This document shows, piece by piece, positions 1-64,000 of a stretch of DNA of 64,000 nucleotides. This DNA comes from a virus. The notes beneath the pieces were generated by a model. It was not told where the DNA came from. It did not search any database and saw only the letters and a list, made by a program, of their open reading frames with translations. Positions within the stretch are counted from its first letter, which is position 1, and every line of letters begins with the position of its first letter. The DNA is taken from IMG/VR virus record IMGVR_UViG_3300027906_000003, positions 32,001-96,000 of that record; one strand, given 5' to 3'. The translations under genes and the position numbers were made by a program.

Positions 1-2
1 TC

Positions 3-3000
3 CAAAAAGATTTCTTACCATCGATTGATTTATCAAAACTAAAAAACAAAAGATTAACAATCAAAAATATTTCTGATTTATATCAGAGAAAAGGAAGTGA
101 AGAGTCAATCAAATTCTTAATGAGACTCTTATACGGTCAGGATGCAGAAGTTAGATATCCTGACAACGAAACAATTTATGTATCTGAATCAAATTACAAC
201 GAAGAAAGAAGATTAGTTTTACAGATGCCTGATGAAAAGGTACCTGCAGAAACAGATAGACTAACTTACTTAGATTCAGATGGCAAGACTATACTTGCAG
301 AAGCAAATATAGAAAGAATAAACACACTTGCAACCAATATTTACTCATGTAGTATATCCAGAAATCACTATGGAACTTTTGTAGAAAACACAACAGTTAA
401 TGTTTTAGATAGAGATGGTATTACAAGTTATACAGGAACAGTTCTAGGTGTTAATACAGGAATTAATACATCAGGTGGTTCATCTACTTATGTGGGTCAA
501 TTCAATGATGACGATGGCCATGGTATTCTCTTAGCAGAAGATGGTTCTGGTATTCTTATGGAGAAATCTACAATAGGTTCTCTATATTCAATGAATGACA
601 ATATCATCTTTACAGGTTCTAAAGATGATGCAGGAGTTGTAGACTCAACTGCAAGAGTTGATATACTATCAGACGGACCTGTTAAAGAAATTATTGTTGA
701 AGCTGGTGGTATAAATTACGAAGCTGGTGAAATGGTCGTCTTTGATGAGACTAACACAGGTGGTAATTCTGCAGAGGGAATCATTGGTGCAACTGGTGAT
801 GAAATCATATTAGAGAATGCTACACTTTGGGGTCAATTTGAATTTATTGCAACAGCTGGTCAAACTTTATTTGGTGGTGCAGGTGTAAAAGATGTCAACG
901 GAAGATATGTATTCTTTAATGACCACACTGTTAAAGTCTATAGAGATGGTTTAATACAAACAGACCCAGGTGATGGTTCAGTCTTTACACTTAAAAACGA
1001 TAGAGTCACATTTGCAGCTGGTCAATCTGCAGGAACAAAAATTGAAATTGTTACCGAATCAAATAGACTATTACACGAAACAGGAAAACCAATAACACTA
1101 GATGCCTACGATGATGGTGGAACTATCGTCTCAGATGACGGAAGAATTAGAAGAGTTGAAATCTTAAATGGTGGTGTAGGATATCAACAAGTTCCAGAAG
1201 TAAGTCCTGGTGGTTATTTATATTTTGATAAAGGTGTTGCCGAGACATATACAATTGGTGAAACAGTCACAGGTTCAATATCAAATGCAACTGCAATAGT
1301 TCTTAGAACAGATGCTAAAAACAAAAGAATAGTAGTAAAAAGAAGTCATACAGACCCAAATGCTTTTCAAACCAACGAACAAATAACAGGTTCACTTTCA
1401 TTAGTTGCAAAGATAAACAGAAAATCTACTGTTGCAACAGGAACAGGTGCAAAACTTCTTTCATATTCAGATGAAATTGGTGGTGCTGAATCAATTAACA
1501 TAATAGGACAAGGTTATAACTTTGATTCAGATGGTATTGTTTCATCAGAATCAGACTTCCCTATGTTGATTTCTACACCTAGTGCAACACCTACAAGAGA
1601 CACAGTAATAACAGGTGCTACATCAGCCACAACTGCAAAGGTTGTGAGTTATAACGCAGCGAGACAGATTTTAACATATAAAGATTTATCAGGTGAGTTC
1701 TTAGAAGGAGAAACAATAACATATAATGTTAATGATAAGTTCTCCGTCTTTAAATCAGACCCAATTTCAGGAAGAGGAAGATTTGCTGGAGAGGGAAATA
1801 TAAATGAAGGACTATTAGGTGATAAAGGAACATTAGACGCTTCTGCAGCTAATATACAAGACGGTTATTATTATCAAACACATTCATATGTTGTTAAAGT
1901 TGGTGAATCAATTAACAGTTGGAGAAGTGTATTAAAAGACTTAATACATCCATCTGGTCATATCTTCTTTGGTGAAGTTGCAATTAACTCATCAATCAAT
2001 ACAGTTGCAGATGAACAATTTAGATTTAGACCAACACTTATAATGAACTTAGATGTTGGTATTGCAGTTCCAAATGCCTTTGCAAATTCTTCAAGAGTTG
2101 TAAATCTTTGGACTACAGACAGTGAAGTCACAGCTGCTGGTGCAATGATGCAATTATTAGAAGCAGGTATTCCTGGAATAAATGTAGATACATCAGGTAT
2201 ATTAAACACAACAGATACAACAAATAGTGCAGGACAAAGTTTAGGTGCAAGGTCAGAATTCTATGACACTTCACATAGGTCAAGACACATCAACCTTAAT
2301 ATTATAAACTCTTTTGCAACAGTGACAACAAATCATGCAAAAGGTTCCAATGCTGGTCTACCAACAGCATTATCATTAGATTCTTCGGACCATGATTACT
2401 TAATAAGAAGTCCAGAAAGAAGACCTGCAGACCAAGGTAAAATTTTCCAACTTGGTTCTCTAGTTGATGAACAACTAATACTTGAAGATGGTGGTCTTAT
2501 TGAATTAGAAGAAGAAGTATGTAAAGTGAGAATGGAACCTGATGAAAATGCAAGAGTTAAAGGAGATTATGGTGATGTCTTCACAATGGAAGACGGAAGT
2601 ATATTCAGACTTGAAAGTGCAACTACAGATGAACCTGTTCATTACTTTACGACTGAAAGGTCTATAGAATTGGCAGGAAAATATCTTAGAATGGAAGATA
2701 ATGAAAGAATCTGTATGGAAGATGGAGACATACTAATTGATGAAGAGAACTCAGAAAATGGCATAGTCAGTTTCGTTCCTTTAGGGTCTCGATTTAACAC
2801 TATAAATACAATTAGTGAACAAGACACTTATCGAATATCATATCATATGAGGCAAGAATCTGGTAACGCAGCTAACAATAGTGGTGGTATTAATATAGAA
2901 GGCCAAGGTAGTGGAACAAATCCATCTTATAATGGTGACAATATAATAATGGAAGATAATTCAGGTAGTGTATTGATGGAAGAGTCAATAAAAGAGGGAT

Positions 3001-3119
3001 TGAGAATATCAGACTTAGAAACTTATTATCCTAAGTTCTATGTATCAGAATACGACAATCACAGAAATTTAAGAACAAATTTAACATTTAATGCTTATGT
3101 TAAGTCGGCCACGACATAA
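3..3119 (+). CDS. gp7: Baseplate wedge protein, T4 gp7-like (5'-partial)
   Basis: Frame is open from the window edge (QKDFLPSIDL...KNISDLYQRKGSEESIKFLMRLLYG). Contains IQDGYYYQTHSYVVK and LIHPSG motifs of marine T4-like gp7. Lies directly upstream of gp8. Confidence 0.8.
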   Translation, partial: QKDFLPSIDLSKLKNKRLTIKNISDLYQRKGSEESIKFLMRLLYGQDAEVRYPDNETIYVSESNYNEERRLVLQMPDEKVPAETDRLTYLDSDGKTILAEANIERINTLATNIYSCSISRNHYGTFVENTTVNVLDRDGITSYTGTVLGVNTGINTSGGSSTYVGQFNDDDGHGILLAEDGSGILMEKSTIGSLYSMNDNIIFTGSKDDAGVVDSTARVDILSDGPVKEIIVEAGGINYEAGEMVVFDETNTGGNSAEGIIGATGDEIILENATLWGQFEFIATAGQTLFGGAGVKDVNGRYVFFNDHTVKVYRDGLIQTDPGDGSVFTLKNDRVTFAAGQSAGTKIEIVTESNRLLHETGKPITLDAYDDGGTIVSDDGRIRRVEILNGGVGYQQVPEVSPGGYLYFDKGVAETYTIGETVTGSISNATAIVLRTDAKNKRIVVKRSHTDPNAFQTNEQITGSLSLVAKINRKSTVATGTGAKLLSYSDEIGGAESINIIGQGYNFDSDGIVSSESDFPMLISTPSATPTRDTVITGATSATTAKVVSYNAARQILTYKDLSGEFLEGETITYNVNDKFSVFKSDPISGRGRFAGEGNINEGLLGDKGTLDASAANIQDGYYYQTHSYVVKVGESINSWRSVLKDLIHPSGHIFFGEVAINSSINTVADEQFRFRPTLIMNLDVGIAVPNAFANSSRVVNLWTTDSEVTAAGAMMQLLEAGIPGINVDTSGILNTTDTTNSAGQSLGARSEFYDTSHRSRHINLNIINSFATVTTNHAKGSNAGLPTALSLDSSDHDYLIRSPERRPADQGKIFQLGSLVDEQLILEDGGLIELEEEVCKVRMEPDENARVKGDYGDVFTMEDGSIFRLESATTDEPVHYFTTERSIELAGKYLRMEDNERICMEDGDILIDEENSENGIVSFVPLGSRFNTINTISEQDTYRISYHMRQESGNAANNSGGINIEGQGSGTNPSYNGDNIIMEDNSGSVLMEESIKEGLRISDLETYYPKFYVSEYDNHRNLRTNLTFNAYVKSATT

Positions 3120-3159
3120 ATAGTATTAAAGAAAATTATAATCTGAGGAGATTAAGAAA

Positions 3160-4629
3160 ATGGCAGCAATAATAACAGAGAAGTTTCGTGTTCATAATGC
3201 GAGACAATTCAAAGAAGACTTTGGTGAAGCAGAATCATCAACATATGTTTTCATAGGTCGTTCATCATCATGGGCAGACGATAATAGTCCACCAGCACCT
3301 GCAAACGGAGTCGGTGAAGAAATACAAGCATGGGAAGACATGTTGGCACTTAAAAAAGTTGACCCAGCAGATGTATCTCATGGTATAACAAGATATAACT
3401 GGACATCAGGAACAAAATACGATGAGTATTCACATGATTACAGTGCAACAAATAAAACACCTGCAACAAACAAAGATAGTTTGTATGAAGGAAGATTTTA
3501 TGTGATGACTGATGAATATCATGTCTACAAATGTATCAGAACAGGAAGAGATAGTTCAGGTGCAGTTGTAAACTCAGTAAACAAACCAACAGGAACAGAT
3601 GTATCAGTTCTATTTGAAGGAACACCAGCTGATGAGGGTGGAACAGACGGAATGCCTTATCTTTGGAAGTATATGTATACTATATCTGCTTCAGATACAA
3701 TCAAGTTCGTGACTAACGACTTTATACCTGTTAAGACATTAGGTGCAAAGACAGGTATTTTTGGAACTCATACAAACGGTGGTCTGAACTCCTCAGCAGA
3801 CAACGATAGTTCACAACAATATCAAGTAGAGACAAATGCTGTCGATGGTTCAATCTTACATATTAAAGTTGACAATCCAGGTTCTGGATATACAGATGGA
3901 ACTTACACGAATGTCGATATCGATGGAGATGGTTCATCTGGAAAATGCACTGTTAAGGTAGTTTCAGGTGGTCTAAGAGAAATCGATGTGACTAACCGAG
4001 GAAGTTTATATAAACAAGCATCTATTGATGTTGCGGGTATATCAAGCATCGGTGGTGGTTCAGGTGGAGTTGCAACTCCAGTAATATCACCTCAGTTCGG
4101 ACATGGTGCTGACCCTGTAGAAGAATTAGGTGGAAACTACATCATCGTTAATTCAAGATTAGAATTCAATGAGGGTGCAGGAGATTTCCCTGTAGATAAC
4201 GATTTCAGACGAATTGGTCTATGTCAAGACCCATTTGCATTTGGAACAACAAACAGAGCAACTGCAGCTACTATGTTTGCTTATGGCAAAATGACTTTAT
4301 CTGCAATTGGTTCACTTGGTGTAGATGACTTAATACATAGTGCATCATCTGATGGTTCTGGTGTGGCTGCGGCTAGAGTAGTTTCAATTTCAGGAACAGT
4401 AGTATCATTTTTACCAATCGCAAACAGTGCGGGTGGTTATGTAGACTTCGTAGCAGGAAATACAGTTCACAAAATAGGAGTTGGTTCAATCGGAACTATA
4501 AACTCTTCAAGTATGGTGAATCCAGAGGTTGCAAAACATACAGGTAGAATGATGTATATTGAGAATAGAGGTGCGGTAACTCGTGCAAGTGACCAGATTG
4601 AAGATATCAAACTGATTATCGAAATGTAA
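3160..4629 (+). CDS. gp8: Baseplate wedge subunit gp8
   Basis: MAAIITEKFR N-terminus, FYVMTDEYHVYKC, YLWKYMY, GHGADPVEELGG and C-terminal QIEDIKLIIEM. GAGGAG SD and CATAAATA late-promoter variant upstream. Confidence 0.9.
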   Translation: MAAIITEKFRVHNARQFKEDFGEAESSTYVFIGRSSSWADDNSPPAPANGVGEEIQAWEDMLALKKVDPADVSHGITRYNWTSGTKYDEYSHDYSATNKTPATNKDSLYEGRFYVMTDEYHVYKCIRTGRDSSGAVVNSVNKPTGTDVSVLFEGTPADEGGTDGMPYLWKYMYTISASDTIKFVTNDFIPVKTLGAKTGIFGTHTNGGLNSSADNDSSQQYQVETNAVDGSILHIKVDNPGSGYTDGTYTNVDIDGDGSSGKCTVKVVSGGLREIDVTNRGSLYKQASIDVAGISSIGGGSGGVATPVISPQFGHGADPVEELGGNYIIVNSRLEFNEGAGDFPVDNDFRRIGLCQDPFAFGTTNRATAATMFAYGKMTLSAIGSLGVDDLIHSASSDGSGVAAARVVSISGTVVSFLPIANSAGGYVDFVAGNTVHKIGVGSIGTINSSSMVNPEVAKHTGRMMYIENRGAVTRASDQIEDIKLIIEM

Positions 4630-4632
4630 TTC

Positions 4633-4654
4633 ATGGGAGTCAAAGGACTCCCAT
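4633..4654 (+). other. Intergenic 9-bp hairpin without U-tract
   Basis: ATGGGAGTC-AAAG-GACTCCCAT between gp8 and the VrlC-like gene. Confidence 0.6.
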
Positions 4655-4675
4655 ATATAAAATTTAGGACAAACA

Positions 4676-7600
4676 ATGGCAGAGAAAACTGATTTAAATA
4701 TATCACCCTATTACGATGACTATTCAGAAGATAAGAACTTTCAAAAAGTTCTTTATCGTGCTGGTAGACCACTTCAAGCAAGAGAATTAACTCAGTCTCA
4801 ATCAATTTTACAAAATCAAATTGAAAGATTTGGTGACCACTTCTTTAAAGAGGGTTCTATAGTATCTGGTGCTCAATGTGATGTTGACATGGACTTATAC
4901 TATGTTAAAGTAAAGTCTGCTAATCCAAATTCCTCAGGTGATGCAAGTATCGAAACATTCAGAACTGCATCACATGGTTTACATATTCAAGGTAAAACAT
5001 CAGGTGTTGTTGCAAAGATTATAACATCAACTGCTGAAACATCAGATGATAAAGCGACACTATTTGTTTACTACTTACAACAAGGAACAAATACAACCAA
5101 TGATTTTGCATTCACACCAAATGAAGAATTACAACTAGTCACATTAGATGGTTCTGGTAATGTATCAGATATTGGCACAAACAACAATGACTTTCAGGTA
5201 GAAGTTGAAACAGAAACACCAAATGGTCGTGCTTCTATAGCAAACATCTCAGAGGGTGTTGTCTTTAGTAGAGGTTTCTTCCTAAAAGTTGACAAACAAG
5301 AACTCATACTTGAAAAGTATTCAGGTAAACCAAGTTATAAAGTTGGTCTCTCTATTGTAGAATCGTTTGTTGATTCTGCAGAAGATAACACACTAGAAGA
5401 CAATGCAACAGGAACATCAAACGAAAACGCTGCAGGTGCAGATAGATTTAAAGTTGCATTAACCCTAACAAAACAATCATTAACTACCTCAGATGATACA
5501 AACTTCATCGAACTAACAAGAGTTAATCAAGGTGTTATTGAACTACATGTCAATAGACCTGTTTACAATGAAATAGAAAATACACTTGCAAGAAGAACAT
5601 TCGATGCAAATGGTGATTTTGTTGTAAAACAATTCACTCAATCAATGAGAGAACATTTAGATGATACTACTAACAGAGGATTCTATACTGCAACAAATGG
5701 TGGTAAAGAAGACCAATTTGTTATGCAAGTATCTCCAGGTAAAGCATATGTTAAAGGTTACGAAGTAGAGAAGATAGGAACTTCTATAATACCTATAAAC
5801 AAAGCAAGGTCTACTGCAACTTTAACATCAACAAATACTCCTATTAGATTAGGAAACAGATTAAGAGTCACAAAATTACATTCATTACCAGAATTTGGTA
5901 ATGAATCAGGAACAGATGCACAAGACCCATTTCAAACTTGTGAATTATTTCCTAGTGCGGTTGCATCACAAGGTGTAAAGAATAGTGAAAACCCAATTGG
6001 TTATGCAAGAGTAAGAGATGTAGTTCATCATTCAGGTGTAGATTCATCTAATGTCTATGGTGATGATGCACAATTTGATTTATCTATGTTTGACATTAAG
6101 ATGTTTACACAATTGTCTTTCAGTAGTGTAGCTAGTAATACTGAGGTCAAAGTTGGAGATAAAATTACAGAAACAAATAGTGGAGTTCCGACAGGTGCTT
6201 CAGGTATTGTAGCCGTTTGTGACAGCACAAATAATGTCTACATGTTGCACGATGTTATTGGACAATTTACAGTAGGATATGGATTATCTTCCTCAGGACA
6301 AACTGCCCACACTAAATCAAATGCGGCGGGAATAACAGCAGTTAGAAATTATAACATAGATAGAGTTCGTTCTATATATCAAGAACCTTTGGCTACATCT
6401 AGTAGAGAAGAGTTCACTGCAAATGTTATAACAAACTCAGAATTTATATTAACAGGAACAGTTCAATTTACAGCTAGTTCAACTGCATTAACAGGATTTG
6501 GAACTGCATTTACAAGAGAACTAAAAGAAGGAGATGTTGTTTACAATCCTTCAGGTTCAGGTCAAGAAAGAATTGTTGCCTCAGTCACAGATAATACAAC
6601 TGCTGTTCTTACAGCAAATTCAACAGCTGCTTTCCAAGGAAATGTCACAAGACGAAGAGCTGCTTTAATTGACCAAGACCAATCTGCAAGTATATTCAGT
6701 TGGCCTAGAGATTGGGTTAAAGACCATACACCAGACCAAGTAAAAGTAAGAAGACAAAAAGTTGTGACAGTCACTTCAAATTCTTTCACTCTTAATGTTG
6801 GTTCTAGTGAGTCGTTTGATTCAAATCTTCCTACTACTGATGATTTAACGATTGCAGTTATTGAAGCTGGTTCAGGTTCTTCTGCAAAAGCAGTTGGTGA
6901 CTTATTGAATGTAGAAGATTACACTAAAACAGCAGGCACAGGAACATTATCAATTGGTGGTTTTCATTCAGACGATAACGATGCAGTATTAAAAGTCACA
7001 TATACAGTTGACATTAATACACCTGTTAACAGAGATAAAACATTACACAAAAACAGATGTCTGAAAGTAGGAACTGCTTCAGGTAATAATGGTTTCTATG
7101 GAACTAATTACAACGATAAAGAAATATCACTTGGTGTTTCAGATGTATTTAAAGTAAGAGGTATATATGAAGGAGTTGATAATACTCCTCTAACACCAAG
7201 TGCAACATTTACAATCACATCAGGAGCATTTACAAACCATGAAGTAATCATTGGTCAAACATCAGACGCAAGGGCAGTATTAGTCACAAATAATGGTAAT
7301 GCAGCTACAAGTTATTTCTATTATACAACACCAGAAAGATTTATAGATACTGAGGTTATTACTGGTAAAGATTCAAGTGCAACTGCAACACTAACAAATG
7401 TTAATGCAGGTTCTCCAGACATCACAAGTAGATACTTCTTTGATGATGGTCAAAGAGATGGTATGTATGACTTAGCAAAATTAACACTTAAATCTGGTGA
7501 ACCAGTTCCACAAGGACCGATTCTAATAGTATATGATTACTTTACAGCATCAAACGCTGGTGATTTCTATGATGTAAATTCATACAGTAATATTGACTAT

Positions 7601-10600
7601 AAAGATATACCTGTTTACTCTCCAAGTAGAGTTGACTTAGGTGGTTTAGAACCAGACGGAACATTCGAACTATCAGATTGTGCAGACTTTAGACCAAATT
7701 GTGGTCAAGTATTTGCATCTTCAACATTTAAAACCGATTTACAACATAATGTTGCAAGTCCATTAGACTTATCTAATACAACTAATGGTGCAAGGTATTC
7801 TCCATTTTCATATGATGAGGGTCGTTCATTTGCATCTAGTAGAACAAACATAACATCTGCTAATGCAAGTGCTGTAGACTCACCTGTTAATGGTTCAAAT
7901 ATGACTGGTGCTATTGACTTCTATGTTGGAAGAATAGATAAAGTGTTTATGCACAAAACAGGTCAGTTCATGGTATCAACAGGTATTCCTTCGTTGACAC
8001 CAACCAAACCAAAAGCAATCGATGATGCAATCGAAATGTTTGAACTGAGAATACCACCTTACACGAACAATCTAAAAGATATTAGAGTAAGGTCACATGA
8101 CCATAGACGATATACTATGAAAGATATCGGTAAGATTAATAATAGGGTCACAAACTTAGAAAGAATTACTGCATTATCTTTATTAGAAAAAGACACACAA
8201 ACAAAACAAATTTTAGATGCAGACGGATTTGATAGATTCAAATCAGGTTTCTTAGTAGATAACTTTAGAGGTCATAGAGTTGGTGATGTAAATCATCCAG
8301 ACTATAATGTTTCTATTGATGCAAAATTAGGTGCAATGAGACCTAAATCATATTCACAATTCTTTGATTTAGATTTAGATACTACTGCATCATCAAACTA
8401 TACTAAGACTGGTGATTTAATTACATTACCATTCTCAGAATTATCATATGTAAACCAAGATAAAGCATCAAGACAATTGAATGTTAATCCATATCATGTC
8501 TTTGCATTCGATGGTCAACTTAAATTAACACCTGGTACCGATATATGGCAAGACACAGAACAATTACCAGAAGTAAGAGTTAATAGAGAAGGAAACTTTG
8601 ATGCTGTTATGGCTGAAAACGATAATGCCTTAGGAACAGTTTGGAATAACTGGCAAACAACATGGGCAGGAGAACCAACTGCAGTAAGTTCAGAAGTTCA
8701 AGCAACTTCAAATGGTTCTTGGTCAGGAGACCCAGCACAAGGTGGTGAATGGGTTGCAGGTTTACAAGTCACAAGAGAAATTACAGAAACACCTGAAACA
8801 CAAACAAGAACAGGTGTGACAACAAGTGTTGTTGAAGACTTTGTAGAAACAAGAAACGATAGAGTCGTATCAGTATCAATGATACCATTCTGTAGAGCAA
8901 GAACAATTGAAATAGATGCAACGAACTTAAAACCAGGTTCAAATCACTATGTCTTCTTTGATAACATCGATGTAAATAAATTTGTAAGACCTTATAATGC
9001 AAGTTATTCACAAGACGGTGGAACTACAGTATCATCAGGAGTTAAGACAGACGGAAACGGAAGATGTCGTGCATATTTTGAATTGCCTAATAGTAATGCA
9101 CAAAGATTCCCTTCAGGAATGAGGGAGATGATGATTACAACATCTGCATTCAATCTATCTAATCCAGCTTCAAGTGCTAGTGTTATATATCAAGCACAAG
9201 GACTATTACAATCTTCTCAAACAGAAATAGTATCAACAAGAAATGGTCGAGTAATTACAGAAAGAACAAGAGGAGAAAGACAATTTACAAGAAGAGGTGA
9301 GAATATAAACTCAACTGAGTGGGATTCACAAGCACCAGAAATACCAGTAAATGATGTTGTCGTGACTCCACCAAGTTCACCGATAGTTCCACCTCCAGTA
9401 GAACCACCAATTCCTGTGCCAGCACCAATACAACCTCCACAATTGGAGTCATTCCCTGCTACTGGTGTAGACAGAAGATTCATAACCAGATTAGATGGTG
9501 GTGGAAGAGGTGGTTGGAAAGACCCATTAGCACAATCATTCATGTGTGAACCACAAGGTGGAATGTTCTTATCATCAATCGATTTATACTTTGCAACTAA
9601 GTCAGATAACTTACCTGTATCTGTAGAAATCAGAAATATGGTAAACGGATATCCAGGTCAAACAGTATTACCATTCTCAGTAGTCACTAAGAATCCAGGA
9701 GATGTTAATACATCATCAGATGGTTCAGTGGTAACAACATTCACATTCGAATCACCAGTTTATATAGAAGAGGGTGCAGAAATGTGTTTCGTTGTTCTAT
9801 CTAACTCAAATGATTACGAAGTATTCATTTCAAGAATGGGTGAATCAGATATAATTTCTGGTGAGACAATATCAGGACAACCTTATGCAGGTTCTTTATT
9901 CTTATCTCAGAATGCGTCAACATGGACTGCAGAACAAACAGATGATATGAAGTTCAACATGAAGATATGTTCATTCGATACAACAAAAACACCTGATTTA
10001 AGATTTAATAATAGTGCATTACCAACACACACATTACAAAACAATCCAGTAGAAGCATTCTCAGGCAAAAACTTTGTTAAAGTTTATAACTACTCACATG
10101 GAATGTATACACCAAATTCAAGTGTGACACTTGCAGGATTAACAGGAGACAAACAAGGTTCTGCCTTAACTGTTGATACATTTACTACATCAGGAAGTCC
10201 AACTGCATCTTCAACATTTGCTGATAAAGCACAAAGTTCAACATCTGGTCAAGGTTCAGGTATGGTAGTAGAACTTACTACAGATGCTTCTAGTCCACCT
10301 GTAGTCACAGGTGTTAAGATAAAAGACCCAGGTCAAGGACATGTAGTTGGAGATGTTATTACTATCGAGAATTTTGAATCAACACATGATTGCACATTTA
10401 GAATTGCCTCAATCGGAGAGACAATTGGTGGTATGCCAGTAGATGCTATAAACGCATCATTCACTGCCATTAAAGAAATTGGTATTGATTCATTCTGCGT
10501 GACACCAGATGTATCATCATATCACTTCGTATCAAATTATACTGCACCTGCATCAACAGTAAGTGGTGGTTCAGTTGCAACATCAACAAGAAACTATTAC

Positions 10601-11383
10601 TTTGATACACTGCATACTATGATACCTAACATTCAATTTAAAAACACAAGAATATATTCAAGTGTTTATATGTCACCAATGCAATCACCAGAAGGATTTG
10701 TTGGTGGTGGTGCAAACTATGTTAAGAAAACAGTCACAGAATTTATAACACTAAATGATAATAGTCATTTTAGTAATTCACATGTTGTTGCATCTCCAGT
10801 AAATGAATCTGCTTACAATGGTAACACAAAATCATTTACTGCTCAGTTGCAATTACAATCATTTAATTCTAACTTATCACCTGTAGTCGATGTAGGAACA
10901 TTGGGTGCTATTGGTATTATGAATAGATTGAACAATATTGATAGTGCAACAAGTAAGAAAATAGATACAACTACAAATTCATTACCAGAAGGAACAGTAT
11001 ATGTTGCATCAACTGAACCTGAGGGTGATAATAATGCAATGGTATATTGCACAAGAAAAGTTAATTTAAAAACACCTGCAACTGCATTAAGAGTCACAGC
11101 AGATTTATTTAAACCTGCAACAGCAGATATCAAGTTTATGTATAAGATTCTAAAGAATGATGAATCTACTCCTTGGGACGATTTGGGTTGGGAATTCTTC
11201 AACACTGATGGTTCACCAGATGCAACACTTGAATCAGATGCAAGAAACTTTAAAGAATATGATTATACTGCAGAAGGACTTGCAGAGTTTTCATCATTTG
11301 CAATTAAGATTGTAGGACAAGGAACAAATACATGTGAAATACCGTTAGTAGCGGCTTTAAGATGTATTGCATTAGCAACATAA
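4676..11383 (+). CDS. Large virion structural protein (VrlC-like / DUF4815-type)
   Basis: TDLNISPYYDDY...GRPLQARELTQSQSILQNQIE N-terminus, DRFKSGFLVDNF and DPLAQSF motifs. Usual position after gp8 in marine T4-like phages. Confidence 0.85.
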   Translation: MAEKTDLNISPYYDDYSEDKNFQKVLYRAGRPLQARELTQSQSILQNQIERFGDHFFKEGSIVSGAQCDVDMDLYYVKVKSANPNSSGDASIETFRTASHGLHIQGKTSGVVAKIITSTAETSDDKATLFVYYLQQGTNTTNDFAFTPNEELQLVTLDGSGNVSDIGTNNNDFQVEVETETPNGRASIANISEGVVFSRGFFLKVDKQELILEKYSGKPSYKVGLSIVESFVDSAEDNTLEDNATGTSNENAAGADRFKVALTLTKQSLTTSDDTNFIELTRVNQGVIELHVNRPVYNEIENTLARRTFDANGDFVVKQFTQSMREHLDDTTNRGFYTATNGGKEDQFVMQVSPGKAYVKGYEVEKIGTSIIPINKARSTATLTSTNTPIRLGNRLRVTKLHSLPEFGNESGTDAQDPFQTCELFPSAVASQGVKNSENPIGYARVRDVVHHSGVDSSNVYGDDAQFDLSMFDIKMFTQLSFSSVASNTEVKVGDKITETNSGVPTGASGIVAVCDSTNNVYMLHDVIGQFTVGYGLSSSGQTAHTKSNAAGITAVRNYNIDRVRSIYQEPLATSSREEFTANVITNSEFILTGTVQFTASSTALTGFGTAFTRELKEGDVVYNPSGSGQERIVASVTDNTTAVLTANSTAAFQGNVTRRRAALIDQDQSASIFSWPRDWVKDHTPDQVKVRRQKVVTVTSNSFTLNVGSSESFDSNLPTTDDLTIAVIEAGSGSSAKAVGDLLNVEDYTKTAGTGTLSIGGFHSDDNDAVLKVTYTVDINTPVNRDKTLHKNRCLKVGTASGNNGFYGTNYNDKEISLGVSDVFKVRGIYEGVDNTPLTPSATFTITSGAFTNHEVIIGQTSDARAVLVTNNGNAATSYFYYTTPERFIDTEVITGKDSSATATLTNVNAGSPDITSRYFFDDGQRDGMYDLAKLTLKSGEPVPQGPILIVYDYFTASNAGDFYDVNSYSNIDYKDIPVYSPSRVDLGGLEPDGTFELSDCADFRPNCGQVFASSTFKTDLQHNVASPLDLSNTTNGARYSPFSYDEGRSFASSRTNITSANASAVDSPVNGSNMTGAIDFYVGRIDKVFMHKTGQFMVSTGIPSLTPTKPKAIDDAIEMFELRIPPYTNNLKDIRVRSHDHRRYTMKDIGKINNRVTNLERITALSLLEKDTQTKQILDADGFDRFKSGFLVDNFRGHRVGDVNHPDYNVSIDAKLGAMRPKSYSQFFDLDLDTTASSNYTKTGDLITLPFSELSYVNQDKASRQLNVNPYHVFAFDGQLKLTPGTDIWQDTEQLPEVRVNREGNFDAVMAENDNALGTVWNNWQTTWAGEPTAVSSEVQATSNGSWSGDPAQGGEWVAGLQVTREITETPETQTRTGVTTSVVEDFVETRNDRVVSVSMIPFCRARTIEIDATNLKPGSNHYVFFDNIDVNKFVRPYNASYSQDGGTTVSSGVKTDGNGRCRAYFELPNSNAQRFPSGMREMMITTSAFNLSNPASSASVIYQAQGLLQSSQTEIVSTRNGRVITERTRGERQFTRRGENINSTEWDSQAPEIPVNDVVVTPPSSPIVPPPVEPPIPVPAPIQPPQLESFPATGVDRRFITRLDGGGRGGWKDPLAQSFMCEPQGGMFLSSIDLYFATKSDNLPVSVEIRNMVNGYPGQTVLPFSVVTKNPGDVNTSSDGSVVTTFTFESPVYIEEGAEMCFVVLSNSNDYEVFISRMGESDIISGETISGQPYAGSLFLSQNASTWTAEQTDDMKFNMKICSFDTTKTPDLRFNNSALPTHTLQNNPVEAFSGKNFVKVYNYSHGMYTPNSSVTLAGLTGDKQGSALTVDTFTTSGSPTASSTFADKAQSSTSGQGSGMVVELTTDASSPPVVTGVKIKDPGQGHVVGDVITIENFESTHDCTFRIASIGETIGGMPVDAINASFTAIKEIGIDSFCVTPDVSSYHFVSNYTAPASTVSGGSVATSTRNYYFDTLHTMIPNIQFKNTRIYSSVYMSPMQSPEGFVGGGANYVKKTVTEFITLNDNSHFSNSHVVASPVNESAYNGNTKSFTAQLQLQSFNSNLSPVVDVGTLGAIGIMNRLNNIDSATSKKIDTTTNSLPEGTVYVASTEPEGDNNAMVYCTRKVNLKTPATALRVTADLFKPATADIKFMYKILKNDESTPWDDLGWEFFNTDGSPDATLESDARNFKEYDYTAEGLAEFSSFAIKIVGQGTNTCEIPLVAALRCIALAT

Positions 11384-11387
11384 TATT

Positions 11388-11600
11388 ATGGAAGAGTATG
11401 CACAAGTTGAAGGACATTCTAATCTTTTAAGAGATGAAGAATCTTCTGCAATTGTAAATACAGACATTGAACAATGGAAACTTGCAAAACAAAGAAAATT
11501 GCGTTTTCAAAACCAAGCGAAAGAGATAAATAGTTTAAAGAGTGAAGTTGGTGAAATTAAAAACCTACTTAACGATATATTAGGAAAGTTAAATGGCTAA
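11388..11600 (+). CDS. Small coiled-coil protein typically following VrlC-like gene
   Basis: VEGHSNLLRD..S.AIVN motif and C-terminal heptads; overlaps the next start. Confidence 0.7.
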   Translation: MEEYAQVEGHSNLLRDEESSAIVNTDIEQWKLAKQRKLRFQNQAKEINSLKSEVGEIKNLLNDILGKLNG

Positions 11601-13071
11601 AACCGTAGATAATTACAGCACAATAAACGAATTCAGAGAGAGATATAATGAACTTGCCACAGATGTAGGTGAGGTTTCAGGATTAAGACCTGCGTTAGGA
11701 GAAAATCTTGTTGATGCCGTTAACGCAGTAGAAGATAAAGCATTCTATTTTGGAAAGTATAGATATGTTGCAACTGCAGGACAACAAACATTCACAGGTG
11801 CAGATGCAAATGGAAACACTCTTAAATATAAAGGAAATAGAGTTCAAGTATTTAAGAATGGTTCGTTATTAGAAGAACAAACTGATTGGCAGGTTGGTGG
11901 ACTTGCAGGTGCTTTCTATTATGACATACAATTGATATCGGCGGCAAGTGCTAATGATTTAATACAAATCTATGCTTACACAGGTTCTTTTGAAGGAACT
12001 GCTACATCAACTGCAATACTTTCATTCTTTACAGAAACATTACAGAACACAATCTATAACACAAATTCAAATGGTGTTATACTTCAAGGAGATAATTCAT
12101 CTCCTACAACAACCTTACAAGGTGGATATACTTTACAACTTGCAGGTAAAACTTATGCAGAAGATGACCTAACACTTGCAACAGGTAAACTATTAACTGC
12201 ACCTACTATGACTGATGGCACTTTATCAATCGATAATGGTAACATAACAGCTGCGGTCAATGGAACATTCTCAGCACAAGTTCAAGCAGAACACTTAAAA
12301 TCAACAGATGATTTAGAAGTAGCCGAAGATGCAACAATTGGTGGTGACTTAGGAGTCACTGGAACTGCAACAGTAGGAACTTTGTCATCAGGTGGTATAA
12401 CAGGAACAACTGCAAGTTTTACAGGAAATGTAGACTTAGGAAGTGATGCAAATGATACAGTATCAATTCTTGGTGTTGTAGATACAAATATAATGCCTAA
12501 TTCAGATAATACTAGAACATTAGGTTCTTCTACAAAGAGATTTCAGAGTTTACATGCAACAACTATTACTGCAACAACATTAAATGGTGAACTAGTAGGT
12601 AATGTAAAAGGTGATATCCTTAAAGATGACGGAACCAAAATTTTAGAAAACTCAACAGGTGCGTTGACTGGTACCGTTTCTAGTGTTTCAAATCATGCAG
12701 CGTCAGGATTATCAGATATTAATTATACATCATCACCAGCTGCTGGTCAAGTCTTAGCATGGGATGCCTCAAACAATTATTGGGAACCTGTTAACCCTAC
12801 AAATACAACAGACTCAGTATCAGAGGGTTCAAACAATTATTACTTTACAGATGATAGGGTCAATGCAATCATTAATGCTAATGCAGGTTTAGCCAAATCA
12901 TATGCTACCAACACAGGAAATTCTTTGGATGGTGACATAAATATTAGTGTTAACACCGCAGAAGGAGTCAAAATTGATGGTGATAATGTGGTGATGGACA
13001 AAACAATAGTAAGTTCAGCTCCTTCTGGAGTTGGGTCGACATCATCAGGTCACTTATGGTTTGTAGTATAA
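11593..13071 (+). CDS. Tail fibre / whisker-like structural protein
   Basis: Gly/Thr-rich beta repeats, GQVLAWD and TDSVSEGSNNYYFT fibre motifs; ends in ...GHLWFVV. Confidence 0.65.
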   Translation: MAKTVDNYSTINEFRERYNELATDVGEVSGLRPALGENLVDAVNAVEDKAFYFGKYRYVATAGQQTFTGADANGNTLKYKGNRVQVFKNGSLLEEQTDWQVGGLAGAFYYDIQLISAASANDLIQIYAYTGSFEGTATSTAILSFFTETLQNTIYNTNSNGVILQGDNSSPTTTLQGGYTLQLAGKTYAEDDLTLATGKLLTAPTMTDGTLSIDNGNITAAVNGTFSAQVQAEHLKSTDDLEVAEDATIGGDLGVTGTATVGTLSSGGITGTTASFTGNVDLGSDANDTVSILGVVDTNIMPNSDNTRTLGSSTKRFQSLHATTITATTLNGELVGNVKGDILKDDGTKILENSTGALTGTVSSVSNHAASGLSDINYTSSPAAGQVLAWDASNNYWEPVNPTNTTDSVSEGSNNYYFTDDRVNAIINANAGLAKSYATNTGNSLDGDINISVNTAEGVKIDGDNVVMDKTIVSSAPSGVGSTSSGHLWFVV

Positions 13072-13074
13072 ATT

Positions 13075-14469
13075 ATGTCAGAGAAAATTTATGTAAATAC
13101 TGGTTCGACCTTTCAACAACCATTTAATGATAGGTCACCTAAGAATGCTCAGCAACCTTATATAGCTAATGCTCAGACTCCCTATATAGCTAATTCACAA
13201 ACACCCTTTACATATTCAAATAGACAACCTGCAAAGTATCAGAATCCAACTGATGCTCAGCAACCTTATATAGCTAATGCACAACAGTCGTATCCATATA
13301 TTGCTAATGCAAGACAACCTTACATAGCTAACGCACAACAACCTTATCCATATCAGGCAAATAGTCAGAATCCTTATATTGCGAATGCAAGGCAACCTGC
13401 GAAGTATCAACATCCGACATCTTCTCAGACTCCTTACATAGCTAATGCACAGACACCGTATCCTGCTAATGCAAGACAACCTAGTGATTATCAAACACCT
13501 TATATTGCAAATTATCAAACAGCGTATCCTGCAAATGCGAGACAACCTGTAGATGCTCAACAACCTAGTAATAGTCAAACACCATATCCTGCAAATGCTA
13601 GGCAACCTGCAAAATATAGAAACCCATTTACATATAATGCGAGGACTCCAGCATCTTCACAAACTCCTGTAACCTATGATGTGTGGGGTGGGGGAAATGC
13701 TCAATCAACATCACAATTAGAAACCACAACTGATGTGTCAGCACCTATGGCACCCTTTTCACAAACGCCTACTTTTAATTACCAGACTGTAGGTCAACCA
13801 ACATCAATTCATTGGGGTCCAGGTTCAACACATATAAAAAATAGTCCAAATTCATCATATGCTCCAACAACTGCACCTATGATTTGGAGTACCCAGCAAT
13901 ATAACACTTATAATTACAGTTTCGGTTCTTGTTGGGCTCAGTTCTTTATTGGTTATGAATCTAGTTCAGGCAAAGTTTACTACGGTTATGGTGCGGGTAA
14001 TTCTCAATTCGGAGGCACAAGTGTTGGCACCTCTGGTAATAGAGTATATTTACCTTTAACTGAATTAAGTAATAATAATGTTATTGATAGTTCTTGGTCA
14101 ATATCAGTCAAATATACAGTTCAATCACAAAGTATAGTTCAAGGTGGTACATCTTCTCAACATCCAGCTAGTCCGAGTTATGGTACAGGTTTAGCTGCTG
14201 GAACATATGTAAACATATGGGATGGTTCTTCTGTTCAAAGTAGTGGCATTGAAACATTCATGTGGGAGGCGGTATCATCATCTAACCCAGGAAATGGAGA
14301 TGCAAGGGTTTCTGCAAGTGGTGTAGTATTTACAGTTAAGGCACATAAGACTGGTCAAACATCATACTATACACATTATATTGTAGCACAACATGGAGCT
14401 GGTACCAGCTCACCTTTTGGTGAAATATATTTGAGGTCACTCTATGGTAATAACCATGCACCAGTATAA
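13075..14469 (+). CDS. Pro/Tyr/Gln repeat protein A1 (YIAN-type stalk plus C-terminal globular, putative adhesin domain)
   Basis: aa 16-197 are PYIANxQx-type repeats, followed by about 265 aa of non-repetitive aromatic/Ser/Gly-rich sequence. Confidence 0.75.
   Translation: MSEKIYVNTGSTFQQPFNDRSPKNAQQPYIANAQTPYIANSQTPFTYSNRQPAKYQNPTDAQQPYIANAQQSYPYIANARQPYIANAQQPYPYQANSQNPYIANARQPAKYQHPTSSQTPYIANAQTPYPANARQPSDYQTPYIANYQTAYPANARQPVDAQQPSNSQTPYPANARQPAKYRNPFTYNARTPASSQTPVTYDVWGGGNAQSTSQLETTTDVSAPMAPFSQTPTFNYQTVGQPTSIHWGPGSTHIKNSPNSSYAPTTAPMIWSTQQYNTYNYSFGSCWAQFFIGYESSSGKVYYGYGAGNSQFGGTSVGTSGNRVYLPLTELSNNNVIDSSWSISVKYTVQSQSIVQGGTSSQHPASPSYGTGLAAGTYVNIWDGSSVQSSGIETFMWEAVSSSNPGNGDARVSASGVVFTVKAHKTGQTSYYTHYIVAQHGAGTSSPFGEIYLRSLYGNNHAPV
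13120..13665 (+). repeat. Coding tandem repeat, 25 units of 6/8/10 aa (YIAN type)
   Basis: Parsed by hand from the translation; nearly all units begin with Pro. Confidence 0.9.
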
Positions 14470-14483
14470 GGAGATGAGAAGAT

Positions 14484-15200
14484 ATGCCTACAGTTAGTCA
14501 ACCAGTCATAATTCAGCAACCTTATATTGCAAGTGGTCAATCGCCGGTCGATTATAGAGTTCCGTTTACATATCAGGCAAGACAACCTGGAACATATAGA
14601 CACCCCTTTACATATCAAGTTCCGTTTACATATCAGGCAAGACAACCTGGAACATATGATGCAAGGCAACCTGCAAAGTATCAACACCCATTTATATATC
14701 AGGCACGACAGCCTTCTACATATCAGGCAAGACAACCTGCTATATACAGACATCCGGCAGATTATCAAACACCATTTACATATGCTCGTAGACAACCGGC
14801 AACATATGCAAGACAAGGTCAAACTCCGTTTACATATCAAGCAAGAACACCTTTCACATATGATAGACAAGGTCAAACACCATTTACATATCAGGCAAGA
14901 AGTCCGTTTACATACAGAAATCCAACAGACTATCAGACACCTTATATTGCAGATGCAAGACAACCTGGAACATATTCTAATAGACAACCATCCACTTATC
15001 AGAATAGACAACCATTCACATATCAACTTTCGGTTCCAAGCACAAGACCAATAGGTCCTTTGGCAAAAGCAAAACAAGTTTGGGTAAATGATAACGGAAC
15101 TTTAAAAAAGGCAAGTAGTGTATATGTAAATGATGGTGGAACGGCTAAAAAGATACATCAAACACAACCTACAGCACAATTAACAGAACCTAATACCTAG
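14484..15200 (+). CDS. Pro/Tyr/Gln repeat protein B1 (PFTY-type; mirror partner of A1)
   Basis: PFTYQARQ/PGTY repeats; C-terminal VWVNDNG and VYVNDGG motifs; AAGGAG SD upstream. Confidence 0.75.
   Translation: MPTVSQPVIIQQPYIASGQSPVDYRVPFTYQARQPGTYRHPFTYQVPFTYQARQPGTYDARQPAKYQHPFIYQARQPSTYQARQPAIYRHPADYQTPFTYARRQPATYARQGQTPFTYQARTPFTYDRQGQTPFTYQARSPFTYRNPTDYQTPYIADARQPGTYSNRQPSTYQNRQPFTYQLSVPSTRPIGPLAKAKQVWVNDNGTLKKASSVYVNDGGTAKKIHQTQPTAQLTEPNT
14502..15047 (+). repeat. Coding tandem repeat, 25 units of 6/8/10 aa (xTY type)
   Basis: Unit lengths are the reverse of those in 13120-13665. Confidence 0.9.
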
Positions 15201-15213
15201 AGTTCTTTTTTCG

Positions 15214-15221
15214 TATAAATA
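15214..15221 (+). promoter_or_regulatory. T4-type late promoter TATAAATA
   Basis: Exact consensus, 5 nt before ATG 15227. Confidence 0.8.
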
Positions 15222-15226
15222 GTTAT

Positions 15227-15562
15227 ATGGCTATTATCGCAAACTTATATATTGACCAAGGAACAGACTTCACAATTACAGTTGATGTCACAGACGCTGC
15301 TGGAGATGTTCTTAATTTGACTAACTATTCTGCGCTTGCACAAGTAAGAAAAACATATAGTTCTTCTAGTGCTTCAGTAGCATTTACTACTTCGATATCA
15401 GCAGCTCAAGGTCAAGTCACATTAAGTCTAAATGATACACAAACAAAAGCTTTAGAAGCAGGTCGATATGTTTACGATTTAAATATCACAAGTGCTGGTG
15501 GGATAACTACTAGAGTTGTCGAAGGACAAGCAATAGTGACACCAGGAGTAAGTCGGAGTTAA
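15227..15562 (+). CDS. Small Ig-like structural/adaptor protein (BppU-N-like)
   Basis: NLYIDQGTDF...GRYVYDL...TRVVEG..VTPGV pattern common in phage structural modules. Confidence 0.65.
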   Translation: MAIIANLYIDQGTDFTITVDVTDAAGDVLNLTNYSALAQVRKTYSSSSASVAFTTSISAAQGQVTLSLNDTQTKALEAGRYVYDLNITSAGGITTRVVEGQAIVTPGVSRS

Positions 15563-15564
15563 TT

Positions 15565-15807
15565 ATGTCGAACATTAAAGGAACAGTTTCAAGAGTTGTA
15601 GGTATCTCAGGTAGAGTTGGAGGCACAGGAAACATTCGTGCTAAACAAGTCCAAGTTGGTTCAGGTGGAGGTGCAGACTTATCAGCAAAATCTATAAATG
15701 AACTTGCAGATGTTAATGCAACTGAAACAGATGATGGTCTTCTTTCATATGACCAAGCATCAGATAAATGGACAACCACTACTACGATAGACGGCGGAAC
15801 ATTTTAA
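15565..15807 (+). CDS. Small fibre-associated protein ending in DGGTF
   Basis: LADVN...DGLLSYD....KW fibre motif; C-terminus TIDGGTF. Confidence 0.65.
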   Translation: MSNIKGTVSRVVGISGRVGGTGNIRAKQVQVGSGGGADLSAKSINELADVNATETDDGLLSYDQASDKWTTTTTIDGGTF

Positions 15808-15823
15808 AAAGTTTTAATATATT

Positions 15824-16687
15824 ATGGATGAATGGTCACCTTTGCGTGAAATCATTGTAGGCACACTTCAAGGTTTCGAAGAACATAATCACTATTCATC
15901 ATATCATTCCTCAAATAAATTCATTAAATCATTATATGATGAAGCAGAAGAGGGTCTACAAACATTTCAAAAACTATTAGAGAAAGAGGGTGTAATTGTT
16001 CATCGTCCTCGTGGTTTTTGTTATAATGTAAGAGATTGTGCTGTAGTATTAGGTGATACTATTGTTGAGGGTTCTATGAGATATGAAGAAGAGTATCTTT
16101 GGTTGGAATCTTTAAGACCAATATTCTTAGAAAGTGATTTAAATTATTTGATAGGTCCTAAACCCACATGGAAAAATGACGAACCCATATTTGATGGTGC
16201 AAATCTTTGTAAACTAGGAGATAGTGTTCTAATTGCAATTAATGAAACTGCAAATGATAAAGGAAAAATGTGGTTAGAGAAAACATTTCCAAATATAAAC
16301 TTCAATTCAATAAATCTAAAAGAAGATGTATCTCATATAGATACAACTATAGTTCCTATATCTTCTAATACTGTTTTATTAAACTCAAATAGATTAGACG
16401 AAGATACACTTCCATCTGTATTGAATGATTGGAATAAAATATGGGTTAAAGAAGAAGATTTAGTAGATGAAGCTAAAATGTTTGGATTTAAATATGGTGC
16501 AAGTAAGTGGATAGGTATGAATACTCTTTCTCTTAATGAGAATACACTATTCATTAGTGAAGGACAAGTAAAACTTATAGACATATTAGAGAGTAAGAAC
16601 TTTAATTGTATACCTGTTCCTTTAAGATATACCAGAGAACTTTGTGGTGGTTTACATTGTTGCACTTTAGACCTGGTTAGAGAATAG
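15824..16687 (+). CDS. Amidinotransferase (glycine/inosamine-phosphate amidinotransferase family)
   Basis: DEWSPLREIIVG, RD, FDGAN, HIDTT and GGLHCCTLDL motifs supply the Asp-His-Cys catalytic set of the pentein fold. Confidence 0.85.
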   Translation: MDEWSPLREIIVGTLQGFEEHNHYSSYHSSNKFIKSLYDEAEEGLQTFQKLLEKEGVIVHRPRGFCYNVRDCAVVLGDTIVEGSMRYEEEYLWLESLRPIFLESDLNYLIGPKPTWKNDEPIFDGANLCKLGDSVLIAINETANDKGKMWLEKTFPNINFNSINLKEDVSHIDTTIVPISSNTVLLNSNRLDEDTLPSVLNDWNKIWVKEEDLVDEAKMFGFKYGASKWIGMNTLSLNENTLFISEGQVKLIDILESKNFNCIPVPLRYTRELCGGLHCCTLDLVRE

Positions 16688-16693
16688 GATTTG

Positions 16694-16701
16694 TATAAAT
16701 A
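16694..16701 (+). promoter_or_regulatory. T4-type late promoter TATAAATA
   Basis: Exact consensus upstream of a long structured leader. Confidence 0.8.
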
Positions 16702-16715
16702 CTAATACAATCAAT

Positions 16716-16791
16716 GTGCCATTCAGTGAGGCACGAACCTCATAGTGAGAGGATAGCATATATGATTTCAATCTAGGGATAGTGAACTAGA
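16716..16791 (+). ncRNA. Candidate cis-regulatory RNA: three hairpins with AGUGA loops
   Basis: GTGCC-attcAGTGA-GGCAC; CCTC-atAGTGA-GAGG; TCTAG-ggatAGTGAa-CTAGA. Confidence 0.55.
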
Positions 16792-16835
16792 ATTTTGCAA
16801 AATTTTATTAAATATATTTTCTTTAGGAGAGAAAA

Positions 16836-18476
16836 ATGGCAACAGTAATTCAAATCAAACGAAGCACAGGAGTATCCGCACCAGCAGTCTCAGACTTAGC
16901 TGAAGGCGAATTAGCTTATGTGCAGGATAGGTCGAATTCAGGTGCTGGTGCTAAACTATACATCGAATCAGTAGATTCTGATAACTCTACTCCATTAATT
17001 CAAGCAATTGGTGGTAAGTATTATACAGATATCTTAGCTGGTTCAGCTGCGACTCCTGCCAACTTTAAAGTTGGTAATGGTTCAACAGCAGGTGCAAGTT
17101 TACAACTATTAGAAGACAGTGACAACGGAACACATTTCGTTGGATTAAAAGCTGCCGATACAATAGCTTCATCAGTTACCTTTACACTTCCAGCTGCCGA
17201 CGGTTCTGCTAACCAAGTGTTAGGAACAGACGGCTCAGGAACACTTTCGTTCTTATCAACAACATCTACGCTCGCAGGTGCAAGTGATACTAATATCACA
17301 ACACCAGCTGATGCGTCAATGCTTTTATATGACACAGGAACATCGAAATGGATAGACAATGTTATGTCCGGCGATGCTACTATGACAGATGGTGGTGTTT
17401 TAACAATCGCAAACGATGCCGTTGAACAGGCTATGATTGCAGACGACGCTGTTGGTGCAGACCAACTTGCGGCTTCAGCAGTTGTATTTGGTTCATTAGC
17501 AGGTGCGATGGTACAAACATCAGGTGAATCATTTAGTGATGACGATGTCTCATTAATGACTTCAGCTGCAATCTTGGACAAAATCCAAGCAACTGCAACA
17601 CTAGAAGACTTAGATGTCGCTGGTGATTCAGGAACAGGTGCAGTAGATTTAGACTCACAATCATTAACAATCGCTGGTACAGCGAACGAGATTGAAACAT
17701 CTGCTAGTGGACAAACTATAACAGTTGGTCTTCCTAACAATGTGACAGTCGCAAACAATTTAACCGTTTCAGGAAACTTAATATCAGACGATATTACAAC
17801 TGCAACTTTAACAACATCTGGTAACTTAACAGTCACAGGAAACTTGGCCGTTAACGGAACTACAACTACAGTAAACTCAACAACAGTAAATATTGCTGAC
17901 CCTGTATTTGAAATTGGTGACGATTCATCAGATGACAACCTAGACAGAGGTATTAAATTTAAATACAACTCTGGTGGTGCAAAGATTGGTTTCTTCGGAA
18001 TGGATGATACTGACGGTTCTTTTGTTGCTCTATCAAGTGCAACAGATAGTTCATCAGTATTCTCTGGAACTGCAATGGCAGGTAAATTCGGCAACTTAAC
18101 AGCTGCTGGTTTAGCAATGTCAGGAAGTATTTCTTCTTATGCAGGTTCAGCTCCAACAGATGGACAGTTATTAATAGGTGATACAGCTTCAGGAATAATG
18201 GACGCTGCTACTCTTACTGCTGGTGATGGTATTGACATCACTAACGGTGCAGGTGCAATTACGATTGCTACCGAAGTGGGTACTGCTTCTAACTTAGGTT
18301 CTGTAATTATCGCAGTTGGGGAAGGCATGGATGTGGCTTACTCAGGTGGTACTGCTACTCTTTCAGGAGAGGATGCAACTACAACCAATAAAGGTATTGC
18401 AAGTTTTGCTACAGCAAACTTTACAGTATCAAGTGGTGCGGTTTCTATCACAGGTATCGATGGCGGTACATTTTAA
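16836..18476 (+). CDS. Major fibre/filament subunit (IQIKRS N-domain, DGGTF C-terminus)
   Basis: MATVIQIKRS...LAEGELA N-terminus, GNLTVTGNLAVNGTTTTVNST fibre motif, strong AGGAG SD. Confidence 0.7.
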   Translation: MATVIQIKRSTGVSAPAVSDLAEGELAYVQDRSNSGAGAKLYIESVDSDNSTPLIQAIGGKYYTDILAGSAATPANFKVGNGSTAGASLQLLEDSDNGTHFVGLKAADTIASSVTFTLPAADGSANQVLGTDGSGTLSFLSTTSTLAGASDTNITTPADASMLLYDTGTSKWIDNVMSGDATMTDGGVLTIANDAVEQAMIADDAVGADQLAASAVVFGSLAGAMVQTSGESFSDDDVSLMTSAAILDKIQATATLEDLDVAGDSGTGAVDLDSQSLTIAGTANEIETSASGQTITVGLPNNVTVANNLTVSGNLISDDITTATLTTSGNLTVTGNLAVNGTTTTVNSTTVNIADPVFEIGDDSSDDNLDRGIKFKYNSGGAKIGFFGMDDTDGSFVALSSATDSSSVFSGTAMAGKFGNLTAAGLAMSGSISSYAGSAPTDGQLLIGDTASGIMDAATLTAGDGIDITNGAGAITIATEVGTASNLGSVIIAVGEGMDVAYSGGTATLSGEDATTTNKGIASFATANFTVSSGAVSITGIDGGTF

Positions 18477-18503
18477 TAACGCTTAATCTAACGGAGAATT
18501 CAG

Positions 18504-19331
18504 ATGGCAACAGTAATACAATTCAAAAGAAGTTCTACTCAGAATAGTGTTCCTGCTACTAGTGATTTAGCACTAGGTGAATTAGCAGTCAACACTTACC
18601 ACGGTAGATTCTATACTGAAAAGAACGATGGTTCTGCTTCAGTTGTAGAAGTTGGGTCTAACCCAGCATCTCTTACTGTTAACGACGCATTCTCATTCCC
18701 AACTGCTGACGGTTCTTCGAATCAGGTCTTAAAGACTAATGGTTCAGGAACTTTAGCGTGGTCAGACCAACCAAGTTCAGGCATGGTAGTATTTACATAT
18801 ACAATGTCTGGCACTACAACATCAATCACAGGTAATGATGATAGTTCAAACTCATTATCATATACAAGTGGTTCAGAATCAGTATACATCAACGGTGTTA
18901 AATTAGTTGGAGGTGGTGCAGACTATACTGCAACTAGCTCAACAGTTATAACACTTGCTGAGAATGCTGTATCTGGTGATGTTGTTCAGGTTGTTGCAAT
19001 AACAGCGGCTAGTAATCTAGTCCAAGGTTTCTTCACAACAGGAAGCTTTACAGCTACTACTGCAGACCAGGTCTTATCATCAAACGCAGTTGCGAACAAG
19101 GCAGTTAAGTATGTTATTAACGCCACACACGCGTCAGCAGGAACTCACGCAGCTGAGGTCCTACTGATTAATAATGGTACAAATTCATATTTTGTGCAAT
19201 ACGGTGATGTTTATTCATCATCTTCATTGTTTACTTTGAGTTCAGATATTGATTCAGGAAACATGAGATTACTCGTGACTCCTGCCAATACTAACACAAC
19301 GATAGACACTTTCCAAATTAGACATAGTTAA
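18504..19331 (+). CDS. Fibre subunit (IQFKRS N-domain, C-terminal beta-sandwich)
   Basis: N-terminus paralogous to 16836; C-domain paralogous to 19342 and 19844. Confidence 0.7.
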   Translation: MATVIQFKRSSTQNSVPATSDLALGELAVNTYHGRFYTEKNDGSASVVEVGSNPASLTVNDAFSFPTADGSSNQVLKTNGSGTLAWSDQPSSGMVVFTYTMSGTTTSITGNDDSSNSLSYTSGSESVYINGVKLVGGGADYTATSSTVITLAENAVSGDVVQVVAITAASNLVQGFFTTGSFTATTADQVLSSNAVANKAVKYVINATHASAGTHAAEVLLINNGTNSYFVQYGDVYSSSSLFTLSSDIDSGNMRLLVTPANTNTTIDTFQIRHS

Positions 19332-19341
19332 GGAGTAGAAA

Positions 19342-19752
19342 ATGGCTAAAACAAACGCATTTAAAATCGCTGAGTTAATAAGAGTTTTCTCTTATGATTC
19401 ATCTGCTGATGTTATCACTACTTCTAAGGAACTAGATACTAAACATAGAACTTCAAGTTCTTTGACAACAACTGCAACTACAGAGGTAAATTTAGATACC
19501 TTTGCTCATGCTTCTTATAGAGCAGCGAGATACATTGTGGCAATGTCAAAGGGTTCTGATTTCCATTCTACAGAGATAGTATTAGTTCATGACGGAAGTG
19601 CGGTGACAATGACTCAGTATGGCACACTCAAATCGGCCACTTTGGCATCATTTGATTCAGATATTTCTGGTTCAGATGCACGATTGAGGGTAACTCCAGC
19701 GTCAAGCAGTTCTACGGTTATTAATATTCATAGAGTATTAGTTTCAGCGTAA
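19342..19752 (+). CDS. Small structural protein (YRAARY...VHDG...TQYG domain)
   Basis: Paralogous to the C-domains of 18504 and 19844; AAGGAG SD. Confidence 0.65.
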   Translation: MAKTNAFKIAELIRVFSYDSSADVITTSKELDTKHRTSSSLTTTATTEVNLDTFAHASYRAARYIVAMSKGSDFHSTEIVLVHDGSAVTMTQYGTLKSATLASFDSDISGSDARLRVTPASSSSTVINIHRVLVSA

Positions 19753-19771
19753 GACTTCTTTATATTATTCG

Positions 19772-19798
19772 AAAGGGGAACTTAGTTCCCCTTTTTTT
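19772..19798 (+). terminator. Rho-independent terminator
   Basis: AAAGGGGAAC-TTA-GTTCCCC followed by a T run. Confidence 0.85.
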
Positions 19799-19811
19799 GG
19801 TCTACAAATCT

Positions 19812-19819
19812 TATAAATA
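19812..19819 (+). promoter_or_regulatory. T4-type late promoter TATAAATA
   Basis: Exact consensus just after the terminator. Confidence 0.8.
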
Positions 19820-19843
19820 GTATAACACAAGAGATTCTTTTAT

Positions 19844-20680
19844 ATGGCAACAAAATCTAAATTTTATGCAGACTTAGGATTAGAATCAGCAAGTAATTTG
19901 CAAGTTGATGGTAATGCAACCATTACAGGTAATTTAACTGTAAACGGAACAACCGTGACAGTTAATAGTGCCACAACTTCTGTTGCTGATTCAATGTTAG
20001 AACTTGCAAACGGCAATACATCGTCAGATACACTAGACATTGGGTTCTACGGAAACTATAATGACGGTATTGGTAGTGAAAGTGGTGTTTCAGAATATAC
20101 AGGACTCTTTAGAGATGCAAGTGATTCAACATGGAAACTATTTGATGGTTTAGAAGTAGAACCAACTTCAACTGTTAATGTTTCAGGAACAAATTATGCA
20201 CTTGCAGACATGCAGGTAGGTGACTTGACAGCAACAACTCTTACTGCAACAAACAGTATTACAGGTGCTTCGATAGTCTTTCCAACCAGTGACGGAACTA
20301 GTGGACAAGCTATTGTGACTAATGGTTCAGGAACTTTATCATTTGAGACCGTCTCAGGTGGTTTAGATGGTGGAACATTGACAACAACTTCAACTTCTGA
20401 AACTACAATGGATAGTTTTGTAATATCAACATATAGAAGTGGAAAATACCAAATCTCAATATCAGATTCAACTAGTGGAGATTATCAACAAACAGAAATC
20501 TCAGTAGTTCATGACGGAACGAGTGCCTACTTTACCCAATACGGAACGATAACAACAGATACAAGTGAATTGGCAACATTTGGAGTTGATATAAATATCA
20601 ATACCTTACGAATCAGGATAACTCCTGCTTCATCTAATTCAACTGTATTTAAATTTAAGAAAATACTTGTAGATATTTAA
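19844..20680 (+). CDS. Fibre subunit
   Basis: GNLTVNGTTVTVNS motif, FRDASD..WKLF, C-terminal YRSGKY...VVHDG...TQYG domain. Confidence 0.7.
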   Translation: MATKSKFYADLGLESASNLQVDGNATITGNLTVNGTTVTVNSATTSVADSMLELANGNTSSDTLDIGFYGNYNDGIGSESGVSEYTGLFRDASDSTWKLFDGLEVEPTSTVNVSGTNYALADMQVGDLTATTLTATNSITGASIVFPTSDGTSGQAIVTNGSGTLSFETVSGGLDGGTLTTTSTSETTMDSFVISTYRSGKYQISISDSTSGDYQQTEISVVHDGTSAYFTQYGTITTDTSELATFGVDININTLRIRITPASSNSTVFKFKKILVDI

Positions 20681-20710
20681 ATTTAGTCCGTGCCGAGAGG
20701 ACACAACTAT

Positions 20711-20718
20711 TATAAATA
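20711..20718 (+). promoter_or_regulatory. T4-type late promoter TATAAATA
   Basis: Exact consensus in an intergenic gap. Confidence 0.75.
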
Positions 20719-20754
20719 TCTGTATACTAACACATTCTAAACTAGGACAGATAT

Positions 20755-21015
20755 ATGGCAACAACAAATACATTTGTAGTAGAATACGGATTGACAGTTG
20801 GAACAACCGAAGTTATAAATTCATCAGGAAAGATACAAGCGGCAGCTATTTCAACCTTAGATTCTGATGACCTTTCGGAAGGTTCTACAAATCAATATTT
20901 TACTAACGCGAGAGCAAGAGGGTCTATATCCTTAGCTTCTGGAGAGACAAATCTCAGTTATAATTCTACATCTGGAGAACTTAGTCTACCAACAGTTAAC
21001 GGAGGTACCATCTAA
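20755..21015 (+). CDS. Short fibre linker protein
   Basis: FVVEYGL N-motif, DDLSEGSTNQYFTNARA motif, NGGTI C-terminus. Confidence 0.65.
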   Translation: MATTNTFVVEYGLTVGTTEVINSSGKIQAAAISTLDSDDLSEGSTNQYFTNARARGSISLASGETNLSYNSTSGELSLPTVNGGTI

Positions 21016-23084
21016 TGGCGGGTGAAAAGAACTTTAATATTAAAAATGGACTATCAGTTCAAGGCGTAGAAGTAATAAACTCGTCTGGTGACTTAGTTGC
21101 CGGCGGAGTTGGAACAGCAGTTCAAGAGGCCATTGCAGATAAAATCGGTGGAATACTCAGTGCAACAGGTGGTGCAACTGCAACATACAATGATGGTGCA
21201 GACACTATCGTTATTGATGTTCCAATTACAGATGAAGATAACATGGCATCAAACAGTGCTACTGCTATTCCTTCACAACAATCAGTCAAAGCATATGTAG
21301 ACTCTCAAATCTTAACAAAAGACAATACAGATGAGATAACAGAGGGTTCAACTAATTTATATTTCACAAACGCAAGAGCAGATGCCAGAATTGCAAACGC
21401 AATCAAAGATGAAGATAACATGGCATCAGATAGTGCAACTCATGTTCCTTCACAACAATCTGTTAAGGCTTTTGTAGCCACACAACTTGCAACTAAAGAC
21501 GCATTATCAGAACTTTCAGGTGATTCAGACGATATCACAGAGGGTACAACAAACTTATTCCATACATCTGAAAGAGTTGCAGATGTTGTTGGAGGAATGG
21601 TGACTTCAAATACCGAATCTGGTATAACAGTCACATATGAGGATGGTGATAACACTTTAGACTTTGCAATAGGAACACTAAACCAAAACACAACAGGTTC
21701 AGCAGCTACTCTAACAACTCCAAGAGCAATTTCAGGTACCAACTTTGATGGTTCTGCAGACATTACTTTAACGACTGCCGGAATAACAGAAAACACAAAT
21801 CTCTACTATACAAACGAAAGAGTTGATGATAGAGTCAACGCATTATTGACTGCTGGTACTAACATAACAACATCATACGATGATGCAAATGGTACCTTAA
21901 CAATTAACTCTTCAGGTAAAACAGAAGAAGAAATTGAAGACATTGTAAACGGATTAGTTGTTGGTGGAACAGGAATATCATCAACATATGATGACGCTGC
22001 TGGAACATTAACACTTGCAACTTCTATTACACAATATGCAGATTCAGATGCTAGAGGTGCTATCTCAGTCACAGATTCAGGTGGAGATGGTAGTTTAGCA
22101 TATAATAACTCAACAGGTGTAATAACTTATACAGGACCAAGTGCATCAGAAGTAAGAGCTCATCTAAGTGCTGGAACTGGTGTATCATATTCAGGTGGTG
22201 CAATCAGTATTGGTCAGGCAGTTTCAACTTCTTCAGATGTCACATTTGGGGATATAGCTGCAACAGATATAACACTATCTGGAAACTTAACAGTTAATGG
22301 TACCACAACAACAGCTGCTTCTACTAACACAGTAATCACAGATAGATTGATTGAGTTAGGAAACGGAACAACAGGAACACCAGCAAATGATATGGGTCTT
22401 GTCTTCGAAAGAGGAAGTTCAGACAATGTATTTGTAGGTTGGGACGAAAGTGCAGACGCTGTTACCGTAGGAACAGGTTCATTTACAGGTGCTAGCACAG
22501 GTGATTTAACACATACAGTAGCTAACTTTACTGCTGGTGTTGGAACATTTGCCTCATTAGATATTTCAGGAAACGCAGACATTGACGGAACAATGGAAGC
22601 AGATGCGTATACAGTTGACGGAACTGCATTAAACGAATACATTGCCGATACAGTTGGTGCAATGGTATCGTCAAATACTGAAAGTGGCATCACAGTTGCT
22701 TATCAAGACGGAGACAATACATTAGACTTTACAATCGGAACACTTAACCAAAACACTACAGGTTCAGCGGCAACATTAACAACAGCCAGAGCAATAGCAT
22801 TAGGTGGAGATTTATCAGGTTCTGCAAACTTTGATGGTTCTGCAGATATAACAATTACTGCTACAGTAGCAGATGATTCACACAATCATACAATTGCAAA
22901 TGTAGATGGACTACAAACTGCATTAGATTCAAAATATGATTCAGGTGATAATATTGCAGCGGGAACAATAACAACAACGAATGCAAGTAATTCGGGTGGA
23001 TATGTAAGAAATGTATATCAGTCAACATCTAATCCAGGCAGTAGTGATGGTGCAGTTGGTGACTTATGGATATTATACAGTTAA
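21015..23084 (+). CDS. Long fibre protein with internal duplications
   Basis: FNIKNGL N-motif. DEDNMAS...PSQQSVKA occurs twice and SNTESGITV...NQNTTGSAATLTT twice. Ends GDLWILYS. Confidence 0.7.
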   Translation: MAGEKNFNIKNGLSVQGVEVINSSGDLVAGGVGTAVQEAIADKIGGILSATGGATATYNDGADTIVIDVPITDEDNMASNSATAIPSQQSVKAYVDSQILTKDNTDEITEGSTNLYFTNARADARIANAIKDEDNMASDSATHVPSQQSVKAFVATQLATKDALSELSGDSDDITEGTTNLFHTSERVADVVGGMVTSNTESGITVTYEDGDNTLDFAIGTLNQNTTGSAATLTTPRAISGTNFDGSADITLTTAGITENTNLYYTNERVDDRVNALLTAGTNITTSYDDANGTLTINSSGKTEEEIEDIVNGLVVGGTGISSTYDDAAGTLTLATSITQYADSDARGAISVTDSGGDGSLAYNNSTGVITYTGPSASEVRAHLSAGTGVSYSGGAISIGQAVSTSSDVTFGDIAATDITLSGNLTVNGTTTTAASTNTVITDRLIELGNGTTGTPANDMGLVFERGSSDNVFVGWDESADAVTVGTGSFTGASTGDLTHTVANFTAGVGTFASLDISGNADIDGTMEADAYTVDGTALNEYIADTVGAMVSSNTESGITVAYQDGDNTLDFTIGTLNQNTTGSAATLTTARAIALGGDLSGSANFDGSADITITATVADDSHNHTIANVDGLQTALDSKYDSGDNIAAGTITTTNASNSGGYVRNVYQSTSNPGSSDGAVGDLWILYS

Positions 23085-23104
23085 TAACTGTAAGGTGAAA
23101 ATAA

Positions 23105-23977
23105 ATGGTAACAGGTAATCAAAAGGTTAAAACCCCAGCTGGTTGGAATTCAACTAGAGGGGCTTGGGTTAAGACTGCATCAGACACATGGACAGATGTT
23201 GACCAGATTTATGTAAAAACTCCAACAGGTTGGAATAATGCGTCAGGTCAGGCAATTACTCAGAACCCTTACCCATATATTGCGAATAATCAAACCCCTT
23301 ATATTGCTAATGCTCAACAGCCTTATCCTTATATTGCGAATAACCAGACTCCATATATTGCAAATGGTCAACAACCATATCCGTATATAGCAAACAGTCA
23401 GACTCCTTATATAGCAAACGGTCAACAACCTTATCCATATCAGGCAAATAGTCAGACTCCTTATATTGCTAACGCACAACAACCGTATCCATATATTGCG
23501 AATAGTCAATCACCATATATTGCTAATGCAAGACAACCTGCAAAATATCAGAATCCTGTAAATGGACAACAACCCTATATTGCAAATGGTCAAAGAAATG
23601 AGTCATACAGAAATCCTGTAAACTATCAGACACCTTATATTGCAAATGCTAGACAACCTGCACATTATAGGAATCCTGTAAGTTATCGTGTGCCTTATAT
23701 TGCAAATGGTCAACAACCATTTACCTATAATGCAAGGTATCCGGCAACATATCCGGCAAATGCTCAGCAACCATTCACCTACAATGCAAGGTATCCTGCA
23801 ACATATCCGGCAAATGCAAGACAACCATTTACATATAATGCAAGATATCCTGCAAATGCAACATATCCTGCAAACGGACAACAACCGTCTACATATCCGT
23901 TCTTGTATAATGCACCTTATCCATTCTTCCAACCATTTGGTGGCGGCGGTGGTTCACCTAACATGAACTTGAAATAA
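23105..23977 (+). CDS. Pro/Tyr/Gln repeat protein A2 (YIAN-type)
   Basis: Three VKT..W motifs at the N-terminus, then 26 repeat units. Confidence 0.75.
   Translation: MVTGNQKVKTPAGWNSTRGAWVKTASDTWTDVDQIYVKTPTGWNNASGQAITQNPYPYIANNQTPYIANAQQPYPYIANNQTPYIANGQQPYPYIANSQTPYIANGQQPYPYQANSQTPYIANAQQPYPYIANSQSPYIANARQPAKYQNPVNGQQPYIANGQRNESYRNPVNYQTPYIANARQPAHYRNPVSYRVPYIANGQQPFTYNARYPATYPANAQQPFTYNARYPATYPANARQPFTYNARYPANATYPANGQQPSTYPFLYNAPYPFFQPFGGGGGSPNMNLK
23267..23884 (+). repeat. Coding tandem repeat, 26 units of 6/8/10 aa
   Basis: (10,8)x5,(6,6,8)x3,8,10,8,10,8,6,6. Confidence 0.9.
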
Positions 23978-24011
23978 TGGAGTATATAATGAATAAAACG
24001 GAGAACACACA

Positions 24012-24749
24012 ATGGCTATAGGATTTTACTGGACAAGTGCTCAAGGTAACACTAGGTCACCGTTTACTTATCAAGTCCCATTTACATATCGTGTGCCTTA
24101 CATTGCAAATGGTAGGTCACCATTTACTTATCAAGCATCATATCGTGTGCCTTATATTGCGAATGGTAGAAGTCCTTTCACATATCAAGCATCATATCGT
24201 GTGCCTTACATTGCAAATGGTAGGTCACCGTTTACATATAATGCAAGGTATCCGGCAGGTTATAGAAATCCGGTAAGTTATCGAGTTCCGTTTACATATT
24301 CAAATAGACAACCTGCATTATATCAGAATCCTGTAATTTATCAAGTTCCGTTTACTTACAACAATAGGTCTCCGTTTACATACAGAAACCCTGTAGATTA
24401 TAGAATACCGTTTACATATCAGTCAAGACAACCAGGCACATATCAGAGAACAGGACAAACTCCATTCACTTATCAGAATAGACAACCTGGAACATATGAA
24501 ACACAAGGTCAAACACCATTTACCTATCAAAACAGGCAACCAGGAACATATGATAGGCAAGGACAGACTCCATTCACTTATCAGAATAGACAACCTGGAA
24601 CATATGCAAGACAAGGTCAGACTCCATTCACTTATCAGAATAGACAACCTGGAACATATGCTACACAAGGTAGAACACCAGTGTCTCGTTGGGATGGAGT
24701 TTTATCACAAACTTGGCCAGCAGCTCCGTTTGATGCTACAAACTCATAA
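24012..24749 (+). CDS. Pro/Tyr/Gln repeat protein B2 (PFTY-type; mirror partner of A2)
   Basis: PFTY/PGTY repeats; GGAG SD upstream. Confidence 0.75.
   Translation: MAIGFYWTSAQGNTRSPFTYQVPFTYRVPYIANGRSPFTYQASYRVPYIANGRSPFTYQASYRVPYIANGRSPFTYNARYPAGYRNPVSYRVPFTYSNRQPALYQNPVIYQVPFTYNNRSPFTYRNPVDYRIPFTYQSRQPGTYQRTGQTPFTYQNRQPGTYETQGQTPFTYQNRQPGTYDRQGQTPFTYQNRQPGTYARQGQTPFTYQNRQPGTYATQGRTPVSRWDGVLSQTWPAAPFDATNS
24060..24677 (+). repeat. Coding tandem repeat, 26 units of 6/8/10 aa
   Basis: 6,6,8,10,8,10,8,(8,6,6)x3,(8,10)x5, the exact reverse of A2. Confidence 0.9.
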
Positions 24750-24808
24750 ATCAACTCATAAAATAACACCTAAATATCTGTATTAAACAAACTTAATACA
24801 GGTATTTT

Positions 24809-26461
24809 ATGGCAGCTGATTCTAAATTTATTGACATCAAAACAGTTGAAGATGTTGATAAGATAAAACAAATAGATTTCTCAGATGTAGAGAACGCATT
24901 CTCTATAAGAAACAAAGAAGATTCTGAACACTATCATTTAGGAAGTCTAAATGTGAATCGTGTTATGAAAGATATCAATCCTTGTTATCAAGTTCTTAAA
25001 AAAGTATTCGAAGAGAAAAAAATACCACCTCTTAAATTATTTACATATGGTGATGTAATAAATGATAGAAGAGGAAATACAATGTTGACTATGCACGGTT
25101 TAAAACACCATTCTCTAGTATATAACGCATTCCTACCTTATGGTTATACTTGTGCTCCAACTCCAGAAATGTTTCCAACAGGAACAAATACATCTGTAAT
25201 TAGAACAGAAGAAGACCCAAATGGAGAAAGGTCTATAAATTATTATGCAGTAGAAAAAGATGAAGAAGATAGTCAATCTCAACCACAAAAAACACTTTGG
25301 GATAGTTCTTACTATCACGCTGCGAAAGCACACTGGTTAACTCAAAGTATAATTGAAGATGGTTTATGGGCACCAATACAAGGAATTATTTTAAAAGATA
25401 CTTCATGGATTGATGAAAACAATCCAGATGAAAAGTATAAATTCTATGTTCATCCAGGTTCTGTTCGTTCAGGTGTTATTGAAGAAATGCAAGACCCTAG
25501 TATGATGTGTCATTTCTTTGACCCACATAACAAGGTTCCTGATGTTGAACCAGCAACAGTAGATGAGTTTTTGGATTATTGGAAAGACTTACTTGAAAAA
25601 AGAAATATAGAACAAGACAATCTATCTTTTATTATAACAGGTGGAGTTATAGAGGTAAGCAGTGAGTTTGCAAATGTGTCTGATTTTAGGCCTAAAATAT
25701 ATGAGTTTAATAAGAAAGTTCATAAACTTGCAAAAGGTAAACCTCTAAACATATACATTGGTTATGACTCAACACATAATCAATTAGAAGAATTAACCAA
25801 GTTCTCCATAGAAGACTCAATTAAACAAAGTTTTTCTGCAAATACAAAAACAAATCGATTCATTCCTGAGATAAAAATGCTTGACTATTCTAAGATTCCA
25901 GTGTATAATAGGGAGTATGCAAATCAATCTACTGCGTTTACATACAGTAGATTTTTGATACCTTACTTAGAGAATTATGAAGGATTCAGTATGTTTCTTG
26001 ATGATGATATTCTTTTTGAAGAGAATTTATTACCAATGTTCTACTATCTAAATCCTGATGATGCGGTTGCGTGTATTCAATACCCACAATATAAACACGA
26101 TTCTGTTAAGTTTAATGGTGAAATAAACATAGATTATCCATGTAAGTTGTGGTCTTCATTAATGATATTTAATAATGGACATGAAGACTGTAAGAAACTA
26201 ACACCAGAAGTTGTTAATACATGGACAGGTGCTCAGTTGCATCAGTTCGAATGGACAGATAAATTGAGTAAGATACCTGAACACTATATTTTTACTGAAG
26301 GATATGATAATCCAGAAACCAAATGGGGTTGTTCTGGTTATCATTATACAAGAGGTGGTCCTTGGATAGATAACATGGACACATCTAATATTAAAAGACT
26401 ATCACACTATGAGAAAATAAAGACTCGTAGAGACAACCTAAATAATTTGAAGAGAGGATAA
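24809..26461 (+). CDS. Two-domain protein with C-terminal GT-A glycosyltransferase
   Basis: IYIGYD, STAFTYSRFLIP, MFLDDD (DxD), WSSLMIFN and HYTRGGPW motifs. N-terminal ~300 aa unassigned. Confidence 0.75.
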   Translation: MAADSKFIDIKTVEDVDKIKQIDFSDVENAFSIRNKEDSEHYHLGSLNVNRVMKDINPCYQVLKKVFEEKKIPPLKLFTYGDVINDRRGNTMLTMHGLKHHSLVYNAFLPYGYTCAPTPEMFPTGTNTSVIRTEEDPNGERSINYYAVEKDEEDSQSQPQKTLWDSSYYHAAKAHWLTQSIIEDGLWAPIQGIILKDTSWIDENNPDEKYKFYVHPGSVRSGVIEEMQDPSMMCHFFDPHNKVPDVEPATVDEFLDYWKDLLEKRNIEQDNLSFIITGGVIEVSSEFANVSDFRPKIYEFNKKVHKLAKGKPLNIYIGYDSTHNQLEELTKFSIEDSIKQSFSANTKTNRFIPEIKMLDYSKIPVYNREYANQSTAFTYSRFLIPYLENYEGFSMFLDDDILFEENLLPMFYYLNPDDAVACIQYPQYKHDSVKFNGEINIDYPCKLWSSLMIFNNGHEDCKKLTPEVVNTWTGAQLHQFEWTDKLSKIPEHYIFTEGYDNPETKWGCSGYHYTRGGPWIDNMDTSNIKRLSHYEKIKTRRDNLNNLKRG

Positions 26462-26464
26462 ATT

Positions 26465-27046
26465 ATGAATGATATAAAAAACGCTTTAGTTTTTTGTGAG
26501 AACAGAAATCTTTGGATAAGAAAACCAAACGGACTTGAATACGAATTTCAGAATGTTGATAAACCTGCATTAGGTTTTGAATTTGATGTTGTAATATATG
26601 ATGAGATGGAAAGTAAAATTCTTAAATGGGACCCAAATAAAAATTTTGACGAACAAGAAATAGTTCCTTTAAATGAAAGTGAGAAAGAACTTTGTGAACA
26701 ATATATTGCAAATTCAGAAGCACCAGAAGGAATAAATCTACACAATCAATATGTAGAAAGACTTGGTGATTATTGCAGACAACAACAAGAAGAAGTTCGA
26801 ATGACTTATGGTTTCCGTGATATGGAAATGGTATTGGTTGCTGGTAGAGAGGGTTCAAATCATCCTATGAGAGGAAATGCCAGAAGAGTATTAGAGTATG
26901 TTGATAATACACATCAAATATTTGCTTCGGTAACTGATGAAATCTTTGCAACTAAAGAAGAACTACTTAAAGATTATGATGTTTATAGAAGACAGATACC
27001 TCAATCGTCTATGGCTACAGGCCATGCCGAATTAGGTAATGCCTAA
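26465..27046 (+). CDS. Hypothetical protein
   Basis: 193-aa ORF tightly packed in the operon. Confidence 0.7.
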   Translation: MNDIKNALVFCENRNLWIRKPNGLEYEFQNVDKPALGFEFDVVIYDEMESKILKWDPNKNFDEQEIVPLNESEKELCEQYIANSEAPEGINLHNQYVERLGDYCRQQQEEVRMTYGFRDMEMVLVAGREGSNHPMRGNARRVLEYVDNTHQIFASVTDEIFATKEELLKDYDVYRRQIPQSSMATGHAELGNA

Positions 27047-27048
27047 AG

Positions 27049-27792
27049 ATGCAAGTCGTTCACATTGATAAACCCTTTAAGATACAGGACATGCCTTTAA
27101 AAGATGTCTATGTATTAGATAATTGGTTATCAACTGAACTACATCAACACTTCGATAAACTAATTTCTAATAATTCTTGGTGGTCTAAAACAAATCAAGT
27201 AGGCAGTAATAGTCCTACAGGTCTTCCACACCATTCTTTTTGGGGTGCGTCTTTCTTTAGAGACAACTATGAAATAGAACATGACATGGAACCTCTACAT
27301 ACATATTTTGTTAAATCTATTATAGAAAGACTTGAAGTTGAATTTGGATTTAAATATACTCGTTTTCAATATGCAGGCCTAAACTCACAAACACAAGGTT
27401 GTCCAGGAACAATACATACAGACTGTTCAAATGATGACGCATGGAATATATCCTTTCTATATTACCCAAATAGATTTTGGAATCCAAAATGGGGTGGGAC
27501 ATTAAGATTGCTTGATGAACCACATCAAGGTTTAGATGGAAGACAAGAACATATTGAGAAACATCAGATAGCCGAAGTAGAGTTTGTTCCAAATCGACTA
27601 GTTATATTTGACGGAAGAATACCTCATGGTGCAGATGCACCAAATGAAAGTGCAAGATATATGGATAGAAAATCTTTAGTAATAAGAGGAGATGAGGTAG
27701 AATTAATAAAAAACACAGAGGTGTTGTATAAATCTTATAGAAGGCCAATGACAGAATGGGCCGCTGGAACACACCTACAACCTTACTTTTAA
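27049..27792 (+). CDS. 2OG-Fe(II) oxygenase (prolyl-hydroxylase-like)
   Basis: HTD...WNPKWGG...PNRLVIFDGRIPH...R.S motifs. Confidence 0.85.
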   Translation: MQVVHIDKPFKIQDMPLKDVYVLDNWLSTELHQHFDKLISNNSWWSKTNQVGSNSPTGLPHHSFWGASFFRDNYEIEHDMEPLHTYFVKSIIERLEVEFGFKYTRFQYAGLNSQTQGCPGTIHTDCSNDDAWNISFLYYPNRFWNPKWGGTLRLLDEPHQGLDGRQEHIEKHQIAEVEFVPNRLVIFDGRIPHGADAPNESARYMDRKSLVIRGDEVELIKNTEVLYKSYRRPMTEWAAGTHLQPYF

Positions 27793-27793
27793 A

Positions 27794-28879
27794 ATGCCAA
27801 CAATAGAATTTACATGTTATAACGATAGAACTCTAAAAGAGACTAGACCTATTCTTGCGTCTAAAGTCCAACCAGAATGGTGGAAAGGGTTGAAAATTAA
27901 TGAGATAGTCAGAGGTGATAAACAACAGACTATTAGAGCATGTCCAGCTATGCAAGATTGGTTGACTATGGGGTATTACCTAATTGCAGAAAAGGATATG
28001 TATGTTCAAATAGGTAGAGACAAATATGATGAGAGTGGAAAGGCTTCTGTTGCATGGTCATATGAAGACCCAAAATTAGGTTCGTCATCTCATCCAGACA
28101 CACAATTTGGAAATGCGTTCGAACCTGAAAAAAGAGCTGGACTTCCAGTGAAAGACGCATTCAAATTTAGGAATGCCTGGAATATAAAAACCCCACCTGG
28201 TTATTCTTGTTTATATCTTGACCCATTTTTACATCAAAACAATTTCTTTAGTGTATGGCCAGGTATAATAGACACTGATAAGTTTAATTTAAATATGGAT
28301 AATTCACAAGTTATATTTTATCCTAAAGTAGACCATTCATTTGTCATAAAGAAAGGAACTCCTTTAACTCAAATCATACCATTTAGAAGAGAAGAATGGA
28401 ATTCTTCTGCTCAGGTTAAAGACCCAAAAACATTTATAGACAATTTATCTGATGTGACATCTGTATATGGACCTGATAAACCAGTCACTTTACATATGGA
28501 ATATGCAGAATGGCAAGAAAAAGATAGGAAAGAAAAAGAAAAATTCAATGAGAGCAGAATTGCAACAGACGCTCTTATGGAAAATGCAAAAGGTAATAAA
28601 ATTAGAAAGTCTGTTCAAGGTGCCATAAACGAGGCAAATCTATTAGAAGCAAATGGATTAGGTCCTTATAGAAAAGTTGGAATGCACATGCCTAAAACTA
28701 AACTATACAAGAATAAAGGTAATGAATTGGATATAGAGATACCACCAGAATGCCCTATGCACAAGAAAACAGAAGAGTCTCCTGAAATTCAATTAGAAAT
28801 GGACTTCAATGATAAACAACGAGAGTTAACAGATTTAAATTGGGACGGTTCGGAGTCAAAGAAAATAGATAGAGATTAG
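27794..28879 (+). CDS. Conserved phage protein (CPAM...W.IKTPPGYS..PGIIDTD family)
   Basis: Motifs typical of a family found next to phage oxygenases; function unknown. Confidence 0.6.
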   Translation: MPTIEFTCYNDRTLKETRPILASKVQPEWWKGLKINEIVRGDKQQTIRACPAMQDWLTMGYYLIAEKDMYVQIGRDKYDESGKASVAWSYEDPKLGSSSHPDTQFGNAFEPEKRAGLPVKDAFKFRNAWNIKTPPGYSCLYLDPFLHQNNFFSVWPGIIDTDKFNLNMDNSQVIFYPKVDHSFVIKKGTPLTQIIPFRREEWNSSAQVKDPKTFIDNLSDVTSVYGPDKPVTLHMEYAEWQEKDRKEKEKFNESRIATDALMENAKGNKIRKSVQGAINEANLLEANGLGPYRKVGMHMPKTKLYKNKGNELDIEIPPECPMHKKTEESPEIQLEMDFNDKQRELTDLNWDGSESKKIDRD

Positions 28880-28882
28880 ATT

Positions 28883-29599
28883 ATGTCAGTTAAATTTTTT
28901 GCACCTCAGATGGTGTTTATAAGAGACTTGTTAGACCCAAGTTTAGGTGACATTGGTGTTGATGATAATTATATAAGTCTTCTTAAAAGAACTATAGATG
29001 AAATGAGGAGTGATGACCCAATAGGAAGAAGAATTTCAAATGCAGATACAGGTTGGCAATCAAATGACGGTTGTGAAGACCATCCAGCCTTTGTAAAATT
29101 AATGAGATGTATAAGAGAATCTCTTTATGAAGAAGTTTGGCCTTTTTGGGGATTAGATAGAAATAAGGGTCATATGGTTGAAATGCACAACTCATGGGCA
29201 AATATAAATGATAAGGGTGCCTGGAATAAACCACACAAACACAATGGTTGTTGGATGTCTGGTGCCTTTTATATAAATGCACAAGGAGATGAGGGTGATT
29301 TCATAGCAATGTCAGATTCAGATAGAGTAATGGGTGATTTTCCACATTCACAAAGAATGCAAGAGACTGAAAATTTAAGACCTAAAACAGGAATGTTGTA
29401 TATGTTTCCTAGTGGTTTGTCTCACATGGTTGCACCAAATACAACTGATAATGATAGATATAGTATATCATTTAATGTAGGATTTAGATACAAAGGAGAA
29501 AGACCAACAGGAGATATTCCAAATTGGCGTTGGGATGAAACTCTTTTTGATATCACACCAGACGGAAAACTTATACAAGTATCTACTGCAGAAGAATAA
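28883..29599 (+). CDS. Putative 2OG-Fe(II) oxygenase (TIGR02466-like)
   Basis: GWQS, WANIN...HKH..SGAFY, FPSGLSHMV, RYSISFN. Confidence 0.85.
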   Translation: MSVKFFAPQMVFIRDLLDPSLGDIGVDDNYISLLKRTIDEMRSDDPIGRRISNADTGWQSNDGCEDHPAFVKLMRCIRESLYEEVWPFWGLDRNKGHMVEMHNSWANINDKGAWNKPHKHNGCWMSGAFYINAQGDEGDFIAMSDSDRVMGDFPHSQRMQETENLRPKTGMLYMFPSGLSHMVAPNTTDNDRYSISFNVGFRYKGERPTGDIPNWRWDETLFDITPDGKLIQVSTAEE

Positions 29600-29617
29600 G
29601 ATTCCATAAATAGTTGT

Positions 29618-29878
29618 ATGGAATTAATCATAGACGCTCATGTAATTTGGAATATACTCTTAACGCTGATATTAGCACCGTTAGGATTTCTTGTAAGGTC
29701 GGTTTTGTCTGAACAAAAACGATTGGACATTCTTGTCAATAAAACAAGAGAAGAAGTTGCTAGAGACTATGTGACTAGACAAGAGATTGAACAAGACTTT
29801 GAACGACTAGCAAGACAACTTCAAAGAATTGATGAGAAAATCGACAGACTTCAAAGTAAAACCTATTTCCAAGATTAG
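29618..29878 (+). CDS. Small membrane/coiled-coil protein
   Basis: N-terminal TM segment, TREEVARDYVT motif; CATAAATA 5 nt upstream. Confidence 0.7.
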   Translation: MELIIDAHVIWNILLTLILAPLGFLVRSVLSEQKRLDILVNKTREEVARDYVTRQEIEQDFERLARQLQRIDEKIDRLQSKTYFQD

Positions 29879-29884
29879 GATTCG

Positions 29885-29892
29885 TATAAATA
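29885..29892 (+). promoter_or_regulatory. T4-type late promoter TATAAATA
   Basis: Exact consensus upstream of gp13. Confidence 0.8.
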
Positions 29893-29920
29893 GTAGTAGA
29901 CCTTAAAATGGAATATTACT

Positions 29921-30736
29921 ATGGCAACACCAAATAGCAAAGCAACTTTCAAAGAATACATCAAAAGAAAACTCGGTGCGCCTGTTCTGGAAATCAATGT
30001 CGATGACGACCAATTTGAAGATAGAATGGATGAGGCAATACAGTGGTTTCAAGAGTATCACTATGATGGTTCTATAAAAACATACTTAAAACATGAGTTA
30101 ACCGACTCAGAACTAACACAAATGAAGACGGATACGAGTATGACATCGTCTCCAGCTGGTTCACACGACTACTCAAACACTGCATTTAAAGAACAACAGA
30201 ATTATATTGTTCTTCCAGAGTTCGTTCTTGCAGTTAATAACATATTTCCTTTCAACGATAAACACAATTTAAATATGTTTGACTTACGATATCAATTAAG
30301 ACTAAATGATATCTATGATTTAACATCAACAAACATTCTAAACTATTCAATGGTTCAACAACACATTAGTATGTTAGATGATATACTAGTTGGAAAAACA
30401 CCAATCAGATATAACACACATCAAAATAGACTATACTTAGATATGGCTACATCAAATGTATCTGCAGGTGAGTATATCATTATTGAATGTTATAGAAAAT
30501 TAGACCCCACAGACATGACAGATATCTATAATGATATGTGGTTGAAAAAATATGCAACTGCATTAGTCAAGTATCAGTGGGCAGAAAACTTATCTAAGTT
30601 CTCAGGAGTTGCACTACCAGGTGGTGTCACACTTGATGCTGAGAGAATGAAAACTGAAGCACAAGAAGAGATTACAAGATTAGAAGAAGAGTCAAGATTA
30701 AATCATCAAATGATGCCAATCGACTTAATGGGATAA
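29921..30736 (+). CDS. gp13: Neck protein gp13
   Basis: LGAPVLEINVDDDQ, YHYDG, WLKKYATAL, LPGGVTL. Confidence 0.92.
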   Translation: MATPNSKATFKEYIKRKLGAPVLEINVDDDQFEDRMDEAIQWFQEYHYDGSIKTYLKHELTDSELTQMKTDTSMTSSPAGSHDYSNTAFKEQQNYIVLPEFVLAVNNIFPFNDKHNLNMFDLRYQLRLNDIYDLTSTNILNYSMVQQHISMLDDILVGKTPIRYNTHQNRLYLDMATSNVSAGEYIIIECYRKLDPTDMTDIYNDMWLKKYATALVKYQWAENLSKFSGVALPGGVTLDAERMKTEAQEEITRLEEESRLNHQMMPIDLMG

Positions 30737-30740
30737 TATT

Positions 30741-31595
30741 ATGCCGACAAATGTATACTTTAACCATGCAGTTAATACTGAACAACACCTCTATGAGGAT
30801 TTAGTTGTTGAATCACTTAGATTCTATGGTCATGAAACATACTATCTACCAAGACAGATAATAGAAGAAGATAGTATTCTTGGTGAAGATGTGCAATCAA
30901 CATTCGGTGATGCGTATTCTGTAGAAATGTATTTAGATAATGTTGAGGGGTTTGAAGGAGAGGACCTATTCTCTAAGTTTGGTATTCAAACACAAGAAGA
31001 ATGCACATTTACACTTGCACTTAGAACATGGGAAAGATTCATTTCATTAGACTCCAACTTAGTCACATCACTTAGACCAAATGAGGGAGACTTAGTATAC
31101 TTCCCTATGTCTGGTTCTATGTTTGAAATCAGATATGTCGAAGACCAAAATCCTTTCTTTCAGATAGGAAAACTTTTTGTATTCAAACTTAAATGCACAT
31201 TATTCGAATACAGTGGAGAAGACTTCGATACAAACATTGATGCAATTGACATTGTTGAAGACCAACAAGCATATACAATTCAATTAACAATGAATTCAAG
31301 TGGTTCAGGTGATTACGCAGCGAATGAATCAATTAAGATTGGTTCAACAGTAATTGGTGAAGTCACATCTTGGAAAGCGTCTACACATCTACTTACAGTT
31401 AAAGATGTCACCACAACGATTCAGGTTGGTGATACGATAGAGGGTGCTGTTAACGGTGCATCTTATACAGTTGCAAGTATTAGAGACATTCTAACTATGA
31501 ATGACGGAACAGGTGCTGATAATGCAGATTTAGAAACTACTGCAGACAACTACTTAGACTTCTCAGAAACAAACCCATTTGGTGAGGTTACATAA
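30741..31595 (+). CDS. gp14: Neck protein gp14
   Basis: EQHLYEDLVVES, FSKFG, RPNEGDLVYFP, DFSETNPFG. Confidence 0.92.
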   Translation: MPTNVYFNHAVNTEQHLYEDLVVESLRFYGHETYYLPRQIIEEDSILGEDVQSTFGDAYSVEMYLDNVEGFEGEDLFSKFGIQTQEECTFTLALRTWERFISLDSNLVTSLRPNEGDLVYFPMSGSMFEIRYVEDQNPFFQIGKLFVFKLKCTLFEYSGEDFDTNIDAIDIVEDQQAYTIQLTMNSSGSGDYAANESIKIGSTVIGEVTSWKASTHLLTVKDVTTTIQVGDTIEGAVNGASYTVASIRDILTMNDGTGADNADLETTADNYLDFSETNPFGEVT

Positions 31596-31810
31596 TGATA
31601 GAAAAAATAATTGCAGATACACTTAATGTAAAAGAAGATGTTATTAAAGACGATTCAAACTTTGTAGAAGATTTAGGTGCAGACTCACTTAACATTGTTG
31701 AACTAGTTATGCAAGTTGAAGAAAACTACGACATGGAAATTTCTGATGATGATGCAGAAACATTACATACAGTTGCAGACTTGAAACAGTATATAGAGGA
31801 CTATTCATAA
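31595..31810 (+). CDS. acpP: Acyl carrier protein
   Basis: FVEDLGADSLNIVELVM with the phosphopantetheine Ser; acidic 71-aa protein. Confidence 0.9.
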   Translation: MIEKIIADTLNVKEDVIKDDSNFVEDLGADSLNIVELVMQVEENYDMEISDDDAETLHTVADLKQYIEDYS

Positions 31811-32853
31811 TGTTTGGTACCTATTTTTATAATGAAACAATCAAAAGGTCTGTTTCTATATTTGGAACTTTGTTTAATAACATAACTCTCAAAAAAATCA
31901 AATCAGATGGAACAATTCTTGGAGAACAGATAGTTCCTATATCATATGGTCCAAAACAAAAATGGTTAGAAAGAATCAATGTTGACCCAAAACAGAGAGA
32001 TGGCAATATTACAGGCATGACATTTCCTCGAATGGCATTCGAGTTATCTGGTATAGAATATGATGCAACTCGTCAACAAAACAAATTAATTAGAAGTCAG
32101 AAAAGCACCTTAGAATCAGATGGTGTTAAAAGAGCATTTCAATATAATCCTGCACCATATACATTAACCTTTAAGTTAAGTATTATGACTAAGAATATGA
32201 ATGATGCACTACAAATTGTAGAACAAATCATACCATATTTTCAACCAGAGTATACAGTCACAATGAAGATGATTGATTCTATGACTGATTATAGAGATGT
32301 TCCAATCACTTTAGAATCTGTTGCATTTGAAGATAACTATGAGAGTGGTTATGAAGAAAGAAGATTTATAGAATATTCTTTAGACTTTAAAATGAAACTA
32401 TACTTCTTTGGACCTGTTTACACTGGTGATGTTATTAAGAGTGTTATCGAAAGAGACTATATTAATACAGATAAGGGTGGATTCACATCAACTCAAATTA
32501 CTGGTTCAGGTCTTGTAAAAGAAGTTAAACACTATGAACCTGCATTCGAAGAAGTTGCAAATGCTGTAAGTAATTCAACTACAGTGACCTTTGCAAATGC
32601 AATAAATAGTAAGATAAGTGCAAACGATGAAGTATTCGGAACAAACTTAACTACGAATCCTACAATATCATCAATTGCAAATGATAAAAAATCAATAGTA
32701 TTGTCGACTGCAGTGACTATTGATGCACTTACGAAGTTATTATTCGTTGGTTCAGTAGACCCAGGTGATACATTCGTAGTTGCAGAAACAGTGAATTTTT
32801 ATGATGATGGAGGTTCTACAACATATAGTGAAGACCTCGCAAGTGATGCTTAA
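31810..32853 (+). CDS. gp15: Tail sheath stabiliser/terminator gp15
   Basis: MFGTYFYNETI, VPISYGPKQK, PRMAFE, QIVEQIIPYFQP. Confidence 0.92.
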   Translation: MFGTYFYNETIKRSVSIFGTLFNNITLKKIKSDGTILGEQIVPISYGPKQKWLERINVDPKQRDGNITGMTFPRMAFELSGIEYDATRQQNKLIRSQKSTLESDGVKRAFQYNPAPYTLTFKLSIMTKNMNDALQIVEQIIPYFQPEYTVTMKMIDSMTDYRDVPITLESVAFEDNYESGYEERRFIEYSLDFKMKLYFFGPVYTGDVIKSVIERDYINTDKGGFTSTQITGSGLVKEVKHYEPAFEEVANAVSNSTTVTFANAINSKISANDEVFGTNLTTNPTISSIANDKKSIVLSTAVTIDALTKLLFVGSVDPGDTFVVAETVNFYDDGGSTTYSEDLASDA

Positions 32854-32855
32854 TT

Positions 32856-33251
32856 ATGCCAAAAGATATAGATAAAAAATTGGATGATGTCCTAGACATT
32901 CAACAAACAATCAAAAAAGAGACAACTGCAGTAGTTGTTCCTAAAGAAAGGTCTCAAAACATTGAGACTGATTACAAATACACTAGAGAAAACTTATATG
33001 GTCTTGTCGAAAGAGGACAAGATGCCATTGAAGGAATCTTAGATGTCTGTAAAGAGACGGAGAATCCTCGTGCATATGAAGTTGCAGGTCAATTAATCAA
33101 AACAGTCGGTGAAACTGCAGAGAAACTCATCGATGTTCAACAAAAACTTAAAAAATTAGAAGATGAAAATGAAAGTATTAAGACACAACACAATCACTTG
33201 TATGTCGGAAATACTGCAGAACTCCAGAAGTTCTTAAAGAAAAACAAATAG
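32856..33251 (+). CDS. gp16: Terminase small subunit gp16
   Basis: DYKYTRENLY, PRAYEVAGQLIK, VGNTAELQKFL. Confidence 0.9.
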   Translation: MPKDIDKKLDDVLDIQQTIKKETTAVVVPKERSQNIETDYKYTRENLYGLVERGQDAIEGILDVCKETENPRAYEVAGQLIKTVGETAEKLIDVQQKLKKLEDENESIKTQHNHLYVGNTAELQKFLKKNK

Positions 33252-34045
33252 TGAAGAAATATTTTTATAATTCCACCAGACAGATGGAACCTACAGTTGA
33301 AAATTGTTTTTGGGACTTTAATAGAACCAATGCCTATGAAAAGTGGATTAAAGAAAATGTTGAAGATAAAGTTGTTTGTGATTTAGGAACAGGAAGTGGT
33401 ATTCTATGTTATCTTGCATACTATTACGGTGCTAAACATGTTTATGGTTGTGAGATAAGAGAAGAGATAGTCGAAGATTTAACTAATAGATTTAAAGATT
33501 TTCCAATAACTATAGTTCATTGTGATGTATTAGAAGATGAATGGCCAGAAGCAGACATATATCTACAAGAATTTATTGCAAGTCCTTTTATAGGTGAGAA
33601 TATAGAATTACTATTCAAAGAAACTGTAAAAAGGGAATTAGAAGATAGATTATATCCAAATATCATATCAATATACAATGGTGAGGGTGATAACGATGGT
33701 TTTAAAATATCAACAAACGATGACTTTTTAGAGGGGTCAAAACACTTTATAGATTACTTAGATTTTGAAGAAAAATCTCCAAGAGAAGGAAGAAAACTTT
33801 GGTCGAATAATGTATCAGAAACATCTCTTCATTGGACTGGTCACTTAAAAGATTGGAATAATAAAGTTTTACATGATATGGGTGTAGTTGAAGAGGATGA
33901 CGGAACAATAACAGGAAAGGTATTGTGGGAAATGTCGTTTGATGGAAAATATCCTATATCTAATTTTTCTCAATCATACAGTCATTGGGCAATAGATAGA
34001 ATGGACACTTTAAGATACAGAAGATTGGAAGCGGGTTTAAGATAA
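33251..34045 (+). CDS. Class I SAM-dependent methyltransferase (PRMT/PrmA-like)
   Basis: R..AY..WI, VCDLGTGSGIL motif I, GAKHVYGCE; GTG start. Confidence 0.75.
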   Translation: MKKYFYNSTRQMEPTVENCFWDFNRTNAYEKWIKENVEDKVVCDLGTGSGILCYLAYYYGAKHVYGCEIREEIVEDLTNRFKDFPITIVHCDVLEDEWPEADIYLQEFIASPFIGENIELLFKETVKRELEDRLYPNIISIYNGEGDNDGFKISTNDDFLEGSKHFIDYLDFEEKSPREGRKLWSNNVSETSLHWTGHLKDWNNKVLHDMGVVEEDDGTITGKVLWEMSFDGKYPISNFSQSYSHWAIDRMDTLRYRRLEAGLR

Positions 34046-35625
34046 TGGTTCAACCAAAAAATGAAGGATACTTAGGTAACACTCTCATTAAAAGAAGTGG
34101 TGTTGAGACTAAGTATTCAGACAAAGAGATGGCAGAGTATGTGAAATGTTCACAAGACCCTTGTCATTTTATAGAAAACTATACACAAATTATCTCACTA
34201 GATGAGGGTATGGTTCCTTTTAAACTTCGTGGGTACCAAGACAAACTTATAGAACATTATAATGCAAATCGTTTTAATATCGTTCTTGCATCTCGTCAAT
34301 CAGGTAAATCTATAACATCTTGTGCATATCTACTATGGTTCTTACTGTTTAATCCAGAAGTCACTGTTGCTGTTTTGGCAAACAAAGGTGCAATTGCAAG
34401 AGAGATGATTGCAAGAATGGTAACCATGTTGGAAAGTGTTCCCTTTTTCCTACAACCTGGTGTAAAAATTCTCAACAAAGGGTCCATAGAATTTGCAAAC
34501 GATTCAAAAGTAGTCGCCGCGGCAACTTCCAGTTCTAGTATCCGTGGATTGTCTATTAACCTCTTGTATCTTGACGAGTTTGCATTCGTTGATGATGCAG
34601 AGACATTTTATACTGCAACATATCCTGTTGTCACATCAGGTAAAGATTCAAAGGTTATCATAACATCTACTGCAAATGGTGTTGGTAATATGTTCTATAA
34701 AATATATCAAAGTGCCGTTCATGACCAATCAGAGTATAAACACTTTACGATTAGTTGGGACGATGTGCCAGGTCGAGATGACGAATGGAAGAAAGAGACA
34801 ATTGCAAACACATCAGAGGCACAATTTGAACAAGAATATGGTAATAGTTTCTTAGGAACAGGTAATACTCTTATAAATGCAAACACATTATTAGGAATGA
34901 TGGCAAAAGAACCTGATTGGAATAAAGATAATGTAAATGTATATGAAAAACCTAAAGAAGGACACTCTTATATTTGCACGGTTGATGTATCTAAAGGTCG
35001 TGGAATAGACTATTCTACATTTACTATTACTGATATATCAGTCAAACCATTCAGAACAGTATGCACATATAGAGATAATATGATATCTCCTATGTTATTT
35101 CCAGACTTAATAGCTAAGTATGCAAGACCATATAACGAAGCATTAGTAATAATAGAGAACAATGCAGAGGGTGGAATGGTTGCAACTCAGATGCACTATG
35201 ACATAGAATATCCAAATGTATTTACACAAGGAATGAGTAAAGCAGAAGATATTGGTGTCACTATGACTAAGAAAATTAAAAGAATTGGTTGTTCTACATT
35301 AAAAGAACTATTAGAAGAGAATAGAATGGAGTTATGTGATAGAAATACCATTACCGAACTTATGACTTTTATAAGTAAAGGTAATAGTTTTGAAGCCGAT
35401 AGAGGGTTTCACGATGATATGGTTATGAACCTAGTCTTATTCTCTTGGTTTGTCACAACAGACCACTTCTTCCACTTAACTGATAGACAAGTTAAAGAAC
35501 TATTATACGCAGAACAACAAAAATTAATTGAAGACGATATACTACCACCAGGAATATTCGATACAGGACAGAACAATACAGAGTCCTTTGTCGATGCAGA
35601 CGGTGATAGATGGTTTTTAGATTAA
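34045..35625 (+). CDS. gp17: Terminase large subunit gp17
   Basis: SRQSGKS Walker A, LYLDEFAF Walker B, ITSTANG, HDDMVM. Confidence 0.95.
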   Translation: MVQPKNEGYLGNTLIKRSGVETKYSDKEMAEYVKCSQDPCHFIENYTQIISLDEGMVPFKLRGYQDKLIEHYNANRFNIVLASRQSGKSITSCAYLLWFLLFNPEVTVAVLANKGAIAREMIARMVTMLESVPFFLQPGVKILNKGSIEFANDSKVVAAATSSSSIRGLSINLLYLDEFAFVDDAETFYTATYPVVTSGKDSKVIITSTANGVGNMFYKIYQSAVHDQSEYKHFTISWDDVPGRDDEWKKETIANTSEAQFEQEYGNSFLGTGNTLINANTLLGMMAKEPDWNKDNVNVYEKPKEGHSYICTVDVSKGRGIDYSTFTITDISVKPFRTVCTYRDNMISPMLFPDLIAKYARPYNEALVIIENNAEGGMVATQMHYDIEYPNVFTQGMSKAEDIGVTMTKKIKRIGCSTLKELLEENRMELCDRNTITELMTFISKGNSFEADRGFHDDMVMNLVLFSWFVTTDHFFHLTDRQVKELLYAEQQKLIEDDILPPGIFDTGQNNTESFVDADGDRWFLD

Positions 35626-35675
35626 CTAAATACAATATAACCATGTAAAAAGGGTTTCATTGGGTATTATAAACT

Positions 35676-35683
35676 TATAAATA
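35676..35683 (+). promoter_or_regulatory. T4-type late promoter TATAAATA
   Basis: Exact consensus upstream of gp18. Confidence 0.8.
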
Positions 35684-35722
35684 ATCTAGTAAACAAACTT
35701 TTTACATTAACAGGAGAAAAGT

Positions 35723-37711
35723 ATGGCATTTCAAGTATCACCAGGAGTTCAAGTCTCAGAGATAGACTTAACAAATGTTGTGCCTGCAGTTTCAAGCACG
35801 ACTGGTGCTTTTGCAGGTCAATTTCAGTGGGGACCTGTTGATGAAGTAAAAACAGTTTCAGATAGTAAGGGTTTGATAGATGAGTTTTCGTCACCTGCAA
35901 ATACCGATGCTGGAGCTGAAGACTTTTATTCAGCAGAAGCATTCTTGAAGTATGGGTCATCATTAAGAGTAGTTAGAATTTCCAACGGAGCAAAAAGTGC
36001 TAACGCGGCTGGAGCAACATCAGCTATTCTTAAAAACGATGCAGAATACACAAGCACCTACAAAGGTGGAACCCAAGCCGGCACAGTCGGTGCGTGGGTA
36101 GCAAGATATGCGGGTTCTCTAGGAAACAATTTAAAAGTTTCCCTTTGTGCGTCAGCGAACGCATATTTTAACGATGCAGTTACCACAGTAAATGGAACTG
36201 AAGCGGTTGGTCAGACTACTATAACAGTCTCAGCTTCTAATGTGTTTAACATTAGAGACCAGGTTAAATTCCAAGGCGACGATAACTTCTATAGAGTTCT
36301 ATCAAAACCAAGTTCAACCACTATAACAATCGAAGCATTAAATCAACCACAAGGAACTGGACTATTAGTTAACCAGACTGCAGGACAAAATATCGATAGA
36401 TATTGGGAATTCCACAATTTGTTTGACAAAACACCAGGAACTTCAGCAGGACAAACCCAAGCGGGTGGAGCTGCAGATGAGGTTCATGTAGTTGTTGTAG
36501 ACGAAGATGGCGGAATAACAGGAACAGCACATAGCGTTTTAGAAACACACGCATTTATGTCATTGGCATCAGATGCAAAAGGTCCTGACGGAAAATCTAA
36601 TTACTACAAAAATGTAATTGAAAGAGAATCTTCATGGATTTGGTGGTCTGGACACGAATCAACAGTTATTGCAAGTGCTGTAGCAAATACAACACACGCG
36701 GCGTCAGTATCAGGAACAGCATTCCTAAGACCAGCATTACCACTAAATGCTTCAATTTCAGGTGGTTCAGATGGACTAAGTCCAACTGCAGGTCTAAAAT
36801 ATGGTGCATGGGATACTTTCTTCTCAGACGGAGATACAGTAGATATCTCTTTCCTAATTTGTGGTTCAACAAGAACTACTACAGGTTCAGCTGACCAAGA
36901 TATACTTGCAGACCATAACACAATAGTAAATCAAGGTATATTACTTGCAGAGTCAAGAAAAGACTGCATGTTTATATGTTCACCAAGAAAAGCATCAATA
37001 GTTGATGTTAGTTCAGAATCAACACAAACAACCAATGTTAAAGCTGATTTTGCAAATGTTTCTTCAAGTTCATATGCAGTGTTAGATTCAGGTTGGGTAT
37101 ATCAATACGACAGATTCAACGACAGATATTGCTGGGTTCCAGGAAACGGACACACAGCAGGTATCATGGCAAGGGCAGACTTACTAAGAGACCCTTGGTT
37201 CTCACCTGCTGGATTCAGCAGAGGTCAATACCTAGGTATTACTAAACTTGCTTACAATCCTAAACAAGCAAGTAGAGATGACTTATATCGTGCAAGAATT
37301 AACCCAATAGTGACATTCCCAGGACAGGGAACAGTTCTATTTGGAGACAAAACTGCATTAACAGTACCATCTGCATTTGATAGAATCAATGTAAGAAGAC
37401 TGTTCATCGTATTAGAAAAGGCAATTTCACAAGCTGCTCAAGCACAACTCTTTGAATTCAACGATGCGTTCACAAGAGCACAGTTTAGAAGTGCTGTAGA
37501 ACCTTTCCTAAGAGATGTGAAAAACAGAAGAGGACTAGTAGACTTCTCAGTATTATGTGATGAAACAAACAACACTGATACAGTTATTGATAGAAATGAA
37601 TTCGTTTGTTCTATCTTTGTAAAACCTGCTCGTTCTATTAACTATATAACATTAAACTTTGTAGCTGCTAGAAGTGGTGTAGAGTTTAGTGAAATCTATT
37701 CAGCAGTTTAA
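35723..37711 (+). CDS. gp18: Tail sheath protein gp18
   Basis: SPGVQVSEIDLT, WFSPAGFSRG, FDRINVRRLF, KPARSINYITLNF. Confidence 0.95.
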   Translation: MAFQVSPGVQVSEIDLTNVVPAVSSTTGAFAGQFQWGPVDEVKTVSDSKGLIDEFSSPANTDAGAEDFYSAEAFLKYGSSLRVVRISNGAKSANAAGATSAILKNDAEYTSTYKGGTQAGTVGAWVARYAGSLGNNLKVSLCASANAYFNDAVTTVNGTEAVGQTTITVSASNVFNIRDQVKFQGDDNFYRVLSKPSSTTITIEALNQPQGTGLLVNQTAGQNIDRYWEFHNLFDKTPGTSAGQTQAGGAADEVHVVVVDEDGGITGTAHSVLETHAFMSLASDAKGPDGKSNYYKNVIERESSWIWWSGHESTVIASAVANTTHAASVSGTAFLRPALPLNASISGGSDGLSPTAGLKYGAWDTFFSDGDTVDISFLICGSTRTTTGSADQDILADHNTIVNQGILLAESRKDCMFICSPRKASIVDVSSESTQTTNVKADFANVSSSSYAVLDSGWVYQYDRFNDRYCWVPGNGHTAGIMARADLLRDPWFSPAGFSRGQYLGITKLAYNPKQASRDDLYRARINPIVTFPGQGTVLFGDKTALTVPSAFDRINVRRLFIVLEKAISQAAQAQLFEFNDAFTRAQFRSAVEPFLRDVKNRRGLVDFSVLCDETNNTDTVIDRNEFVCSIFVKPARSINYITLNFVAARSGVEFSEIYSAV

Positions 37712-37725
37712 CAGGAGTATAAAGA

Positions 37726-38223
37726 ATGGCAACAATAGACCAATTTAAAGCGAACTTAATCGGAGGTGGACCAAGAGCCAACCGATTCAAAGTTTTTGTT
37801 CCTAGAACAGGAAACAAAATTGAATTCTTGTGTAAAGCTTCTACTCTACCAGGTTCATCTTTTGGAGAGACGACTGTAAAATATATGGGTAATACTTTAA
37901 AATTACCTGGTGACAGAGCCTTTGAAAATTGGACAACAACAATCATCAATGATGTTAACTTTGAAGTTAGAACAGGTCTTGAATCTTGGATGAATGAGAT
38001 ACAAGGCACTGGAACTGGTGAAGGCTCAACAAGTCTTGACTACTTAGTAGACAGAGCTTTTGTTGAACAATTAGATAAATCGGATGCAGTGTTAGCTCGA
38101 TATGAGTTCTTTAACATGTATCCACAATCAGTTGCACCAATAACATTAGACTATGATAATGGTGACGCGGTACAGACATTTGATGCAGTATTCTCTTTTT
38201 CCCATTGGGAAAGAGTAGTTTAA
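37726..38223 (+). CDS. gp19: Tail tube protein gp19
   Basis: GGPRANRF, LPGDRAFENWTTTIIND. Confidence 0.92.
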   Translation: MATIDQFKANLIGGGPRANRFKVFVPRTGNKIEFLCKASTLPGSSFGETTVKYMGNTLKLPGDRAFENWTTTIINDVNFEVRTGLESWMNEIQGTGTGEGSTSLDYLVDRAFVEQLDKSDAVLARYEFFNMYPQSVAPITLDYDNGDAVQTFDAVFSFSHWERVV

Positions 38224-38250
38224 TAAGTGAGATAACACCTAAAATGGTGT

Positions 38251-38258
38251 TATAAATA
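38251..38258 (+). promoter_or_regulatory. T4-type late promoter TATAAATA
   Basis: Exact consensus, 5 nt before the portal ATG. Confidence 0.8.
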
Positions 38259-38263
38259 ATAGT

Positions 38264-39805
38264 ATGGAATTATTCGGGTTTGAAATCACTCGTAAAAGAG
38301 ACGAGTTAAGAGCAACAGAGGTTGATAAAAAAGCAATCTCTTTTGTGCCTCCAGTCGATGATGATGGCACACCAGTTATACAATCACAACCAGGTGGTTT
38401 TATTACAGGTGGTGCATATGGGTCATACATCGATATGGAAGGCGGTATTAAGAATGAGGCAGAACTCATTCGTAGATACCGTGAGATATCCTTAATACCT
38501 GAATGTGATTCAGCAATAGAGGATATCGTTAATGAGTGTATCACATCTGACACTTCGGATAGGATAGTTTCACTCGACCTCAGAGATGTAAAGCTCTCTG
38601 ATAGCATCAAAGATAAGGTGCAAGACGAGTTTTATCACATCCTAAACATCATGAGATTCAATCAGAACTCTCATGAATTATTCAGAAAATGGTACATCGA
38701 TGGTAGAGTCTACTTCCATAAGGTCGTGGATTCGAAACGACCTAAGGCAGGTATCGTTGACATCAGAAATATTGACCCTATAAAGATTAAGAAAGTTCGT
38801 AATATTGAGAAAGACAGAGACAATAAGACGAATGTTGAAAAGATTACAAAGATGGAAGAGTTCTATCTTTTCAACGATAGAGGTTTTGATAAGAGTGGTT
38901 CTGGAGAAGGAAACACTGTTAAAATTGCACCAGAGGCAGTATGTTATACAACTTCTGGTCTACTAGACTACACTAAAAATGTTGTAGTTGGTTATCTTCA
39001 TAAAGCAATGAAGACTGCAAATCAACTATCTATGATAGAAGATGCACTTGTTATCTATAGGATATCAAGAGCACCAGAAAGAAGAATCTTCTACATCGAT
39101 GTTGGTAACTTGCCAAAAGCAAAGGCAGAACAATACTTATCAGAAGTTATGAACAAGTATAGAAATAAACTTGTTTATAACGCACAGACAGGTGAAATCA
39201 AAGATGATAGAAAACACATGTCTATGATGGAAGATTTTTGGTTACCAAGAAGAGAGGGTGGAAGAGGAACAGAGATATCTACACTCCCAGGTGGTCAGAA
39301 CTTAGATGATATTGCAGATATAGAATACTTCAAAAAGAAACTATATCGTGCATTAAATGTGCCTATATCTCGTATGGAATCAGATAATGGTTTCAATATG
39401 GGTAAGTCATCTGAGATTACGAGAGATGAATTGAAGTTTAATAAATTTACTAATAGACTTCAAAAGAAATTTGCAAGAGTATTCAACGATGTGTTGAGAA
39501 CTCAGTTGATTCTGAAAGAGATTGTTTCTGCAGAAGAGTTTGATAAAATTAAAGATTTTATTCAATACGATTGGGCAACAGACAACCACTTTACAGAATT
39601 AAAAGATGCAGAGATTATACGAGAAAGAATGGACACACTTTCACAAGTAAGTGAGTATGTCGGCAAATATTACTCGAATGAGTATATTAGAAAGTATATC
39701 CTGAATCAAACGGAAGAGGATATCAAAATCATCGATGCTCAGATAGAGCAAGAGGGTGGTTCTGGTGACGATAGTGAAAACGAAGATGACTTCGGAGGAT
39801 TTTAA
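38264..39805 (+). CDS. gp20: Portal protein gp20
   Basis: RAPERRIFYIDVGNLPK, EDFWLPRREGGRGTEI, ITRDELKF. Confidence 0.96.
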   Translation: MELFGFEITRKRDELRATEVDKKAISFVPPVDDDGTPVIQSQPGGFITGGAYGSYIDMEGGIKNEAELIRRYREISLIPECDSAIEDIVNECITSDTSDRIVSLDLRDVKLSDSIKDKVQDEFYHILNIMRFNQNSHELFRKWYIDGRVYFHKVVDSKRPKAGIVDIRNIDPIKIKKVRNIEKDRDNKTNVEKITKMEEFYLFNDRGFDKSGSGEGNTVKIAPEAVCYTTSGLLDYTKNVVVGYLHKAMKTANQLSMIEDALVIYRISRAPERRIFYIDVGNLPKAKAEQYLSEVMNKYRNKLVYNAQTGEIKDDRKHMSMMEDFWLPRREGGRGTEISTLPGGQNLDDIADIEYFKKKLYRALNVPISRMESDNGFNMGKSSEITRDELKFNKFTNRLQKKFARVFNDVLRTQLILKEIVSAEEFDKIKDFIQYDWATDNHFTELKDAEIIRERMDTLSQVSEYVGKYYSNEYIRKYILNQTEEDIKIIDAQIEQEGGSGDDSENEDDFGGF

Positions 39806-39808
39806 TAA

Positions 39809-39973
39809 ATGAATGATATCGCAAAAGAAATAGTAGACCAAATAGAAGATGGTAAAATGGATAATGCCAAAGAAACAATCTTTAAAGGTTTACACCAAAA
39901 GGCTGCTGAGAACATCGACATGAAAAGAGTCGAAACTCAGGTAAATTGGATGGATAAGAAAGAAGAAGAGTAA
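39809..39973 (+). CDS. Small prohead core protein (gp67 position), 54 aa
   Basis: Hand-translated MNDIAKEIVDQIEDGKMDNAKE...KKEEE; TAATG overlap with the next gene. Confidence 0.65.
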   Translation: MNDIAKEIVDQIEDGKMDNAKETIFKGLHQKAAENIDMKRVETQVNWMDKKEEE

Positions 39974-40272
39974 TGAAATCATTTCAACAGATGACAGAAG
40001 AACTAAACGAGGCAAAATCAATGTTGCCTGTTGGTCATAGACAACTTAAAAATGAAGTTGTATCTGTTGGTGATAAGACTTTTAACTTATCTTATTCACA
40101 AAAGGGTAATGATGTCTTTGTATTTTTAGAAGGAATGGACACAGGTGATGTATACGAAGACCTCAAAAGTGCTGAAGCACAAATGAAAGACATAAAAGAT
40201 GTCTTAAAATCTATGGGGGAATCATTTTCCATAGAAGAATTTAAGGAGTTATTCAATGAAACTAATATCTGA
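39973..40272 (+). CDS. Prohead core protein (gp68 position)
   Basis: MKSFQQMTEELNE N-terminus; synteny between gp20 and gp21. Confidence 0.6.
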   Translation: MKSFQQMTEELNEAKSMLPVGHRQLKNEVVSVGDKTFNLSYSQKGNDVFVFLEGMDTGDVYEDLKSAEAQMKDIKDVLKSMGESFSIEEFKELFNETNI

Positions 40273-40909
40273 ATATAACGATTACGCAATATCACCTGTA
40301 ATCATCGAACAAAACGAAAAAGGTGAGAAAGAATACTACATTGAAGGAGTATTCATGCAATCAGAAATTAAAAATAGAAACGGCAGAGTTTATCCAAAGA
40401 ACATAATGGAGAAAGAAGTAGGTCGTTATAGAAAAGAATTCATTGAAAAAGACCGAGCATTCGGTGAGTTGGGACATCCAGAGGGACCAACTATTAATTT
40501 AGACAGAGTTTCCCATTTAATTACATCACTAGAAGAAGATGGTGATAATTATATAGGGAGAGCAAAGATTTTAAGCACTCCAAATGGTCAAATCGTAAGA
40601 AGTTTGATTTCAGATGGTGCTAAATTAGGTGTTTCATCAAGAGGACTAGGTTCACTAGAGTCAAAAGGTGATGCACAATATGTTAAGGGTGACTTTCAGC
40701 TGGCAACAGCTGCGGACATCGTAGCAGACCCAAGTGCTCCAGAGGCCTTCGTTGAAGGAATCTATGAAGGAGTAGAGTGGGTAATGGAGAACGGTTTACT
40801 TAAAGCTGTTGAACTTGAAGCAATGCAGAGAGAAATCCGCACTGTCCAAGCGTCAAAACTAGAGGAAACCAAATTAAATTTATGGAAAAGGTTCGTTGAG
40901 AGTCTATAA
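40256..40909 (+). CDS. gp21: Prohead protease gp21
   Basis: NRNGRVYP, GELGHP, GVSSRGLGS, DIVADPSAP. Confidence 0.95.
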   Translation: MKLISEYNDYAISPVIIEQNEKGEKEYYIEGVFMQSEIKNRNGRVYPKNIMEKEVGRYRKEFIEKDRAFGELGHPEGPTINLDRVSHLITSLEEDGDNYIGRAKILSTPNGQIVRSLISDGAKLGVSSRGLGSLESKGDAQYVKGDFQLATAADIVADPSAPEAFVEGIYEGVEWVMENGLLKAVELEAMQREIRTVQASKLEETKLNLWKRFVESL

Positions 40910-40911
40910 CA

Positions 40912-40938
40912 TATAAATAAAAAAGTAAACTATAAATA
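40912..40938 (+). promoter_or_regulatory. Tandem late promoters (two TATAAATA)
   Basis: TATAAATA at 40912-40919 and 40931-40938 upstream of gp22-gp23. Confidence 0.75.
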
Positions 40939-40965
40939 GTTTAATACTCATAACAGGAGAAAAAA

Positions 40966-42327
40966 ATGGCAGAGTTAGAAAATAACCTAGAATCAACAGA
41001 AGAAGAAACTGTTGAAACAGTTGCGGAGGCAGGTCAACCTGACGCTAAGGCTGAAAAAGGTGACACAAAACCTGTTAAGCAAGGTTCATCCGACGAGGAG
41101 AAAATCGAATCGGGTAAGGGTGAGGTCGTTAAACCTGAAGAAAATCCTGTTGACAAATCAGTAGCATCAGTAAAAAAAGCTGGTGACGAAACTAAACAAG
41201 TTAAAGATGCAGTAAACAAATCTGCACCTGCTCCTGAGAAATCAGAAAAACTTAAAGAAGATGAAGATTCTGCGAAAGACGAAGTTAAAATGTCTAAAAT
41301 GGAATCAATCAAGGCGATTGTCAACAACATGAAGGATATGACCAAAGAGGAACTTCAAAAAACTTTTGGTGAAATGTCAGAAGAAGAAGTTGACGAGACC
41401 TTGACTAAAGCAGAAGTCGCTAGAAAAATCGTTGAAATGCTTAAAGCAATGGATGAAGAAGCAGTTCTTAAAATTGCAGAGAAGTATGAAGACGAAGAAG
41501 AAGAAGACGATGATGACGATGACAATGACGAAATGGAAGAGTCAGTCGACACATCAGACTTAGAATCTTCATTAGTAGAGATAGAAGTTGAAGACGACCT
41601 CAATGCAATCTCAGAAGCACTCGACTTATCAGAAGAGAATGCAGAGAAAGCTAGAACAATCTTTAAAGCAGCTGTTCAATCAAAAGTTGCAGAGATTAAA
41701 GAGTCTTTAGAATCTCAGTATTCAGACGAATTAAAAACCTCAGTAGAAAAAGTCAAAGGTGACCTTGCGGAAGCAGTTGATAAATATCTTACATATTGTG
41801 CAGAAGAGTGGACGAAAGAAAACGAACTTGCAATAGAAAGAGGTTTGAGAGCGGAAATGACTGAAAACTTTATCGAAGGAATGAAAACATTGTTCACTGA
41901 ACACTATGTTGAAGTACCAGAAGATAAGTATAATGTCATGGACGAACTCGCAAATAGACTCGATGAAATGGAACAAAAACTCGATTCAGAAGTTTCCAAG
42001 AATATGGAAGTTTCAGAAGAGTTAGATTCATTGAAGAGAGCAAATGTGGTCAGAGAAGCCTGTGAAGACTTAACTGAATCACAAAAAGAGAAAATGGAAT
42101 CACTTTCAAACGGAGTAGACTTCAAAGATACAGCAGATTTCTCAGAGAAAGTTGCTGAAATCAAAGAAGCTTATTTCGGTCAAGTTGAGGGTGACAACAT
42201 TGCAGAAGAAATGACTGTAGAAGAAGGAACAGGTTCTTTCGAAGATGATTCATCATCAGAAGAAGTTCTTGACCCAACTATTGCAAGATATTCATCTGCT
42301 ATAAGTAAACTAAAACCATTAGGTTAA
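40966..42327 (+). CDS. gp22: Prohead scaffold protein gp22
   Basis: Acidic coiled-coil; VDKYLTYCAEEW..EN.LAIE.GL, F.EHYVEVP. Confidence 0.9.
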   Translation: MAELENNLESTEEETVETVAEAGQPDAKAEKGDTKPVKQGSSDEEKIESGKGEVVKPEENPVDKSVASVKKAGDETKQVKDAVNKSAPAPEKSEKLKEDEDSAKDEVKMSKMESIKAIVNNMKDMTKEELQKTFGEMSEEEVDETLTKAEVARKIVEMLKAMDEEAVLKIAEKYEDEEEEDDDDDDNDEMEESVDTSDLESSLVEIEVEDDLNAISEALDLSEENAEKARTIFKAAVQSKVAEIKESLESQYSDELKTSVEKVKGDLAEAVDKYLTYCAEEWTKENELAIERGLRAEMTENFIEGMKTLFTEHYVEVPEDKYNVMDELANRLDEMEQKLDSEVSKNMEVSEELDSLKRANVVREACEDLTESQKEKMESLSNGVDFKDTADFSEKVAEIKEAYFGQVEGDNIAEEMTVEEGTGSFEDDSSSEEVLDPTIARYSSAISKLKPLG

Positions 42328-42347
42328 TTTAAAGGAAAAATGTAAAA

Positions 42348-43652
42348 ATGTTTTTATCAGAAAATTTACAAGAAAAATGGTCTCCTATACTTGAGCACTC
42401 AGATTTACCAAAAATCGAAGACAACTATAAGAGAGCTGTAACCGCAGTTATCCTTGAAAACCAAGAGAAAGCCCTAAACGAAGATAGAGCAACTCTTGAA
42501 GAAGCTGCACCTTTAAATGCTACTGGTTCTGCAATTAGTAATTGGGACCCAATCCTTATTTCACTAGTTCGTAGAGCTATGCCAAATCTCGTTGCTTACG
42601 ACATTTGTGGTGTTCAACCAATGACAGGTCCAACAGGTCTTATCTTTGCTATGAAAGCAAGATATCATGACGATGTTAACGCGACTAGAGATAATATGTC
42701 AGAAGCTTTATTTAATGAAGCTCGTTCAACATACTCTAATTCGCCTCAAACAACTTCAACTTCTGTAGGTTCTGACCCAATTGGTGACCCATTCGACACA
42801 TCATCTCCTTCATACGCAGACACTACTGGTGCTGGTATGTCAACAGCTAACGCTGAAGCATTAGGTGATGCGGCGGGCAACCATTTTGCAGAAATGGCTT
42901 TCACAATCGAGAAAGCAACTGTGACTGCAAAATCCAGAGCATTAAAAGCTGAGTATACACTCGAATTAGCACAAGACCTCAAAGCAATCCACGGTCTTGA
43001 TGCAGAATCAGAATTGGCAAACATCTTATCATCTGAGATTCTTGCTGAAATCAACCGTGAAGTTATCAGAAATGTTAACATGCAGGCTAAAACAGGTGCG
43101 TCAGCAACTGCTTCAGCAGGTACTTTCAACTTAGATGTTGATGCAAACGGAAGATGGTCAGTTGAGAAATTCAAAGGTTTGATTTTCCAAATCGAAAGAG
43201 AAGCTAATGTAATAGCAAAAGAAACACGAAGAGGTAAAGGTAACTTTATTCTTTGTTCTTCTGATGTTGCATCTGCTCTTTCAATGGCAGGAGTATTAGA
43301 TTACGCACCTGCTTTATCAACTTCTTTAAATGTTGATGACACAGGCAATACATTTGCTGGTGTTCTTAACGGTAAAGTTAAAGTATACATCGACCCTTAT
43401 GCAGGTGTTGATTATATGACAGTTGGTTACAGAGGAAGCAATCCTTATGACGCTGGTCTATTCTATTGCCCATATGTTCCACTTCAAATGGTGAGAGCAG
43501 TTGGCGAGAATACTTTCCAACCGAAAATTGGTTTCAAAACAAGATACGGAATGGTATCTAATCCTTTTGTTGGTGCTACACCAGCTGACGGAATGGCAAC
43601 TGCCGGAACAAACCAATACTACAGAAAGATGGCTGTTTCAAACATTCTATAA
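42348..43652 (+). CDS. gp23: Major capsid protein gp23
   Basis: GVQPMTGPTGLIFAM, KSRALKAEYTLELAQDLKAIHGLDAE, FQPKIGFKTRYG. Confidence 0.97.
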   Translation: MFLSENLQEKWSPILEHSDLPKIEDNYKRAVTAVILENQEKALNEDRATLEEAAPLNATGSAISNWDPILISLVRRAMPNLVAYDICGVQPMTGPTGLIFAMKARYHDDVNATRDNMSEALFNEARSTYSNSPQTTSTSVGSDPIGDPFDTSSPSYADTTGAGMSTANAEALGDAAGNHFAEMAFTIEKATVTAKSRALKAEYTLELAQDLKAIHGLDAESELANILSSEILAEINREVIRNVNMQAKTGASATASAGTFNLDVDANGRWSVEKFKGLIFQIEREANVIAKETRRGKGNFILCSSDVASALSMAGVLDYAPALSTSLNVDDTGNTFAGVLNGKVKVYIDPYAGVDYMTVGYRGSNPYDAGLFYCPYVPLQMVRAVGENTFQPKIGFKTRYGMVSNPFVGATPADGMATAGTNQYYRKMAVSNIL

Positions 43653-43677
43653 TCTGTATAATCGATTTATCGATATT

Positions 43678-43708
43678 AAAATCCCCTCCTTTCGAGGGGA
43701 TTTTTTTT
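43678..43708 (+). terminator. Rho-independent terminator (likely bidirectional)
   Basis: AAAATCCCCTC-CTTTC-GAGGGGA followed by 8 T. Confidence 0.88.
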
Positions 43709-43721
43709 GGTTCAGATAAAC

Positions 43722-43840
43722 GAAACCCCAATCACTTCTAGCTCTTCAGCAGGTTAATTGGGGTCTCTATTCTAGGAACTTCGCACCTCACTATCGTCAT
43801 TAGTTCTTGTGCCTGGTTTACCAGAGAGGTTGACGATTCC
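43722..43840 (-). ncRNA. Candidate structured RNA
   Basis: Several nested stems in a comparatively GC-rich noncoding gap; see findings. Confidence 0.4.
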
Positions 43841-43848
43841 TCGGTTTC

Positions 43849-44316
43849 CTAAAAATCTCCGTCTGCAACTTGGACTACATTAAATCCTTTTGCTCTCCAC
43901 ATATCAACGACTTTATTTCTATCATCGAAGATTAAATCAATCTTACCACCTAAAGCAAAGAACTTGTCTGCTAAATGTGATTTGAACTCAGCATCATCTG
44001 AGAAGTCTCCATCAGGTCTCAAAAAGACTCCTTGATGGCCATCTCCAATCCATTCAGAGATTTGTTTCTCAGTGATAGCTCTTTCAGATTCATTTCTTGC
44101 AGAGAAAAATGCAACATTATCTCCTTGTGCAATAAATCTTTTTGCAATATCACACACCCATTGAACAGGTGTATCATTTACTGTTTCTTTTTTGAAAGAA
44201 TTCCAATCTTTATTACCACCATTAACAAAATGTCTTCTATGTTCGACATCTGCAATAGTGCCGTCAACATCAAAAATGACAGTTTTTGGTGGAATTGTGT
44301 TGAATCTTTTAGTCAT
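43849..44316 (-). CDS. Stand-alone HAD phosphatase (PseT/PNKP 3'-phosphatase domain-like)
   Basis: IFDVDGTIA, FSAR, LRPDGD...D...K, FDDR motifs. Start moved to ATG 44316, directly after a sigma70 promoter. Confidence 0.8.
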   Translation of the reverse strand: MTKRFNTIPPKTVIFDVDGTIADVEHRRHFVNGGNKDWNSFKKETVNDTPVQWVCDIAKRFIAQGDNVAFFSARNESERAITEKQISEWIGDGHQGVFLRPDGDFSDDAEFKSHLADKFFALGGKIDLIFDDRNKVVDMWRAKGFNVVQVADGDF

Positions 44317-44322
44317 GTATAC

Positions 44323-44352
44323 ATTATATAAAAAAAGTGACCGCTTTGTCAA
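44323..44352 (-). promoter_or_regulatory. Sigma70-type early promoter
   Basis: TTGACA-18 bp-TATAAT on the minus strand, 6 nt before the ATG. Confidence 0.8.
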
Positions 44353-44360
44353 CGCATAAA

Positions 44361-44368
44361 TATAAATA
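44361..44368 (+). promoter_or_regulatory. T4-type late promoter TATAAATA
   Basis: Exact consensus, back-to-back with the early promoter. Confidence 0.75.
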
Positions 44369-44371
44369 GTT

Positions 44372-44611
44372 ATGGAGAATACTATGAAACAATATGAAAA
44401 GACTGTTGATGTTTTAGAAGGACCTTGGGAATCGAAATCATTTCCAAAAGGAAAAGAAACAACTAAAAACATAATCAGCAGAAAGATAACAACAGTGTAT
44501 AAAAAAGATGGTTATCTATGTGAAGAAATCAATCTAAGAGAGTATCGAGGTGAAGATTACCATGATACTTCAACAAGCAAGAGGATAATCAAACTTGACA
44601 ACAACGATTAA
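44372..44611 (+). CDS. Hypothetical protein
   Basis: 79-aa ORF after a late promoter; the true start may be the second Met (GGAG SD). Confidence 0.6.
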   Translation: MENTMKQYEKTVDVLEGPWESKSFPKGKETTKNIISRKITTVYKKDGYLCEEINLREYRGEDYHDTSTSKRIIKLDNND

Positions 44612-45134
44612 TAAATCTATTCTAAATAAGAATAACTTTAGATTACTTATAGACAAGATACCAACAGTTGAATACTATGTTCAATCTGTTAATATACCTG
44701 GTCTTGCATTCACTGAACTCAGACAAGGTGCTGGTGTTGGGTTAGACGCATATTTTCCAGGTGATAAAATTGAATTTGGTAAACTAAGTGTCAAATTCTT
44801 AGTAGATGAAGATTTAGAAAACTTCAAAGAAGTTTATGATTGGATGAATGCAATCGTTCCAATAAAAGACCCAGCAGATTATAGTGCCTACACAGCTACT
44901 CAAAAAACTTCATCAGGTTTAATGAGTGGTGTTGATAGTGATTTAAATCAGTATTCTGATATCACATTAGTGACAAATACAAATAAGAACATACCAAACA
45001 AGTTCTTTAGATTTCATGACTGTTTTCCTACATCATTAGGAGAACTAGAATTGATTTCTGGTTCAGATAGTGAACCAGTGACATGCCAAGTAGATTTTAT
45101 ATTCTCGTATTACGATATAGATTCTGGCTCTTAA
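44595..45134 (+). CDS. gp3: Tail completion / tube terminator gp3-like
   Basis: Y.QSVNIPG, FLVDEDLENF.EVYDWM, F.DCFPTSL; synteny before uvsY. Confidence 0.8.
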   Translation: MTTTINKSILNKNNFRLLIDKIPTVEYYVQSVNIPGLAFTELRQGAGVGLDAYFPGDKIEFGKLSVKFLVDEDLENFKEVYDWMNAIVPIKDPADYSAYTATQKTSSGLMSGVDSDLNQYSDITLVTNTNKNIPNKFFRFHDCFPTSLGELELISGSDSEPVTCQVDFIFSYYDIDSGS

Positions 45135-45177
45135 ATCCCCTTATAAATACTAGTATATTATGTTATAATGGTCGTAT

Positions 45178-45621
45178 ATGACTTTAGATGAAATTAAATT
45201 GATGTGGAAAGAAGACTGTATTGTCGATGATATAGAACTCGACAAATCAAGTCTCGATGTCCCTAAACTACATGCAAAGTATTCAGAACTACTTACTGAT
45301 ACTTTGGTCAAACTCAAACAATGCCAGTTTCAATATAACCTTATTCTTAAAGATAAATGGTTGTGGTATAATGGTAAGTTAGATAAAGAGACCATAGAGA
45401 AACATGGTTGGAAAGATGACCCATTTGATGGCATGAGAGTAATGAAAGCTGATATGCACTACTTCTTTAATTCAGATGAAGACTTAACCAAATTAAAAGC
45501 AAGAGAAGATTTACTAAAAATACAAATGGACTTTCTCAAAGAGTGTATGCAAAACATCACTTGGAGACACCAAACGATTAAGAATACAATCGATTGGAGA
45601 AAGTTTATGGCAGGACAATAA
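45178..45621 (+). CDS. uvsY: Recombination mediator UvsY
   Basis: SLDVPKLHAKY, WLWYNGK, IKNTIDWRKF. Confidence 0.9.
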   Translation: MTLDEIKLMWKEDCIVDDIELDKSSLDVPKLHAKYSELLTDTLVKLKQCQFQYNLILKDKWLWYNGKLDKETIEKHGWKDDPFDGMRVMKADMHYFFNSDEDLTKLKAREDLLKIQMDFLKECMQNITWRHQTIKNTIDWRKFMAGQ

Positions 45622-46286
45622 TGTTATATCATAACTATCTATATGGATTACCAGCATTCTTTACAGATGAAGAATGTGAACTACTTATAGATATTGCAAG
45701 TCAAACTGAAATAAAAACAGGACAAGTAGGAAATCCAACCAATAAAAAAGGAGATAAAGGAACTGAAGATAACCGAATAAGAAGTTCTTCAGTATGTTGG
45801 TTTTTAGAAGATATGGTTCCTGCTCATATAGAACAGAAGATACACGATGCAATGTGTTTAGCAAATGAAGACACAGGTTGGAATTTTGATATTGCATATA
45901 GACAATCATATCAATATACAATATATAATTCTCCTGAAACAACTAAAAAGGATAAAGGAGATTTTTATACTTGGCATACAGATTCAGGTCCAGAAAGAGA
46001 CGAACAAAATATGTTAAGAAAATTAAGTTTCACATTACAGTTATCATCTCCAGATGATTATGAGGGTGGTTATTTTCAATGGATGGAACCACAAAGAGCA
46101 TTTGATTGCATGGATGATTCCCCTATTATAGATATGACTGACCACATCAAGACATTACCTTACTCAGTAAAAGATAAAGGTTCAATATTTTTCTTTCCTT
46201 CATATATGCACCATAGAGTCACACCTGTGACAAGAGGCCAAAGAAAATCCTTTGTCGGCTGGTGTGTAGGTAATAGTTATGTCTAA
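45621..46286 (+). CDS. 2OG-Fe(II) oxygenase (PKHD-type)
   Basis: FYTWHTD, RKLSFTLQLS..DYEGG, FPSYMHHRVTPVTRG.RKS.V.W. Confidence 0.88.
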   Translation: MLYHNYLYGLPAFFTDEECELLIDIASQTEIKTGQVGNPTNKKGDKGTEDNRIRSSSVCWFLEDMVPAHIEQKIHDAMCLANEDTGWNFDIAYRQSYQYTIYNSPETTKKDKGDFYTWHTDSGPERDEQNMLRKLSFTLQLSSPDDYEGGYFQWMEPQRAFDCMDDSPIIDMTDHIKTLPYSVKDKGSIFFFPSYMHHRVTPVTRGQRKSFVGWCVGNSYV

Positions 46287-47706
46287 TATAGTAAGAGTTT
46301 CTAAAATAGATGAGGTCTTTTTAAAAGTCCATTGTGATGATGGTCTTGCAAGAGACTTATTTGATTTCTTTTCTTTTACAGTTCCAAATGCAAAGTTCAT
46401 GCCGTCTTATAGAAACAAATTTTGGGATGGTAAAGTTAGACTATTCTCTATCAAAACACATAAAATTTACATAGGTCTATTACCTTATATCGATGAATTC
46501 TGTAAAGAAAGAGGATTTGAATTCGAAGGAGTTGAAGAGGTTTTAGGTATTAAAGAGAGACAGCCTGAATTAGATGAATTTGTCAAGGGGCTTGACTTAC
46601 CATTTGAACCTCGTGGATATCAATTAGAAGCATTAAAATCCAGTGTTCAGTATGGAAGACAACTTCTTTTATCTCCAACTGCATCTGGTAAATCTCTTAT
46701 CATCTATATGTTGGCAAGATACTACAACAAGAAAACAATTATCATAGTGCCAACTACATCACTTGTAGAACAAATGTCAAAGGACTTTATAGATTATGGT
46801 TATAAAGAACCAGTCTGTAAGATATATCATGGTCAAGAAGTATTCGATGCACCTATAACAGTGACAACATGGCAGAGTTTTGCAAAGGCACCTAAAGAAG
46901 TATTACAATCATTTGATGTTGTAGTAGGAGATGAAGCACATCTATTTAAAGCACAAACACTGAAAGGTATCTTAGAGAAGATGAAGACTACTGCAATTAG
47001 AATAGGAACCACAGGAACTTTAGATGGTACCGAAGTTCATAGATTACAACTAGAGGGTCTTTTTGGTCCTGTTAAGAAAGTTATATCTTCTGCAGAGTTG
47101 ATTGAAGAGGGTACGATTGCAAAAATTGACATACAAACCGTCATACTCCGTCATACTAAACAAAAAAAGATGTCATACCAAGATGAAATGAATTATCTAG
47201 TATCACATCAAGGTAGAAATCAGTTTATAACAAATCTAGTAGGAAGTTTAAGAGGTAATACATTAGTATTGTTTCAGTATGTAGAGAAACATGGTCAAGT
47301 CTTGTGGGAGATGTTTAACCCAATGGTAAGTAGAATGAACGGAACATTACACTATGTTTATGGTGGAACAGATACAGAAGATAGAGAAAATGTAAGAGAG
47401 ATAGTAGAGAATAGTAAAAAGAAAAACAATGTTATACTTGCATCATATGGAACATTCTCAACTGGTGTTAATATTAAAAAGATTGATAATGTTGTATTTG
47501 CAAGTCCTTCAAAGTCAAGAATAAGAAACTTGCAATCGATTGGTAGAGGTCTTCGTAAGGCCGATGGTAAAGATAGTATGAGACTGTTTGACATTGCAGA
47601 TGATTTACAATGTGAGAATCATACACTAAATCACTTGAAAGAAAGGATAAATATCTATAACGAGGAAAGTTTTCCTTATACAATCCAACAATTCGATTTA
47701 AAGTAA
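46279..47706 (+). CDS. uvsW: SF2 DNA helicase UvsW
   Basis: WDGKVRLF, SPTASGKS, DEAH, QSIGRGLR. Confidence 0.95.
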   Translation: MSNIVRVSKIDEVFLKVHCDDGLARDLFDFFSFTVPNAKFMPSYRNKFWDGKVRLFSIKTHKIYIGLLPYIDEFCKERGFEFEGVEEVLGIKERQPELDEFVKGLDLPFEPRGYQLEALKSSVQYGRQLLLSPTASGKSLIIYMLARYYNKKTIIIVPTTSLVEQMSKDFIDYGYKEPVCKIYHGQEVFDAPITVTTWQSFAKAPKEVLQSFDVVVGDEAHLFKAQTLKGILEKMKTTAIRIGTTGTLDGTEVHRLQLEGLFGPVKKVISSAELIEEGTIAKIDIQTVILRHTKQKKMSYQDEMNYLVSHQGRNQFITNLVGSLRGNTLVLFQYVEKHGQVLWEMFNPMVSRMNGTLHYVYGGTDTEDRENVREIVENSKKKNNVILASYGTFSTGVNIKKIDNVVFASPSKSRIRNLQSIGRGLRKADGKDSMRLFDIADDLQCENHTLNHLKERINIYNEESFPYTIQQFDLK

Positions 47707-48173
47707 TGACAAGACCATCAGATTTAACACCCAAACAATACGAAGTTTTAAAACTTAGAAATGGGTTAGAAGTAGTTGGTATGACAAGAGATACAGCACA
47801 AGGTATTGAAGTCACATTACCGATGGTATGCAGACTATCGGCAGGTGCCACACCAGTGGAAACACTTGCAACATTTTATCCTTATGCACCATTATCATCA
47901 GATACTACAGTGACAGTTCCTATAGACCACATTCTACATAGAAATGTAATGAATCAACAATACATTCCGTTTTATGATGAAGCAAGTTCTCAGTGGTTAG
48001 ATATGTTAGAAAACAATTCTATACCTTTGATAAACGGAACTGCAAAAAGAAAATACATAGACAAAATTTTAAACAATTTAATTAATGAAGTATCAGAAGA
48101 TTATGATTATGAGGACTTTGATTTAGAATTCGAAGAATCTCTCCCACCAATAGATAAGAAAAAACTACATTAG
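47706..48173 (+). CDS. Conserved T4-like hypothetical protein (between uvsW and gp55)
   Basis: LKL.NG.EVVG N-motif, acidic tail ending KKLH. Confidence 0.65.
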   Translation: MTRPSDLTPKQYEVLKLRNGLEVVGMTRDTAQGIEVTLPMVCRLSAGATPVETLATFYPYAPLSSDTTVTVPIDHILHRNVMNQQYIPFYDEASSQWLDMLENNSIPLINGTAKRKYIDKILNNLINEVSEDYDYEDFDLEFEESLPPIDKKKLH

Positions 48174-48259
48174 GTTTTATTTCCTTCTAAATAAGTGCGT
48201 ATAAATTAGGTCTATATACCATTATACAAAATTTTTATAACTAAACTTTTAGGAAAACC

Positions 48260-48433
48260 ATGACCACAGCAACTTTGATTGCGAAGAGCATGGTGCGAAA
48301 AGCTAGAGAAGTCAATCATATCATTCGACCTCAAAAACGAAAATTGATTGAAACTATCGAATTTCTAGTGCTGATGACTCTTCCGTTTGTAATACCATTT
48401 GTCGTTATATATTTCTCTCGTTGGGGAATATAA
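48260..48433 (+). CDS. Small membrane protein (57 aa)
   Basis: Hand-translated; AGGA SD; C-terminal FLVLMTLPFVIPFVVIYF. Confidence 0.6.
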   Translation: MTTATLIAKSMVRKAREVNHIIRPQKRKLIETIEFLVLMTLPFVIPFVVIYFSRWGI

Positions 48434-48434
48434 A

Positions 48435-48536
48435 ATGTCCAAAAAACAAGTTGAAAAACTTAGAGATACTATGGAGATAACCACTCTTGTGGCTATCTTC
48501 ATGCTCTCTGTTGTTTCAATTACAGGAATATCATAA
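48435..48536 (+). CDS. Small membrane peptide (33 aa)
   Basis: MSKKQVEKLRDTMEITTLVAIFMLSVVSITGIS; starts 1 nt after the previous stop. Confidence 0.5.
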   Translation: MSKKQVEKLRDTMEITTLVAIFMLSVVSITGIS

Positions 48537-48706
48537 TGAAAGAAGAAAAAGTATTGCAAATAGTGAACCTTTCTCCTAGTGAATCAGTAATAGAACGAAT
48601 TGTTGAAGTTCACCCAATGAAACAAATTGCAGTCATGTCAGTAGTGCAAGTTCTTGTATTCGCTTTTATGATGTTATCCTTTTGGTCAATAAACCTATTC
48701 TTATGA
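48536..48706 (+). CDS. Small membrane protein (56 aa)
   Basis: TAATG coupling; C-terminal IAVMSVVQVLVFAFMMLSFW. Confidence 0.55.
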   Translation: MKEEKVLQIVNLSPSESVIERIVEVHPMKQIAVMSVVQVLVFAFMMLSFWSINLFL

Positions 48707-48837
48707 AACACTATATAATATACACAATGATGAGTTTATGTATGTTTTACCTTGCAATTGGTGAAATGGATAGAATGAGTCGTGCTACCGAGTTCATAAC
48801 TACTAGTTATAGAGTTAAAGATGTTATCTCTTCCTAA
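48703..48837 (+). CDS. Small membrane peptide (44 aa)
   Basis: ATGA coupling; N-terminal YIIYTMMSLCMFYLAI. Confidence 0.5.
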   Translation: MKHYIIYTMMSLCMFYLAIGEMDRMSRATEFITTSYRVKDVISS

Positions 48838-48970
48838 TGGTTCCCTAACCGGCAACATATTCATTTTATCATAAATTCCTCCTTTGTATAGTGGTTTTTT
48901 AATAAAAACTTAAAAAAAATAAATATAAAAACCACCTTACAGGACACAGGAAATTGTGTATAATGTATAC

Positions 48971-49519
48971 ATGACTACGAAAAAAGTAAACGAACACTAT
49001 GTAAACAACAAAGAGTTCACTGCGGCTGTTGCTGAATACTCAGCAGGAATCAAAGAAGCCAAGGCCAATGACACTGAACTCCCTAAAATGTCTGAATACA
49101 TAGGTGAATGTATCTACAAAATTGCTACTCGACTATCGACTAGACCCAATTTTATCAATTATACCTACAGAGACGAAATGATATGTGATGCAATCGAAAA
49201 TTGTATTCAGTATATCGGAAACTTCAATGTAGAAAAGTCAAACAACGCATTTGCGTATATCACTCAGATATGCTATTATGCTTTCCTAAGAAGGATTCAA
49301 AAAGAAAAGAAACAAGTCTATATTAAACAGAAGACCATTGAAGAAAGTGGTATCACTATGGATGCTTTTGAAACTATCGATGGCCAACACGACCCAAGTT
49401 TATCGAACACGAATGTTGAATGGATGCAGGAGAACATGAATCGTGTTGAATATGAACCACGCAAGTCTAAAAGAAAGACTGCGGTAAAAAAGAAAAACTT
49501 AGAAAACTTTACTGAATGA
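48971..49519 (+). CDS. gp55: Late-transcription sigma factor gp55
   Basis: HYVNNKEF, RPNFINYTYRDEMICDAIENC, NAFAYITQICYYAFLRRIQKEK. Start set at the ATG after TATAAT (48959-48964). Confidence 0.95.
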   Translation: MTTKKVNEHYVNNKEFTAAVAEYSAGIKEAKANDTELPKMSEYIGECIYKIATRLSTRPNFINYTYRDEMICDAIENCIQYIGNFNVEKSNNAFAYITQICYYAFLRRIQKEKKQVYIKQKTIEESGITMDAFETIDGQHDPSLSNTNVEWMQENMNRVEYEPRKSKRKTAVKKKNLENFTE

Positions 49520-50583
49520 AAATAGCATTGCTGAATGACACACACGCAGGTGTCCGAGGTGATATGGAGGCAATGGCCAAATACCAAGGTCGTTTCTATG
49601 AAGAAATATTCTTCCCATATCTAAAAGAAAACAATATAGACCATATCATTCATTTGGGTGATTACTTCGATAGAAGGAAGTATGTAAACTTTGCAACTCT
49701 AAAAGCCAATAGAGAACACTTTATAGAACCCTTAATAAAAAATGATATCTCTATGGACTTAATCATAGGGAATCATGACACTTATTATAAGTCTACAAAT
49801 GATGTCAATGCACCACAACTATTGTTATTCAATGAGGCAAACATAAATGTAATTACAGAACCTTGTGTAAATGAATACGATGGTTTTAATATTGCAATGG
49901 TACCTTGGATTAATCCTGAAAACTATGCTGAGACTGTAGAATTTTTAAGAGCTGCAGAGGCAAGTTGGTGTATGGGTCATTTTGAGTTCGAAGGAGCTTT
50001 GATGATGCCAGGCATGACATGTCAACATGGATTTGACCACTCTTATGTAAAGAGATTTGAAAAAGTTTTATCAGGTCATTTTCATCAGAAATCAGAGTTT
50101 GCAAATATCAGATATCTAGGAAGTCAAATGCAATTTACTTGGTCAGATTATGGAGACCAAAAGTATTTTCATATCTTTGATACTGATACACAAGAACTAA
50201 CACCAGTTTTAAACCCATTAACATTATTTGAGAAAGCCTTTTATGATGATTCTAAAGAATCATTTGAGACTATTGCAAATGCAGACTACAGTAATTATGC
50301 AGGAAAGTTTACAAAAGTTATTGTAGTTAATAAAGACAACCCTTATTGGTTTGATACTTTCTTAGATAAGATACACGCAGAAGGACCTCTTCATGTTTCT
50401 GTTGTTGATGATAATAAACATATGGACTTCTTCGAAGATGATGAGATAGAAGATGTTGAAGATACTCTTACTATACTTTCAAAGTATGTTGATTCACTAG
50501 ACATACAAGGAAAGAAAAAACCCCTTAACGATATTATGCAAGGGTTATATAATGAAGCACTTGATGAACACTCTTACTTATGA
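49516..50583 (+). CDS. gp47: Recombination endonuclease gp47 (Mre11-like)
   Basis: DTH.G, LGDYFDRRK, GNHD, SGHFH. Confidence 0.95.
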   Translation: MKIALLNDTHAGVRGDMEAMAKYQGRFYEEIFFPYLKENNIDHIIHLGDYFDRRKYVNFATLKANREHFIEPLIKNDISMDLIIGNHDTYYKSTNDVNAPQLLLFNEANINVITEPCVNEYDGFNIAMVPWINPENYAETVEFLRAAEASWCMGHFEFEGALMMPGMTCQHGFDHSYVKRFEKVLSGHFHQKSEFANIRYLGSQMQFTWSDYGDQKYFHIFDTDTQELTPVLNPLTLFEKAFYDDSKESFETIANADYSNYAGKFTKVIVVNKDNPYWFDTFLDKIHAEGPLHVSVVDDNKHMDFFEDDEIEDVEDTLTILSKYVDSLDIQGKKKPLNDIMQGLYNEALDEHSYL

Positions 50584-52295
50584 TAACATTTAGGAATATT
50601 AAATACAAAAATTTACTATCGTCTGGTAATACCTTTACCGAAATATCTTTAGATTCTAATGATACTACACTTATTCTTGGTGAGAATGGTGCAGGTAAAT
50701 CTACCTTACTTGATGCACTATGTTTTGCATTATATGGTAAAGGGTTTAGAAATCTTAAAAAAGACTTATTAGTTAACTCACTTAATCAAAGAGATTTATT
50801 AGTAGAGTTAGAATTTTCAATTGGCAAAAGAGATTACAAAGTAATTCGTGGTGCCAAACCAAACAAGTTTGAATTGTATCTTAATGACACTTTCATTAAT
50901 CAAGATGCAACCGTCAAAGACTACCAAGAACACTTAGAGAAGAACATACTCAAAATGAGTTATCGTTCTTTTACACAGGTGGCAATATTAGGTTCTGCCA
51001 ACTTTACTCCTTTTATGCAGTTAAAAGCATTACATAGAAGAAAGTTAGTTGAAGACCTACTTGATATATCAATCTTTTCAACCATGATGGAGATTCTTCG
51101 TAAGAAGATTGCAAGTCATAAAGTTGAATTGAAAGATACTGAACATGAGATTGACTTATTAGAAGAGAGAGTCTCAGGACTCAATGAACAACTCAATGCA
51201 CTCCGTGAAAATCGTAATGAAAAACTTGAAAAGTTTCAACACAATGTTGATGAAACAGAAACAAACATTACAAAACTTTTAGGAGACATAGATGAAAAGA
51301 CGCAAGATGTGGTGGAGAAAAAATCCTCAATCGATAATAAAGACACGACTGAGACTAGACTCAAACAAGTTGTTGACATGGAGGCTAAACTTGAAGACGC
51401 TAGAAGAAAAGCAATTAAAGACATTAAATTCTATGAAGACAATGACAATTGTCCAACATGCAAACAAGGTTTAGAACATGAACACAAAGAGAAATGTATA
51501 CAGGAAAAACAAACTAAGATTGCAGAAATCAAGGAGGCGGTGTCAACACTCGAAGAGCAAGTCACAGAAATCAATGGTGAACTACAACGAATCAACGGAG
51601 TCCAAGACGACATAAACACTATTCAAAAAGAAATTGGTTTATTACAGGCAGAAATAACATCTAATCAAAAATATACTCAGAAGATTAACAAAGAGATTGA
51701 TGAGTTAAAGAATGAAGTAAATGCAAATGATGATGTTCAGGATAAGATTGATGATGTTGAAGAGAAGTTAAACATACTACATTCTAAAAAAGAATCTATG
51801 GTTGAGAAAGAACATTACTATGATATTGCATCAATGTTATTAAGAGACCAAGGTGTTAAACAAAAGATTATTAAACAGTATGTTCCTATTATGAATAAAC
51901 TTATTAATAAGTATCTTGCACAATTAGAATTCTATGTGGGGTTTGAATTGAATGAGGCATTCGAAGAGACTATTAAGTCCAGATTTAGAGACGAATTCAA
52001 ATACGATAACTTTTCACAAGGAGAAAAGATGAGAATTGACCTTGCATTACTATTCACATGGAGAAGTGTTGCAAGAATGAAGAACTCGGTTAACACTAAC
52101 TTGTTGATATTAGATGAAGTTTTTGATTCTTCACTTGATGCACAAGGTACCGATGACTTCTTTAAGTTGTTGCATACACTTACAGAGAAAACCAATTGTT
52201 TTATTATCTCACATAAAGGTGATGCACTATATGATAAGTTTGAAAATGTTTTAAGATTTGAAAAACATAAGAACTTCTCCAGACTCGCAAGTTAA
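50580..52295 (+). CDS. gp46: Recombination ATPase gp46 (Rad50-like)
   Basis: GENGAGKST, CPTC zinc hook, FSQGEKMRIDLA, LILDEVFD. Confidence 0.95.
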   Translation: MITFRNIKYKNLLSSGNTFTEISLDSNDTTLILGENGAGKSTLLDALCFALYGKGFRNLKKDLLVNSLNQRDLLVELEFSIGKRDYKVIRGAKPNKFELYLNDTFINQDATVKDYQEHLEKNILKMSYRSFTQVAILGSANFTPFMQLKALHRRKLVEDLLDISIFSTMMEILRKKIASHKVELKDTEHEIDLLEERVSGLNEQLNALRENRNEKLEKFQHNVDETETNITKLLGDIDEKTQDVVEKKSSIDNKDTTETRLKQVVDMEAKLEDARRKAIKDIKFYEDNDNCPTCKQGLEHEHKEKCIQEKQTKIAEIKEAVSTLEEQVTEINGELQRINGVQDDINTIQKEIGLLQAEITSNQKYTQKINKEIDELKNEVNANDDVQDKIDDVEEKLNILHSKKESMVEKEHYYDIASMLLRDQGVKQKIIKQYVPIMNKLINKYLAQLEFYVGFELNEAFEETIKSRFRDEFKYDNFSQGEKMRIDLALLFTWRSVARMKNSVNTNLLILDEVFDSSLDAQGTDDFFKLLHTLTEKTNCFIISHKGDALYDKFENVLRFEKHKNFSRLAS

Positions 52296-52303
52296 TATAA
52301 ATA
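52296..52303 (+). promoter_or_regulatory. T4-type late promoter TATAAATA
   Basis: Exact consensus 5 nt before ATG 52309. Confidence 0.75.
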
Positions 52304-52308
52304 GTATT

Positions 52309-53793
52309 ATGAAATCTTTTCAACAATACACCACACCAAAACTAGAAGAAACTAGATTAGACTTACCTAAGCCTAAACTTATGGAAGCTTCTATTCTTAA
52401 ACCTGATTATGTTATAGGTCATAAGTTCTTATATAAAGGTGGAATATCTGAAATGGATAAAGAAGGATTCGTATACGGAGATATCTTTACTGCAGTAAAA
52501 CCAAACAACAATAACATCTTTATAGGAAAAGAAGATGGTGAATTTGAGAAATGGTTAGAATGCAACGGTAAGACCTTTCATATTAAAGGTTCTAAATCAT
52601 ACAAATCAGGTGATTTCAATCATGTAAAAGAAAGTGGTGATACACCAAGTGGTGCTCAGTGGGAAGAACTTATCATCTTTGAATACAATAAACTTAACAG
52701 ACAGAAAAACGAAAAGGAAATAATACAAACTGCAGAAAGATTTGCATTACATTTACCACAGGCAAAAGAAATTGCAAAGAACTTTAATAAGAATCTATCA
52801 GAAAAAAGATTAGTTTCAACAGGTAAGGGTGGAATATCGGTAAGTCTATCTAACATTTATACTAGTGCGGGTGCTTCAAACAAAACACCGAAAACAGATA
52901 TTGCAGGTTCATCCTTTAAAGAAAAGATATCACTTAAAAAAGAGGGTGGTTCTCAGTTAATGTCAGGTTCAAAAGGTGAGGCAATTGCAACTGTAAACGC
53001 TGCCTTATCACAAATGGGTGAACATAAACCTTTTGCAAAGGGGTTAACTAAGGCAATGGAAGAAGGAATGTCTTCTTTAATAACCAGAGAAACAGTCACA
53101 TCATTAAACAAAAGGATAAAAGATGGTGAGTCAGACGAGGCAATCGTTGACTTCCAAAAGAAAGATACAGACAATAGAGAGTTAACTAATCTATTAGGTT
53201 CATACATTAACAATGATAGTGCCGCGAACAAATTATTCTCACTCAATATTATATTAGAGGCCTCAACAGGCAATGTTAAATTTGATGGTGGACAGGCCTC
53301 AGCAAATCTACTAGGTAAGTTTTCAGTTAAAGACTCATCAGTTCAAGTAGAACCAATAACATCTATCAACGATAGTATAATTAAAAAGTATGCAGGTTCA
53401 GTAAGACCTTATGTTGCATTCAAAAAGGGTGGTGGCAATTCAGCAGCTTATTCTGCTATGAGATTATCACTTAGAGAACAAGGTATAGAAAATTTACAGA
53501 CATTGGTATTAAATGAGATAAATGGTATTGACGAATTCAATACTCTTCTTACAGAAGACTTCTTAGAAGAAGGAGCATTAGATATGATTAAGAGAGCAGG
53601 CAGTTGGGCAAAAGATTTAGGTCCTAAGGTTTGGAACAAGTTTCAGAATATGATTAAGAAAGTAATGCAGTCTATTACTAAAGCACTAAATAAAATTGCA
53701 AGTATGGGCAAAAGGATGTTCGAATCATTAATGAATTTTTTAGGACTAGAAATTAGTCATGTTAATAATGTTCCAGTGAATGTAAGTTTATAA
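52309..53793 (+). CDS. Late-expressed hypothetical protein, possible internal head protein with nuclease-like motif
   Basis: MKSFQQY...LEE N-terminus; TPKTDI...KISLKK motif. Confidence 0.55.
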   Translation: MKSFQQYTTPKLEETRLDLPKPKLMEASILKPDYVIGHKFLYKGGISEMDKEGFVYGDIFTAVKPNNNNIFIGKEDGEFEKWLECNGKTFHIKGSKSYKSGDFNHVKESGDTPSGAQWEELIIFEYNKLNRQKNEKEIIQTAERFALHLPQAKEIAKNFNKNLSEKRLVSTGKGGISVSLSNIYTSAGASNKTPKTDIAGSSFKEKISLKKEGGSQLMSGSKGEAIATVNAALSQMGEHKPFAKGLTKAMEEGMSSLITRETVTSLNKRIKDGESDEAIVDFQKKDTDNRELTNLLGSYINNDSAANKLFSLNIILEASTGNVKFDGGQASANLLGKFSVKDSSVQVEPITSINDSIIKKYAGSVRPYVAFKKGGGNSAAYSAMRLSLREQGIENLQTLVLNEINGIDEFNTLLTEDFLEEGALDMIKRAGSWAKDLGPKVWNKFQNMIKKVMQSITKALNKIASMGKRMFESLMNFLGLEISHVNNVPVNVSL

Positions 53794-53796
53794 AAT

Positions 53797-54399
53797 ATGT
53801 ATCAATTAGTAGAAGAAGCCAGTAAAGTATTAAGACAACCACCAGAGATTTTCGATTTTGAAAATCCACCAGAAGACCCAAAAGAAATTGAAAAGAATAT
53901 GGCAGAAGCCATGGATAAATTTGGTGGTCTTGGTTTATCTGCAAATCAGGTTGGACTTCCATACAGAATGTTCGTAATGAGAACACAAGACGGAACTCAG
54001 GCATTCTTCAATCCAGAACTAACAAAAGTATCACAAGAAACAGACCTACTTAAAGAGGGTTGTTTATCATTTCCAGATATTTACTTAATGATTAAAAGAA
54101 GTAAAGTAGTTGAAATGAAATATTATGATGCCGAAGGAGAGGAACATATAACTACACTTGACGGAATAGGTTCAAGATGTGTTCAACATGAGATAGACCA
54201 TTTAAATGGTATACTCTTCTTACAAAGAGCTTCTAAATTGAAGTTAGAAAGAGCATTAAAAGTAAGACCAAAAGAGAGAAGAAAAAGAATAGATTTCGAA
54301 AGACGACAAGCCTTTGCTCGTGCCTTACAAGAAGCACAACAGGAAAAAGAAAATAATGAATCAAGTGAATCCACAGGAGAAAAAGCAGTATCAGCCTGA
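53797..54399 (+). CDS. def: Peptide deformylase
   Basis: GLGLSANQVG, EGCLS, QHEIDHLNG. Confidence 0.95.
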   Translation: MYQLVEEASKVLRQPPEIFDFENPPEDPKEIEKNMAEAMDKFGGLGLSANQVGLPYRMFVMRTQDGTQAFFNPELTKVSQETDLLKEGCLSFPDIYLMIKRSKVVEMKYYDAEGEEHITTLDGIGSRCVQHEIDHLNGILFLQRASKLKLERALKVRPKERRKRIDFERRQAFARALQEAQQEKENNESSESTGEKAVSA

Positions 54400-55045
54400 G
54401 ATTTATCTTGTAGATAGTTTTACACAAGACGAATGTTGGTTTCTGATAGACTGGTTCAAACACAATAGAGACCTATGTTCTGTAGGTTCATCTTTTGATT
54501 ATAGTGCAATCACAAAACACACAATCTTAGATAATCGTGTAAGAAAACTTTTTAATCGTATGACATTCGATAACATATCATTTCTTAACGAACTCTTACA
54601 TAAAAACTATTATCCTGAAATGTCACTATTGGCAGAATGGCCTATCGGAGGTCAACAACACCCACATGTAGATACATATTCCACATATGAAGTTGATAAA
54701 CCAGATGAGGAATTACAAGGTCATTTAGCTAATAATACTGCAAGTTTCGTAAAAAAAGAAGACCCAAATCGTGAATGGACTAGTATAACCTATCTGAATA
54801 CCAACTATAATGGTGGGGAAACATGGTTTCCAGAGTTCGCACAGTCGTTTTATGGTGATTCCTACAGACACAAACCAATACAAGGTCAATCGGTCATCTT
54901 CCGTGGTGTCTCCACGCTACATGGAGTCTCTCCAGTGAGACGGAACAGTCGATATACTATTGCACAATGGTATACTAGCAAACAAGAGAATATACTCACC
55001 GACCTTACTACCGAAGACATTCGTCTAACTCAATTCGACCTTTAA
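54356..55045 (+). CDS. 2OG-Fe(II) oxygenase (prolyl 4-hydroxylase-like)
   Basis: HPHVD, YLNTNYNGGET.F, HGV.PV...RYTIAQW; start approximate. Confidence 0.85.
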   Translation: MNQVNPQEKKQYQPEIYLVDSFTQDECWFLIDWFKHNRDLCSVGSSFDYSAITKHTILDNRVRKLFNRMTFDNISFLNELLHKNYYPEMSLLAEWPIGGQQHPHVDTYSTYEVDKPDEELQGHLANNTASFVKKEDPNREWTSITYLNTNYNGGETWFPEFAQSFYGDSYRHKPIQGQSVIFRGVSTLHGVSPVRRNSRYTIAQWYTSKQENILTDLTTEDIRLTQFDL

Positions 55046-55083
55046 TCTAGGCGTTGCCAATGCGTATCATCTTTTGATACCAT
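55043..55083 (+). promoter_or_regulatory. Early promoter, repeated family copy 1
   Basis: TAATCTAGGCG-TTGCCA-18 bp-TACCAT with internal GTATCA-N5-TGATAC palindrome. Confidence 0.7.
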
Positions 55084-55111
55084 GGTTGCATAGATTGAAA
55101 AAGGAGACGAA

Positions 55112-55306
55112 ATGAGTAATACAGTAAATGACAACATTAAAGAAGGAATCGCAGACGATGTGTGTGCAATGGCCGCTGATGATATATGGAATGTGATTTT
55201 TGCAATCGCAAATGATTATGGAATAGACAAACTTCCATATACCAAAGATAATGATACTTTCATTGATACATTAATTGCACTGAAAGTTGCAGACTTAGGT
55301 ATATAA
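55112..55306 (+). CDS. Hypothetical early protein
   Basis: AAGGAG SD; flanked by two promoter repeats. Confidence 0.7.
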   Translation: MSNTVNDNIKEGIADDVCAMAADDIWNVIFAIANDYGIDKLPYTKDNDTFIDTLIALKVADLGI

Positions 55307-55344
55307 TCTAGGCGTTGACAAAGCATATCACTTTTTGATACCAT
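55304..55344 (+). promoter_or_regulatory. Early promoter, repeated family copy 2
   Basis: TAATCTAGGCG-TTGACA-18 bp-TACCAT, 6 nt before ATG 55351. Confidence 0.8.
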
Positions 55345-55350
55345 ATACAC

Positions 55351-57720
55351 ATGACTGAGAGATTAAAAACCCAAAAAGACAACCTTGCAAAATTACTTGC
55401 AAAGGAAAACTTAACAATTGTGCATAGGAAAGTTCCTACTGCATACTTTGATTTGAAGAATAGACTATTATGTTGTCCTATTCTTAAAGAAGATATATCT
55501 TCTGAACTTTATGACTTGTTTATGGGTCACGAAGTTTCTCATGCACTGAATACTCCTTATGAGGGTGTTCATTCTGCAGTCTCAAAAAACAGAACACTTA
55601 AAGGATATCTTAATGTTGTAGAAGATGTCAGAATTGAGAGAATGATTAAAGACACATATCCTGGTCTTAGAAAATCATTCTTCAAAGCATATAACGAATT
55701 AATGGATATCGATTTCTTCGGTATTAAAGAAAAGAATTTACAAGAACTTTCACTGATTGATAAAATTAATCTGATTACAAAATGTGGTTCAAGGATTCAA
55801 ATAAAACTTTCTAAAGTTGAACAAGAATTTTTAGATTGGGCAATTAGATGTGAGACATGGGAAGAAGTTGAAGAATGTGCAACTGCAATCTATGAATGGT
55901 CAAAAGAAAATGAGACAAGAACTTCTGATGATGAGAAGTTAATTCCTCAAATGTTCGATATTGGTGATGATGAAGAGTCAGATGAAGATGAAGAAGAAAA
56001 CATGGAAGACTTCGGTGAAGATTCAGATTCTTATGAAGACCCTTATGAAGATTCAAATGAAGAAGATGATGATAATCTTCCAGATATAGATGATGGTGAT
56101 TCTGAGGGTGATGAAGAAGCTGAAGAAGAAGAAGTAGAAGAGAGAAAAGCTACTGGTAAAAAAGGTGGTGAGGGTTTCGGTCCAGAAAATTACGATGATG
56201 AAGATGGTGCTAGAGAGTCTATTACAGAACACAATGCACATAACAATGAAGGCCAATTTATTTCAGAAGATAATGTGGTTGTTAGTCACATCAACATGAA
56301 AGAAATCATGAATAGTGAGAACATCAAAGACATTGTTTATCCTTACAAAAAAGTTAGACAAGATTGGAAATGGTTCTTCGAAGGAAAAGACAAGTATGGA
56401 AAAGAGGTTGATTATCAGACTGATAAAGACCTTGCAAAGATTAAAACAATGGCAGAGAGAAGTGCCAAGAAATTAGTTGATAAGAATAAAAAAGTTGTAA
56501 TGCACATGGCAAAAGAGTTCGAAATGAAAGCAGCTGCCTATGCTCAAGCACACGCATTCACTGGTAAGACTGGTAAGTTAGATATGAATAGACTTGCTAA
56601 GTATCAAATCGTTGATGATGTTTTCAAAAGAATGACATATCTTCCAGAAGGAAAGAATCATGGTGTTCAAGTTCTACTTGACTGGTCTGGTTCTATTTCA
56701 AATGAAGTTATGGACTTATTAGAGCAATCATTAGTTCTTGCAATGTTCTGTAAAAAGGTTGATATACCTTTCAGAGTTTATTTGTTCTCAGACCAAATTG
56801 GTTATAATGAGCAGTATGGTTGGGATACTGATAGAAGTAAAGTTGGTCTTGTAGAAATGTTATCAAATGAAATGAAGTCAAAAGAATACTTAGACGCACT
56901 TACAATTATGGGTGGTCTTTATAATGAGTTCTATTGTTCAAACATTGGTAGTTATCATAGCAGACACTTTGAAAAAAAGGCTACAGCATACAATGAGTGG
57001 TTTCATGGTGTTGACTGGATTGACCCCGATGGATATTTCTGGAACACAAGATACAATCACCCAAATGGATATGGATTGGGTGGAACTCCTCTTGACCAGT
57101 GTTTAGTTGGCCTAAGAAGATTGATTCCAGAATTCAACAAGCAGTATGGTATTGAGAAATCAATTTTAACAATCATTACAGATGGTTACAGTCATAGAGC
57201 AGATTGTCTTTATCAAAGTCAAGAAGAGTCAGAACAAATCAAAGAACAATTAGATGGTGCTGACCATTGGGATGTGACAAAGATTAGAAAAATTGTTGAC
57301 CCATATTCTGGTAGAGTCCATGACTATGAACAAACAAGATATTATGGAAGTGATTTCATGAGAACTACAAATCTTTTAGAGTGGTTGAAATCAGAAACAG
57401 GAGTCACAACAACAGGATACTTTGTTTGTGGCAGAAAATCCGACTTTCAAGATTTATTGTCTGCCATAGGAAAACTTGATGCTGATAATCAAGCCAAATG
57501 GTTAGAGACTAGAAGAACTGGTACCGTTTGGGAAACCAAAGGATACGGAAAACTATTCACAACTGCAGCGACAACTTTAGTTGTTGGTGGTGAAGACGAA
57601 CTTGACGATGAATTAGTCGGTGCGAAGAAAGGTAAATTAACAACTGCCTTTAAGAAAAACCAAAAGACTAAAACAACATCAAGATTTTTAACTAACGAAT
57701 TTATCAAGGAGATAGCATAA
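55351..57720 (+). CDS. CobT-like VWA protein with N-terminal HExxH domain
   Basis: GHEVSHAL, NVVED.RIE, acidic linker, LLDWSGS (MIDAS), GGTPL, ITDG. Confidence 0.85.
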   Translation: MTERLKTQKDNLAKLLAKENLTIVHRKVPTAYFDLKNRLLCCPILKEDISSELYDLFMGHEVSHALNTPYEGVHSAVSKNRTLKGYLNVVEDVRIERMIKDTYPGLRKSFFKAYNELMDIDFFGIKEKNLQELSLIDKINLITKCGSRIQIKLSKVEQEFLDWAIRCETWEEVEECATAIYEWSKENETRTSDDEKLIPQMFDIGDDEESDEDEEENMEDFGEDSDSYEDPYEDSNEEDDDNLPDIDDGDSEGDEEAEEEEVEERKATGKKGGEGFGPENYDDEDGARESITEHNAHNNEGQFISEDNVVVSHINMKEIMNSENIKDIVYPYKKVRQDWKWFFEGKDKYGKEVDYQTDKDLAKIKTMAERSAKKLVDKNKKVVMHMAKEFEMKAAAYAQAHAFTGKTGKLDMNRLAKYQIVDDVFKRMTYLPEGKNHGVQVLLDWSGSISNEVMDLLEQSLVLAMFCKKVDIPFRVYLFSDQIGYNEQYGWDTDRSKVGLVEMLSNEMKSKEYLDALTIMGGLYNEFYCSNIGSYHSRHFEKKATAYNEWFHGVDWIDPDGYFWNTRYNHPNGYGLGGTPLDQCLVGLRRLIPEFNKQYGIEKSILTIITDGYSHRADCLYQSQEESEQIKEQLDGADHWDVTKIRKIVDPYSGRVHDYEQTRYYGSDFMRTTNLLEWLKSETGVTTTGYFVCGRKSDFQDLLSAIGKLDADNQAKWLETRRTGTVWETKGYGKLFTTAATTLVVGGEDELDDELVGAKKGKLTTAFKKNQKTKTTSRFLTNEFIKEIA

Positions 57721-57896
57721 TGGAAGTTATATTAAACGAAGACGATTATAGAGAATTTACTCAGAGAGTAGATATCGCATCATCAAAAGGTGTTGATGTT
57801 CCTCACATGGTCGAAACAATAGGTGACAAATTTAAAATCACTTTATTGGAAAAGATTGATGTGGATTTATTAGACGAAATTACAGAGGTTCAGTAA
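57720..57896 (+). CDS. Hypothetical protein (58 aa)
   Basis: Hand-translated MEVILNEDDYREF...EITEVQ; TAATG coupling at both ends; AAGGAG SD. Confidence 0.65.
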   Translation: MEVILNEDDYREFTQRVDIASSKGVDVPHMVETIGDKFKITLLEKIDVDLLDEITEVQ

Positions 57897-58165
57897 TGAG
57901 AGACCCATTAAAGGTAGATGAAGCCTATTATCATAATTTCGATAGTTCATATTCTAAATTTGCCGATGCGGTTATGGATGTTGGAGATAGCCCTTGTGTT
58001 AAATTCGAATGTCCAAGATTTAAGCAATGTGCTGAAGAAAAAGTAGAATGTAAAGCATTCAGATTTTGGGTTAACAATGGAGAAATGGAAACCTATTCTA
58101 AAAAAACTAAAGGTATGGTATCAATTGAAAAAGACTTAGAGAGGATTTTAAGAATCTGTGAATAA
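57896..58165 (+). CDS. Hypothetical Cys-rich protein
   Basis: PC...CP....C......C..F pattern, possibly metal-binding. Confidence 0.65.
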   Translation: MRDPLKVDEAYYHNFDSSYSKFADAVMDVGDSPCVKFECPRFKQCAEEKVECKAFRFWVNNGEMETYSKKTKGMVSIEKDLERILRICE

Positions 58166-58167
58166 GA

Positions 58168-58200
58168 GCGTTGACAATGCGTATCACTTTTTGTTACCAT
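58168..58200 (+). promoter_or_regulatory. Early promoter, repeated family copy 3
   Basis: GCG-TTGACA-ATGCGTATCACTTTTTGT-TACCAT. Confidence 0.8.
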
Positions 58201-58235
58201 ATCCAAATGATGAGAAATAACGAAATGGAGGCTAT

Positions 58236-59471
58236 ATGAGTTATTCAACAATGACGGAATCTGTATCAGTAAATGGTAAAGATTTCAGAATGAGTCCAGA
58301 CAGACAAGAATTTGTCGCGACTCTACAATCGGTCTATCCAGACCAAACTTCGTTCTCTAAAGAAGACTTAGAGAATGTTGGTGCAATACCCTATTGGGTT
58401 AAATCAACCAAATATCCATTCAGGAATTCTGATGCAACGATATTTGATTTATCTGCATTAATGACCAATGTCATTCCAATGCCAGTTAAACCTGCACCAG
58501 TTATGCCGACTTCACCAGCAATACCGTCTCAAATGCCGGTAGCTGCTCAAACTGAGTCGGTCAATATCTTAGAAGACAATGTTAAAATTGTTCCTGAGAA
58601 AATGTCTAATTATGTTCCTTTTGGTCATTTCAAAGATGTCAAAAACATAATCAAATCTGGAATATTCTTTCCAGTGTTTGTGACTGGTCTTTCAGGTAAT
58701 GGTAAAACTCTTATGATTGAACAAGTATGTGCGTCATTAAAGAGGGAACTTTTCAGAGTCAATGTCACTATTGAGACTGATGAAGATGATTTAATGGGTG
58801 GTCACACACTTGTTAATGGTAATATTACTTTCAGAGAGGGTCCTGTTATCAAAGCAATGAGAAAAGGTGCCGTTTTACTTCTTGATGAAGTAGATTTAGG
58901 TTCTAATAAACTCATGTGTTTACAATCAGTTCTTGAAGGAAAAGGTTATCTAATTAAGAAAACTGGAGAGTGGGTGACACCAAAACCAGGTTTCACAATT
59001 CTTGCAACTGCAAATACTAAAGGTCAAGGTTCAGAAGATGGCAAGTTCATAGGAACTCAAATCATGAATGAGGCGATGTTAGAAAGATTTGCAATCACTA
59101 TGCAACAAGAATATCCTCCAGTGACTACTGAGAGAAAAATTCTTGAAAAAGAAATGGCCTTAACAGGTGAAGTTGATTCAGAGTTCACAACCAAGTTGGT
59201 TGATTGGGCAGACATTATCAGAAAAACATTCTACGAGGGTGCTATCGATGATGTGATTACTACAAGAAGACTTGTTCACATAGTCAATGCGTTCAGAATG
59301 TTTAACGACAGAATGAAGTCCATTGAAATGTGTATTTCAAGGTTTGATGAAGAGACAAGAAACAGTATTCTTGACCTCTACACCAAAGTCGATGAGGGTG
59401 TTTCCTTAACAGAGGAAGAAAACCCCATTGACGAAACTGAGTCAGACGAGTATAATGGTTATGATGAGTAA
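58236..59471 (+). CDS. cobS: CobS-like / MoxR AAA+ ATPase
   Basis: GLSGNGKT, ETDEDDLMGG, LLLDEVD, ATANTKG.G, EAMLERF. Confidence 0.88.
   Translation: MSYSTMTESVSVNGKDFRMSPDRQEFVATLQSVYPDQTSFSKEDLENVGAIPYWVKSTKYPFRNSDATIFDLSALMTNVIPMPVKPAPVMPTSPAIPSQMPVAAQTESVNILEDNVKIVPEKMSNYVPFGHFKDVKNIIKSGIFFPVFVTGLSGNGKTLMIEQVCASLKRELFRVNVTIETDEDDLMGGHTLVNGNITFREGPVIKAMRKGAVLLLDEVDLGSNKLMCLQSVLEGKGYLIKKTGEWVTPKPGFTILATANTKGQGSEDGKFIGTQIMNEAMLERFAITMQQEYPPVTTERKILEKEMALTGEVDSEFTTKLVDWADIIRKTFYEGAIDDVITTRRLVHIVNAFRMFNDRMKSIEMCISRFDEETRNSILDLYTKVDEGVSLTEEENPIDETESDEYNGYDE
59428..59456 (+). promoter_or_regulatory. Sigma70-type promoter inside the cobS 3' end
   Basis: TTGACG-17 bp-TATAAT immediately before ATGATG at 59461. 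Confidence 0.6.
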
Positions 59472-59763
59472 TATTGATTACAAGTATAATGAGGACAACT
59501 TGATTAAAGAGTTGTCTTCATATATTGATAACACTTATGACCAACATTACTCACTCAACAAATACCAATCAACTGAGTTTATTATTGACTCAGGTCATGG
59601 TGAGGGTTTCTGTATCGGAAACATAATGAAATATGCACAACGATATGGTAAAAAAGGTGGGAAGAATAGGGCAGACTTACTTAAAGTAATTCATTATGCA
59701 ATATTCATGCTACATGTTCACGACAAAGCGATGAAGGAGGCTAACAGTGATGAAAATAAGTAA
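59461..59763 (+). CDS. DUF3310-like protein
   Basis: TYDQHY, GFCIGNIMKYAQRYGKK, DLLKVIHYA. Confidence 0.8.
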   Translation: MMSNIDYKYNEDNLIKELSSYIDNTYDQHYSLNKYQSTEFIIDSGHGEGFCIGNIMKYAQRYGKKGGKNRADLLKVIHYAIFMLHVHDKAMKEANSDENK

Positions 59764-60415
59764 TGATACGAGGAATGTCTTAAAGAATTTCTCAACAATA
59801 AACTCTGGTATTAAAGTTACCAGTGGTAAACAACTACAGACAATTTCAAATATGAAAAATATTCTGGCAGTTGCAACCGTAGATGAAGAGTTTCCACAGG
59901 ATTTCTCAATCTACAATCTACCTGAATTCTTAGGTGCAACTTCTCTATTAGAAGATGCAGACTTTCAATTCGGAGACGCAAGTGTGACCATATCAGATAG
60001 TAATTCTGCATTGGCATACTTTTATGCAAGTGAAGGAATGGTGACATCACCAGAAAAAATGATAACTATGCCAGACGCAGAGGTATCTTTTGATGTATCA
60101 TCAACACTTCTATCAGATTTAAACAAAGCTGCTAGTGTTCTAGGAGTGAATGATTTGATTCTTAAATCAGACGGAACTACCATGACATTGGAAGTGACAG
60201 ACAAAAAGAATGCAACATCTAATTCATTTAGTAGAACTGTAGGCACAGGTGACGGAACACCATTTACTTTTAATTTCAAGATTGATAATCTAAAAGTATT
60301 AGACGGAAACTATTCAGTTTCAGTATCGTCTAAAGGTATTTCTCACTTCAATAATAAAGATATAGAGTTAGAATACTTTATTGCACTTGAGCCAGACTCA
60401 AAGTATGGTCAGTAG
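59750..60415 (+). CDS. gp45: Sliding clamp gp45
   Basis: LKNFSTINSGI, F.IYNLPEFL, YFIALEPDS. Confidence 0.93.
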   Translation: MKISNDTRNVLKNFSTINSGIKVTSGKQLQTISNMKNILAVATVDEEFPQDFSIYNLPEFLGATSLLEDADFQFGDASVTISDSNSALAYFYASEGMVTSPEKMITMPDAEVSFDVSSTLLSDLNKAASVLGVNDLILKSDGTTMTLEVTDKKNATSNSFSRTVGTGDGTPFTFNFKIDNLKVLDGNYSVSVSSKGISHFNNKDIELEYFIALEPDSKYGQ

Positions 60416-60536
60416 ACATATATATAATAGTGTGAATAGGGTTATAGTCTCAGCTCTATACTCGGGATGTAAGAAATCTCATCAATCTTCAAGGGTTCTT
60501 ACAACAGTTAATTCGGAGGGGTTTTAACATCTTATT

Positions 60537-61478
60537 ATGAATACAGAATTTTTATTTGTTGAAAAGTATCGTCCTCAAAATATTGAGGACACGATACTAC
60601 CTGATTCAATCAAAGCTACTTTTAAAGAGTTCGTTAAACAAGAACAAATACCAAATCTCATGTTATGTGGTTCTGCAGGTTGTGGTAAAACAACCATTGC
60701 AAAGGCATTATGTAATGAACTTGGTGCAGACTTCATTGTTATAAACGGTTCAGATGAAGGAAGATTGATTGATACACTCAGAACTAAAATCAAAAACTTT
60801 GCATCAACAGTATCACTTTCAGGTGGACCTAAAGTTGTGATACTAGATGAGGCAGATTACATATCTGCTGATTCAGTGCAACCTGCATTGAGAAACTTTA
60901 TAGAAGAGTTCTCATCTAATTGCAGATTTATCTTTACTTGTAATTACAAGAACAGGATTATTCCACCTTTACATTCAAGAACAACAGTAATTGATTTTCT
61001 AATCAAACCATCAGACAAACCAGCTCTTGCAAAACAGATGATGAAAAGATGCAGAGAGATTTGTGAAACTGAGGGTATAGAAGCAGACAGCCAAGTCCTT
61101 GCAGAACTTATTATGAAGTTCTTTCCAGATTTCAGAAGATGTCTAAATGAGATTCAAAGATATGGTGCAAGTGGTGTTATTGATAGTGGATTATTATCCA
61201 CATTATCAGAAGAGAAACTTACGCCTCTTATAAATATGATAAAAGACAAGAAATGGTCCGACATGAGAAAATGGGTCGGACAGAATTCAGATAATGACTT
61301 CAATACACTTTATAGAAAGGTGTTTAATTCACTTGAATCTAAATTAGAACCAAGTTCCATACCAGCAGCTGTATTAATCATTGCAGACTATCAATACAAA
61401 TCTGCATTTTCAATGGATAGTGAAATCAATTTCGTTGCATGTCTTACAGAGATTATGTCGGAGTGTAAATTCAAATAA
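60537..61478 (+). CDS. gp44: Clamp loader large subunit gp44
   Basis: VEKYRP, GSAGCGKTT, ILDEAD, PLHSR, FPDFRR. Confidence 0.95.
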   Translation: MNTEFLFVEKYRPQNIEDTILPDSIKATFKEFVKQEQIPNLMLCGSAGCGKTTIAKALCNELGADFIVINGSDEGRLIDTLRTKIKNFASTVSLSGGPKVVILDEADYISADSVQPALRNFIEEFSSNCRFIFTCNYKNRIIPPLHSRTTVIDFLIKPSDKPALAKQMMKRCREICETEGIEADSQVLAELIMKFFPDFRRCLNEIQRYGASGVIDSGLLSTLSEEKLTPLINMIKDKKWSDMRKWVGQNSDNDFNTLYRKVFNSLESKLEPSSIPAAVLIIADYQYKSAFSMDSEINFVACLTEIMSECKFK

Positions 61479-61488
61479 TGGAGAAAAA

Positions 61489-61764
61489 ATGACACAATAT
61501 GATGATAGAGTTCAATTTCAAAGAGACTTATTAGCCGCTGAGGAGTGGGCATGGGGTTTTAAGTCTTTGCAAGTTCACGCATTACAGAGCATGTGGTATG
61601 ACGATAGACCAGAAGATACAGAAGATGGAACTAGTGTCACTGATGTTCAATACAATAACGGTGTGATTGTCAGGTCAAAGCAAGGTGAAGAGATTCATAG
61701 ATTCGGTAAAGCACTGAAAGGTGAAGAATTAGTCCGTTCATATTTAAGACATCAACAAAGATAA
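61489..61764 (+). CDS. Hypothetical protein inserted between gp44 and gp62
   Basis: GGAG SD before ATG 61489; fills the gap exactly. Confidence 0.65.
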   Translation: MTQYDDRVQFQRDLLAAEEWAWGFKSLQVHALQSMWYDDRPEDTEDGTSVTDVQYNNGVIVRSKQGEEIHRFGKALKGEELVRSYLRHQQR

Positions 61765-61765
61765 G

Positions 61766-62158
61766 ATGTCTAAACGAAATCCATTTGATTTTGTCAAGTC
61801 GGTCTCTTACGACAAAAAAGATATCATGGTTGATGATATCGAAGAGAAAGCATATCAACCATTCCTAGTAAATAAATCATTATCTTATCACGAAGATTGT
61901 ATCTTCTTGACCAACGAAATGAATACACGACACTCTACCGAGAGTCGTCTTCAATATGTATTTTTTCTAAATACCCTTAGAAGACGACAAAGGTTCTCCA
62001 AATGGAGTAAACCATATGTCTCAAAGAAACTCGATGTAATCAAACAGTATTATCAGGTATCCACAAGAGAGGCAAAAGAGTATGTTTCACTTTTATCTGA
62101 TAAACAGTATCGTGAGTTGAAGAATAGAATGCACCTTGGTGGTAGAAATAATGAATGA
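61766..62158 (+). CDS. gp62: Clamp loader small subunit gp62
   Basis: YQPFLVNKSLSY..D, NEMN, LQY.F.LN.LR.R.RFSKW. Confidence 0.92.
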   Translation: MSKRNPFDFVKSVSYDKKDIMVDDIEEKAYQPFLVNKSLSYHEDCIFLTNEMNTRHSTESRLQYVFFLNTLRRRQRFSKWSKPYVSKKLDVIKQYYQVSTREAKEYVSLLSDKQYRELKNRMHLGGRNNE

Positions 62159-62561
62159 AATAGACCCTATAGTAGAAACACTAGTAGAAATATCCTTTGA
62201 ACAAGAGGATGACTTCCTAAAAATAAGAGAAACCCTATCCAGAATAGGCGTTGCCTCTCGCAAAGAACAAGAACTTTTTCAATCATGCCATATCTTACAC
62301 AAAAGAGGTAAGTATTATATCGTGCATTTTAAAGAACTATTTGCACTTGATGGTAAACCAACCAACCTAGATGAGAATGATATTGGTAGGAGAAACACTA
62401 TCTGTAATCTACTTCAACAATGGAATCTTATCAAAGTCTTAAATCCTGACATGATAAAAGAACCAGAAGCACCACTTTCACAAGTCAAAATCATACCTTA
62501 TAAAGAAAAAGGTAATTGGAAATTGACAACAAAATACTCAATCGGCAGTAATAAAACCTAA
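62151..62561 (+). CDS. regA: Translational repressor RegA
   Basis: DDFLKIRETLSRIG, QSCHILHKRGKYYIVHFKELFALDG. Confidence 0.95.
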   Translation: MNEIDPIVETLVEISFEQEDDFLKIRETLSRIGVASRKEQELFQSCHILHKRGKYYIVHFKELFALDGKPTNLDENDIGRRNTICNLLQQWNLIKVLNPDMIKEPEAPLSQVKIIPYKEKGNWKLTTKYSIGSNKT

Positions 62562-62596
62562 ATAAACCAGATATTAATCAAATAAAGGAGGCGCAT

Positions 62597-62803
62597 ATGC
62601 TAACAGCAATCGCAGAATTTATTATGGGAATTTGGAATATATTAATGGTAATACCAGTTGTTATCTCTATTTGTAGTGTTATAGTTGCTTTAACTCCAAC
62701 ACCAGCAGACGATAAGATTTGGGCTAAAGTGTATAAATACTTAGAAGTTCTTGCACTAGCAATTGGTAAGGCAAAGGATAAGAATCCTTTGTTGGATAAA
62801 TAA
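62597..62803 (+). CDS. Small membrane protein (holin-like TPTP.DD motif)
   Basis: Hydrophobic N-half, ALTPTPADDK; AAGGAGG SD. Confidence 0.6.
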   Translation: MLTAIAEFIMGIWNILMVIPVVISICSVIVALTPTPADDKIWAKVYKYLEVLALAIGKAKDKNPLLDK

Positions 62804-62826
62804 GTATATAAATTAGAGGAAAAATT

Positions 62827-63081
62827 ATGGAATATGTAATTCTTGTAGTCGTTGGCCTTGCAGCGGTCTATTATTTCTTAGAGAAATCTATGAAAAATGA
62901 TAAACCTGTTGTTAAGAAACCAGCATCTAAGAAGCCTGTAAAAAAAGGTCCTTCACAAGCAGAATTGAAAAAACTAACTAAGGTTCAGTTGATTCAACTT
63001 GCAGAGAAGAACAAACTTAAAGTTAAAGTTTCAGGTTCAAAAGCAGAAGTGATTAAATCAATCCATTCTCAAATGAAATAA
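62827..63081 (+). CDS. Membrane-anchored basic protein with Rho-N/HeH-like C-domain
   Basis: N-terminal TM segment; LKKLTKVQLIQLAEK..L......KAEVIK.I. Confidence 0.6.
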   Translation: MEYVILVVVGLAAVYYFLEKSMKNDKPVVKKPASKKPVKKGPSQAELKKLTKVQLIQLAEKNKLKVKVSGSKAEVIKSIHSQMK

Positions 63082-63097
63082 CTTAGACTACCTAGTC

Positions 63098-63126
63098 AAA
63101 AAAGGGTGCTTATGTGCCCTTTTTTT
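63098..63126 (+). terminator. Rho-independent terminator
   Basis: AAAAAAGGGTGC-TTAT-GTGCCC followed by a T run. Confidence 0.8.
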
Positions 63127-63147
63127 ATGGGATTAGAAAGCCAAAAG

Positions 63148-63155
63148 TATAAATA
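63148..63155 (+). promoter_or_regulatory. T4-type late promoter TATAAATA
   Basis: Exact consensus 5 nt before ATG 63161. Confidence 0.8.
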
Positions 63156-63160
63156 ATGGC

Positions 63161-63457
63161 ATGGAAGATATCTTTGGATTAATAAGTGAAGTCGGAGCCC
63201 CTATTGCTGGAAGTCTAGTTATGGGGTTTTTTATCTTTACAGTAATCAAACAGATATTAGAAGGCGTAGTAGACGATATAAAAACTCTTACTATGTTCTG
63301 TAAGTCACTGGAAAACCGTGCAAGAACCATGTCTAACGAAATGATTAAGATAGATATGTTAGTAAGTTCAGCGTTAGAACTTAGGCCTGATATAGAGCGA
63401 GTCGCAAGGGCAGAGAACTTTATAGAAGACGGCAAAGTAGACGCTAGGAGAGACTAG
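63161..63457 (+). CDS. Membrane protein (paralog 1)
   Basis: LISEVGAPI followed by a TM segment and coiled coil. Confidence 0.7.
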   Translation: MEDIFGLISEVGAPIAGSLVMGFFIFTVIKQILEGVVDDIKTLTMFCKSLENRARTMSNEMIKIDMLVSSALELRPDIERVARAENFIEDGKVDARRD

Positions 63458-63711
63458 TGGAAAACCTGGCACAACTTATATCCGAATACGGATTTCCAAT
63501 CGTTATGATGGTTGGCTTGGGGTATTTTGTATACTACATCTGGTGGTTTGTCGGAGAAAAACTAGAACCAGAAATCGAAGAGCAACATATGGCATTAATA
63601 AGATTGATTGACCAAGTTCGTATGTTAGACCAAGACCTTATTCGACTGCAACAAAAGGTTGATGTAGTTTTAGAATATAGGGAAAATGAAAAGAAGAAGG
63701 AGATAAAATGA
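63457..63711 (+). CDS. Membrane protein (paralog 2)
   Basis: LISEYGFPI, TM segment, LIDQVRMLDQDLIRL; GTG start. Confidence 0.7.
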   Translation: MENLAQLISEYGFPIVMMVGLGYFVYYIWWFVGEKLEPEIEEQHMALIRLIDQVRMLDQDLIRLQQKVDVVLEYRENEKKKEIK

Positions 63712-64000
63712 AGAACACAGAAGGAAGCTTTACAGGTAAGAAACTTGCTTTAATCAAAATGGCAAAATCACCTATAGTTTTTATGTTTGTATGTCTCTTC
63801 CTATTACTTGTATCACTTCCATTATCTTCAACAGAGATAGTTCACAAGTTTAAAAATCCAAGTTTCAGTGGAATAGGAACAGCATCACATTATTTAACCG
63901 TGGAGAACCAAGAGTTTTCGCGTAAGAAAGCAATCGAAGAGGCCTTAGAGGCTGCGAGAAAAGCGGCTGAGAGAGAAGAGAATAACACAACCTTAGCAAA
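63708..64000 (+). CDS. csgF: CsgF-like curli assembly protein (3'-partial)
   Basis: Hand-translated: signal-peptide-like stretch then EIVHKFKNPSFSGIGTASHYLTVENQE, resembling the CsgF F.NP.F.G N-terminus. Confidence 0.6.
   Translation, partial: MKNTEGSFTGKKLALIKMAKSPIVFMFVCLFLLLVSLPLSSTEIVHKFKNPSFSGIGTASHYLTVENQEFSRKKAIEEALEAARKAAEREENNTTLA

What the first reader, a model, noticed from the sequence alone, without database searches (positions are those of the whole stretch)
11593..24749. 3:1 symmetry adaptor: each A/B pair supplies exactly three hairpin motifs next to a fibre ending in G(H/D)LW
Seen: the gene directly upstream of each pair ends similarly (11593: APSGVGSTSSGHLWFVV; 21015: NPGSSDGAVGDLWILYS). 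Pair 2 has three related motifs, all at the A2 N-terminus (KVKTPAGW, WVKTASDTW, IYVKTPTGW). Pair 1 also totals three but splits them: one at the A1 N-terminus (IYVNTGS) and two at the B1 C-terminus (VWVNDNG, VYVNDGG). These would only be co-located if the chains are antiparallel, which independently supports the duplex model. Inference: the three motifs complement the three GxLW ends of a homotrimeric fibre, conceptually like monomeric gp38 capping trimeric gp37 in T2-type phages.
Basis: partly seen in the sequence, partly recalled or inferred. Interest (0 to 1): 0.75.

Follow-up and report, generated by a model that had tools for sequence, protein, structure and literature searches.

The report
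Three-hairpin plug docking onto tail-fibre ends
Two tail-fibre genes of an uncultured marine T4-like phage end in a conserved short tail, and the odd two-protein fibres encoded next to them carry exactly three small hairpin motifs that most likely plug onto it, a joint that turns out to be widespread and apparently undescribed in marine phages.

Summary
All quoted strings sit at the ends of the six genes. They are conserved in 42 of 42 related viral loci that have an upstream gene.

New here: the motifs belong to a much wider pair of modules.
- **Socket:** a C-terminal tail (..ST..PSGGxxGD[VIL]W.xY) found only at the extreme end of fibres (120 of 120).
- **Plug:** three tandem ~14-residue hairpin units, fixed in number (103 of 120 score three, 15 more by eye, none with a real fourth).

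The two modules travel together. 19 of 20 assessable GDVWIKY-ended fibres have a hairpin protein within two genes. 18 of 19 hairpin proteins have the socket upstream.

Profile comparisons tie fibre 2's end (98%), A1's N-terminus (91%) and B1's C-terminus (79%) to these modules. A2 (26%) and fibre 1 (under 5%) match only weakly.

The docking reading is well supported.

The scan had found the mirror pairs on other DNA before. A word search of its notes returned no note on the docking rule from other genomes.

The parts
11593..13071 (+). Fibre 1 gene (492 aa), upstream of pair 1
   Evidence: ORF. No Pfam, PHROG or PDB match. Called a fibre from its position in the tail-fibre cluster between the VrlC-like 2235-aa gene and the neck genes.
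13015..13068 (+). Fibre 1 C-terminal tail SAPSGVGSTSSGHLWFVV (type-1 'socket')
   Evidence: A24, P25, G29, S30, T31 and G34-H-L-W-F-V39 are invariant in 9 of 9 type-1 fibre ends. Similarity to the canonical GDVWIKY tail is not significant (probability 0.7%). Similarity to the type-2 tail is weak (E 0.009).
13075..13122 (+). A1 N-terminus MSEKIYVNTGSTFQQP = hairpin unit 1 of a split triple
   Evidence: hhalign against the canonical triple-hairpin family: probability 91.5%, E 8.7e-7, positions 1-16 on 1-16. I5, N8 and G10 are invariant in 9 of 9.
13120..13683 (+). A1 repeat region (Pro-bounded units of 6, 8 or 10 residues)
   Evidence: Segmentation (residues 16-203). The unit-length order mirrors that of B1.
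13684..14466 (+). A1 C-terminal non-repeat domain (about 260 aa), presumed distal tip
   Evidence: No Pfam family. The C-terminal parts of A homologues vary widely, while their N-termini are conserved.
14484..15200 (+). B1 gene (238 aa); repeats at residues 7-190
15072..15155 (+). B1 C-terminal hairpin units 2 and 3 (..KQVWVNDNGTLKKA SSVYVNDGGTAKKI..)
   Evidence: hhalign against the canonical triple: probability 78.6%, E 1.7e-5. phrog_13729 matches residues 195-227 (E 2.4e-5). These are the two best unit-HMM hits in the whole genome (15.9 and 15.6 bits), but both units were in the HMM's training set.
21015..23084 (+). Fibre 2 gene (689 aa)
   Evidence: Matches PHROG tail-fibre families. Residues 517-617 resemble the C-terminal stalk of phage L Dec (6e3c, E 0.0014).
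22962..23081 (+). Fibre 2 C-terminal connector (last 40 aa, ..RNVYQSTSNPGSSDGAVGDLWILYS; type-2 'socket')
   Evidence: hhalign against 25 GDVWIKY-type fibre ends: probability 98.1%, E 1.2e-13 over 37 columns. It lies at the extreme C-terminus in 120 of 120 listed database relatives. It is conserved on otherwise unrelated shafts.
23123..23251 (+). A2 N-terminal three motifs (residues 7-49), a divergent triple-hairpin plug
   Evidence: V8-K-T-P, G13-W14, W21-V-K-T24, W29, Y36, K38-T-P40 and G42-W43 are invariant in 22 of 22. The V-K-T triads are 14 and 15 residues apart, as in the canonical triple, whose modal spacing is 14. hhalign against the canonical triple: probability 25.7%, E 7.4e-4.
23105..23977 (+). 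A2 gene (290 aa)
24012..24749 (+). B2 gene (245 aa)
   Evidence: Its unit lengths are the exact reverse of A2's.
24678..24746 (+). B2 conserved C-terminal tail PVSRWDGVLSQTWPAAP.., at the same end of the duplex as the A2 plug
Evidence: R26, W27, D28, W35 and P36 are invariant in 22 of 22.

Best explanation
**Proposed mechanism**

The two fibres end in a short C-terminal 'socket' tail. The distal segment encoded next to each fibre docks on it through a 'plug' of exactly three tandem beta-hairpin units of about 14 residues each.
- In pair 2, all three units are at the N-terminus of A2.
- In pair 1, the plug is split. Unit 1 is the N-terminus of A1, and units 2-3 are the C-terminus of B1.
- A and B zip together antiparallel, so these two termini lie at the same, proximal end, and the plug exists only once the duplex has formed.
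- The opposite end, carrying the variable C-terminal domain of A, points away from the virion.

Three units in one particle facing one threefold-symmetric fibre end is the simplest reading. It is a pseudo-threefold adaptor that puts a non-trimeric tip on a trimeric shaft. In principle this is what S16/T2 gp38 does with three Trp-tipped helices.

**Shown**
- The modules exist and are conserved.
- The unit number is fixed at three.
- Socket and plug are linked in both directions across unrelated viral contigs.
- The A/B repeat regions are mirror-matched.

**Inferred**
- Physical contact between plug and socket.
- The trimeric state of the fibres.
- One plug per fibre end.
- Which end is proximal.
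For: 1. **Conservation and strict pairing of types.** 31 of 31 and 11 of 11 fibres pair with the matching A/B type, none crossed. The termini are conserved while repeat lengths range from about 170 to 548 residues.
2. **The socket is a terminal module.** It sits at the extreme C-terminus in 120 of 120 listed relatives out of 562 hits. It sits on unrelated shafts. It is homologous to GDVWIKY-type ends (probability 98.1%).
3. **Forward sample, chosen only by a DNA pattern for GDVWIKY.**
   - It gave 32 distinct contexts. 26 are at a fibre's end and 6 are chance internal hits.
   - 6 of the 26 are cut by the locus edge.
   - Of the 20 assessable, 19 have a hairpin-array protein within two genes downstream. 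11 are adjacent. 8 lie after one intervening gene, a 737-933-aa protein in seven loci and a 322-aa one in L294/L093. Only L308 has none.
   - Unit counts for the 11 adjacent proteins (2-bit cut-off): nine score three, and L295 and L332 score two and one, which I read as three by eye.
   - Unit counts for the 8 second-gene proteins: three score three. Five score two at the 4-bit cut-off; the four N-terminal ones look by eye like the ~100-aa family whose third unit is degenerate but keeps its Trp.
4. **Reverse sample, chosen only by a pattern for one hairpin unit.** It gave 26 new loci, of which 7 are not assessable. 18 of the other 19 have a socket-ended ORF within two genes upstream (15 GD[IV]W, 3 GDI[YH]). 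L364 has none.
5. **Control.** Of 37 ORFs picked by a regex for the start of the Gly-rich domain in loci fetched through L068's Gly_rich_2 protein, only the one behind a GDVWIKY fibre has the triple.
6. **The number is fixed.** In the 120 best hits of a triple-hairpin profile, the unit HMM at 2 bits or more finds 3 units in 103, 2 in 16 and 4 in 1. Of the 16, 15 show a degenerate third unit by eye. The fourth hit in the last one is a weak, distant one. 67 triples are N-terminal and 36 C-terminal. Shuffled sequences give 0 hits in 116 and 1 in 4.
7. **The window's motifs map onto this module**.
8. **Antiparallel pairing.** A against reversed B exceeds all 200 shuffles in 40 of 46 pairs.
9. **Precedent for a monomer docking by three equivalent contacts on a fibre trimer:** S16 gp37-gp38 (PMC6851490, passages of section 2.7).
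10. **AF2 model of a 101-aa triple-hairpin protein.** It shows six strands forming three hairpins, but at pLDDT of about 59 in that region.
Against:
- AF2 of the A2 N-terminus alone is poor (pLDDT 51.7). It shows one long hairpin, not three.
- The A2 motifs are only weakly like the canonical units (probability 25.7%). The unit HMM misses them and also misses the A1 motif (-0.2 bits, rank 14 of the hits on 434 frames).
- Fibre 1's end is not significantly like the canonical socket.
- The profile used has three units, so proteins with one or two units are under-sampled. Only the absence of longer arrays is informative.
- Five of the nine adjacent proteins that score three units supplied the training units of the unit HMM.
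- Many of the A/B loci are close relatives. 'Three' therefore rests on two A/B lineages plus the wider family.
- The oligomeric state of the fibres and of A/B is unknown. A3B3 with nine hairpins is not excluded.
- B2 carries an extra conserved tail at the same end, so the joint of pair 2 has more than three elements.
Confidence: 0.6

Rival explanations
1. The joint is real but symmetric. A and B (or the other hairpin proteins) are themselves trimeric, so three copies of the triple (nine hairpins) surround the fibre end. The triple is then just a small beta-sheet domain, not a symmetry adaptor.
For: Lectin-like domains such as PF13385, seen on 26 of the 120 hairpin proteins, also occur in trimeric fibres; that last point is recalled, not tested.
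Against: A trimeric partner would not need its unit count fixed at three, yet no real fourth unit was seen. In pair 1 the triple is built from one unit on A and two on B, which fits one heterodimer supplying one complete triple. Some partners carry folds that are usually single-chain, for example the Kelch-like repeats in L090.
Confidence: 0.2
2. The proteins encoded downstream are assembly chaperones rather than virion parts. They would bind the fibre's C-terminal tail transiently to help it trimerise, like T4 gp38 or lambda/Mu Tfa.
For: Their position directly after the fibre gene matches that of Tfa and T4 gp38 (recalled). The L068 protein has a weak match to phrog_863 'tail fiber assembly' (E 4e-6).
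Against: A and B are long, mirror-matched, fibre-like proteins of up to 739 aa, with variable C-terminal domains. Many hairpin proteins carry lectin-like or glycine-rich domains typical of adhesins. No chaperone family was found for A or B.
Confidence: 0.1
3. The hairpin array is an independent binding module, for example for host glycans, like cell-wall-binding hairpin repeats. Or it is only a folding nucleus for the A/B duplex. Its neighbourhood to GxLW-ended fibres would then reflect shared ancestry of gene cassettes, not contact.
For: Tandem aromatic-rich hairpins bind ligands in other systems (recalled). The array can sit at either terminus.
Against: The association holds in both directions, across different cargo domains, and across two- and three-gene arrangements. 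Gly-rich proteins not preceded by a socket fibre lack the array. The socket is always the last residues of the fibre, as expected for a joint. There are no Pfam cell-wall-binding repeat hits.
Confidence: 0.07
4. Chance or compositional resemblance of short beta-strand-like strings.
For: The units are short. Two of the five comparisons of window elements with the canonical modules are not significant (fibre 1's end against the canonical socket, probability 0.7%; A2's N-terminus against the canonical triple, 25.7%). So is the comparison of the two fibre ends with each other (4.6%).
Against: The residues are invariant in all homologues while the flanks vary. hhalign gives probabilities of 98.1%, 91.5% and 78.6%. 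Shuffled controls give no arrays.
Confidence: 0.03

Closest known systems
Salmonella phage S16 / T2-type long tail fibre tip: gp37 trimer capped by one gp38 adhesin (PDB 6F45; PMC6851490 section 2.7, passages read)
   Same: A non-trimeric tip protein, encoded next to the fibre gene, attaches to the end of a homotrimeric fibre. It uses three equivalent elements within one chain, each bearing a conserved Trp, placed every 120 degrees. Conserved Trp residues also mark units of the plug here (W14, W29 and W43 in A2; W13, W27 and W41 in the 100-aa family).
   Different: gp38 uses a three-helix bundle, whereas here the units are beta-hairpins. No sequence relation was found: there is no PDB hit for the plug profile or the fibres, and no Pfam family. 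Here the plug can sit at either terminus, and in pair 1 it is split over two chains. Contact and stoichiometry are solved for gp38 but untested here.
T4 long tail fibre joints gp34-gp35-gp36-gp37, with monomeric gp35 between trimers (recalled from the literature; PMC3004832 was seen only in a search listing)
   Same: Serial fibre segments are encoded by neighbouring genes, and a trimer-to-monomer mismatch occurs at a joint.
   Different: No sequence similarity was tested or found. The T4 joints are not known to use a tandem hairpin triple (recalled).
Intramolecular chaperone 'tentacle' hairpins of K1F tailspike and T5 fibre, and Alteromonas phage chaperone caps (PMC10579305, passages read)
   Same: Three beta-hairpins embrace the distal end of a trimeric fibre. 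The protein is encoded at or after the fibre's C-terminus.
   Different: There the three hairpins come from three identical chains with an alpha-helical core, and the cap is removed or transient. Here the three hairpins are tandem in one chain (or split 1+2) and are attached to adhesin-like or fibre-like cargo.
Host recognition cluster of pelagimyophages and cyanomyophages (Zaragoza-Solas et al. 2020, PMC7029224, passages read)
   Same: The genomic setting is the same. The window's capsid protein is 64-68% identical to those of Melnitz, HTVC008M and Mosig. The fibre cluster lies between a VrlC-like giant gene and the neck genes.
   Different: In the passages I read (a term search for 'tail fiber', 'host recognition', 'repeat', 'proline' and 'glycine-rich'), the paper does not describe the A/B repeat pairs, the socket tail or the hairpin triple. 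Its supplements could not be seen.

Membership tests
Triple-hairpin 'plug' module (unnamed; PHROGs 25859, 21772, 36019 and 13729, all 'unknown function') | Tandem ~14-residue units of the form h-Y-V-x-x-x-G-x-W-K at a protein terminus | tested here: met
   A1 N-terminus against the canonical family: probability 91.5%. B1 C-terminus: 78.6%, plus phrog_13729 at E 2.4e-5. For A2 the test is inconclusive: probability 25.7%, E 7.4e-4, and the unit HMM is silent.
Triple-hairpin 'plug' module | Exactly three units per docking particle | tested here: met
   A2 has three invariant motifs in 22 of 22. Pair 1 has one unit on A plus two on B, kept in 9 of 9 and 8 of 8. In the wider family 103 of 120 score three, none has a real fourth unit, and none has five or more.
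Triple-hairpin 'plug' module | Encoded within two genes downstream of a fibre that ends in the socket tail | tested here: met
   In the window, both pairs directly follow such fibres. In the family, 19 of 20 forward and 18 of 19 reverse.
C-terminal 'socket' tail of fibres (..R.I..ST..PSGGxxGD[VIL]W.xY) | Profile similarity to GDVWIKY-type ends, and location at the extreme C-terminus | tested here: met
   Fibre 2: probability 98.1%, E 1.2e-13, terminal in 120 of 120 relatives. Fibre 1 is inconclusive: it is terminal and conserved, but scores probability 0.7% against the canonical ends and 4.6% against type 2.
gp38-type adhesin (T2/S16) | Sequence relation to gp38: N-terminal helical attachment domain, beta-helix, polyglycine-II sandwich | tested here: not met
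   No PDB chain matched the plug profile at E up to 1. The fibres matched nothing but Dec. There is no Pfam family for A1, A2, B1 or B2.
gp38-type adhesin (T2/S16) | One adhesin per gp37 trimer | not testable with these tools
No experimental data exist.
Split Mtd_N-like fibre N-terminal domain (my own idea) | The fibre tail aligns to the first half, and the hairpin to the second half, of the N-terminal domain of the window's MATVIQ[IF]KRS fibres | tested here: not met
   hhalign probabilities are 2.4%, 0.1%, 0.1% and 0.3%.
Tail fibre assembly chaperones (Tfa / T4 gp38 type) | Match to a chaperone family | tested here: not met
   No such Pfam or PHROG hit for A1, A2, B1 or B2. Only the unrelated L068 protein has a weak phrog_863 hit.
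Cell-wall / choline-binding hairpin repeats | Pfam repeat match | tested here: not met
   No Pfam hit on the hairpin regions.

The most novel reading that the evidence does not exclude
Marine phages share a universal plug-and-socket system for swapping fibre tips. The socket is a roughly 25-residue C-terminal tail on trimeric fibres. The plug is a strictly three-unit beta-hairpin array that gives any single-chain cargo a pseudo-threefold foot. Cargoes seen include lectin-like adhesins, Kelch-like propellers, 100-aa adaptors and the mirror-coded A/B two-chain fibre. In pair 1 the plug is deliberately split 1+2 between the N-terminus of A and the C-terminus of B. Only a correctly zipped antiparallel heterodimer can then dock, which would act as a built-in assembly checkpoint.
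Probability: 0.4. Interest if true: 0.8.

Novelty: new variant of a known kind. Interest (0 to 1): 0.66.

Why it matters
Host range of tailed phages is set at fibre tips. How non-trimeric tip proteins are fastened to trimeric shafts is solved for essentially one case, gp37-gp38.

If the reading is right, a short and easily recognised sequence pair marks which neighbouring proteins are mounted on which fibre, in abundant uncultured marine myophages whose fibres are otherwise unannotatable. It would give a rule for annotating receptor-binding proteins in viral metagenomes. It would also offer a compact module for attaching foreign binding domains to fibres.

For the A/B pairs, it supplies independent topological evidence that the two chains run antiparallel, and it identifies which end is proximal.

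Tried and rejected
**1. Split Mtd_N-like domain.** I suspected that the fibre tail plus the hairpin together rebuild the N-terminal domain seen on the window's MATVIQ[IF]KRS fibres. hhalign does not support this.

**2. 'One or three' rule.** I first read the large proteins after half of the GDVWIKY fibres (N-terminus M..YYVDYEG..) as single-hairpin, presumably trimeric, partners.
- hhalign shows no likeness to the hairpin (probability 0.6% and 1.5%).
- These loci turned out to carry a separate small triple-hairpin protein one gene further on, so I dropped the idea.
- L307's 933-aa protein has no Pfam or PDB match.

**3. Cultured relatives.** None was found in the 'phages' collection.
- megablast of the region: nothing.
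- tblastn of A1: nothing.
- tblastn of B1 and A2 hit only a Pseudomonas phage protein. Its SAASNTGxx repeats show the match is compositional.
- tblastn of two hairpin proteins: nothing.
- BLAST's low-complexity filter may hide repeat matches.

**4. Representative search.** My 100-residue query was dominated by a common HxH shaft module. Only a few hits informed on the tail.
- tblastn with P0082 was likewise dominated by that module.
- Two single-chain internal forms (P0103, P0088) are a by-eye lead only.

**5. ESM Atlas.** Only unnamed viral clusters below 0.9.

**6. Single-chain AF2.** The A2 N-terminus and a 101-aa hairpin protein gave pLDDT 51.7 and 48.6. That is too low for fold searches, which I did not run.

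**7. Loci from P0113 and P0107.** They gave only one further socket-ended ORF (L164), because most loci did not reach the fibre's end.

**8. Literature.** Four full-text searches and passages of PMC7029224, PMC6851490, PMC10579305 and PMC12143355 turned up no description of the triple hairpin or the socket tail. Other papers were seen as listings only. No supplements were seen.

**9. Scan notes.** A word search of the scan's notes found nothing on this docking rule.

Full report
**Setting**

The window is bases 32001-96000 of a 123,820-base viral record. Its major capsid protein is 64-68% identical to those of the Methylophilales phage Melnitz and the Pelagibacter phages HTVC008M and Mosig.

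The finding lies in the fibre cluster that follows a 2235-aa gene. This matches the 'host recognition cluster' described for pelagimyophages, between VrlC and the neck genes (PMC7029224, passages).

The six genes are:

| Gene | Coordinates | Length |
|---|---|---|
| Fibre 1 | 11593-13071 | 492 aa |
| A1 | 13075-14469 | 464 aa |
| B1 | 14484-15200 | 238 aa |
| Fibre 2 | 21015-23084 | 689 aa |
| A2 | 23105-23977 | 290 aa |
| B2 | 24012-24749 | 245 aa |

Pfam has nothing above its cut-offs for any of them. PHROGs places fibre 2 among tail-fibre families. It matches B1 residues 195-227 to phrog_13729, of unknown function.

**Observation**

The positions 11593 and 21015 given in the finding are gene starts, not the positions of the strings.

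A search with A2 in viral contigs returned 59 loci. All carry adjacent pairs of the same Pro/Tyr-rich repeat proteins. Two types recur.
- **Type 2.** The fibre ends ..SDGAVGD[LM]W[IV][LY]YS. A begins with the three V-K-T..W motifs. B ends RWDGxLSQxWPxTP.
- **Type 1.** The fibre ends ..GSTxTGHLWFV[IV]. A begins MSDEI[YF]xNTG. B ends with two V[YF]VNDxGT units and KIHQSVPTAQ.

One search examined 46 distinct pairs, the window's two included. Many are near-identical and so not independent.
- 31 of 31 GD[LM]W fibres go with type-2 A.
- 11 of 11 GHLW fibres go with type-1 A/B.
- None is crossed, and 4 loci have no upstream ORF.

The motif residues are invariant in 22 of 22 (A2-type), 9 of 9 (A1-type) and 8 of 8 (B1-type) distinct termini. 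The repeat regions meanwhile range from about 170 to 548 residues.

The last 38 residues or so of type-2 fibres are conserved on shafts that are otherwise unrelated.

**Antiparallel premise**

The earlier notes of this scan pointed me to the mirror rule, and I checked it myself. I cut the repeat regions at Pro-bounded units of 6, 8 or 10 residues. The order of unit lengths in A2 is then the reverse of that in B2, and likewise for A1 and B1.

Across 46 pairs, the alignment score of A against reversed B exceeds every one of 200 shuffles in 40 pairs. The six failures are L044, L048, L061, L062, L065 and L067, mostly where my segmentation breaks down or an ORF is truncated. The N-terminus of A and the C-terminus of B therefore lie at the same end of the duplex.

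**The socket is a general terminal module**

A word-based search with the last 45 residues of fibre 2 found 562 proteins at E up to 0.01. In all 120 listed, the GD[LM]W.. string is the extreme C-terminus.

The exhaustive representative search was swamped by a common shaft module. It still showed other fibres ending ..ST..PSGGxxGD[IV]W[IL].Y, and two proteins with an internal single-chain version.

Profile comparison makes fibre 2's tail homologous to 25 GDVWIKY-type tails (probability 98.1%, E 1.2e-13). Fibre 1's tail is not significantly similar to them (0.7%). It is only weakly similar to type 2 (4.6%, E 0.009).

**The plug is a general module with a fixed number of units**

Loci fetched with P0147, an unrelated GDVWIKY-ended fibre, showed downstream proteins that carry three tandem units of the form h-Y-V-N-x-G-G-x-W-K.
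- They sit at the N-terminus in L068, L090, L101 and L110, and at the C-terminus in L108. L164 was added.
- Their other domains differ: Gly_rich_2, Kelch-like repeats, cadherin-like, or none known.

A profile of these triples found 221 proteins at E up to 0.001, among the 8000 candidates that were scored.
- A single-unit HMM at 2 bits or more counted three units in 103 of the 120 listed, two in 16 and four in 1. Shuffled copies gave none in 116 and one in 4.
- Of the 16 'twos', 15 have a visibly degenerate third unit. The single 'four' owes its fourth hit to a weak match far away.
- 67 triples are N-terminal and 36 are C-terminal. The modal unit spacing is 14 residues.
- Caveat: a three-unit profile under-samples shorter arrays. 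The informative result is the absence of longer ones.
- No PDB chain matches the profile at E up to 1.

**Linkage in both directions**

*Forward sample.* A DNA pattern for GDVWIKY found 46 loci, giving 32 distinct ORF contexts.
- 6 are chance internal hits in unrelated ORFs, and 26 lie within two residues of a stop.
- 6 of the 26 are cut by the locus edge (L301, L303, L319, L326, L327, L334).
- Of the 20 assessable, 11 have the triple in the adjacent downstream ORF.
- 8 have it one gene further on. In seven of these the intervening protein is 737-933 aa, and in L294/L093 it is 322 aa.
- L308 has none.
- Unit HMM on the 11 adjacent proteins at 2 bits: three units in 9, two in L295 and one in L332, both of which I read as three by eye. 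Five of the nine supplied training units.
- Unit HMM on the 8 second-gene proteins: three score three units (L304 and L305, L093). Five score two at the 4-bit cut-off. The four N-terminal ones among these five (L307, L321, L323, L328) look by eye like the ~100-aa family of alignment A7, whose third unit is degenerate but keeps its Trp. I did not align them to it.

*Reverse sample.* A pattern for the unit YVNVNGTWK found 29 loci, 26 of them new.
- 7 are not assessable. Four are cut, and in three only the large intervening protein is visible.
- 18 of the other 19 have a socket-ended ORF within two genes upstream (15 with GD[IV]W, 3 with GDI[YH]).
- L364 has none.

*Control.* Among 37 ORFs picked by a regex for the start of the Gly-rich domain, in loci fetched through L068's Gly_rich_2 protein, only the one behind a GDVWIKY fibre has the triple.

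**Placing the window's motifs**

| Window element | Compared with | Result |
|---|---|---|
| A1-type N-termini | Unit 1 of the canonical triple, from the initiator Met on | Probability 91.5%, E 8.7e-7 |
| B1-type C-termini | Two canonical units | Probability 78.6%, E 1.7e-5 |
| A2-type N-termini | Canonical triple, units 2-3 on units 2-3 | Probability 25.7%, E 7.4e-4 |

The spacing of A2's V-K-T triads (14 and 15 residues) matches the canonical period. Against this, the unit HMM gives the A1 motif -0.2 bits, and no A2 motif is among its 25 best hits on the genome's frames or reaches 0 bits in A2.

Each window system is thus tied strongly to the general joint on one side: the socket for pair 2, and the plug for pair 1. 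Each is tied only weakly on the other side.

**Mechanism**

The simplest model is a plug-and-socket joint at the distal (C-terminal) end of the fibres. It has three hairpin units per docked particle.
- In pair 2, all three units come from A2, and B2's conserved tail lies beside them.
- In pair 1, one unit comes from A1 and two from B1, so the plug is complete only in the antiparallel heterodimer.

Several things argue that the three units face the three chains of one fibre end:
- the fixed number of three,
- the occurrence of the triple on single-chain-type cargo,
- the precedent of gp38, which docks on the gp37 trimer with three Trp-tipped helices placed 120 degrees apart (PMC6851490, section 2.7).

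This last step is inference.
- The fibres' trimeric state rests on a weak match of fibre 2 to the Dec stalk (E 0.0014) and on general knowledge.
- Single-chain AF2 models were poor. The A2 N-terminus gave pLDDT 51.7 with one long hairpin. A 101-aa hairpin protein gave pLDDT 48.6, with six strands forming three hairpins at about 59.

**Comparison and novelty**

In working principle this is closest to gp37-gp38, but none of gp38's sequence or fold features was found.
- The module is absent from Pfam.
- It appears only in function-unknown PHROGs.
- No solved chain matches it by sequence.
- I found no paper describing it (searches; passages; supplements not seen).

I file it as a new variant of a known kind: a non-trimeric tip on a trimeric fibre. 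The heterodimeric 1+2 split is its most unusual feature.

The mirror pairs themselves were already noted and followed up by this scan on other genomes. A word search of the notes returned none on the docking rule from other genomes.

Noticed in passing
L304, L305, L307, L310, L321, L323, L328, L343, L350, L353, L357, L362, L365; proteins P0297-P0348: A three-gene arrangement: a socket-ended fibre, then a protein of about 740-970 aa (N-terminus M..YYVDYEG.AGTGDG, C-terminus ..FDDL.VSQA, no Pfam or PDB match), then a ~100-aa protein. The small protein carries the hairpin triple plus a duplicated LDxLDFxLP motif. In some versions (P0329, P0352, P0382) the two halves are in the opposite order. It may be an adaptor between the fibre and the large protein.
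   Followed up: partly
L020, L023, L030, L039, L046, L047, L058, L065, L066 (C-termini of A homologues): Several A proteins end in a domain with ..F[FV].NG[MIV]L[AV]HN.. near the C-terminus. This recalls Hint / bacterial intein-like domains. That is recalled, not tested.
   Followed up: no
L039 and L041 (L040, L042, L043 are their duplicates): The gene order is fibre-B-A instead of fibre-A-B, with the same conserved termini.
   Followed up: no
L044:5727-9101: The A ORF stops inside its repeats at 285 aa, about 900 bases before B (536 aa). The mirror test fails here. This could be a frameshift or a repeat collapse in assembly.
   Followed up: no
window 22563-22865 (fibre 2 residues 517-617): A repeated shaft module with DDSHNH resembles the C-terminal stalk of the phage L decoration protein Dec (6e3c, E 0.0014). 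The same module dominates thousands of database fibres (3383 hits at E up to 0.001).
   Followed up: partly
L346, L358, L361: Socket variants in which the Trp is replaced: ..GDIYFKHS, ..GDIYFKYS and ..GDIHLKYID. They are still followed by hairpin proteins.
   Followed up: partly
P0103 residues 67-105; P0088 from residue 676; N-termini of Gly-rich ORFs in L242 and L260: Single-chain forms in which a P..P.NGD[LF]W strand is followed in the same protein by one hairpin-like stretch. This is possibly the unsplit ancestor of the joint. Seen by eye only.
   Followed up: no
window 16836-18476 and 18504-19331, and homologues in 25 loci: Other fibres of the cluster share an N-terminus MATVIQ[IF]KRS..P..SDL..GELA.. 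(weak Mtd_N hit, E 0.046) and end in ..IDGGTF or ..FQIRHS. They may use other kinds of joint.
   Followed up: partly
L340 (PQ287279.1 32413-33735): The only hit of B1 and A2 in cultured phages is a Pseudomonas phage protein made of SAASNTGxx repeats. This is a compositional match, not a relative.
   Followed up: yes
window 20755-21015: An 86-aa ORF overlaps the start of fibre 2 by one base (ATGA). It shares the N-terminal pattern of neighbouring fibre genes (..EYGLTVG..INSSGK..).
   Followed up: no

Follow-up and report, generated by a model that had tools for sequence, protein, structure and literature searches.

Why should two neighbouring genes encode proteins with the same irregular series of repeat lengths, one read from the N- to the C-terminus and the other from the C- to the N-terminus? 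The question is raised by two gene pairs, A1/B1 and A2/B2, in a 64,000-nt stretch (the window) of an uncultured marine T4-like phage (IMGVR_UViG_3300027906_000003, record positions 32,001 to 96,000). In each pair, B lies directly 3′ of A on the same strand, across a gap of 14 nt (pair 1) or 34 nt (pair 2), and both proteins contain a shaft built of proline-delimited units (Table 1). We consider it probable that each protein supplies one arm of an antiparallel split hairpin, which forms a beta-type distal tail-fibre shaft docked on the fibre protein encoded upstream.

Table 1. Genes and predicted modules of the two pairs and their surroundings (positions in the window)
Feature	Position	Strand	Basis
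Giant DUF4815 protein, 2,235 aa	4676-11383		
Upstream fibre-like gene, 492 aa, C-terminal motif ...GHLWFVV	11593-13071	+	Translation
A1	13075-14469	+	
A1 N-terminal module, residues 1-15, one short hairpin-like motif (IYVNTG-type)	13075-13119	+	Kept in 16/16 type-1 pairs
A1 shaft, 183 residues, Pro-delimited 6/8/10-aa units, mostly PYxA type	13120-13668	+	Mirror match to B1 shaft
A1 C-terminal non-repeat domain, ~266 aa, beta-rich, proposed distal tip	13669-14469	+	AF2 model, fold search
B1	14484-15200	+	
B1 short N-terminal head, 6 residues ahead of first paired Pro	14484-14501	+	Mirror alignment
B1 shaft, 183 residues, mostly PxxY type, mirror complement of A1 shaft	14502-15050	+	Mirror alignment
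B1 C-terminal module, two hairpin-like motifs (VWVNDNG / VYVNDGG type)	15048-15200	+	Motif conservation, phrog_13729 match
Upstream fibre gene, 689 aa, C-terminal motif ...GDLWILYS, proposed pair 2 carrier	21015-23084	+	Tail-fibre PHROGs
A2	23105-23977	+	
A2 N-terminal module, residues 1-54, three VKT...W hairpin-like motifs	23105-23266	+	Motif counts in type-2 pairs
A2 shaft, 207 residues; units (10,8)x5, (6,6,8)x3, 8,10,8,10,8,6,6	23267-23887	+	Unit splitting, mirror alignment
A2 short C-terminal tail, 30 aa, Gly run, without globular domain	23885-23977	+	Sequence
B2	24012-24749	+	
B2 N-terminal head, 16 residues	24012-24059	+	Mirror alignment
B2 shaft, 207 residues, mirror complement of A2 shaft	24060-24680	+	Pro coincidence, shuffles
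B2 C-terminal tail, RWD...W type, conserved in type-2 pairs	24678-24749	+	Comparison of pairs
GT8-like gene	24809-26461		
gp14	30741-31595		
gp15	31810-32853		

Mirror order within the two pairs

Units were defined by splitting the chains at proline into 6, 8 and 10 residues, with PY+8 and similar forms read as 10, and the mirror match was counted as coincident prolines between A and reversed B at every offset, a measure that is independent of the choice of unit boundaries. A1 against reversed B1 gives 23 coincident prolines (of 30 in B1) vs 15 in the forward comparison, and A2 against reversed B2 gives 26 (of 29 in B2) vs 18; the reversed non-cognate combinations yield 15 and 13. A single gapless alignment places 23/26 repeat prolines of B1 and 26/27 of B2 opposite a proline of A, and shaft lengths are identical within each pair (183/183 and 207/207 residues). 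When the order of the B units was randomised 20,000 times, no shuffle reached the observed mirror value in either cognate pair, whereas the non-cognate pairs are unremarkable (reached by 870/20,000 for A1/B2 and 4,038/20,000 for A2/B1). The mirror-ordered unit lengths described in the earlier note, which had proposed a permutation test of this kind, are thus real in both pairs. Its count of 25/25 and 26/26 matching units holds with four proline-less boundaries placed by motif (three in pair 1, one in pair 2), but not by proline alone, which delimits 22 paired blocks in pair 1 and 25 in pair 2, including merged ones of 12, 14, 16 or 18 residues. Its finer observations were reproduced: PFTY in A and PYIA in B switch at mirrored positions in 5/5 cases, and all five PAKY hexamers of the window face a PxDY hexamer, with 7/7 for PxKY against PxDY in the non-redundant homologue set.

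A long A-B hairpin in mRNA or DNA, which has the same antiparallel topology, would also yield mirror order. The chance that such a hairpin imposes it is close to nil, as A and the reverse complement of B reach at best an identity of 0.354 and 0.362 at any offset (mean over all offsets 0.256), below the 0.415 to 0.525 of same-strand comparisons, and proline codons facing proline codons are non-complementary because CCN does not pair with CCN. Identical pentapeptides occur in 15 DNA versions among 23 copies, with a third-position identity of 0.55. As the earlier note had stated, the genes are not DNA inverted repeats, and the nucleic-acid reading is refuted at the level of sequence; selection evidently acts on the protein, with synonymous positions free.

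Homologous pairs, unit complementarity and natural fusions

Among 62 distinct adjacent pairs from related viral contigs, the reversed score exceeds the forward score in all 62, and 61 beat all 300 shuffles (the exception, a contig-truncated ORF, is tied), counts that are not independent events because the pairs share phylogeny. Each of 45 non-redundant pairs gives a gapless mirror-order alignment, with shafts of 99-533 residues and very different unit strings. Across this set, 1,267/1,484 B repeat prolines match an A proline at one offset; the coincident fraction of B prolines is at least 90% in 22/45 pairs and below 75% in 11/45, these being three contig-truncated ORFs and others with missing or internal-proline units. 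The earlier note had suggested comparing homologues for mirrored changes, and homologous pairs do keep the symmetry and compensate changes; mirror order within pairs is evidently conserved, with compensation, across relatives. In RNA-library contigs, only small parts are covered.

The paired units of the non-redundant set (342 of 6, 561 of 8 and 245 of 10 residues) follow one another in irregular order, and the proposed complementarity of unit types is borne out in them: PYxA 8-mers lie opposite PxxY 8-mers in 456/458 typed 8-mer pairs (325 + 131; same-type 1 + 1), and the 10-mers comprise 174 + 27 opposite-type and 3 same-type pairs. Sliding B by 1-3 units lowers complementarity from 0.946 to 0.57-0.69 and equality of length from 1.0 to 0.28-0.43. 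Facing residues also covary in size, with the signal close to the antiparallel diagonal and on a single face. Position 2 of PxxY is linked to position 6 (0.48 bits) and position 8 (0.41 bits) of the PYxA unit opposite; the covarying partners are Phe with Ala/Gly and Gln, and Gly/Ser/Thr with Ser/Arg and Thr/Asn. Opposite-type facing and A-B covariation are what direct contact predicts.

We found five natural single-chain clusters that join an A-type N-terminus to a B-type C-terminus through mirror-complementary arms, the observed mirror value being reached in 0, 0, 2, 12 and 9 of 2,000 shuffles. A single fused-type ORF is present in 17 viral loci, in which the simple proline mirror test is strong (z > 4) only at L181 and L191-L196, intermediate at L190 and L214 (z 2.6 and 2.9) and weak (z <= 1.4) at L182-L186, L199 and L201. 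In the separate genes, type-1 pairs carry one terminal motif at the A N-terminus and two at the B C-terminus (16/16), and type-2 pairs have three matches at the A N-terminus in 22/25 cases, two in the other 3, and none at the B C-terminus. Because the motifs are split between these two termini or collected on one of them, the A N-terminus and the B C-terminus appear to belong together. A profile of unknown function, phrog_13729, matches residues 195-227 of B1 (E 2.4e-5). At the opposite end, B heads are 6-23 residues long in all 45 pairs, the C-terminal tails of homologous A proteins range from 17 to 354 residues, and relatives display a Hint/intein-type domain behind a Gly run similar to that of A2.

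A proposed beta-type shaft and competing explanations

Over 10,411 columns, proline occupies 30.5% and 26.8% of positions on one parity and 0.0% on the other, aromatic residues fall on the parity opposite to proline (33.3% and 34.5%, vs 0.1%), and 1,227/1,227 paired blocks are of even length; a two-residue proline/aromatic alternation of this kind is expected for extended beta strands. Spectral power in the shafts is 3.2-8.6 at period 2, 0.02-0.13 at period 3 and 0.0-0.37 at periods 3.6 and 7. Three other fibre folds were rejected: a collagen-like or polyproline-II fibre (0 G-x-x-G-x-x-G runs, and power at period 2 far above that at period 3), an antiparallel coiled coil (proline every 6-10 residues, low power at periods 3.6 and 7) and a triple-stranded beta-helix of the gp5C/gp12 type (units of 6/8/10 residues in irregular order, on two different chains). 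The AF2 models of A1 (8-sequence alignment) and of a fused form (5-sequence alignment) place the repeats at pLDDT 20-32, and Atlas models B2 by itself as an extended chain, with low confidence (pLDDT 0.58). For the A1 C-terminal domain, AF2 predicts strands over residues 274-457 (pLDDT 55-75); its Ig-like fold matches are weak (Z <= 4.8), and it has five homologues in a large protein database.

The antiparallel pairing suggested in the earlier note gains support from the homologous pairs, the fusions and the parity, all evidence from sequence. We propose that the A shaft, read N-to-C, would run antiparallel to the B shaft in a single fixed register, proline column facing proline column, with facing units of equal length (6, 8 or 10 residues) and opposite type: a PYxA-type unit, truncated to a PxNAQQ-like form in hexamers and extended to PYPYxA in decamers, would face a PxxY-type unit. 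Both chains would be extended beta-type strands, one face taking all prolines and most polar residues, the other every Tyr/Phe and the majority of Ala. If these strands formed a two-stranded antiparallel ribbon, the prolines would point outward from non-hydrogen-bonded positions, leaving a continuous aromatic face for burial against further ribbons or another fibre. The final object might consist of only two chains in a flat beta-ribbon, as had been envisaged; a very long two-stranded ribbon with an exposed aromatic face would be unstable alone, so the real assembly must include further components. At one end, the A N-terminus and the B C-terminus, which together bear three small conserved hairpin-like motifs, would dock on the conserved C-terminus of the upstream fibre protein, the putative carrier of each pair. 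The other end, where the A C-terminus meets the B N-terminus, would be the distal tip; A1 has a variable domain there, and A2 has none. The A/B object would serve two different tail fibres as their thin distal shaft, both encoded within the host-recognition cluster of a T4-type phage that resembles pelagimyophages. With the beta-strand rise of 3.3 Å per residue, the shafts would measure about 60-70 nm here, and the longest of those in relatives about 175 nm. Since A precedes B, the part of A that is made last comes to lie next to the part of B that is made first, so the chains could begin to zip up at the tip. That A and B pair physically, adopt a beta conformation and dock on the carrier, as well as their stoichiometry and function, are all predictions of this model.

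The same relations could arise if B were a transient template or assembly chaperone for the A shaft, acting in the same antiparallel register and absent from the finished fibre. Tail-fibre genes commonly precede a chaperone gene (T4 gp38, lambda Tfa), an established arrangement that PMC6957217 touches on; the position of B, closely 3′ of A, resembles it, and B is without a distal domain of its own. As in T4 gp37/gp38 and lambda Stf/Tfa, two genes of a fibre module would then be arranged so that the second product acts on the first. We nonetheless regard such a role as quite unlikely since, unlike the gp38/Tfa chaperones, B is a unit-by-unit mirror complement, a shaft-length partner that far exceeds what known chaperones offer; moreover, in type-1 pairs it holds two of the three conserved terminal motifs, complementing the single one of A, and in the natural fusions its arm belongs to the same polypeptide. 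It is very unlikely that A and B lack mutual contact and instead follow, in opposite senses, an irregular third partner, e.g., a trimeric fibre shaft, from which both would take their spacing. Conserved fibre genes do stand directly upstream, and the aromatic face needs a partner, but the shafts vary over the whole range from 99 to 533 residues among relatives, the upstream proteins are without a matching unit pattern, and no repeat ORF besides A and B was found in 135/158 loci; the opposite-type facing and the covariation fit direct contact instead.

Phage fibres are usually homotrimers, which would favour each protein forming its own homo-oligomeric fibre or folding back on itself, the mirror relation being a relic of gene origin. 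A2 against its own reverse indeed gives 23 proline coincidences, on account of its regular (10,8) arrays, but in A1 only 16/43 prolines coincide with its own reverse, and the relation between A and B is one of complementarity, not identity. Such an origin requires that unit order be reversed with each unit's orientation kept, for which we know of no DNA mechanism, and a relic would decay, yet the rule is kept in 45 pairs with different strings; we therefore judge it highly improbable.

Returning to the split hairpin, we lean slightly towards viewing it as a naturally occurring protein 'duplex' that pairs by a digital code, in which the unit complements on the antiparallel chain fix one unique register; the irregular pattern may also act as a barcode against A1/B2 cross-pairing. 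If so, two unit types and three lengths would give six states per position, each read by its complement, and chains of several hundred residues would find their register in the manner of two nucleic-acid strands. Compensated changes of units would let such a code evolve, it could operate inside a single chain or between two, and one virion could carry two orthogonal fibres. Were the rule sufficient for assembly, it would offer a programmable scaffold, ready for use, for protein nanofibres of the beta type, and a new principle of phage fibre length control.

Known counterparts and genomic setting

No described counterpart of the A/B pairing rule was found in the literature, A1, B1, A2 and B2 have no Pfam family at E <= 0.01, and a PDB sequence search with the A/B proteins gave no match better than E 0.078. 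Several known systems share single features with them. The arms of SMC/Rad50 are antiparallel alpha-helical coiled coils of distant segments of one chain with heptad periodicity; as in A and B, lengths and interruptions stay matched in mirror order during evolution, whereas A and B have proline every 6-10 residues, a dominant period of 2 and usually separate chains. The streptococcal antigen I/II stalk winds an A-region alpha helix with a P-region polyproline-II helix, both of long repeats in a single chain, and is likewise a long thin stalk of two antiparallel repeat types with a functional domain at its tip, but without a unit-level two-letter code. The triple-stranded beta-helices of T4 gp5C and gp12, with identical parallel chains and a uniform octapeptide repeat, are also phage tail proteins of short ~8-residue repeats in the beta conformation, which is predicted for A and B; the latter differ in being two different antiparallel chains with irregular but matched unit lengths.

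A closer parallel in topology is the needle of T4 gp37 (domains D10-D11), in which, according to PMC6957217, the chain runs to the receptor-binding tip and then returns, with D10 comprising residues 811-881 and 1010-1026; His-x-His motifs along the needle bind iron there. In gp37, one chain of a homotrimer that gives six strands, the needle is short. It is likewise a distal tail-fibre element of a T4-type phage, and an out-and-back antiparallel topology of this type is suggested here by the covariation across the 45 pairs and by the five fused clusters, which share the hairpin. Unlike gp37, A and B come as two gene products in most phages, with arms of 99-533 residues each and a small alphabet of complementary units. 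The HxH iron-binding motif is absent from the four shafts and from all 20,732 residues of the shafts in the non-redundant set, and no sequence or profile similarity of A/B to gp37 or its Pfam families was found.

The gene 5′ of type-1 pairs ends in ...GH[LI]W[FL]V[IV] in 15/15 non-redundant loci, at a gap of -2 to 16 nt, and that 5′ of type-2 pairs in ...VGD[LM]W[IV][LY]Y[SA] in 25/25 loci; the 689-aa fibre gene of the window matches phrog_697, phrog_11011 and phrog_1833. The pairs sit between the giant DUF4815 protein, presumably VrlC, and the neck genes gp14/gp15. As defined in PMC7029224, the host recognition cluster of pelagimyophages is a variable island of tail-fibre and glycosyltransferase genes, which lies between a giant VrlC-like gene and the neck gene gp14 of T4-like marine myoviruses; the window locus has these elements, with a giant gene, gp14, fibre genes and a GT8-like gene. 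In its major capsid protein, the phage shares 66.8-67.7% identity with HTVC008M and Melnitz.

Mirror order in the two pairs of the window

We confirmed and greatly extended the observation that A, read from N- to C-terminus, mirrors B, read from C- to N-terminus. Splitting at proline resolves A1, B1 (pair 1), A2 and B2 (pair 2) into units of 6, 8 and 10 aa. Correlation of the proline positions of A with those of reversed B at all offsets, which avoids unit boundaries chosen by eye, gave 23 coincidences for A1/B1 and 26 for A2/B2, values attained by 0 of 20,000 shuffles of the unit order of B in each cognate pair. Forward, non-cognate and self comparisons gave 13-18 coincidences, the exception being A2 against its own reverse (23), because A2 has regular (10,8) arrays; the non-cognate pairs were unremarkable in the shuffle test (870 and 4,038 of 20,000). 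In the alignments, proline lies opposite proline without gaps across 183 residues in pair 1 and 207 in pair 2, and the shafts, i.e., the proline-delimited repeat parts, are identical in length between both members of each pair. The complete match of unit strings claimed in the earlier note (25/25 and 26/26 units) holds only if four boundaries are set by motif, these four having no in-register proline. Its further correspondences were reproduced exactly: at all five type switches PFTY in A faces PYIA in B, and all five PAKY hexamers lie opposite PxDY hexamers.

The genes themselves, as that note had also stated, are not DNA inverted repeats. Compared with the reverse complement of B, A reaches at best 0.354 and 0.362 identity in the two pairs (background mean 0.256), which is the chance level for two short consensus units, since each recurs about 25 times, and proline codons stand opposite proline codons, making nucleotide pairing impossible. 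Identical pentapeptides are specified by many DNA versions (15 among the 23 PYIAN copies; third-position identity about 0.55), so that selection acts at the protein level. We also considered an origin of B as the antisense product of A, and rejected it: the antisense of a PYIANAQQ-coding unit cannot yield the CC dinucleotide, and A and the reverse complement of B are no more than 0.36 identical.

The pairing rule in homologous pairs and single-chain fusions

Two scans of viral contigs yielded 158 loci, all with at least one repeat ORF of this kind and 135 with exactly two. Conservation of the mirror symmetry in homologues, a test set beforehand, was borne out, with the reversed comparison exceeding the forward one in 62/62 distinct adjacent pairs; 61 of these lie above all 300 shuffles (z 3.9-18.6), the sole tie involving a contig-truncated A. 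Removal of near-duplicates left 45 pairs, the window's two included, which have widely different unit strings, a mirrored span of 99-533 residues and a single gapless offset in each. Across them, 1,267 of the 1,484 repeat prolines of B face a proline of A. The coincident share is at least 90% in 22 pairs and 100% in 8; it is below 75% in 11, three of which have truncated ORFs and the rest units with lost or internal prolines through which the frame continues.

We scored the pairing rule on the 1,227 paired blocks of these 45 pairs, whose totals are non-independent events as they come from related homologues. PYxA 8-mers lie opposite PxxY 8-mers (PYxA in A, 325; PYxA in B, 131), with one same-type pairing of each kind, and PYPYxA 10-mers lie opposite PxxY-type 10-mers (174 + 27; same-type 3). 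Tyr-less, PxNAQQ-like hexamers face PxxY hexamers (146 + 111) under a looser rule, given 26 Y/Y and 50 other/other pairings. When B is shifted along A by one to three units, complementarity falls from 0.946 to 0.57-0.69 and equality of length from 1.0, a value partly due to construction at zero shift, to 0.28-0.43. Covariation across 184 distinct 8-mer pairs links position 2 of the PxxY unit to positions 6 and 8 of the opposite PYxA unit (0.48 and 0.41 bits), Phe going with Ala/Gly and Gln, and Gly/Ser/Thr with Ser/Arg and Thr/Asn. In the Pro/Pro register the covarying positions share one parity and face each other either directly or diagonally, a geometry that would be predicted for side-chain contact between two antiparallel chains.

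A search for longer relatives combined with a self-mirror test uncovered five fused clusters (P0183, P0186, P0198, P0209 and P0239; 482-491 aa), which begin with the N-terminus of a type-1 A, the family of A1/B1, and end with the C-terminus of a type-1 B. In each, a central non-repeat domain separates an N-terminal from a C-terminal arm, and the two arms are mirror-complementary, with 34, 34, 32, 24 and 24 coincidences attained by 0, 0, 2, 12 and 9 of 2,000 shuffles. Besides the unit pairs of the window, all five use a second complementary class, in which PNIRN-type 8-mers face PxxYDHRS-type 8-mers; the code thus draws on more types than the two present in the window. A single ORF of the fused kind is present at 17 viral loci, for which the simple proline test is strong at L181 and L191-L196, intermediate at L190 and L214, and weak at L182-L186, L199 and L201, where the arms align in parts only. 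As the fused forms obey the mirror rule, the two-gene form can be read as a hairpin split in two, or the fusion as a pair joined into one; whichever the direction, the rule also operates within a single chain. An antiparallel pairing of A and B is supported by compensated evolution, residue covariation, natural fusions and a split terminal module.

Proposed strand geometry and fibre module

None of the 1,227 paired blocks has an odd length. In the 10,411 aligned columns, proline accounts for 30.5% of residues in A and 26.8% in B at one parity and for 0.0% at the other, and aromatics make up 33.3% and 34.5% of the non-proline parity versus 0.1% of the proline parity. Period 2 dominates over periods 3, 3.6 and 7 in all four shafts, which display neither Gly triplet runs nor HxH motifs. 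Judged from sequence, parity and period 2 probably reflect very long extended strands that have two unlike faces. Proline is a known edge protection in beta sheets, and on textbook beta-sheet geometry the prolines of a two-stranded antiparallel ribbon could occupy non-hydrogen-bonded, outward positions, where they would spare the inter-strand bonds and block lateral growth. In the Pro/Pro register the aromatic faces of A and B share one side; such an exposed face implies further packing, for which three ribbons in the style of the gp37 needle of phage T4 would be one possibility. A beta-solenoid could also be suggested by the super-repeats of 18 aa (10+8) and 20 aa (6+6+8).

Structure prediction yielded no usable model. 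The complex prediction for A1(1-225) with B1 scored 0.00, which counts neither for nor against binding. AF2 gave pLDDT 20-32 for the A1 repeats and 55-75 for its C-terminal domain (8-sequence alignment), and no fold for the fused P0183 (mean pLDDT 28.1; 5-sequence alignment). With this low-confidence A1 model as the query, a viral fold library returned low-TM matches only, all uncharacterised, and a wide VIA fold search returned generic Ig-like sandwiches (Z <= 4.8).

The 45 pairs form two conserved families: type 1 displays hairpin-like motifs, one at the N-terminus of A and two at the C-terminus of B (16/16), and type 2, the family of A2/B2, displays three at the N-terminus of A (22/25; two matches in 3) and none on B. 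Both families would place three motifs at one common end of the duplex proposed here, the type-1 motifs coming together only if the N-terminus of A meets the C-terminus of B; we infer that the type-1 and type-2 motif kinds are equivalent. The opposite end has a variable tail of A (17-354 aa) and a short head of B (6-23 aa). The gene immediately upstream is always fibre-like, with a conserved, family-specific C-terminus (15/15 type 1, 25/25 type 2), and the window's two upstream genes share the respective ending. We posit that the carrier fibre gene, A and B make up one module of three genes, in which the A/B shaft would dock via the three-motif end and the distal tip would consist of the C-terminal domain of A. 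A monomeric adaptor (gp35) between trimeric segments occurs in the long tail fibre of T4. Many repeat relatives of about 365-590 aa, including P0011, P0133 and P0140, feature Hint/intein-type domains (PF14890, PF01079, PF14623, PF05203); in P0011 the domain follows the repeats and is preceded by a Gly run and a Cys, and the end of A2 has a similar Gly run without such a domain. Conceivably, some fibres undergo autoprocessing or ligation at their distal end.

In known phage fibres, which are parallel homotrimers, symmetry dictates the register. The two chains studied here differ from each other, and what sets their register appears to be the order in which a few complementary units occur, with the genes staying matched change by change, a signature that to our knowledge is familiar from RNA helices and not from proteins. 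The closest structure is the T4 gp37 needle, in which, according to the published structural account, each chain of the trimer runs to the tip and back to yield a six-stranded antiparallel needle. The hairpin topology, deduced here from sequence rather than structure, is shared; the iron-binding HxH motifs, sequence similarity, single-chain design and short length of the needle are not. Searches of CC-licensed PMC and bioRxiv main texts found no description of mirror-complementary repeat protein pairs. If confirmed, the pairing would constitute a new structural principle for long thin fibres and a natural sequence-to-pairing rule that is testable and reusable in protein design, and would explain how, in these abundant marine phages, fibre arms can range in length between about 100 and over 500 residues and still assemble. 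A class of 'disordered-looking' viral repeat proteins that is hard to model also becomes interpretable from sequence alone.

Genomic setting and distribution

The IMG/VR record containing the window (123,820 bases, an estimated 69% complete) encodes T4-type baseplate wedge, terminase, tail sheath, portal, scaffold and major head proteins, the last with 67.7% identity to Methylophilales phage Melnitz and 66.8% to Pelagibacter phage HTVC008M. The four repeat genes lie between a DUF4815 gene and the neck genes, and their neighbours match tail-fibre PHROGs. PMC7029224 names the region between these landmarks the host recognition cluster of pelagimyophages; its main text has no occurrence of 'proline', and its passages on the region make no mention of the A/B proteins, whose genes its supplementary tables may list.

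Features around the paired repeat genes (positions in the window)
Feature	Positions	Placement	Family or match
DUF4815 protein, 2,235 aa	4676-11383	landmark on one side of A1/B1/A2/B2	
287-aa non-fibre protein	15824-16687	within the fibre cluster	phrog_25854 (unknown function), sole match, E 3.1e-21
Small fibre-like genes, several	16836-20680	between the two pairs	
C-terminal tail of A2, with a Gly run	23885-23977	A2	
GT8-like glycosyltransferase	24809-26461	same strand, first in cassette directly after B2	
2OG-Fe(II) oxygenase	27049-27792	same strand, cassette after B2	PF13640
Second 2OG-Fe(II) oxygenase	28883-29599	same strand, cassette after B2	PF13759
Neck gene gp14	30741-31595	landmark on the other side of the four repeat genes	
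Neck gene gp15	31810-32853	landmark on the other side of the four repeat genes	
Long open frames, - strand	13216-13605, 14442-15077, 23243-23509, 23603-23932, 24423-24668	overlapping repeat genes	
Long open frames, + strand, other frames	14527-15054, 23688-23966, 24496-24786	overlapping repeat genes	

An exhaustive profile search of 1.84 billion representatives recovered 127 clusters at E <= 0.001 (73 at E <= 1e-10). All database relatives are metagenomic proteins, the nearest Atlas clusters being viral, and the cellular and species genomes contributed only two loci, both on metagenome-assembled contigs. The GenBank phage collection gave no DNA match for either pair and no protein match for A1; the sole match for B1, a hypothetical protein of three Pseudomonas phages (42% identity, E 3e-4), sits in a regulatory/replication region and is therefore taken as a composition-level match; the low-complexity filter of BLAST may hide true relatives. 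HTVC008M, Melnitz and Mosig have no protein match and no repeat arrays, with 0, 1 and 1 matches to the PYIAN-coding pattern versus 23 in the window's own genome, and searches of named phages found no cultured carrier. None of A1, B1, A2 and B2 matched a Pfam family, or a solved structure better than E 0.078; the only PHROG to match, of unknown function, does so on the tail of B1. Parts of the A1/B1 stretch (13075-15200) recur with 0-1 differences in contigs of two further marine DNA runs, and short-read contigs break or misjoin within the repeats. Contigs from two RNA libraries cover 8/30 bins each, too little for a transcription claim.

Several further features of the neighbourhood were observed. 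In the cassette after B2 (24809-29599), one unknown ORF lies between the GT8-like gene and the first oxygenase gene, and another between the two oxygenase genes. Of the small fibre-like genes, those starting at 16836 and 18504 have a nearly identical MATVIQ.KRS N-terminus, and three ending at 19331, 19752 and 20680 have a similar C-terminal segment; together they resemble a collection of fibre modules that can be swapped for one another. The long frames overlapping the repeat genes seem to arise from the very restricted range of codons used in the repeats and are probably not genes.

What the first reader, a model, noticed from the sequence alone, without database searches (positions are those of the whole stretch)
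13120..15047. Pair 1 (A1/B1): 25-unit mirror match with a globular tip on A1
A1 units: 6,6,8,8,8,6,6,8,10,8,10,8,6,6,8,8,6,8,8,6,6,8,6,8,6 (182 aa). B1 reversed is identical. Three unit boundaries lack the initial Pro (SYPYIANARQ, AYPANARQ in A1; SVPSTR in B1) and were placed by motif similarity. Opposed examples: PFTYSNRQ/PYIADARQ, PAKYQN/PTDYQT, PAKYQH/PADYQT, PSDYQT/PAKYQH, PAKYRN/PVDYRV, PFTYNART/PYIASGQS. A1 then continues into a ~265-aa non-repetitive domain that would sit at the distal end. If fully extended (about 3.3 A per residue) the stalk would be roughly 60 nm, a thin tether presenting a receptor-binding head (inference).
Basis: partly seen in the sequence, partly recalled or inferred. 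Interest (0 to 1): 0.85.

Follow-up and report, generated by a model that had tools for sequence, protein, structure and literature searches.

The report
Mirror-coded two-chain phage tail filament
Two neighbouring genes of an uncultured marine T4-like phage encode repeat proteins that match unit by unit when one is read backwards, so they most likely zip together head-to-tail into a thin tail filament with a binding domain at its far end.

Summary
A1 (13075-14469, 464 aa) and B1 (14484-15200, 238 aa) each carry 182 residues of Pro-initiated 6-, 8- or 10-residue units. A1's unit order is B1's order reversed. A rule-based split shares 21 of B1's 24 boundaries (0 of 5000 shuffles reach this).

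The rule is conserved. All 50 distinct adjacent pairs from 114 viral contigs match better reversed than forward, with 38 different unit orders.

Opposed units are complementary: PFTY-type faces PYIA-type in 620 of 641 eight-residue pairs, never its own type. One antiparallel register puts 45 aromatic residues opposite Gly/Ala/Ser and all four Lys/Asp pairs opposite each other. Close relatives show compensated swaps and indels.

Best reading: an antiparallel, register-coded A/B filament at the end of a tail fibre. The conserved end docks on the upstream fibre; A1's variable C-terminal beta-sandwich sits distal. Physical pairing, stoichiometry, the ~60 nm length and receptor binding are inferred.

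No Pfam family, solved structure, cultured phage or paper matched. The scan had already followed up the sister pair of this same genome (e1-6156761).

The parts
11593..13071 (+). Upstream fibre gene (492 aa). Its C-terminus ends G-H-L-W-F-V-V and is the proposed docking partner of the conserved end of the A1/B1 filament.
   Evidence: ORF. Of 38 distinct upstream tails, all 17 that precede pairs of this type end G-H-(L/I)-(W/Y)-(F/L)-(V/L)-(V/I). The 21 that precede the other pair type end G-D-(L/M)-W-x-x-Y-(S/A). Docking itself is inferred.
13075..14469 (+). Gene A1, 464 aa: short N-terminal hairpin motif, 25-unit repeat run, C-terminal globular domain.
   Evidence: No Pfam or PHROG family. 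Exact sequence seen in a cluster of 4 metagenomic members, none named.
13075..13119 (+). A1 residues 1-15, carrying one I-Y-V-N-T-G type hairpin motif (conserved end).
   Evidence: Conserved in every type-1 relative examined.
13120..13665 (+). A1 repeat run, residues 16-197: 25 Pro-initiated units of 6, 8 or 10 residues (182 aa).
13666..14466 (+). A1 C-terminal domain, residues 198-464 (267 aa). A predicted beta-sandwich occupies roughly its last 175 residues. Proposed distal head.
   Evidence: AF2 model: mean pLDDT 54.4, pTM 0.61, strands between domain residues 88 and 259. Only 3 proteins at E <= 0.001 among 1.84 billion representatives. No clear PDB match.
14484..15200 (+). Gene B1, 238 aa, starting 14 bases after A1's stop with an AAGGAG ribosome-binding site.
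14502..15047 (+). B1 repeat run, residues 7-188: 25 units (182 aa) whose order is the reverse of A1's.
15048..15197 (+). B1 C-terminal 50 residues with two V-(W/Y)-V-N-D-x-G-T hairpin motifs (conserved end, next to A1's N-terminus if the chains run antiparallel).
   Evidence: Matches phrog_13729 at E 2.4e-5 over residues 195-227. Weak match to the N-terminus of ZF40 gp68, the gene after tail fibre gp67.
15227..15562 (+). Downstream 111-aa gene, related to PHROGs annotated as L-shaped tail fibre assembly protein. Context only.
   Evidence: phrog_1084 at E 1.6e-28, phrog_3304 at 4.4e-26, weak Pfam LtfC at 0.0076.
23105..24749 (+). Paralogous second pair A2/B2 with a different unit order. It serves here as the specificity control.
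   Evidence: A2 against reversed B2 shares 26 of 27 boundaries. Cross pairs A1-B2 (11) and A2-B1 (12) are at the shuffle level.

Best explanation
A1 and B1 are the two chains of one filament. Their 182-residue repeat runs lie side by side in opposite directions and in one fixed register.

Each Pro-initiated unit of A1 faces a unit of the same length in B1. A unit with an aromatic residue at position 4 (PFTY-type) faces a unit with a small residue there (PYIA-type). The irregular order of 6-, 8- and 10-residue units acts as a barcode. It allows one register and one partner, and keeps A1/B1 apart from the second pair A2/B2 made in the same cell.

Unit lengths are all even, and covariation sits on even positions along an anti-diagonal. 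This fits two extended, beta-like strands with one aromatic/alanine face. Pro would sit on the outward edge of each strand.

The conserved end combines A1's N-terminus (one hairpin motif) with B1's C-terminus (two motifs). It most likely docks on the C-terminal G-H-L-W peptide of the fibre encoded just upstream. A1's C-terminal beta-sandwich would then be the variable, distal, host-binding head.

Shown here: the mirror rule, its conservation, the complementarity, the compensated changes and the tail-fibre gene context. Inferred: physical pairing, beta conformation, docking, distal position and receptor binding. Open: whether the filament is one A/B ribbon or three ribbons packed by their aromatic faces.
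For: 1. Mirror match far above chance, and pair-specific. 21 of 24 boundaries are shared, 0 of 5000 shuffles reach this, and cross pairs sit at the null level. With validated units, 26 of 26 boundaries coincide, against 12 for the best slip.

2. Conservation with variation. 101 of 114 related viral loci hold two repeat ORFs. All 50 distinct adjacent pairs match better reversed than forward, with 12 to 71 units. There are 38 distinct unit orders, and the cognate B is best or tied-best for 44 of 52 A chains. The rule survives a swapped gene order in L020 and L025.

3. Pairing code over 1393 opposed units.
- Eight-residue units: PFTY-type faces PYIA-type in 620 of 641 pairs, with 0 PFTY/PFTY and 5 PYIA/PYIA.
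- Ten-residue units: PYPY-type faces the Gly-containing type in 243 of 254, with no like-with-like.
- Six-residue units: 421 of 494 are mixed.

4. Residue-level geometry.
- Mutual information among 208 distinct unit pairs peaks at I6-F2 (0.78), I2-F6 (0.71), I2-F8 (0.56), I4-F6 (0.54) and I8-F2 (0.52). All are even-even and anti-diagonal.
- Of 13 registers scanned over 47 pairs, one stands out. It has side-chain volume correlation -0.54, MI 1.60, 24% aromatic/small columns and no aromatic/aromatic columns.
- In A1/B1 that register gives 45 aromatic/small columns, 4 Lys/Asp pairs and 0 like charges. The next best register gives 22 aromatic/small columns.

5. Compensated changes among five close pairs.
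- Units 16, 19 and 22 swap type in both chains.
- Unit 18 shortens from 8 to 6 in both chains.
- Units 13+14 become one 12-residue unit in both chains.
- Lys and Asp are lost together at units 6 and 23.

6. No simple DNA duplication or inversion reverses unit order in a protein, so selection on pairing is the economical cause (reasoning).

7. Context. The pair lies among baseplate wedge and fibre-like genes of a T4-like myophage. Type-specific upstream fibre tails are found in 38 of 38 distinct cases. The A-N and B-C ends are conserved while A C-terminal domains vary.
Against: - No direct evidence that the proteins bind, that they are in virions, or that they are made in equal amounts.
- The unit-pair counts and mutual information are not corrected for shared ancestry. 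Many of the 52 pairs are close relatives, so effective sample sizes are smaller than the raw counts.
- AF2 gave no confident structure for B1 alone (pLDDT 33.6), so the beta-ribbon geometry rests on sequence statistics only.
- The head domain model has modest confidence, and its first 85 residues are unmodelled. It has no recognisable receptor-binding relative.
- A two-stranded ribbon with an exposed aromatic face is physically unusual. A higher-order assembly is therefore likely but unresolved.
- Eight of 52 A chains had a non-cognate B scoring higher. Among them are the window's own A1, whose rule-based split misses its non-Pro boundaries, and L095 and L028, whose repeat runs come out short.
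Confidence: 0.62

Rival explanations
1. Same antiparallel pairing, but B1 is a full-length template or chaperone. It holds A1 in register during assembly and is then released or degraded, so the mature filament lacks B1.
For: Phage fibres often need dedicated assembly proteins encoded next to them (established knowledge). The next gene resembles a fibre-assembly PHROG. The twin hairpin motif of B1 weakly matches the N-terminus of a small ZF40 protein encoded right after a tail fibre gene. That is the usual position of a fibre assembly gene (recalled).
Against: - The complementarity runs residue by residue over 182 positions and is kept across 38 unit orders. That is more than a transient helper usually needs.
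- In type-1 pairs the three conserved hairpin motifs are split between A and B, which suggests B contributes to the final docking end.
- No Pfam chaperone family matched B1.
Confidence: 0.13
2. The A/B filament is a virion or cell-surface appendage other than a tail-fibre tip, for example a whisker, a head fibre or a tether to particles or mucus. The A1 C-terminal domain would not be the host receptor binder.
For: No receptor-binding fold was recognised. The Q/N/Y-rich composition could be generally adhesive (inference).
Against: Both pairs sit inside the fibre and baseplate block, directly after fibre-like genes with pair-type-specific C-terminal peptides. The variable far end and conserved near end follow the usual pattern of receptor-binding fibres (established knowledge).
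Confidence: 0.12
3. The two chains do not pair. Each is a self-folding solenoid or a disordered low-complexity region, and the mirrored order is a by-product of repeat evolution.
For: AF2 predicted no structure for B1 alone, which would fit disorder.
Against: - No duplication or inversion mechanism reverses unit order in a protein.
- The rule holds in 50 of 50 pairs with different orders.
- Non-cognate pairs in the same genome are at chance.
- Type complementarity, charge pairing and compensated indels have no explanation without contact.
- No compact solenoid was predicted.
Confidence: 0.04

Closest known systems
Needle domain of the T4 long tail fibre protein gp37 (recalled from the literature, not fetched here)
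   Same: A thin distal fibre shaft in a T4-like phage. It is built from extended strands that run along the fibre axis both outward and back, with the binding region at the far end.
   Different: In gp37 each of three identical chains folds back on itself, and His-x-His motifs bind iron. Here the outward and return strands would be two separate gene products. There are no His-x-His motifs in the repeats and no sequence or Pfam relation. Register is set by an irregular order of 6/8/10-residue units.
Spectrin alpha/beta antiparallel heterodimer (recalled)
   Same: Two different repeat proteins lie side by side in opposite directions to form one long filament.
   Different: Spectrin uses about 106-residue three-helix repeats. 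It has no unit-length barcode and is a cytoskeletal protein, so the analogy is of principle only.
Heterospecific coiled coils and nucleic-acid duplexes as pairing codes (general knowledge)
   Same: Partner and register are specified by complementary positions along two antiparallel or parallel strands. Compensatory changes keep the pairing.
   Different: Pro every 6-10 residues excludes long helices. Complementarity here is aromatic against small residue, plus Lys against Asp, in an extended chain.
Segmented T4 long tail fibre (gp34-gp35-gp36-gp37), joined end to end (recalled)
   Same: Successive genes encode successive fibre segments. The C-terminal end of one segment is proposed to dock the next one.
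   Different: The T4 fibre rod segments gp34, gp36 and gp37 are homotrimers, and gp35 is a single-chain hinge. The proposed joint here is between an upstream fibre of unknown stoichiometry and a two-chain module that supplies three hairpin motifs.

Membership tests
Phage tail fibre / receptor-binding module (functional class) | Encoded within the baseplate and fibre gene block of a tailed phage | tested here: met
   Baseplate wedge phrog_438 matches 3160-4629 at E 5e-127. Fibre-type PHROGs match 16836-18476 and 21015-23084. Sheath, portal and terminase lie downstream.
Phage tail fibre / receptor-binding module (functional class) | Conserved virion-proximal end and variable distal end among relatives | tested here: met
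   The A N-terminus and B C-terminus are conserved in each subtype. A C-terminal domains range from 0 to 384 residues and are of several unrelated kinds.
Phage tail fibre / receptor-binding module (functional class) | Presence in virions and binding to a host receptor | not testable with these tools
   No relative was detected among the 50,697 phage records searched. A tblastn low-complexity filter may hide repeat-only matches.
T4 gp37-type needle | His-x-His iron-binding repeats and sequence relation to gp37 | tested here: not met
   No His-x-His in either repeat run (sequences). No Pfam hit. No PDB sequence hit for B1, and only two antibody chains at E 0.078 and 0.5 for A1.
Collagen-like fibre | Gly at every third residue | tested here: not met
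   Repeat units of 6, 8 or 10 residues begin with Pro. Gly occurs only in the Gly-containing 10-residue type.
Triple beta-spiral fibre shaft (adenovirus/reovirus type) | Regular repeat of about 15 residues with a conserved turn | tested here: not met
   Unit lengths are 6, 8 and 10 in irregular order. No Pfam match.
Tail fibre assembly chaperone (for B1) | Match to a known chaperone family | tested here: inconclusive
   No Pfam family at E <= 0.01. The only hit is phrog_13729, of unknown function, on the C-terminal motifs.
Lectin or adhesin fold (for the A1 head) | Structural match of the C-terminal domain to a solved carbohydrate- or receptor-binding domain | tested here: inconclusive
   Foldseek found 0 matches at E <= 0.001, best 0.025 to C2 domains. 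The VIA-align wide search gave best Z 4.3 to Ig-like domains. Model pLDDT is only 54.

The most novel reading that the evidence does not exclude
These pairs represent a previously undescribed protein assembly principle: a duplex of two different polypeptides that recognise each other the way nucleic-acid strands do. The chains are antiparallel, with a small alphabet of complementary units (PFTY-type with PYIA-type, PYPY-type with the Gly-type, Lys with Asp). An irregular order of unit lengths fixes register and partner. This lets one phage build several non-interfering filaments of programmable length, from 12 to 71 units in relatives. It would also be a natural template for designing addressable protein nanofibres.
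Probability: 0.55. Interest if true: 0.92.

Novelty: categorically new. Interest (0 to 1): 0.88.

Why it matters
If the two chains really zip together as the comparative data imply, this is a new way for proteins to specify partner, register and length. It would be a natural pairing code written in short units and maintained by compensatory evolution.

- It would add a new shaft architecture to phage receptor-binding fibres.
- It would explain how abundant uncultured marine T4-like phages vary fibre length and swap distal heads.
- It would offer protein designers a ready-made set of orthogonal, length-programmable heterodimeric filaments.
- It is directly testable with two synthetic genes.

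Tried and rejected
**Complex prediction.** A1 residues 1-215 with B1, each as a 5-row alignment, gave no verdict: score 0.00 in both runs and controls not run. This is neither support nor evidence against binding.

**AF2 of B1 alone**: pLDDT 33.6 and no secondary structure. It gives no solenoid, but is also uninformative about the paired state.

**Fold searches of the A1 head model.** Foldseek against PDB had best E 0.025 to C2 domains. VIA-align wide had best Z 4.3. No usable match.

**ESM Atlas look-alikes**: all scores were 0.80-0.87, a range that shuffled proteins often reach. The 'pyocin knob' and 'gp37_C' rows at 0.83 are leads only and were not used.

**PDB sequence searches**: nothing for B1. 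For A1 there were two antibody chains at E 0.078 and 0.5, taken as chance.

**Cultured phages.**
- tblastn of A1 found no match.
- B1 hit three Pseudomonas phage records at E 3e-4. The annotated protein there is an unrelated nine-residue-repeat protein, so the match is taken as a chance hit between repeats, probably in another frame. Rejected.
- The A2 N-terminal domain found no match.
- The B1 C-terminal 54 residues hit only ZF40 gp68 at E 7e-4. ZF40 gp68 has no Pfam family.
- DNA search of 11593-16700 found no match.

**Search for a natural single-chain (fused, self-mirrored) form that AF2 could fold.** None was found among the repeat ORFs of 114 loci or the 251 proteins held. The best candidate, P0056, is self-similar only because it is mostly 6-residue units, and its unit types are not complementary.

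**Literature.** Five full-text searches returned nothing describing these proteins. I saw only the search listings and abstract starts, and read no paper. Supplements are closed and could hold relevant gene lists.

**Sequencing runs**. Near-identical short contigs occur in two further marine DNA runs, X2 and X3. Three short contigs covering 13075-13464 occur in one metatranscriptome library, X10. Contigs cannot show transcription, and DNA carry-over is possible. Parts without cover mean nothing.

**Promoter/terminator scan**: promoter-like sites at the shuffle level (26 against 26.6), not used.

**Other readings considered and rejected.** An inverted DNA duplication as the source of the mirror would not reverse unit order in the protein, and the antisense frames read quite differently. 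Collagen, triple beta-spiral and gp37-needle membership are covered in Membership tests.
Full report
**What is there.** The window is part of a 123,820-base viral record, estimated 69% complete. It is a T4-like myophage. Its sheath protein is 47-50% identical to those of Pelagibacter phages Mosig and HTVC008M and the Methylophilales Melnitz phages. The window also carries baseplate wedge, terminase, portal and scaffold genes.

The finding covers two adjacent plus-strand genes. A1 is 13075-14469 (464 aa) and B1 is 14484-15200 (238 aa). They are separated by 14 bases that contain an AAGGAG ribosome-binding site. Neither gene matches any Pfam family. The only PHROG match is phrog_13729, of unknown function, on B1 residues 195-227.

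**Checking the observation.** I segmented both proteins with a rule that needs no judgement: cut before every Pro, and merge pieces shorter than 6 residues with the next piece.
- A1 residues 16-197 give 25 units (182 aa). B1 residues 13-184 give 23 units.
- A1 against reversed B1 shares 21 of B1's 24 boundaries. Forward it shares 15. None of 5000 shuffles of B1's unit order reached 21 (mean 11.9, maximum 18).
- The second pair in the window, A2 (23105-23977) and B2 (24012-24749), shares 26 of 27 boundaries reversed. The cross combinations A1-B2 (11) and A2-B1 (12) are at the shuffle level.
The close homologues carry Pro at exactly those places, so the placements are correct.
- With these units, 26 of 26 boundaries coincide in register. 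The best slipped register shares 12 and the non-cognate partner's order shares 11.
The coordinates 13120 and 15047 are the exact ends of the two runs.

**Conservation.** Two scans of viral contigs returned 114 loci. Of these, 101 hold two repeat ORFs, 12 hold one (loci that end at a contig edge are common in this set) and 1 holds none.
- There are 50 distinct adjacent pairs, with 12 to 71 units. In all 50 the reversed match exceeds the forward match, for example 69 against 46 shared boundaries for a pair of 68 and 70 units.
- Among 52 pairs (these plus the window's two) there are 38 different unit orders. The cognate B is best or tied-best among all 52 B chains for 44 A chains. The median score is 0.93 for cognate pairs and 0.41 for non-cognate pairs.
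- In L020 and L025 the gene order is B then A, and the mirror still holds.
- The own genome holds only these two pairs.

**A pairing code.** Across 1393 opposed units with identical boundaries:
- Eight-residue units with an aromatic residue at position 4 (PFTY-type) face units with a small residue there (PYIA-type) in 620 of 641 cases. There were 0 PFTY/PFTY and 5 PYIA/PYIA cases.
- Ten-residue PYPY-type units face the Gly-containing type in 243 of 254 cases, never their own type.
- Six-residue units are mixed (Tyr-type with non-Tyr-type) in 421 of 494 cases.

These counts include close relatives and are not independent events.

Among five close pairs, changes are compensated:
- Units 16, 19 and 22 switch type in both chains.
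- Unit 18 loses two residues in both chains in L038.
- Units 13 and 14 are replaced by one 12-residue unit in both chains.
- Lys and Asp at position 3 of opposed six-residue units disappear together (units 6 and 23).
- No uncompensated length change is seen in that table.

**Geometry from sequence.** Mutual information between positions of 208 distinct opposed eight-residue unit pairs is concentrated on even positions and on anti-diagonals. The peaks are I6-F2 (0.78), I2-F6 (0.71), I2-F8 (0.56), I4-F6 (0.54) and I8-F2 (0.52).

I then slid the two chains through 13 registers over 47 pairs, about 9,100 columns. One register, in which positions i and j of opposed units satisfy i + j = unit length, stands out:
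- Side-chain volume correlation is -0.54, against -0.25 to +0.28 elsewhere.
- Mutual information is 1.60, against at most 1.24 elsewhere.
- 24% of columns pair an aromatic with Gly, Ala or Ser, and none pair aromatic with aromatic.

In A1/B1 this register gives 45 aromatic/small columns of 182, against 22 in the next best register. It places all four Lys/Asp pairs directly opposite and gives no like-charge column.

All unit lengths are even, and Pro recurs every 6-10 residues, which excludes long helices. I read this as two extended, beta-like strands with an aromatic/Ala face and Pro on the outward edge. That conformation is inferred, not shown.

**Ends and context.** Relatives fall into two subtypes.
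- In A1/B1's type, A begins with one I-Y-V-N-T-G-like motif and B ends with two V-Y-V-N-D-x-G-T-like motifs.
- In A2/B2's type, all three related motifs sit at the A N-terminus and B ends in a short conserved W-D...W-P peptide.
- The split of the three motifs between A's start and B's end makes sense only if those ends meet, which independently favours an antiparallel arrangement.

The gene immediately upstream always ends in a subtype-specific peptide. Seventeen of 17 distinct tails before type-1 pairs end G-H-(L/I)-(W/Y)-(F/L)-(V/L)-(V/I). Twenty-one of 21 before type-2 pairs end G-D-(L/M)-W-x-x-Y-(S/A). I followed this lead from earlier notes of the scan and confirmed it on independent loci. 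Docking itself remains an inference.

The other end varies. A's C-terminal part ranges from 0 to 384 residues. It includes the A1-type domain, unrelated globular domains and Hint/intein-like domains after a Gly run. B's N-terminus is usually only 6-22 residues. A conserved near end with a variable far end is the usual layout of receptor-binding fibres.

**The head.** The A1 C-terminal domain (267 aa) is rare: 3 proteins at E <= 0.001 among 1.84 billion representatives. An AF2 model from a 10-row alignment has mean pLDDT 54.4 and pTM 0.61. A beta-sandwich over its last ~175 residues has block pLDDT mostly 50-80, and the first 85 residues are unmodelled. Foldseek and VIA-align found no clear relative. 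I cannot call it a lectin or adhesin.

**What did not help.** The complex prediction gave no verdict. AF2 of B1 alone gave no structure, so at least no self-contained solenoid was predicted. There were no PDB sequence relatives and no homologue detected in 50,697 phage records. One apparent hit was rejected as a chance match between repeats. All 247 homologues listed are unnamed or 'hypothetical' metagenomic proteins. Five literature searches found nothing. Near-identical DNA occurs in two other marine runs, and short pieces occur in one metatranscriptome library, which does not prove expression.

**Verdict.** That is the signature of a structural constraint between the two chains. I put physical, antiparallel, in-register pairing at about 0.8. 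I put the fuller statement, a fibre-tip filament with A1's domain as distal binder, at about 0.6. Stoichiometry is open: one ribbon, or three ribbons packed by their aromatic faces in the manner of the gp37 needle.

I found no known family that it belongs to. As a way of specifying partner and register it has no described protein counterpart that I could find. The sister pair of this genome was already followed up by the scan with the same conclusion (e1-6156761). My analysis of A1/B1 was done independently of that report's details.

Noticed in passing
L109:3173-4603, L043:3995-5683, L024:993-2753; protein P0056: Several A-type chains in relatives end in a Gly run followed by Cys and a Hint/intein-like domain ending H-N. 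Precomputed Pfam Hint/intein families appear on many homologues (sequences). This suggests self-cleavage, or a reactive end, at the distal tip next to B's N-terminus. The window's A2 ends in a Gly run without such a domain.
   Followed up: partly
L020:3989-5462, L025:3986-5408: In these contigs the gene order is B then A, yet the mirror match is kept at 27 shared boundaries.
   Followed up: partly
L013:976-5050, L053, L071, L073: Giant pairs of 68-71 units per chain still mirror almost perfectly, with 68-70 shared boundaries. This implies filaments several times longer than A1/B1.
   Followed up: no
L116:2477-3046 (Pectobacterium phage ZF40 gp68): The twin hairpin motif of B1's C-terminus weakly matches (E 7e-4, 35% identity) the N-terminus of a 189-aa hypothetical protein encoded right after tail fibre gene gp67. 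The motif may be a general fibre-docking element.
   Followed up: partly
window 13064-13077: The stop of the upstream fibre gene lies within a T-A-T-A-A-A-T string resembling the T4 late-promoter box (recalled). It ends only 3 bases before A1's ATG, too close to serve A1, so significance is unknown.
   Followed up: no
window 24809-26461: The 550-aa gene after pair 2 has a weak glycosyltransferase family 8 match (E 1.1e-4, below the Pfam cut-off) and matches phrog_28018. It could be a fibre-modifying enzyme.
   Followed up: no
window 15227-15562: The 111-aa gene right after B1 matches PHROGs annotated as L-shaped tail fibre assembly protein, and weakly matches Pfam LtfC.
   Followed up: no
L115:2448-3770 (Pseudomonas phage Flu_PA14_4): A 440-aa hypothetical protein made of about 30 tandem nine-residue S-A-A-S-N-T-G-x-x repeats. 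It is unrelated to the finding and surfaced as a spurious tblastn hit.
   Followed up: no
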